A stretch of DNA of 20,000 nucleotides from an uncultured virus (IMG/VR IMGVR_UViG_3300014656_001812) (IMGVR_UViG_3300014656_001812), one strand, 5' to 3'; positions 1-20,000 are shown, numbered from the stretch's first letter. Notes: generated by a model not told the origin, from the letters alone. Numbers and translations are program-made.

Positions 1-1046
1 GGATCGAAACTATCTAATGATATAGGTTCCTCTACAACCTGTCCATCCTTGAAGCGCGTTCTTACATACTTAGAAGGAATAAAGTCTTCCAGATACCATC
101 TATACATATCGTAGTCTATACTCATCGCCATATTGGGATTGAATCCTATAGTATAGAAATCGAATGGCAATAGTTGTATGGCGCACATAAAGAGACCAGG
201 GAAGTTAGGCACGGCGCTGACATTGATAGACTGCAGGGCAACATCTGTGATGCCCAAGGAACCATTTATGTATGTATTATTAATAGCAACAAATGGCGTA
301 TTCCTGAATTGACGCACCAGCATTTCCAGTTCTTCTATATTAAAGACTACAAAGTCTATCCTGAGGACATCACGAATATTGCCTCTATTGACCTTATCCG
401 TCCCACGGTCGCGCAGGCGAGGATATGCTTTGAAATCTGTCTGCTTTATTATCTGTATAGAGGTAGGTAGGTAGTCTATATTACATAGGCCTATATTGAA
501 GAATCGCTCAGCGAGGTCGTGACCCTTCTCGTGTTCTTTTTGTAGATGATCTACTAATGTTTTTGGTGCTGTTGGAGCAGGATCTACCATGGGCGTAGGT
601 TGAGAAGAAGAAGGAAGCGATGCTAAAAGTTTTAACAGTTCCCTTGCCCATTTCTTAAGGATATCAATAACTCTTGGTTTTGTAGTATCTACTTTAGAAA
701 CATCTGTTGGAGCATTGTGCGTAGGACGAGGAAGACTACTAACTTTTGGAACATCTGCTGGTTCCCACCATATTTCCCATTCAAGAAGAGCTTTCTGGCA
801 AGCGGCTTCCCAATCCATAACTGGAGCTCCCGGCGGGCTATGTCCCTGAAATCCAGGATATGTCCATTGAAGAGTCCCGGGATATTCCAAAGACTCTTCT
901 AGAAAGGCTCCAGGAAACATATATTGATGAACCAGGTGGGAAAAGTCAACCGTGCCGATTAGGAGAAGAAGCTTTTCCTTTTCTGCATCTGTTAAAATAT
1001 CTGCTTCTGGTCTACTAAATCGAGGTGTAGATTCAATGACTCCCAT
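1..1046 (-). CDS. Probable virion structural (tail/baseplate region) protein, 3'-truncated by the window (>348 aa)
   Basis: Absent from the ORF track, consistent with no stop inside the window. ATG at 1046 with GGAG at 1054-1057, 13 nt after the upstream stop. Manual translation: MGVIESTPRFSRPEADIL...IDYLPTSIQIIKQTDFKAYPRLRDRG...RQFRNTPFVAINNTYINGSLGITDVALQSINVSAVPNFPGLFMCAIQLLPFDFY. Function inferred from gene position only. Confidence 0.8.
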   Translation of the reverse strand, partial: MGVIESTPRFSRPEADILTDAEKEKLLLLIGTVDFSHLVHQYMFPGAFLEESLEYPGTLQWTYPGFQGHSPPGAPVMDWEAACQKALLEWEIWWEPADVPKVSSLPRPTHNAPTDVSKVDTTKPRVIDILKKWARELLKLLASLPSSSQPTPMVDPAPTAPKTLVDHLQKEHEKGHDLAERFFNIGLCNIDYLPTSIQIIKQTDFKAYPRLRDRGTDKVNRGNIRDVLRIDFVVFNIEELEMLVRQFRNTPFVAINNTYINGSLGITDVALQSINVSAVPNFPGLFMCAIQLLPFDFYTIGFNPNMAMSIDYDMYRWYLEDFIPSKYVRTRFKDGQVVEEPISLDSFD

Positions 1047-1053
1047 TATTAAT

Positions 1054-1057
1054 CTCC
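1054..1057 (-). promoter_or_regulatory. Shine-Dalgarno GGAG for the ORF starting at 1046
   Basis: Minus strand reads TAA-ATGGAGATTAATA-ATG; 7-nt spacer. Confidence 0.6.
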
Positions 1058-1059
1058 AT

Positions 1060-4000
1060 TTACAAAGCTGACTTTAATGTATCTCGTAGTGAATACTCAT
1101 CTATATATGTTCTCTGATTAATAGAGGTATTATATCTATATGCTTCTGCGCGTGGAGGCTGTGGCTCCAATAAAGACGCTCTCTTCCTTCTCAATGGCTT
1201 AAAGTATCCACTACCTTCCTTGCTAGCATATATAGTTACCAACCCTTTGGGATGTCTAGCGACGGCGCCACCCTTTGCTAACATTTGACCAGCGTGTCCG
1301 CCGATGCCTGTCATTACATACCTAAGATAACCCCTTTCTGTATCTACATCCATAGAGTCATACTTTTGTACTCGTGGATCTTCTAATCCAACACTGGTAT
1401 AATAGTCTCTCAGTAGCGCATTCTCTTGTCGTTGCTCGCCCTTATGAGCAAGGTCTTTCATTCCTACCATTTCTGCGGTATTAAATAATAATGCTCCACC
1501 AAGCAACGCGGCACCAGCAAACAAGACATTACGATTACTCATTACATCTTTCAGGAGACTACCGTGCGCGAGATCCCGTATATTAGATTTGAATGGAGTG
1601 ACGACACGCGGTGCTGGGTTAAGCATCTTATAAAACATATCATCAATGACGTCATTCTGAGCCATAATGAGGTCGAATGTCTCTTGGTGGGTCTTACGAA
1701 GCATGGTTGAAAGTTCTGCTACTTTCTTGGCAGTCCCTGGATCCGCCCCTTGTAAGGCCTTATAATCACGAGCATCTACTCTATCTATAATGGCCTTAAG
1801 TATTTCATTAGGACGCTCATCCCCTGTAACTCCCATGGTCCGTATATATGCCGCAGCCTCTTGGGTCATCGTCCCCTGAGTAATAAATTCTTGTATAGAT
1901 AAAGGTAGTCCTTCTATATTGGTCATACCCATCGGTCCAACGGCCTCGGACTTACTAATCTGAAAGACACCAAAAGCTTCCACTACCCGAGGAGAGAACT
2001 TGCCAAGAGCACCAGACATAGAAGGAACAGTAGCCCCTCCCTTTTTCATCGTGTCTTCTACAACTTCAAGATTCCGAGCTATATGAGCAAAATTTAATAC
2101 GACGGTTCCTTGTTCCATTTTTGTACGTAAAGCATCTTCTACTTGTGCACGAATAATAGGATCTTTTAGCCCGCGCGTCGCCATAAGGCTATCTATGAGA
2201 TTATCCGTAAATTCTTCTGCTCCTGGTGCAGCCTTGCCAAGAATTTTTTGCTGAGCAGATACTTTTAGCCACCCGTGCACACCATGTTTTTCCCCAACGG
2301 GATATTCAATACCAAGCATCGGCTTCTTTCCTAGCCCTCCTGGTATAAGTTTAAAACTCACTATGTCATCGGCGGGACGAAGGGCAGAACCTGTAGTTCC
2401 CATTCCTACATCGGCTGGCTTCTTGAATGCACTCACTGCCTCCTGAATACGCTTTTGTCTTTCTACAATATTACCTTCAGTCTCGGCTAATATTATCTGA
2501 ACTTTCTTAGCCTCCTCCTCTGTTAAATTCAGAGTATCTGACATTAGTTTATTCTTAGAAGGAATGATAAAGGCATATTCAGAGTCGGCAAATGTTACAG
2601 GAAAATCTGAGCCCCTTTTCTTCAGTTCATTGGCCAATACTTCATCTACATTAATCATAGTAAATTGTTCTTTTGTCCATTGTAGATACAGCGCATGATC
2701 GCGGGAATTCACCTTCGCGCCCATCATCGTCAAATGATTCGCAACGTCAAGGGCAAAGGACTCATTAGTAGCAGTATTGAGATGCCTATATAGCGCGACA
2801 CCCTTCTCTGGTATAGAAGCATTGACGCCACCATACAATGGCGAGCCAGGCATAGTGTCCCGTAGCCTTTTCACTTCCTGCCGTAGACCCGTCATTATGT
2901 CTCTATTCTGTTCTCCTATCATTGTGTTGGTAAGTTCAGTTAAGGACATCGTATTCATTGTTGCTTGGCCATCAATCATCTTGACTATAGGATTACCAGT
3001 AGCATCTTTTAATTGGCGCGCATAGCGATTGATAGTATCAAGATACTCATTGTGCGCTCCTCTAAGGAACTCTAAGTTCCCTATCATATCTCTCTTCCGC
3101 CTAGACACGGGAAGATATACCATTGTAGAGCCAGGCTCTTTGAACTCGGGCGAGAAGGCCTCTATTATCTGTTTTACCTGCCATTGAGAAAACTTAGACT
3201 TCTCTCCTGTCTCTGAAGGCCTTAGGAGATCGTCTATAAATTCAGATATAGTTCTATGTTGATACTTGTATGTGCCAGGCTTTTCCTGAGGAATATAACG
3301 CCCATATCTAATATCCTGTCCTTCTATCCATTTCTGGTGTAGATACGCTCTAAGTTCTTCCTTCTCCTCCTTTCCAAGTTTCTCCATAGGCGTGAATAGC
3401 CAAGGCTTGGCCTCCTCACTTGTTAGCCTAGGCACCCCTAAGTCTATAGGAGTTATGGCCTCTTTAGCCTTTTGCACCTGCTGACTAAGGATTCTTTCTA
3501 GGTATCCAGGAGGAGTAGCCGTCTCTCCTTTTTCATACATACGCGCGCGCTTCAGGGCAATATATATATCCAATTCCTCTAAATTCTTTTGACCCCTGAC
3601 AATATCATATCCCTTTCTGTTCAGTGTACGAAGCCCGCCTTTCTCAACCATAAGCCTAGACAGTATTGGAAGATGTTCCTTGAGTTCCTTTGGAAGATAC
3701 TTCCATCCAGCATCATTGTTTTCATTAAGGATGCGTATTATTGCCTCGGCATTATCATTGCCATTCATCATCATATCTGTCCATAATGTAATGGCTTCTT
3801 TATGAGGAAACTGCATCATCCTTGGCTTCGCGGCATCTATGGCCATCTGGTTCATAGCGTGAATGACCATATCAGTCTTGGCCTTGAACCGCGCTGGATC
3901 GCCTATCTTATCCAGACCTTGACCAAAGAATAAGACCTCATTATAGGCATCCATTAGATTTCTAATTGTGCCTGCCTCTTGCATTAATAACTTTGACTGA

Positions 4001-5172
4001 TCTCGCTGAACTATCCTAGCATATACCTGATCATAATTCAAGAGCTCAACTGGTGTATTAGTCATCAAAGGCTGCTTGAGGATTGTGTCTGTGGGTATAT
4101 CCTTTAGCCACGATTTCTTCACGTGCGCCATTTCCCAGAAGATAGCCTGCTCATTCTGATACAATTGTCCAGTATCTTTATGTGTTAATGTTTTAAGATT
4201 GATATGATTAAGTTGGTTCTGGATTTCTTCCATATTGATATCATCAAGTCTACCAAAAGCGCGGGTAATCAGCATCCTGCGATGATACTCAAGCCATTCA
4301 TCGGCGCCCGTAATACCTTTATGCCGAGCAAATGCGAGCGTCTGCTTTGCTAGACTCGTTAAATTATGAGCTTCTGCACTAAAAGCAAATGACTTTGTTA
4401 TATCAGCATCCCAGTCCATATTCATCAGAGTATATTGAATTGGATTGACATAGGCAGACATCTTCGCGGCGGTATTATCCGCTATCATCCAGACGCTCTC
4501 ATAGGCATTTGGTGTTCTAAGGCTCATTCCTGGAATAACTTGGAATCCTGACTGGCCCTCTGATTGTATCATTAACTTCTTAAATTTCAAGTCTTTAGAG
4601 AGTTCCTTATTCATAGATTCCATTATGTCAGGACTAACGAACATTATATTAGCATCGGCAAGAAGACGACTATCGCGCGCCCACTGCGGAAAATCAGTCT
4701 CTGATAATGTATTATGAACAGCATCCATAATCTTCTTTTGCATATCAGAAGACATAGCATAATGGCGGCTCTCAAATGGTCTCATATGCAACTGCATACC
4801 TGGAGCGCCAGGAGATATTATTTTCTTCGCCGACTTAACGAAGTCATCTATCTCCGCCTTCTTCAGCCTTTGCATAAAACTACTATCAATTTTCTGTCCA
4901 GTTAGAGCGGCCGCCGCCGCGCGAACACCATATGAAGAAGACTCTTTTAAATTAATCGTCCCATCATCTTTCTGCCACCAATGAAGACTAAACAGATGCC
5001 TTTTGCCAAATATATCTTCATATCCAAATAGCATAGGAAAGGAAGACTTATGATGCATCATTATAGCATCTATTCTCTCGCGATAGGTGCGGAGATCCTT
5101 GACATTATGAGCAACAGCCTGCCCAAGGTGGACAATCTCTGTCTGAAGCTGAAGAATATCAAGACCTACCAT
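1060..5172 (-). CDS. 1370-aa putative virion-associated two-barrel (DPBB) RNA polymerase-like protein
   Basis: SLR219TP...YVNPIQYTLMNMD253WD255AD257 aligns with beta' LNRAP...LHPLVCAAYNADFDGD (R to first D 34 aa versus 35 in E. coli beta'). AID446AAK449 resembles the (A)VDxxK helix of single-chain two-barrel polymerases. Hydrophobic helix near the C-terminus (VLFAGAALLGGALLF). Confidence 0.7.
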   Translation of the reverse strand: MVGLDILQLQTEIVHLGQAVAHNVKDLRTYRERIDAIMMHHKSSFPMLFGYEDIFGKRHLFSLHWWQKDDGTINLKESSSYGVRAAAAALTGQKIDSSFMQRLKKAEIDDFVKSAKKIISPGAPGMQLHMRPFESRHYAMSSDMQKKIMDAVHNTLSETDFPQWARDSRLLADANIMFVSPDIMESMNKELSKDLKFKKLMIQSEGQSGFQVIPGMSLRTPNAYESVWMIADNTAAKMSAYVNPIQYTLMNMDWDADITKSFAFSAEAHNLTSLAKQTLAFARHKGITGADEWLEYHRRMLITRAFGRLDDINMEEIQNQLNHINLKTLTHKDTGQLYQNEQAIFWEMAHVKKSWLKDIPTDTILKQPLMTNTPVELLNYDQVYARIVQRDQSKLLMQEAGTIRNLMDAYNEVLFFGQGLDKIGDPARFKAKTDMVIHAMNQMAIDAAKPRMMQFPHKEAITLWTDMMMNGNDNAEAIIRILNENNDAGWKYLPKELKEHLPILSRLMVEKGGLRTLNRKGYDIVRGQKNLEELDIYIALKRARMYEKGETATPPGYLERILSQQVQKAKEAITPIDLGVPRLTSEEAKPWLFTPMEKLGKEEKEELRAYLHQKWIEGQDIRYGRYIPQEKPGTYKYQHRTISEFIDDLLRPSETGEKSKFSQWQVKQIIEAFSPEFKEPGSTMVYLPVSRRKRDMIGNLEFLRGAHNEYLDTINRYARQLKDATGNPIVKMIDGQATMNTMSLTELTNTMIGEQNRDIMTGLRQEVKRLRDTMPGSPLYGGVNASIPEKGVALYRHLNTATNESFALDVANHLTMMGAKVNSRDHALYLQWTKEQFTMINVDEVLANELKKRGSDFPVTFADSEYAFIIPSKNKLMSDTLNLTEEEAKKVQIILAETEGNIVERQKRIQEAVSAFKKPADVGMGTTGSALRPADDIVSFKLIPGGLGKKPMLGIEYPVGEKHGVHGWLKVSAQQKILGKAAPGAEEFTDNLIDSLMATRGLKDPIIRAQVEDALRTKMEQGTVVLNFAHIARNLEVVEDTMKKGGATVPSMSGALGKFSPRVVEAFGVFQISKSEAVGPMGMTNIEGLPLSIQEFITQGTMTQEAAAYIRTMGVTGDERPNEILKAIIDRVDARDYKALQGADPGTAKKVAELSTMLRKTHQETFDLIMAQNDVIDDMFYKMLNPAPRVVTPFKSNIRDLAHGSLLKDVMSNRNVLFAGAALLGGALLFNTAEMVGMKDLAHKGEQRQENALLRDYYTSVGLEDPRVQKYDSMDVDTERGYLRYVMTGIGGHAGQMLAKGGAVARHPKGLVTIYASKEGSGYFKPLRRKRASLLEPQPPRAEAYRYNTSINQRTYIDEYSLRDTLKSAL
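4402..4518 (-). other. Catalytic DPBB segment: RxP to DxDxD (NMDWDAD at 4402-4422)
   Basis: Direct translation; NP-x6-N-x-DxDxD spacing matches HP-x6-NADFDGD of cellular RNAP beta'. Confidence 0.75.
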
Positions 5173-8100
5173 TAGATTAAATTAGCCTCCAATGCCTGTG
5201 CTACTTGATATGCCGATATATTGCTAGAAGATATAGAAGCTCCGCCATATTCTCTATTGATCATACTAGTTATAGCCGCCATCTTTTCAGTAGGCAGAGC
5301 AGTATCAACGTGAACAACCCTGTCCCTCATTTTCTGAGGAGGATGCTGTATCTGATACTCGGGATCGTCTTGAATATGAAATGTAGGATCTGGCGCGCCG
5401 AGGTTAGCTACACCAATCATCGCGGCGGCTAGTCCTATCGCGGCCATTGTTCTTGATCTACCCGTATGAATCAAGGGGCGCATAAGCTCATCTGGTATTC
5501 TGATATAATCACCAGGAGCAGTCTTAACAGGAGAAAGCAACCCAAGAAAGTCGTGAAGAAGGGGATCCTCCATACGTACAGCCTGATTCCTCGCCCTCTG
5601 CCAAGCCCCCAATCCTGGCTTTTCTCCACCAAGAAATTGAGTAATCAGACCTCTCTCAATAGAAGGATCCTGATGACGAACTCCTTCCGCCCACTTCCTC
5701 TTGCCTAGCAAGACATCTGCAAATTGATAAGCAAATATATGTTTCTCAGTGAGACGAAAATTCTCCATATCAAAGATATCATTTAGAAGAACCTTAATAT
5801 TTTCCTTATGGATCTTAATATCTTCGTTCCATAAGAAGTCTTTCTCTCCTCTCCTAGAATTGATAAGATTGAAGACCTCATCAATATTCGTTACAGGAGT
5901 GCCAAATTTCTGGCTGACAGCGCCGAGAAGGGCATCTCCATATTCTGCTAATCCCCTAGCTATATCTCTCTGCATTGTATCATGGTCTGCCATCTTTATA
6001 CCAAGCCTAACTTGCTGACCCATAACGGTTTCATCTATAGCTAGAAATGTTCGCGCGAGCTCAGCGGCTGTATTCTCTGGCCCAGCTGTGCGTGTCGGTT
6101 CAAGCCTTGTCCATATATCCTTCTTTAGATCGGTTGTGTCTTTCATCTTCTCTAGTAATTTATGTTGCCACTCATCTCCTAACACTCCGAAGGCATTACT
6201 AGATATAAATGTCATAGCACCAGAGATTTTTTCCATTAAACCGATGGCCTCTTCTGCCCCAGCGTATCCTCCCAACAGATCAAGCATAGCTTTTGCAGTT
6301 AGCATAGCGCTAGCACTTCCATCTATACTTTCGCCCGCAAGATCTTTTATTCCTTTTTCTACGTTCGTTTCCCTCATAATAGCAGATATTACATTATATT
6401 TTTCTTCGTTGGCAAGAAGTTTCATATTCTGATGCATTATTTCAAAGTAAGAAGCAGTGGCGGCAAAACTTTCGTGGCGCAGATCTCTGACATCCGTTAG
6501 CCGACGGCGCGCAGTATCTACCGCGAAGGCAGCAAGATCTCCCATTCCTCCTTCAAATGTCTTCAAAGGAAGACCTTCTCTTACTACCTGCGGATCCATC
6601 ACCAATCTTACTGTGCGATCTGCCCGTAAAAGATCCTGAAAATGGTATCCTATATTTCCATCTGTTAGTTCCTCTAATCCAACAAATTTATATGGATTTT
6701 TAGGGTGCATAGCGGCGCGATCAAAGCGCAATGATTCTCTATGTGGACCTTTCTGCTTAAAAACAGTGGCAATATTCTTAGACGATTCTTCCATCCGTAT
6801 ACCGGGTATCTTATCTAAATCTTGAGTAGAAACTACAATCTCCCCAAGATTGAATATACTTTTTCCAGACGCAGCATCAACATTATAGTTAGTGATGAGA
6901 CTCCTGGCATTAGCATCAGCAGTGAGAGTAGTTAATAGATTTACAGTTGCAGCTACATCGCCAAGAACATTGTGCATTTCCGTCGTTGCGCGAGGGACCA
7001 TTAATCCAAGAGCAGAGTGCCGAACGTTTATTCCTTTGGCATCAAGTCCACCAATTAATGTAGTAAGTTCACTAGGTCTCATCTTAGAGAACATCTGGTG
7101 CATTTGTCTAGTAGCCGTAAGAGTATCAATGGCGCGTCCGAACTCAAGGTCCCATCCCCATTGTCGAAGAATTAGTCTATCAAAGTTTAGGTAGTTATGG
7201 CCAGCCTCAACTGCGTCGGCAAGGGGCACGCCAATCTTAGTAAACTCCCCCTTCACCGTAGATGTAATCTCGCCCATAGTTGCTAATTTTGTTCCAGCGG
7301 GCGTTGTGCTTACATATCTCTCGAATATCTCTTCTACATTCTTCGGGGCGACGAATATTTTTCTATTATTCCCAATCTCTTTGCCTTCGTGTATCACTCC
7401 TGCCTTAACCATTTGCTTTATAAGCATTTCGCTTTCACTAGAGGTAAATGGAAAGAGGTCTGTCGGGCCAGCCTTCTTCATAAACCTTTCTATTTCTACC
7501 TTACCAATATCCTCTAGTTTTCCTGTGTATTCCATTCCTTGGAATTGTTGTGCGAGCTTCAGGTAGTCTTGCCATATCTCGGCCTCTGCGCCGTGAGGTA
7601 CTTGTAGTCTAAATACCTTTGTTACAGCCTCGGGACCGTTACCAATTTGTATACCAATTTCATAAGGAAGAAGAGGAACTCTATCGGCGAGACCAATAGT
7701 TTCTATATCAACAAACATAGTCTTCTTAGCATACTTAGCCTGGAAGTCTCTCATAATCTCAGAGAAATCCATCGCCTCGCCGTAGCCCAACTCCTTTAAT
7801 GGATACTTCTTAAGCAAAGCCGCTTGGTGTGCAACATCTCCCATTATAGAAGCAGACTCTTTAGCACCTACTTGATGTATCAAACCAAACGCTTCTACAT
7901 TCTGTCCTGGTTGAAGACTAATCTGGAAGGCATCGTGGTACAATGAGAAGATATCATGAAGTTCTTTATCGACATTGTGTATAGTTAGTTGTGTTCCTTC
8001 TTTTCTAAGAAGTCTATCTTTTATAGCGGGTATCGTACCTCCATTTTCTGCCATCCAAGGTTCTCTTAATTCACTAAGAACATTGCTTTGTTCAGTGGTA

Positions 8101-8822
8101 AGTGGTCCAGTCGTCTTATCTAGTATCTTAGTTATCTCATCAATATCAGTATGAGGATCTCTCTTTATAAGAGTCTTAGATGCGGGTGTCTGGAATATAA
8201 CTCCACCAAGTTCTGCCTCTATGATGCCACCAGGACGACTCGTATATGGCACTGGCTTGCGCAACTTAGGGCCTAGAACATTATCAAGATTATCACCAGG
8301 ACCACTTTCTGTTATCCATCCCCTCATAGCAGCGGGTTCAGTAGTCCCGCGCGATTCTATGAGAGCCTTGAATCCTTCAATCTCGGATATATAATCAGAT
8401 ATAACTGGTCTCGCGCCACTGCCTAGTCCCATTGCCTCTTGTAGGGGTCCAAGAATCTTTGTGTCTTTCAAGTCAGGCGCGGTAGGACCATCAAGAACCT
8501 TAGACAAACTACGAAGGCCTTTTAGCATTCCTGTGTCAAGTTCTTCTTCGACGACATTATGAGGGATGCCCCTCCCATCGCTTGATATAACGATATAGTC
8601 GCCTGGACCTATCTTTGATATAGCCCACGATTCTGCCGATTGTCCAGTATATTCAGCCTGAGGCATATATGTAATAGTAGCAACGCCACCCATAACATCA
8701 ACAATATATACCAAGTCCCTATGAACAATGGCCGCAACATTCTGCTGATCAGTAATGATAGGAGAACTAAAATATGATCTCTTCATTATGAATAGTAGAC
8801 CATTGAGGTTAGATACAGGCAT
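5172..8822 (-). CDS. 1216-aa large phage protein with a DEDDh (DnaQ-like) 3'-5' exonuclease domain
   Basis: ExoI FVD372IE374TIGL, ExoII AGH542NYLNFD548, IDTL, ExoIII H617NVLGD622. C-terminal hydrophobic helix MAAIGLAAAMIGVANLGA. TAATG overlaps with both neighbours. Confidence 0.8.
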   Translation of the reverse strand: MPVSNLNGLLFIMKRSYFSSPIITDQQNVAAIVHRDLVYIVDVMGGVATITYMPQAEYTGQSAESWAISKIGPGDYIVISSDGRGIPHNVVEEELDTGMLKGLRSLSKVLDGPTAPDLKDTKILGPLQEAMGLGSGARPVISDYISEIEGFKALIESRGTTEPAAMRGWITESGPGDNLDNVLGPKLRKPVPYTSRPGGIIEAELGGVIFQTPASKTLIKRDPHTDIDEITKILDKTTGPLTTEQSNVLSELREPWMAENGGTIPAIKDRLLRKEGTQLTIHNVDKELHDIFSLYHDAFQISLQPGQNVEAFGLIHQVGAKESASIMGDVAHQAALLKKYPLKELGYGEAMDFSEIMRDFQAKYAKKTMFVDIETIGLADRVPLLPYEIGIQIGNGPEAVTKVFRLQVPHGAEAEIWQDYLKLAQQFQGMEYTGKLEDIGKVEIERFMKKAGPTDLFPFTSSESEMLIKQMVKAGVIHEGKEIGNNRKIFVAPKNVEEIFERYVSTTPAGTKLATMGEITSTVKGEFTKIGVPLADAVEAGHNYLNFDRLILRQWGWDLEFGRAIDTLTATRQMHQMFSKMRPSELTTLIGGLDAKGINVRHSALGLMVPRATTEMHNVLGDVAATVNLLTTLTADANARSLITNYNVDAASGKSIFNLGEIVVSTQDLDKIPGIRMEESSKNIATVFKQKGPHRESLRFDRAAMHPKNPYKFVGLEELTDGNIGYHFQDLLRADRTVRLVMDPQVVREGLPLKTFEGGMGDLAAFAVDTARRRLTDVRDLRHESFAATASYFEIMHQNMKLLANEEKYNVISAIMRETNVEKGIKDLAGESIDGSASAMLTAKAMLDLLGGYAGAEEAIGLMEKISGAMTFISSNAFGVLGDEWQHKLLEKMKDTTDLKKDIWTRLEPTRTAGPENTAAELARTFLAIDETVMGQQVRLGIKMADHDTMQRDIARGLAEYGDALLGAVSQKFGTPVTNIDEVFNLINSRRGEKDFLWNEDIKIHKENIKVLLNDIFDMENFRLTEKHIFAYQFADVLLGKRKWAEGVRHQDPSIERGLITQFLGGEKPGLGAWQRARNQAVRMEDPLLHDFLGLLSPVKTAPGDYIRIPDELMRPLIHTGRSRTMAAIGLAAAMIGVANLGAPDPTFHIQDDPEYQIQHPPQKMRDRVVHVDTALPTEKMAAITSMINREYGGASISSSNISAYQVAQALEANLI
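6957..7718 (-). other. DEDDh exonuclease domain with a long insertion between ExoI and ExoII
   Basis: All four acidic residues and the catalytic His are present in order. Confidence 0.75.
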
Positions 8823-11800
8823 TACAGATATCCTCCCATAAGGATATTCTCAGCATAATATTTAGTACGATCCTCTTTAATATTGAAGTGAACATCTATC
8901 CTGCTATTATAAGTATTAGATTCTAGAACTTTAATATTGAAATTTTCAATATTATTAGATACAAACATTTCAGTCAGCTTTGTCTTAACATCAGGAGTGC
9001 GCCTATGTATTGATGGCAAACATTCAAGTTCTCCTTCTCTACCAGAAGGCCACAGATTGAGTTCGTGAGCATCTATTGCTAGATCATGCGCAACATTTAC
9101 CTTAAAGTCATCCAAAGAAGTATCAGGATTCCATATTTCGTGATCTGGCGAGGGCAACCAATGAGATTGGAAATAATCTATTAGATTAATCTTGGGCTGT
9201 GACTTATGCCATTGTAGCATTAGTGCCCGCCTTGTATCACTAGGAACTTTCTTTAGTATTTCTTCCTGTTCTTCTTCACCGGCATCCAGCCATGAAGGAA
9301 TATATCCACGCATTCTTTTGGGTAGCGCGCGCATCATTTGGGCAACACTTGATCTCGTATCAAGGGCTACTACAGTTGATTCATATTGGTGTTTATAATA
9401 TAATCCTTTCTGTATAATGTCAGGTAATCCAGCAAGATCACCAGACTGAAGCATATTCAATATCTGATCTGCTTGATCATATGCTCCAGCAACTTCCTGA
9501 TCTTCTATTATAATTTCTGGCGGTATATTTTGAAGTTTATCGGTAGAAGAAACAATGTCTGCTAATTTCTTCAGGTTAATACCAAGATACTCATCAGAGA
9601 GATCCGAAGCGTGCTCAAATAACATCTTGAACTTTATATATTTAATCCTATCGAACCACTCTTCTATATCTCTCATCTGTCTCTCATCTCTGGGAATATA
9701 GGTCCTTCCAATTGAACTTGGATTAAGAGCAGTACGTAAGAGAGATGTAGCAAGACCTATCGCAGCACCATAGACACCCCCTGTCATTGAACGGCGCGCA
9801 CCTCTGGTAAGATTAAGGACAACACCAACGGCAGCGCCAGCGGTAGCCGCGGGTAATGGATCTTTACTACTCAGAGCAGTGTATGTAGCCTTAACGTGCT
9901 TAAATAAATTAAATCCCATATATTGATCGCCATATAATTGTCGCCGCGAGTAGTGTTCTAAGGCTGACATCTTACCAAGTTTATTGGTGATAGGAGTATC
10001 GGCGTGTATAATAGATTCCCACGCTTTCTCTAATGCCCCTGCCCTCTTTCCGTGAATAGCCTCATAATCGGCGGCTGACACAGGCTCATCCATTGGCTCA
10101 AATAGGGCTTCTTCTCTCATTGCCTGAGCGACACTCGTGCCGTGAACATAAAACGCCGCGACCTTCTCTCCTGGTACCCACCTCATACTCAGAGAAGTAT
10201 TCATAAGTAATTCGGTTAATTTTTCCCGCGCGATATCTTCTCTTCCCTCAACTGGTCTTCCTAATCCAGCAACGCGCATAACCTGAACGTCATCACCAGC
10301 CTGAACCTTGAATGTATAGGCGCCAACTTGTCCAAGAATCTTAGCGGGAGATTCCTTGAGCGGATATTTGAATAATCTTTCATCAAAGACATGGCGCTTC
10401 TTCATCATACGCGCTTTCTCTTGTATCTCTTTAATTCTTATCTTGTCTTCTTTGCTATGCGCCTGTTCCTGCGCTTTCTTTAGTTCTACCTCATATTCAG
10501 GAGACCAAGGCGCGACATCTGCCAGTATATCCGCGCGTGCCATAGGCTTGTAGGTTTCATATGGAGAAATTAATCCTCGTTCCATCATTGAAGCAAGTTT
10601 CTGTTGGGCGCTTCCTAAAGTCTCAAGGTCTTTTGTGAGACGCGCTTTATCCATCTGAACGGGCACAAGCATTCTATCAGATGGATTAGCGCGGTTCACA
10701 TATAATATATATCCATCATTTAGACCAAGAGAATACATATAGAAGTTAGCCTGCGAGATATGTGTATTCTGCGCTATACCTGCTCTCGCGGCGTTCATAG
10801 TATTCTTGCCAGCTGTCTTTATCTCTACAACAGCAGGACCTGCAGGACCTTGAATAATAGCATCGATATATCCAGTTAGGCCAGACTCTGGATCGCGCAC
10901 CTCTACTTCTGAATCTATCAATATCCCTTTGGTTTCTAATTCTTGCTGTATTGATCTATGAAGCATCGTGCCAGCCTCAAGAATTTCTTCTTGATAAGAC
11001 GGCAGGTTCTGTTCAAAGTTGGTAAGATAAGCTATTATCTCTGCCTCTGACTTACCTAAGATAGAAGGTCCAGGATGACGCACGATTTCCCCTAGCCCTC
11101 CATGTGTAGCTTCATATGTTCTGCCAGGAAGTCGATAAATTCCCTGTATAATCTTAGAATTATGAGTAGCAATGCCAGCAACACAAAAGGAATTATCTTG
11201 TGGAACATCAAACCCAATAAAATCTGTATCAATTTGTACTTCTTCAGTCTTATAAACTTTCATAAATATAAAATCATCAGTCAAAATGGTAAATCCAGCA
11301 TTTTTATTCTGCATAAAAGGAATCTCAATATCCAAATTCATTTTATGTGCTAATACACTAGCATCATTTCCATATACTTTTAAGGTAAATTCTATACTAT
11401 TCTCGACAATACTTTCTCCAATAATAATATTTTTACGTATGCGATTGTAAATATTACTTCTAATTCCTAATCTTAACAACAACTTTCTAATTTGCAACAA
11501 TAATTGTTGATTACAAGACGAAAAAGATAATATAAGAGTGGTACCATAACCGTCATGGCGCACCCTGTCATACCCATCTCCTTCGAGATATCCATGTATT
11601 AACCCAAGAACAAATTCATCAGGGGCGTCCATGACCCAGTCTGGTATAGACTTATTATGGGAGTTATTACCAAAAACATCTCTTAGTACTTTTGCCAATG
11701 ACGGATTATGGCGGCAACATTTAATTCCTTTCCGAGAACGGCCATTATAAAGACGACCATCTTTATATACCTTGAGGGGATTTTGCCGTATGGATACTAG

Positions 11801-14800
11801 CCAATCGTTAAATATTGGAAGCAACGTTTCTTCTTCTTTTTGATGAAGGCTTAGATAAATCTGGTTTTTATCAGTACTTCCTTCTGCTAAAAATAATCCC
11901 ATAGCAAATCCGGATAATCTATCCAGAGTTAAAATCCGTAACAAAGGACAGTTATAATCTTTTAAGACTTCTGGATTAGCGAGAGGACGAGGATAAACAA
12001 CATAGTCTCCAGGAACTAACTTGTCGGCGTTTTTCCATTCAAATCTATTTTTGATCATATAGAGATCGTACTCGTCCTTATCCATTATCCTAATATTACC
12101 AAATAGATCTTTTGTTATTTTTCTATCTTTCGCCATGAAATCTAGAATAACACGAACATTTGCAGGATGCAATCCGGTCAATTCTGAAATCTGTTTCTTT
12201 TTAACATTGGGAAAATCCTTAAGCACTCGAAGAATAGTATTGGCATACTCATATCTTTTTATAAGCCTTAAAGGTTGCCGGGATTGATATCCTACGTTAG
12301 AACAAACCAAGAAGGGATGTTCTTTAGATACAACGATATCCACCCCTGATAACGATGCTATGTTCACTCGGTATGCCTTTTCATCCTCGGTTCTCAGACG
12401 ATCAAAAATGGCAATAGGACTTATAAGATTTCCTTTATGAGTAACGAGTTCATCCTGAATAATAACATCCTTTGCTTTCTTGAAATCTAGTTTCCCAGTC
12501 TCTATCAATGTTTCTGGAGATACACAATATGGATTACCCATTCGGAAGTTAATGAAGTTATCGGAGTTATGAACGGCTATCCCATACGCATTATAAGTCT
12601 GCGTATTGGCTACCTGTAAATTATATACTTTGCATTTCGTATCTTTTTTATTTACTGATTTAACACGCCTGAGAATATATCCTTTATGTACCACAGAACC
12701 AGATTGATGATTTGTATCAGTTGTGCGGGAGATTTTCCGTCCATAAGAATTTGTTAATTGACGTAATTTGTATCCTCCTTGTGCAGAAATGGTTATGGTA
12801 TATTGTTCTTTCTTGTCTTCTCTGCCAGAAGATGATATTATCTCGAATTGTGCCAAGATTGCTTTTATGGACGTTAAAAGCGATAAGGACGTACTTGTGG
12901 CCGATAATGAGCCATTAAAGCAACATCCGTCACCCTCAATATATCCAGAAACGATGCCGAGTTTTAATTCATCGCTTGATGAATATACCCAATCTGGAAT
13001 GTACTTTGAATTTGATAGATGGCCAAATTGACTTCTAAGCCAAGCACAAAGTTCGACGGAATTTGCCTGGCTTACTATACATCCCGTGCCATCCTCTCTA
13101 TAAACAGGCTTATGATGAGTATGAACAGAATGTCTTGAGCAAAAATCATCTAGCGCTATTCTTTGATGTTCTTCGTTTTTTCCAGAACCGAATACTACAT
13201 TATATTTGGTAGCGTGCCCTTCAGAGAGATAGAATCCTATGGCCACCCCCGTGATAAAATCGTCCTCAATAGAATAATTGCTAAGTTTTATACGACCACG
13301 CGCAGGCTTTTGTATGATGTCTGGGATAGAACATCGTGGGACAGATTGAATTATCGGCTCTAGTACAAAGTCGCCTGGAGTTATACTTTGGGCAGCAGTC
13401 CATTCTGGCTCCGAATATTGTTTGGTCTTACAATATTTACAGGGTTTATTATTATTTGGGTGAAGTCCAGGTATACAATATCTATTCCTTTTATGATATG
13501 GACATCTATCCGATTTAATAACAAGGAATGGATGATCTTGTGTAGAAATGATATTTGATGATATACCTTGTGCCTCTATTTCTATAAGATAATCGGTATA
13601 ATCGCGTTCATTAACCTGCTCAATTGCATTAAATGTGCCATCGTGTGATAATACGCGGTCGCCTATAGCAAGACTTTCTATGGTAACCATGCCTTTATCA
13701 GTTAACACTTTGGTGCCAGCTATAAAACAACCTGGCATCCACGTCGGTTGATCATTCCTAATTCTATTAACGGCTTGTCCCCTGCGCGGTGGCGCCCAGA
13801 GACGACGAGGTATCTCACTGAATTCCTCATAAGGAAGACCACCAAGTTGCAGATCTTTTAATGCGAAGCCAGCAGAGAAATAATCTCCAGGTGTCTCGAA
13901 CCTAGACCTGAATAACTGGTCTTCTCCTACTAATTCCTGGAGCGCCCAACCACGAAGTCCAGCAACTTCTGTCAGTGAATGGAATACTTGAGAGAGTCCT
14001 TCCTTAACTCCAGTGCCCATCGCGGGCGCGGCGGCAAGATTAGCAGATGTTTCATTTAGGCCAACAAGAACATCACGAGAAAATAACGTTCCCTTGCCTG
14101 GACGACCAAGGGAACTAAATTCCCCAGTAGAACCATAGCCAGCTTGTCTAATTGGTATGCCTGCTATTTGAGGTCCAGGAGCACCAGCACCCATTGCATA
14201 GGTAATGTCTCCGGAGGTTACAGCGACGCCCGCACCAGTCCCCCCTCCTCCACCTGGACCCCCAGCACCAATGGCTTGCTGTAATCTTATAGGTGGCTTT
14301 ATCCATCCTAAGAAAAGATTTGCTACGGCTCCGTGTGGTGTATTAGGATCAAAGGGTGGCGCACTAATCTCATATGGCATATCTCGGTAATGTAATTTCT
14401 CTTGATGATATCTATCAAATACACGGCTCCTGAGAGGATTCAGATACCACGACCAATAGTCTCCTTCCTCTTCTCCATACATCTGGCGTAGATATTCGCC
14501 GCGCGCTTCTTTCTTCTTATATATATTTGGAACAGTAGCAATGGCGCCTTCTCCAAGGAATGGAGTATTAGAAAGAGTCCAGAATCTGCCTTTGCGTATT
14601 ACCTTCTCTCCTTCAAGATAATACTTCTCTTTCTCCTCTCTCTCTCCCCTCATTGAAGCAAGGCCAAGATTTATATTTACCCAAGCATTGACGGCGGTGC
14701 CATATAGTCCTTCGTGGCCTCCTTTCCTTTGAAGAAAATCAACAAATGAGGCAATGTTATATGTAGCACCAATAGCAGTAGTCGCCGCAGCGATGGCTAG

Positions 14801-17029
14801 AAGCTGCTGTTTAGGATTGGCCATATTATCACGGAAGAAATTACCAACAAGAGGCACGCCCGACATAAACTGAGAGATAGGCATAAATAACTGGTGCCAC
14901 ATCATAGACGATGTGCTGTATCTATCTGTCATCAGATTAGACGCATCAGCAGCGGAACCCTTAATAGCATCCCATATTGCCGAGGCCCCTTCCGCTTGTG
15001 ATATAGCCTTATTAGTTCCTATAAGGCCAGATATCACTTCTCCTATCGCCGAACCTTGTGATAGCCCCCTTGCCGATGCCTCTTCGGCTGTAATCGCCCC
15101 AGTTGTTACGGCTCGCTCTAATGCTTCATCAACAGTTGCTCTAACAGCACTCGATGCGCGGCTAAAGAAAGGATACATAATCTTTTCATATGCTTCTACC
15201 TCTCTGGCCCATTGAATATGAGGCTTATCAAAAGGACGGGAAGTGAATAATGCTTCATTTTCTAAAAGCGTATCTTTCAGGAATTGACGTAGCGCGCGGG
15301 TCTCTACTGTAGAACGTTCAAAGTCTATATTCAGCCAAGCATTGAGAGGCTCATCTACACCAGCAGTACGCATATACTCGGCAGCCCTATCTCCTTGCTT
15401 CTTCAGCATACGTATTACTGCTATATCTTCTCCTGACAACTTCTTACCAACTGCCAGGTGTCCTGGGTCAAGCATAGAAGTTAGGCCTGCGAATTCAGGC
15501 ATTGAACGAGATACTAATACATCTCCTGGTATCTTTGTTCCTTCGTTGAAATAGCCAAGAGCTTCTAGTAATTTATCACGATTGGCTAAGAGTTCGCCAA
15601 CCTTCCAGTTCTTACCTGCTTCGCCAGCGATGACAATATCGTGCGCAGCGACAGGGATCTTTTCAAACTTAGATCTCTGAAGCAAGAACTTTTCCATCTG
15701 ATTCAAGAAGACGCGCTCATCTATACGCCCATAACCAAAGACACTATCTGGTGTGAGATTGCGGTCATTCTTGAACAACTTCATAACGGTAGGAGGATAG
15801 AGATTATCAGCAGAGGGGCGGTCTTTGAGAAGAAAGGATAGAGCGTATTCTCTGAAGGAGCGAGGCCTAAACCCAAATCCTATAGCAGGAGAGAGATAGC
15901 GCCCGAGGCCCGCGGAGGTCTTCATCGGCTTGACGAGCCCAATGGGCATCTGAACGCCTATATCACTATTAGCAAGATTATATAATTTGGTCCCTATATT
16001 ATAATACATCCCCGAGCCTTTGAAGCCAGGGATAGCCTGTCCAGAAAAGATATGGAACATCGTCTCTGGACCATAGAATGGCACCACCATTGAGCGCAAA
16101 CTCGTAAGTGGATTATAACCAATTATAGGAACGAGAGGGATATCAGCGGCCTTTGCATAGAGTGCACTAAAGAATTCCTTCCTTCCCTTTACAGAGAGGA
16201 GTTCATCGGTCTTGTTAACATACAGGGCACTATCTATCGATATGAGCTCCGAGATTTGACGGTTGGTATCTCCTACCTTATATGTCTCTTCTACTAATTG
16301 ATCAAAGAAGTTTCTTGCCTGTCCTCCTTCTGTAAATTGTCCCTGTATATTTTCGAACATCTCTCGATATTCGGCAGGAGCACCCTGCCTTTGAATATCG
16401 TAAAGGCTTAGTCTCTTCGTCGCGGTAGGCTCGAATAACTTATCCCATACACTTGCCTTGCTGGTAGGTAATAGTCGGGGTGTAGCCTTAACAATTCGCG
16501 TCTGTATAAAACTTCTCTGTGAGTCGGTCAGAGTACCATAGAGGGTCATATTACGGATAAAATCAACTTGCCCCTGAGATACCCCTTCTGGTAAAGAAAT
16601 ACCGTGTTGTAAATGTTCAACGACTCTATAGATTTCAGCAGTAGGCATTCCTCGCACTGTAGGATGAGCCTTCATCGCCTTTTCTATCTCTTGAATAGGA
16701 ACAGTCTTAGAAATACCAAGTTCGCGCCCGACGTGATGAACATACTTAACAAGGTCCAATTCAGATGTATAGGGAAGAGTAGAAGGAACCCTATTCTTTA
16801 GTAAGGATTCGAGACGTGCGATTTCCTTTTGGCCTTCAAATAGAAGACGACTACCAGCATATTCTTTTATTACCTGACTATACTTAGTAGCGACGGCCTC
16901 GGTAAAATGCTCGCGAACAAACCTAGCAGCAATACCTGTAGCGCCAGACTTAACCACCAACGCGGCGCCAGCGACTAAAGCTACGCCCTTAAGGGTACTC
17001 CTAAATCTAGCCTGTTCTTTATGCTTCAT
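8822..17029 (-). CDS. 2735-aa intein-containing giant virion protein in the tape-measure position (1891 aa after splicing), with PD-(D/E)XK nuclease and SNase-like domains
   Basis: Directly follows the frameshifting chaperone pair. Ala/Gly-rich hydrophobic segments (GVALVAGAALVV; LLAIAAATTAIGATY; AATAGAAVGVVL...GGVYGAAIGLATSLL), Gly-rich linker GAGGPGGGGGTGAG, two inteins and nuclease motifs. Confidence 0.75.
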   Translation of the reverse strand: MKHKEQARFRSTLKGVALVAGAALVVKSGATGIAARFVREHFTEAVATKYSQVIKEYAGSRLLFEGQKEIARLESLLKNRVPSTLPYTSELDLVKYVHHVGRELGISKTVPIQEIEKAMKAHPTVRGMPTAEIYRVVEHLQHGISLPEGVSQGQVDFIRNMTLYGTLTDSQRSFIQTRIVKATPRLLPTSKASVWDKLFEPTATKRLSLYDIQRQGAPAEYREMFENIQGQFTEGGQARNFFDQLVEETYKVGDTNRQISELISIDSALYVNKTDELLSVKGRKEFFSALYAKAADIPLVPIIGYNPLTSLRSMVVPFYGPETMFHIFSGQAIPGFKGSGMYYNIGTKLYNLANSDIGVQMPIGLVKPMKTSAGLGRYLSPAIGFGFRPRSFREYALSFLLKDRPSADNLYPPTVMKLFKNDRNLTPDSVFGYGRIDERVFLNQMEKFLLQRSKFEKIPVAAHDIVIAGEAGKNWKVGELLANRDKLLEALGYFNEGTKIPGDVLVSRSMPEFAGLTSMLDPGHLAVGKKLSGEDIAVIRMLKKQGDRAAEYMRTAGVDEPLNAWLNIDFERSTVETRALRQFLKDTLLENEALFTSRPFDKPHIQWAREVEAYEKIMYPFFSRASSAVRATVDEALERAVTTGAITAEEASARGLSQGSAIGEVISGLIGTNKAISQAEGASAIWDAIKGSAADASNLMTDRYSTSSMMWHQLFMPISQFMSGVPLVGNFFRDNMANPKQQLLAIAAATTAIGATYNIASFVDFLQRKGGHEGLYGTAVNAWVNINLGLASMRGEREEKEKYYLEGEKVIRKGRFWTLSNTPFLGEGAIATVPNIYKKKEARGEYLRQMYGEEEGDYWSWYLNPLRSRVFDRYHQEKLHYRDMPYEISAPPFDPNTPHGAVANLFLGWIKPPIRLQQAIGAGGPGGGGGTGAGVAVTSGDITYAMGAGAPGPQIAGIPIRQAGYGSTGEFSSLGRPGKGTLFSRDVLVGLNETSANLAAAPAMGTGVKEGLSQVFHSLTEVAGLRGWALQELVGEDQLFRSRFETPGDYFSAGFALKDLQLGGLPYEEFSEIPRRLWAPPRRGQAVNRIRNDQPTWMPGCFIAGTKVLTDKGMVTIESLAIGDRVLSHDGTFNAIEQVNERDYTDYLIEIEAQGISSNIISTQDHPFLVIKSDRCPYHKRNRYCIPGLHPNNNKPCKYCKTKQYSEPEWTAAQSITPGDFVLEPIIQSVPRCSIPDIIQKPARGRIKLSNYSIEDDFITGVAIGFYLSEGHATKYNVVFGSGKNEEHQRIALDDFCSRHSVHTHHKPVYREDGTGCIVSQANSVELCAWLRSQFGHLSNSKYIPDWVYSSSDELKLGIVSGYIEGDGCCFNGSLSATSTSLSLLTSIKAILAQFEIISSSGREDKKEQYTITISAQGGYKLRQLTNSYGRKISRTTDTNHQSGSVVHKGYILRRVKSVNKKDTKCKVYNLQVANTQTYNAYGIAVHNSDNFINFRMGNPYCVSPETLIETGKLDFKKAKDVIIQDELVTHKGNLISPIAIFDRLRTEDEKAYRVNIASLSGVDIVVSKEHPFLVCSNVGYQSRQPLRLIKRYEYANTILRVLKDFPNVKKKQISELTGLHPANVRVILDFMAKDRKITKDLFGNIRIMDKDEYDLYMIKNRFEWKNADKLVPGDYVVYPRPLANPEVLKDYNCPLLRILTLDRLSGFAMGLFLAEGSTDKNQIYLSLHQKEEETLLPIFNDWLVSIRQNPLKVYKDGRLYNGRSRKGIKCCRHNPSLAKVLRDVFGNNSHNKSIPDWVMDAPDEFVLGLIHGYLEGDGYDRVRHDGYGTTLILSFSSCNQQLLLQIRKLLLRLGIRSNIYNRIRKNIIIGESIVENSIEFTLKVYGNDASVLAHKMNLDIEIPFMQNKNAGFTILTDDFIFMKVYKTEEVQIDTDFIGFDVPQDNSFCVAGIATHNSKIIQGIYRLPGRTYEATHGGLGEIVRHPGPSILGKSEAEIIAYLTNFEQNLPSYQEEILEAGTMLHRSIQQELETKGILIDSEVEVRDPESGLTGYIDAIIQGPAGPAVVEIKTAGKNTMNAARAGIAQNTHISQANFYMYSLGLNDGYILYVNRANPSDRMLVPVQMDKARLTKDLETLGSAQQKLASMMERGLISPYETYKPMARADILADVAPWSPEYEVELKKAQEQAHSKEDKIRIKEIQEKARMMKKRHVFDERLFKYPLKESPAKILGQVGAYTFKVQAGDDVQVMRVAGLGRPVEGREDIAREKLTELLMNTSLSMRWVPGEKVAAFYVHGTSVAQAMREEALFEPMDEPVSAADYEAIHGKRAGALEKAWESIIHADTPITNKLGKMSALEHYSRRQLYGDQYMGFNLFKHVKATYTALSSKDPLPAATAGAAVGVVLNLTRGARRSMTGGVYGAAIGLATSLLRTALNPSSIGRTYIPRDERQMRDIEEWFDRIKYIKFKMLFEHASDLSDEYLGINLKKLADIVSSTDKLQNIPPEIIIEDQEVAGAYDQADQILNMLQSGDLAGLPDIIQKGLYYKHQYESTVVALDTRSSVAQMMRALPKRMRGYIPSWLDAGEEEQEEILKKVPSDTRRALMLQWHKSQPKINLIDYFQSHWLPSPDHEIWNPDTSLDDFKVNVAHDLAIDAHELNLWPSGREGELECLPSIHRRTPDVKTKLTEMFVSNNIENFNIKVLESNTYNSRIDVHFNIKEDRTKYYAENILMGGYL
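10100..10348 (-). other. Degenerate thermonuclease (SNase)-like OB domain
   Basis: AKILGQVGAYTFKV...MRVAGLGRPVE...AREKLTELL...AAFYVHGTSVAQAMREEAL follows the SNase pattern (VIDGDT; RLxGIDAPE; AxxxLxxLL; AxVYxxGxxVNxxLVxxGLA), but the catalytic Asp positions are replaced. Confidence 0.5.
10640..11060 (-). other. PD-(D/E)XK (RecB/Cas4-like) nuclease domain, boundaries approximate
   Basis: AGTMLHRSIQ, GYID2056AII, VVE2069IKT, HISQANFY and GYILYVNR motifs. No Fe-S cysteines visible. Confidence 0.85.
11159..12526 (-). mobile_element. Intein 2 (456 aa, residues 1502-1957) with LAGLIDADG homing endonuclease and an HTH insertion
   Basis: N-terminus Y/CVSPETLI, block B VVSKEHPFL, LAGLIDADG-like AMGLFLAEGS and LIHGYLEGDG, C-terminus FDVPQDNSFCVAGIATHN/S. 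AT-rich (15/60 GC in 11341-11400). Confidence 0.95.
12566..13729 (-). mobile_element. Intein 1 (388 aa, residues 1101-1488) with LAGLIDADG homing endonuclease and a Cys-rich insertion
   Basis: N-terminus G/CFIAGTKVLT, block B STQDHPFL, AIGFYLSEGH and IVSGYIEGDG, C-terminus VYNLQVANTQTYNAYGIAVHN/S. Confidence 0.95.
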
Positions 17030-17059
17030 AATAAAAGAGGACCGCTAACCTACGGTCCC
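17030..17059 (-). terminator. Possible weak intrinsic terminator or translation-modulating hairpin
   Basis: Minus strand GGGACCGU-AGGUUA-GCGGUCCU followed by CUUUUAUU and then the AUG of the 2735-aa gene. Confidence 0.4.
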
Positions 17060-17455
17060 TGACCTCTTATAGACCCCAGGTATATTATCGGGAGCGCGAG
17101 GTGTTGGGGTTGAATATAGTCGTTCTATGTCTTTCAGGAATTCTTCCTTGCTCTGTTCGACCTGTTTGGCTTGCTCAGGAACAACAGAAGGCACCCTAAA
17201 GCATTCAGCAAGGTCTATCTGTAGCGTCATAGGAATCATTGTTACCTTGCCATTCTGAGCCACCATTGGTGACGATATAGACCGATATGTATTAAGGACA
17301 TATTCAGCCTTTGCTACATATTCACACCAGTTATCTATTGGAAGCCTAAGGACATCAGAATAGGGCATCCTTAGTGTTTCTACTATTAATAGATCTAATT
17401 GTTCGAATAGGTCTTGAGAGATTCTATCGCGGGCGCGCAAAATCTTCGCGCCCAC
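17045..17455 (-). CDS. Tail assembly chaperone T-like ORF, probably expressed as a -1 frameshift fusion (~280 aa) with the upstream ORF
   Basis: Lies in the -1 frame relative to 17455..17886. Its GTG has no SD and is buried in a hairpin. LRMPYSDVLRLPIDNW resembles the short helical signature of gpGT C-terminal parts. Confidence 0.7.
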   Translation of the reverse strand: MGAKILRARDRISQDLFEQLDLLIVETLRMPYSDVLRLPIDNWCEYVAKAEYVLNTYRSISSPMVAQNGKVTMIPMTLQIDLAECFRVPSVVPEQAKQVEQSKEEFLKDIERLYSTPTPRAPDNIPGVYKRSGTVG

Positions 17456-17467
17456 TAGAGTTTTTTT
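17429..17467 (-). promoter_or_regulatory. Programmed -1 ribosomal frameshift signal
   Basis: Slippery A AAA AAA (17467-17461), 5-nt spacer CUCUA, then hairpin GUGGGCGCG-AAGAUUUUG-CGCGCCCGC. The -1 frame reads ACT CTA GTG GGC into the next ORF. Confidence 0.8.
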
Positions 17468-17886
17468 ACCTCTGGCTGCTCCTCGTCCAACTGCTCGATG
17501 AGATTATTGTGTTTCTTAATCTCATAATGTAGTTTTGGAGATACATTAGCAGGCATTGCCTTATCAAATTCATCCGTAGTTAGACCAGAGAAGTCTGGCC
17601 ACACCACGGCGGTCTTGACGAAATGCTCTTCCTCACTGGCATTATAATTGACCACAAATTCTGTCTGCACATCTGGAGCCAGCGATTCAATGTCCTTTTC
17701 GAGTACCTCCTTTGGCATCTTCTTCGTTATGTCGGCCATAACATCGGCATAGATTTCTTTAAGGTCTCCACGAGTCAAGCCCCTAAAGATAAAGAATCTA
17801 CCCCCAATGCTACAGGAAAAGAGCACGCCATACTTTGCTTTAAGTTGGGCGATGTCTTCTTCTGTTGGTTCTGTGAAATCAATCAT
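17455..17886 (-). CDS. Tail assembly chaperone (lambda gpG-like)
   Basis: 143-aa acidic protein (IAQLKAKYG...FIFRGLTRGDLK...FVKTAVVWP) between tube-like genes and the giant gene. Ends in a slippery KKL*. Strong SD. Confidence 0.75.
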   Translation of the reverse strand: MIDFTEPTEEDIAQLKAKYGVLFSCSIGGRFFIFRGLTRGDLKEIYADVMADITKKMPKEVLEKDIESLAPDVQTEFVVNYNASEEEHFVKTAVVWPDFSGLTTDEFDKAMPANVSPKLHYEIKKHNNLIEQLDEEQPEVKKL

Positions 17887-17959
17887 ACAATCCTCCTATC
17901 ATTCTTAGAGCACGTAAGGAGCTCTGGTATAATCTGGAGTGTCTTCCTCTGTTGGTTCT
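17853..17959. repeat. 20-bp imperfect direct repeat (19/20) at 17853-17872 and 17940-17959
   Basis: tgtcttcttctgttggttct versus tgtcttcctctgttggttct; both read EPTEED on the minus strand. Confidence 0.6.
17891..17897 (-). promoter_or_regulatory. Shine-Dalgarno AGGAGGA
   Basis: AGGAGGATTGT-ATG before 17886. Confidence 0.8.
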
Positions 17960-17968
17960 TTTTGTTTG

Positions 17969-18829
17969 TTAGGAGTTTCCTCCTCCCTCGGGAATAATAG
18001 GCGCTTCATCATCTGGTGCTGGAACTATTTCTTCTGTATTTGAATTGCCTTCTTCAGCGATTCTAACATCCCTGGCTATGAACTGATATTCTTCCATAAC
18101 CGTTCGTCCTGACATGTCTAATAGTTGCCTACAGGCTACTATATGAACGCCTTCGATAACACGCGCCGAAGCAGATAATGCCCCTCCCTCATTAGGTCTA
18201 GACGGCTTATATATTACTGATAGGCTCGTTGGCTTAATATATCCGTGTTCATTATAGAATAAAGACTTAACCCTATCTCCAACTTGGAAGTCTAATTGTG
18301 CTTGTTTTCTGCCAGTCTGATAATATTGTTCATCAAGAGAGTCAGCCATCTCTAGGAATTTATCAAGGTCCTGTATAGCCAGCGCGCCGAGGGTTTCGGC
18401 AGATACATCAGAATCTTCCGCAGGAGATAGAGAAACAAGATTATTATCAATATATTCTTGCCTGAAACGTGGTACTGACTCTGTCCAACCTTCCGATGGT
18501 GTAGCGACTGGCCCAAGGGATTCTGACTGAAGTACCTCAAGTAGATACCCAGGGCGCACGAAGTTAACGACGAACATCCCACTGATGCTCCTCACGCCAA
18601 CAGCCACGGCGTCAAATGACCTGCTCCATATCCCATAGATGGGCAAGACATTCTCACTCATAACACAATTGAGGCTATTGATTTCTGTGATAATGCGTGA
18701 GCCGATTGCGACAAACGCATCAGAACCAGTCATATATGGCACTGGATACGTCAGTCTCTCGACCGAACGGCGCTCTACTTCACCAGAAAATGAGGGGACA
18801 AATTGACGATAGTCAGAGTCTGACGCCAT
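17969..18829 (-). CDS. Tail-tube-like protein (paralog 3, possible tube initiator/baseplate-proximal ring)
   Basis: YMTGSDAFV, GVRSISGMFVVNF and IEGVHIV...EEYQFIARDV match the neighbouring paralogs. ATG at 18829 preferred over GTG at 18838 because AGGTG (18836-18840) then serves as SD with a 6-nt spacer. Confidence 0.65.
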   Translation of the reverse strand: MASDSDYRQFVPSFSGEVERRSVERLTYPVPYMTGSDAFVAIGSRIITEINSLNCVMSENVLPIYGIWSRSFDAVAVGVRSISGMFVVNFVRPGYLLEVLQSESLGPVATPSEGWTESVPRFRQEYIDNNLVSLSPAEDSDVSAETLGALAIQDLDKFLEMADSLDEQYYQTGRKQAQLDFQVGDRVKSLFYNEHGYIKPTSLSVIYKPSRPNEGGALSASARVIEGVHIVACRQLLDMSGRTVMEEYQFIARDVRIAEEGNSNTEEIVPAPDDEAPIIPEGGGNS

Positions 18830-18842
18830 ACGATACACCTAT

Positions 18843-19679
18843 TCATTCGGTTTCCTCTACGTCTACAATTGTGACAGGATATAATATGTTAGGGTCAGCA
18901 AGATCAAGAATTTTATAGTTAACATCTTGATTTAATAAATCAGAAGCGTCGCCAGGTACATATCTCCCTTCTCTTTCGTTCCAGATAGTTACGATTGGTT
19001 GCGGTCTATCAACACGATAACGCACTTCTCTATCTATCAGAGTGGTATAGAGATAGTCGTTCCAGCCTTTAGCGCCGCCACTTTCTCGTTCTTTAACTCG
19101 TAACGGCTGTATATCTAATGCTACAAACTGGAACACTTCTTCTGTATATAAATCATTGATGGAGAACGTGCTACCATCATCTGAAATTTTAACACCAAGG
19201 ATAGCAAATCTAGACGAAGAACCGAATTCATTTGTTAGATGTATGTATATGTCAAAAGGAGGAAGTTCATCAGGCAAATGATTATATCCAATAGATTCTG
19301 ACACCTTGCCAGATGGATACGTCTTGTATAACTCATCAATACATTCAGATAGCGCGTGCTTATCAAATATAGTGAAGATAAGACTCCCCGCTATCGTACG
19401 ATGACCGACTGTGAAGCCAGCTGGATTAACCGTGCCAAGACGTCTAACAAGAAACGGGTCCCGATGTGTGCTATAGCTGACGGTCTGCAAAGAGCCGAAT
19501 ACCCTGGCACTGCCATTGGGCATCCTAAATGCAGCAACTATATCGGCACCCGCGTATGAAGTATTTTGGCCAGCGGCGCCGATGAAGTTCCCATCTTTAA
19601 CGGCAGGAATTTCACCGGCAGCCCTGGATATAGTATACACGGGACCTGTAGGAGTCTGTGTAACTAATTGTGAAGCCAT
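18843..19679 (-). CDS. Tail-tube-like virion structural protein (paralog 2)
   Basis: SYAGADIVA, LQTVSYSTHR, GHRTIAGSLIFTIFD, DELPPFDI...NEFG...ILGVKISDDG...EEVFQFVALDI; beta-rich pattern and position upstream of the chaperones. Confidence 0.65.
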   Translation of the reverse strand: MASQLVTQTPTGPVYTISRAAGEIPAVKDGNFIGAAGQNTSYAGADIVAAFRMPNGSARVFGSLQTVSYSTHRDPFLVRRLGTVNPAGFTVGHRTIAGSLIFTIFDKHALSECIDELYKTYPSGKVSESIGYNHLPDELPPFDIYIHLTNEFGSSSRFAILGVKISDDGSTFSINDLYTEEVFQFVALDIQPLRVKERESGGAKGWNDYLYTTLIDREVRYRVDRPQPIVTIWNEREGRYVPGDASDLLNQDVNYKILDLADPNILYPVTIVDVEETE

Positions 19680-19684
19680 TAATG

Positions 19685-20000
19685 TTAGCCAGCGCTAGGA
19701 TTATCTGTGTTGATCTTTCTCAACGGCCAAACGTCTCTCGCAACGAATGAATATGCTTTCTCAGTTGTAATGTCATCAACTGAAACGCCAGTACCTTCAT
19801 TGATGATTTGTACACCAATAATATTCATAATGGCAGCCTGGCCAAATTCATTCTTCAAGAAGATGTTAATGCTAAAGGGCAAAATCTGGTCGGCATATAA
19901 CAAACCACCTGGCCCAAAACCACTCTTTGTGCCATAGAAGTCGGACTTGTAAGCATCATTAGCGATATCTACATTCATCCGCTGATTCCAGGCATCAATC
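19685..20000 (-). CDS. Tail-tube-like protein (paralog 1, possibly the major tube), 5'-truncated
   Basis: Frame stays open upstream of the track's ATG (IDAWNQR-MNV) to the window edge. YADQILPFSI...NEFG...IIGVQIINEG...TTEKAYSFVARDV aligns with paralog 2. Confidence 0.65.
   Translation of the reverse strand, partial: IDAWNQRMNVDIANDAYKSDFYGTKSGFGPGGLLYADQILPFSINIFLKNEFGQAAIMNIIGVQIINEGTGVSVDDITTEKAYSFVARDVWPLRKINTDNPSAG

What the first reader, a model, noticed from the sequence alone, without database searches (positions are those of the whole stretch)
3826..4800. Hidden, highly divergent RNA polymerase active site (NMDWDAD) in a tail-module protein
Seen: ordered motifs MRPFESRHYAM, NIMFVSPDIM, SLRTP, VNPIQYTLMNMDWDAD and later QMAIDAAK. 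Established: beta' has KRVDYSGRSVI, CGLP, NRAP and HPLVCAAYNADFDGD in the same order; all three Mg-binding Asp and the conserved Arg are retained here with near-identical spacing. DWDAD departs from canonical DFDGD, as DFDID does in the crAss-like phi14:2 virion RNAP. Inference: a new lineage of virion-packaged two-barrel RNAP allowing host-independent early transcription.
Basis: partly seen in the sequence, partly recalled or inferred. Interest (0 to 1): 0.9.

Follow-up and report, generated by a model that had tools for sequence, protein, structure and literature searches.

The report
RNA-polymerase core in phage tail giant
A 1,370-residue protein encoded among the tail genes of an uncultured contractile-tailed phage carries a very divergent copy of the catalytic domain of cellular-type RNA polymerase, so the phage probably injects its own transcription enzyme through its tail, which has been published for only one other phage.

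Summary
They lie in gene 1060-5172 (minus strand; protein P0001, 1,370 aa), with NMDWDAD at residues 251-257.

P0001 alone matches nothing in Pfam, PHROGs, PDB sequences, or two protein collections (5.8 billion clusters; 1.84 billion representatives).

Synteny gave the link. The upstream giant P0003 is a homologue of Bacillus phage 0305phi8-36 gp145. P0002+P0001 occupy the slot of that phage's 'tape measure' gp146.

- In 43 of 80 related IMG/VR loci the giant in that slot matches one profile. All 43 carry [RK]xP...DxDxD.
- That profile, built without P0001, hits RNA polymerase beta' subunits in the PDB (best E 4.7e-4).
- It also aligns P0001 residues 174-478 colinearly (p 3.3e-4; 2 of 3,000 shuffles reach the score).
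- In a 34-sequence alignment the only invariant residues are P0001 R219, P221, D253, D255, D257 and G401.
- An AlphaFold model gives residues about 173-269 a double-psi barrel, at moderate confidence.

Not shown: a second barrel, virion packaging of this protein, or any activity.

Closest precedent: the tape-measure-fused virion RNA polymerase gp96 of Thermus phage P23-45.

This is a new variant of a known kind. Earlier notes of this scan describe similar tail-module giants in other genomes.

The parts
1060..5172 (-). Gene for P0001 (1,370 aa), second half of a split tail-module giant. Its ATG overlaps the TAA of P0002 by one base (TAATG), with GGAGG 13 nt upstream.
4366..4764 (-). Residues about 137-269: beta'-type catalytic double-psi beta-barrel (DPBB-A)-like domain. 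Residues 173-269 are the better-supported part.
   Evidence: AF2 model with pLDDT 53-79 over residues 141-270. VIA-align and Foldseek matches to double-psi barrels and RNA polymerase largest subunits. Profile match.
4621..4650 (-). NIMFVSPDIM (aa 175-184). It aligns to the family block 'idfvvis..a...mG'. In the model it is a strand plus a helix.
4510..4518 (-). R219-T-P221: the invariant Arg-x-Pro of two-barrel RNA polymerases.
   Evidence: invariant in 34 of 34 sequences; aligned to family RyP
4402..4416 (-). D253-W-D255-A-D257: candidate Mg-binding catalytic loop.
   Evidence: invariant Asp triad in 34 of 34 sequences; DNA read
3952..3975 (-). AGTIRNLM (aa 400-407) with invariant G401. It lies at a kink between two long helices (376-396 and 398-417) and is a candidate bridge-helix equivalent (inference).
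   Evidence: (sub-profile 'bh', p 1.3e-3)
3826..3849 (-). QMAIDAAK (aa 442-449), matching the family block 'eQ..IS.K'. K449 is nearly invariant.
1474..1530 (-). The only strongly hydrophobic segment of P0001 (aa 1215-1233, NVLFAGAALLGGALLFNTA). It is a possible membrane-insertion segment of the kind known in tape measure proteins.
   Evidence: its role is inference
5172..8822 (-). Gene for P0002 (1,216 aa), first half of the split giant. It has one hydrophobic segment at aa 1125-1143 and a weak DnaQ-like exonuclease signal at aa 369-622.
8822..17029 (-). Gene for P0003 (2,735 aa; 1,891 aa without its two inteins), a homologue of 0305phi8-36 gp145. This was the syntenic anchor that led to the relatives.

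Best explanation
P0001 is the C-terminal half of a giant tail-lumen protein. In most relatives this protein is a single chain of 2,200-3,300 residues, encoded where 0305phi8-36-like contractile-tailed phages keep their presumed tape measure. In this phage the gene is split into P0002 and P0001.

P0001 residues about 137-450 are a very divergent catalytic core of the cellular-type (two-barrel) RNA polymerases. It contains a beta'-like double-psi barrel with Arg219-x-Pro221 and the metal-binding loop D253-W-D255-A-D257. Two conserved helical blocks follow, around G401 and Q442...K449.

Most likely mechanism (inferred by analogy with Thermus phage P23-45 gp96):
- The protein is packed in the tail with the other giants.
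- It is expelled into the host at infection.
- Its single hydrophobic segment helps to form or attach to the entry channel.
- Its polymerase core transcribes the first phage genes independently of the host enzyme.

Shown here: the homology of the catalytic barrel, the invariance of its signature residues, and the tail-module position.
Inferred only: a complete active site (second barrel), packaging in the virion, and transcription.
For: 1. Synteny. The gene order is tail-tube paralogues, two small chaperone-position ORFs, P0003, P0002, P0001, then a hub/endolysin-like ORF. This matches 0305phi8-36 gp140/141, gp143/144, gp145, gp146 ('hypothetical tape measure', a virion protein by mass spectrometry per the record) and gp147 (PMC2147016, passages).

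2. Distribution in relatives.
- In 43 of 80 IMG/VR loci fetched with the P0003 family, a downstream giant matches profile A2 at E <= 1e-3. All 43 carry [RK]xP...DxDxD.
- Cultured Bacillus phages KLEB27-3 (gp034, annotated 'structural protein') and Edson match at E 1.8e-59 and 6.2e-41.
- KLEB27-3 gp034 gives a sub-threshold Pfam RNA_pol_Rpb1_2 hit (E 0.015).

3. Link of the family to RNA polymerase. A2 has 32 family windows and does not include P0001. Its only invariant residues are R, P, D, D, D and one G. Searched against PDB sequences, 16 of its 20 hits at E <= 10 are RNA polymerase largest subunits, and one more is the P23-45 tape measure entry 8h2m. The best hits are AR9 beta' (4.7e-4) and phiKZ (1.2e-3).

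4. Link of P0001 to the family.
- The A2 HMM aligns P0001 residues 174-478 to profile positions 511-825 (domain E 3.3e-4 at Z=1).
- 2 of 3,000 shuffles reach that domain score.
- Separate sub-profiles hit colinearly: the barrel at p 4e-4 and the helical block at p 1.3e-3.
- hhalign places P0001 175-257 on the same columns.
- MAFFT independently makes R219, P221, D253, D255, D257 and G401 invariant in 34 of 34 sequences.

5. Structure. The AF2 model built on that alignment gives pLDDT 53-79 for residues 141-270. Its strand/helix order is 176-179, 212-219, 223-231, 240-242, helix 244-249, the loop, then 259-263. All 50 rows of the second look (Z 7.7-8.4, rmsd about 2 A, 70-84 residues aligned) are Cdc48/p97-type N-domains. 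In the wide search, 17 of 50 rows cover this domain. They include a designed DPBB, VAT-N, and RNA polymerase I and II largest subunits (Z 6.5 and 6.3).

6. The closest relative by P0003 (L002) has the same two-gene split, with NADYDGD at residue 408 of the second gene.
Against: - P0001 on its own matches nothing: Pfam and PHROGs (and 22 at E <= 10), PDB sequences, the 5.8-billion-cluster collection, the 1.84-billion-representative collection, GenBank phages, IMG/VR.
- The statistics linking it to the family are modest. hhalign gives P 0.011 with probability 3.9%. The full-sequence HMM score is reached by 29 of 3,000 shuffles.
- The model is weak overall: mean pLDDT 49.9, pTM 0.33, and 292 of 560 residues under 50. 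It leans on the family alignment. Residues 125-140, where the first barrel strand should be, are not confidently modelled.
- Foldseek found no PDB match at E <= 0.001. Its best rows are non-polymerase double-psi barrels. RNA polymerase rows have E 0.13-0.3. Z values of 6-8 are in the range the tool calls middling.
- No second barrel was found in P0001 or P0002. The candidate upstream block in the family, K-x-h-[KR]-h-x-x-[RQ]-E, is not invariant.
- The loop has Ala where most relatives have Gly, although L020 has DIDAD.
- 0305phi8-36 gp146 and Moorella phage MTATph1 CDS0027 lack the module, so it is not needed for the tail role.
- No genome is held for this window. Early promoters or a second polymerase could not be sought.
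Confidence: 0.6

Rival explanations
1. The domain is a real, conserved double-psi-barrel nucleotidyl transferase, but its job is not early mRNA synthesis. It might make primers or short RNAs, copy RNA as QDE-1 does, or act on DNA as the two-barrel DNA polymerase PolD does, while the phage genome enters.
For: The same evidence of homology and invariant catalytic residues applies. Nothing here speaks to template or product. Two-barrel enzymes include RNA-dependent and DNA-synthesising members (PMC10770324 section 11; PMC2919709 passages). The neighbouring giants carry nuclease-like domains: a Cas4-like domain in P0003 and a weak DnaQ-like signal in P0002. That hints at nucleic-acid processing at entry.
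Against: Every phage-delivered two-barrel enzyme characterised so far is a DNA-dependent RNA polymerase for early genes: crAss-like gp66 (bioRxiv abstract, search listing), P23-45 gp96 (sections 6 and 13 of PMC10770324), and the phiKZ/AR9 virion polymerases (abstracts). The profile's best PDB matches are DNA-dependent RNA polymerases.
Confidence: 0.12
2. P0001 is essentially a structural tail-lumen (tape-measure-like) half-protein. Its polymerase module is a decaying relic, inactive since the gene was split and the partner barrel lost.
For: - No second barrel was found in P0001 or P0002.
- P0001 is by far the most divergent member. The profile E is only 3.3e-4 against 1e-30 to 1e-80 for typical members.
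- It has the Gly-to-Ala change in the loop.
- Relatives such as 0305phi8-36 gp146 do without the module.
- The rest of P0001 is helical and has no matches.
Against: All six residues that are invariant across 33 other sequences of about 14% identity are retained in P0001, and K449 as well. A relic would be expected to lose some of them. The sister lineage L002 keeps the same split with an intact NADYDGD. Second barrels are known to be undetectable by sequence between families (PMC10770324 section 12).
Confidence: 0.15
3. The motif is a chance occurrence in an unrelated orphan protein, and the alignment to the family is an artefact of forcing a weak match.
For: DxDxD occurs in 23% and [RK]xP...DxDxD in 8.7% of shuffled P0001 sequences. 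The hhalign probability is 3.9%. There are no homologues by direct search.
Against: - The match lies in the syntenic protein at the expected relative position. The motif falls 57% along P0002+P0001, against 56% along the L002 pair.
- Four separate blocks align colinearly with three different methods.
- 2 of 3,000 shuffles reach the domain score.
- The region folds as a double-psi barrel in the model.
Confidence: 0.05

Closest known systems
Thermus phage P23-45 gp96, tape-measure-fused virion RNA polymerase (PMC10770324; PDB entry 8h2m appears)
   Same: Both are two-barrel-type catalytic cores with RxP...DxDGD-type signatures embedded in a giant tail protein that also has a membrane segment. 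Neither is recognisable by standard annotation. For gp96, delivery through the tail and transcription of the first genes were shown by experiment (sections 6 and 13 read).
   Different: - gp96 belongs to a long non-contractile-tailed phage and has the polymerase at its N-terminus (DFDGD at 779-783 of 5,002 residues). Here the host is a contractile-tailed lineage and the module lies 56-80% along the giant.
- Here the gene is split in two and the loop is DWDAD.
- Sequence similarity between the family profile and 8h2m is not significant (E 2.1).
- Activity, structure and packaging are untested here.
Split beta' subunits of jumbo-phage multisubunit RNA polymerases (AR9 non-virion 7s00/7s01 chain d; phiKZ 7ogp chain A)
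   Same: These are the best sequence matches of the family profile in the PDB (E 4.7e-4 to 1.2e-3). They align over the 'nR.Pt...gS ... D.DGD' half of the catalytic barrel.
   Different: Those are stand-alone subunits of 400-500 residues in a four- or five-subunit enzyme, with recognisable beta partners. Here the domain sits inside a tail giant and no beta-like partner was found.
crAss-like phage phi14:2 gp66 virion RNA polymerase
   Same: It is a giant virion protein with a variant loop (DFDID, seen at residue 1361), flanked by two other giants (gp65, gp67). The family profile aligns to its RxP...DFDID stretch (P 0.014).
   Different: There is no pairwise similarity between P0001-P0003 and gp65-gp67 (best E 0.088). 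gp66 comes from a podovirus-like lineage, and its cargo is head-packed rather than encoded at a tape-measure locus (recalled).
Bacillus phage 0305phi8-36 gp146 ('hypothetical tape measure protein')
   Same: It has the same genomic slot, between the gp145 homologue and the hub/endolysin. It shares the family's C-terminal module of about 75 residues.
   Different: gp146 has no DxDxD and does not match the polymerase profiles. That phage is reported to carry a separate YonO-like polymerase (PMC7824862 and PMC2919709, passages).
YonO of the SPbeta prophage and eukaryotic QDE-1-type enzymes (single-chain two-barrel polymerases)
   Same: They carry the same eight-residue logic of the superfamily. 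Five of those residues (R, P, D, D, D) are present here (PMC2919709 passages).
   Different: YonO and QDE-1 are free-standing enzymes with both barrels identifiable. No similarity to them was detected or specifically tested here, beyond their absence from the PDB hit lists.

Membership tests
Two-barrel (double-psi beta-barrel) RNA polymerase superfamily | Signature [RK]xP followed within 20-100 residues by DxDxD (the filter used in PMC10770324, Supplementary Data 4), conserved in relatives | tested here: met
   R219-T-P221, then 31 residues, then D253-W-D-A-D257. Invariant in 34 of 34 aligned sequences. All 43 profile-positive relatives carry it.
Two-barrel (double-psi beta-barrel) RNA polymerase superfamily | The catalytic residues sit on a double-psi beta-barrel (DPBB-A) | tested here: met
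   AF2 model on alignment A3, pLDDT 53-79 for residues 141-270. Matches to double-psi barrels at Z 7.7-8.4 with rmsd about 2 A. Matches to a designed DPBB, VAT-N and RNA polymerase I/II largest subunits at Z 6.3-6.8. Caveats: confidence is moderate, the model is alignment-driven, and the first strand is not resolved.
Two-barrel (double-psi beta-barrel) RNA polymerase superfamily | A second barrel (DPBB-B) supplying an Asp and two basic residues | tested here: inconclusive
   A sub-profile of the family's upstream block gives no significant hit in P0001, P0002 or the L002 pair. The block itself is not invariant and does not grow on iteration.
Two-barrel (double-psi beta-barrel) RNA polymerase superfamily | Bridge helix and trigger-loop start after DPBB-A | tested here: inconclusive
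   Conserved helical blocks around G401 and Q442...K449 align to the family and are long helices in the model. Structural matches to that part are generic helices. [quoted passage not shown]
Two-barrel (double-psi beta-barrel) RNA polymerase superfamily | Template-dependent RNA synthesis | not testable with these tools
   Needs biochemistry.
Pfam RNA_pol_Rpb1_2 (PF00623) | Score at or above the gathering cut-off (25.3 bits) | tested here: not met
   P0001 gave no hit even at E <= 10. The relative KLEB27-3 gp034 scores 16 bits, E 0.015. So it is not a member of this Pfam model as defined, although it is homologous by profile.
Tail-locus giants with a polymerase module (relatives of KLEB27-3 gp034; unnamed family defined here) | Encoded directly downstream of the gp145-like giant and upstream of the hub/endolysin | tested here: met
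Tail-locus giants with a polymerase module (relatives of KLEB27-3 gp034; unnamed family defined here) | Match to the family profile over the catalytic region | tested here: met
   Domain E 3.3e-4 at Z=1, reached by 2 of 3,000 shuffles. This is far weaker than for typical members.
Tape measure protein | Length proportional to tail length; sits in the tail tube; follows the tail chaperone genes | not testable with these tools
   Only position can be judged. The slot matches 0305phi8-36 orf146, itself assigned by its correlation with tail length (PMC2147016, passages). P0003, not P0002/P0001, directly follows the chaperone-position ORFs.
Virion-packaged RNA polymerase | Protein detected in purified particles | not testable with these tools
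   Indirect only. gp146 of 0305phi8-36 is a virion protein by mass spectrometry per its record. KLEB27-3 gp034 is annotated as a structural protein.

The most novel reading that the evidence does not exclude
P0002 and P0001 together form a two-subunit polymerase that travels through a contractile tail.
- The gene split falls in the connector between the two barrels. That would make it an independent re-invention of the beta/beta' division of labour.
- P0002 would contribute the undetected second barrel and a DnaQ-like proofreading nuclease.
- Each half would carry its own membrane segment.
- The two would refold and assemble at the entry pore, transcribing the genome as it is threaded in.

More broadly, the polymerase-bearing giants in 43 of 80 related loci would make tail-lumen delivery of a two-barrel polymerase a common strategy of large contractile-tailed phages, rather than an oddity of one Thermus phage.
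Probability: 0.15. Interest if true: 0.85.

Novelty: new variant of a known kind. Interest (0 to 1): 0.66.

Why it matters
If the module is active, large contractile-tailed phages related to Bacillus phage 0305phi8-36 would carry their first transcription enzyme inside the tail. These include cultured Bacillus phages KLEB27-3 and Edson and dozens of uncultured 100-260 kb phages. So far that arrangement has been shown by experiment only for the long-tailed Thermus phage P23-45.

It would explain how such phages start infection without the host polymerase. It would add a very divergent family to the two-barrel polymerases. It would also raise a mechanical question: how does a polymerase of more than 1,000 residues pass through a tail tube and refold?

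The case also shows that this family is invisible to Pfam, PHROGs and pairwise search. It was recovered only by synteny plus a purpose-built profile.

In the library searched, no paper was found that describes a polymerase module in these giants. The library lacks most subscription journals. The profile alignments of PMC10770324 (a 7z file) could not be read.

Tried and rejected
Searches with P0001 that found nothing:
- Pfam and PHROGs, and Pfam at E <= 10 on fragments.
- PDB sequences, GenBank phages by tblastn, IMG/VR.
- The 5.8-billion-cluster collection and the 1.84-billion-representative phmmer search.
- ESM Atlas: best hit scored 0.76, an unnamed viral cluster, below the useful range.
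- Single-sequence AF2: pLDDT 34, unusable.

crAss-like hypothesis: phi14:2 gp65-67 were fetched and compared. No similarity was found, so it was rejected as the context.

Other searches that led nowhere:
- P0002 and the P0003 C-terminus as single queries in IMG/VR: nothing. The alignment query succeeded.
- phmmer of P0001 and P0002 against ORFs of the 80 loci: nothing significant.
- Iteration from long seeds stalled.
- tblastn of two family windows against GenBank phages: no match. Cultured members were found only through the P0003 homologue plus the profile.

Second barrel: the sub-profile, re-alignment and iteration were all inconclusive. One search failed because of my own wrong search strings.

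C-terminal module: the profile of the family's last 75 or 330 residues does not significantly hit P0001 or P0002. A by-eye resemblance of their C-termini is therefore not claimed.

P0002 exonuclease: there is no PDB or Pfam support, only a PHROG hit at E 0.0025.

My early reading of a beta'-like 'GK.G...R.D.S.R' block in the family consensus was dropped after the rows were inspected.

The A3 profile also hits beta-tubulin with its C-terminal helical part (E 0.0075-0.26). This was judged spurious.

The family profile finds no second copy elsewhere in five related genomes.

No complex-prediction job was sent, because no binding claim is made.

Full report
**What is in the window**

All long ORFs lie on the minus strand. 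Read in the direction of transcription they are:
- two tail-tube-like ORFs (19685-19978 and 18843-19679)
- a 289-aa ORF
- two small ORFs of 143 and 136 aa
- P0003 (8822-17029, 2,735 aa)
- P0002 (5172-8822, 1,216 aa)
- P0001 (1060-5172, 1,370 aa)
- an ORF that runs off the window (3-1046) and matches an 'endolysin' PHROG with a 1,954-position profile

The tail-tube-like ORFs hit a PHROG labelled 'major head protein'. Their best GenBank matches carry notes saying tail tube.

The three giants are translationally coupled. The P0002 stop and the P0001 start overlap as TAATG, with GGAGG 13 nt upstream.

**The observation**

The catalytic-loop codons were read directly.

By itself the motif is weak evidence. 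In 5,000 shuffles of P0001, DxDxD turns up in 23%, [RK]xP...DxDxD in 8.7%, and the stricter NxD[FYW]DxD in 0.1%.

**P0001 alone is an orphan**

It gave no Pfam or PHROG family (fragments at E <= 10). It gave no PDB sequence match. Nothing but itself appeared among the candidates of the 5.8-billion-cluster collection or in a full phmmer pass over 1.84 billion representatives. It had no tblastn match in 50,697 phage records or in IMG/VR. A single-sequence AlphaFold model was useless, with pLDDT 34.

phi14:2 has three consecutive giants (gp67, gp66, gp65) and DFDID at residue 1361 of gp66. But there is no pairwise similarity to P0001-P0003.

**Synteny opens the case**

The C-terminal 746 residues of P0003 have homologues (22 proteins). 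An alignment of them (A1) retrieved 80 IMG/VR loci, mostly from contigs of 100-260 kb. One of these is Bacillus phage 0305phi8-36.

In that phage the order is:
- tail sheath
- tail tube and its paralogue
- gp142
- two 'tail chaperonin' genes
- gp145 (the P0003 homologue)
- gp146 ('hypothetical tape measure protein', 2,537 aa, a virion protein by mass spectrometry)
- gp147 (hub/endolysin)
- baseplate

(passages of PMC2147016 confirm how orf146, orf143/144 and gp147 were assigned.)

P0002+P0001 (2,586 aa together) therefore fill the gp146 slot. In the related loci the slot holds one giant of 2,200-3,300 aa. In L002, the closest relative by P0003 (32% identity), it holds two genes of 1,428 and 1,858 aa, as here.

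**A conserved polymerase signature in that slot**

Listing DxDxD motifs in the downstream giants showed a recurrent D-x-D-G-D about two thirds to four fifths along the protein. Examples are 'NADFDGDQVAM' in L013, 'GADFDGD' in L011, 'NADIDAD' in L020, and 'NADYDGD' at residue 408 of the second L002 gene.

An iterated profile seeded on L013 gathered 35 giants. With it, P0001 was the next best sequence after the L002 protein (E 0.047 among 118 sequences).

I then aligned 32 family windows, without P0001, as A2. Of the 39 non-identical windows, I dropped six near-duplicates and one short one. At 14% mean identity the only invariant columns are one Arg, one Pro two residues later, the three Asp, and one Gly about 100 residues downstream. 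That is the published filter for two-barrel polymerases, '[RK]xPx{20,100}DxDxD' (PMC10770324, Supplementary Data 4, part 1 read).

**The family is related to beta'**

The A2 profile was searched against all PDB sequences and gave 20 hits at E <= 10.
- 16 are RNA polymerase largest subunits: AR9 non-virion beta' 4.7e-4, phiKZ 1.2e-3, an RPB1 homologue (8q3b_A) 0.03, archaeal Rpo1N 0.13-0.42, bacterial beta' 0.27-2.8.
- One is the 'Tape tail measure protein' entry 8h2m (E 2.1).
- Three are unrelated.

All polymerase hits align to the same stretch, 'nRyPt...gS ... D.DGD'.

The profile that includes P0001 (A3) gives the same top hits, and off-target beta-tubulin hits from its helical C-terminal part.

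Cultured members exist. Bacillus phage KLEB27-3 gp034 ('structural protein', 2,434 aa, 'NRYPT...KADYDGD') and Bacillus phage Edson 0920 match A2 at 1.8e-59 and 6.2e-41. 0305phi8-36 gp146 and Moorella phage MTATph1 CDS0027 do not match and have no DxDxD. gp034 gives a sub-threshold Pfam RNA_pol_Rpb1_2 hit (E 0.015).

Of the 80 loci, 43 have a profile-positive giant, and 43 of those 43 carry the signature. Of the other 37:
- seven have no downstream ORF of 500 aa or more in the fetched DNA;
- several carry too-divergent DxDxD candidates;
- some have none.

**P0001 belongs to this family**

- The A2 HMM aligns P0001 174-478 to profile 511-825, with domain E 3.3e-4 at a search space of one. It pairs NIMFVSPDIM with 'idfvvis..af.dmG', SLRTP with 'nRyPt', NMDWDAD with 'gDfDGD', AGTIRNLM with 'IGeinnal', and QMAIDAAK with 'eQafIssK'.
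- Of 3,000 shuffles, 2 reach the domain score and 29 reach the full-sequence score. The reversed sequence does not.
- Sub-profiles of the barrel and of the helical block hit separately and colinearly (p 4e-4 and 1.3e-3).
- hhalign of P0001 against a 39-row family alignment picks residues 175-257 on the same columns, though with P 0.011 and probability only 3.9%.
- MAFFT on P0001 1-560, the L002 protein and 32 family windows (A3) independently yields invariant R219, P221, D253, D255, D257 and G401, and nearly invariant K449.

The first motif (MRPFESRHYAM) was not aligned by any method.

**Fold**

AlphaFold on A3 gives a poor model overall: mean pLDDT 49.9 and pTM 0.33. Residues 141-270 are at 53-79. 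The secondary structure there is strand 176-179, helices 181-191 and 195-207, strands 212-219, 223-231 and 240-242, helix 244-249, the Asp loop, then strand 259-263.

Foldseek found no match at E <= 0.001. Its top rows are p97/Cdc48 N-domains (E 0.03-0.3) interleaved with RNA polymerase beta'/Rpb1-type chains (E 0.13-0.3, probability 0.41-0.95).

VIA-align against 48,161 representatives gave 17 of its 50 listed rows on residues 137/173-264/275:
- Cdc48, VAT and Pex1-type N-domains (Z up to 8.3, rmsd 2.0 A, 70 residues)
- a designed 'msDPBB' protein
- the 'DPBB domain of VCP-like ATPase'
- aspartate decarboxylase
- an expansin
- human RNA polymerase I (Z 6.5)
- Drosophila RNA polymerase II (Z 6.3)

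The other 33 rows are generic helix matches.

The second look at Foldseek's best 1,000 chains fills all 50 rows with Cdc48/p97-type N-domains (p97, Cdc48 and a related AAA ATPase complex) at Z 7.7-8.4.

So the fold of residues about 173-269 is a double-psi barrel. Structure alone does not single out the polymerase kind. The sequence profile does. The model leans on the family alignment, and the barrel's first strand is unresolved.

**What is missing**

A functional enzyme of this class needs a second barrel with an Asp and two basic residues (PMC2919709 and PMC7824862, passages).

About 400 profile positions upstream of the loop the family has a modest block, K-x-h-[KR]-h-x-x-[RQ]-E. It is not invariant. 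It does not grow on iteration. Its sub-profile hits neither P0001, P0002 nor the L002 pair.

In P0001 only about 135 mostly helical, low-confidence residues precede the barrel. Any second barrel would therefore have to come from P0002. The P23-45 authors note that families of these enzymes share no significant sequence similarity beyond the DxDxD region (section 12). So the failure to find it is uninformative rather than negative.

**Mechanism proposed**

By analogy with P23-45 gp96 (sections 6, 11 and 13 of PMC10770324), the giant is carried in the tail, leaves first at infection, and transcribes the first genes as the DNA enters.

Consistent features here:
- the tail-module position;
- the virion status of gp146 and the 'structural protein' label of gp034 in relatives;
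- exactly one strongly hydrophobic segment in each of the three giants (P0001 1215-1233, P0002 1125-1143, P0003 16-34).

The relative G001 (the genome of L002) also has a separate 560-aa ORF with DFDGD that matches a PHROG named 'RNA polymerase beta subunit' (E 3.9e-6), and a 925-aa ORF with DNDGD and no matches. This fits a two-polymerase programme, but it could not be checked for this window's phage because no genome is held.

A resemblance between Q442..I445,D446..K449 and the spacing of the trigger-loop residues of bacterial beta' is recalled from memory and untested.

**Novelty**

Virion two-barrel polymerases fused to giant proteins are published for crAss-like phages and, as a tape-measure fusion, for P23-45.

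I found no paper that describes such a module in the gp146-slot giants of 0305phi8-36-like phages:
- searches;
- 'KLEB27-3' returned no paper;
- the 2026 jumbo-phage review has none of the terms 'tape measure', '0305', 'YonO' or 'P23-45';
- the 2021 jumbo-phage survey credits 0305phi8-36 only with a separate YonO-like enzyme.

The library lacks most subscription journals, and one supplementary archive of PMC10770324 could not be read.

Earlier notes of this scan describe similar tail-module giants in at least seven other genomes. They agree with this reading but are unchecked AI notes on other DNA.

**Verdict**

P0001 is an extremely divergent, split member of an unannotated family of tail-locus giants that carry a beta'-type catalytic barrel. 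It is most likely a tail-delivered RNA polymerase. The complete active site, packaging and activity remain to be shown.

Noticed in passing
window 12566-13729 and 11159-12526 (minus strand; P0003 aa 1101-1488 and 1502-1957): P0003 carries two inteins with LAGLIDADG homing-endonuclease domains, only 13 residues apart. Both interrupt the most conserved motif of the gp145-like family (consensus NPIRNTMP.WLP..F..GDPY.K...GE.RLPG.GYE). Without them P0003 is 1,891 aa, close to gp145 (1,930 aa). Several homologues also carry intein domains.
   Followed up: partly
window 10580-11029 (minus strand; P0003 aa about 2001-2150): There is a Cas4-like PD-(D/E)XK nuclease domain inside the gp145-like tail giant (PHROG 1706, E 1.9e-17; Pfam PDDEXK_1, E 0.008). 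It is a nuclease that would be delivered with the tail contents. The same stretch matches stand-alone Cas4 exonucleases of 84 Streptomyces phage records.
   Followed up: partly
window 6957-7718 (minus strand; P0002 aa 369-622): P0002 has strings that read like the three DEDDh exonuclease motifs (MFVDIETIG, HNYLNFD, HNVLGD) and a weak PHROG hit to 'DNA polymerase exonuclease subunit' (E 0.0025). Pfam and PDB sequence searches do not support it.
   Followed up: partly
window 18843-19978 (minus strand): The two tail-tube paralogues match a PHROG and GenBank features labelled 'major head protein'. The notes of the 0305phi8-36 record and the KLEB27-3 annotation say tail tube. The head-protein label looks like a propagated mis-annotation.
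   Followed up: partly
window 17045-17886 (minus strand): Two adjacent small ORFs (143 and 136 aa, sharing one base) sit where 0305phi8-36 has its two-gene tail chaperonin gp143/gp144. Homology between the two was not tested.
   Followed up: no
L016:12241-19851 (0305phi8-36 gp146) and L083:15824-19753 (Moorella phage MTATph1 CDS0027): These slot-equivalent giants lack the DxDxD and do not match the polymerase profiles. gp146 still shares the family's C-terminal module of about 75 residues. The polymerase module is therefore an optional insert of the tail giant.
   Followed up: partly
L091:5726-7405 and L093:9559-12333 (genome G001, closest relative): Outside the tail module, G001 has a 560-aa ORF with DFDGD matching a PHROG 'RNA polymerase beta subunit' (E 3.9e-6). 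It also has a 925-aa ORF with RxP...DNDGD and no database match. These are possible non-virion polymerase genes.
   Followed up: partly
alignment A3, profile positions 454-577 (P0001 roughly aa 440-560): The helical C-terminal part of the profile gives many beta-tubulin hits in the PDB (E 0.0075-0.26, tubulin residues 287-446). This was judged to be compositional or helical coincidence and was not examined further.
   Followed up: no
window 1060-1250, 5175-5330 and 8825-8990 (C-termini of P0001, P0002, P0003): By eye, the last 40-60 residues of all three giants resemble the family's C-terminal tail (a 'h-I-x-I-x-A' strand, then '...N-h-N-I-...-I-x-D-...-L'). Profiles of that module did not score them significantly.
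   Followed up: partly
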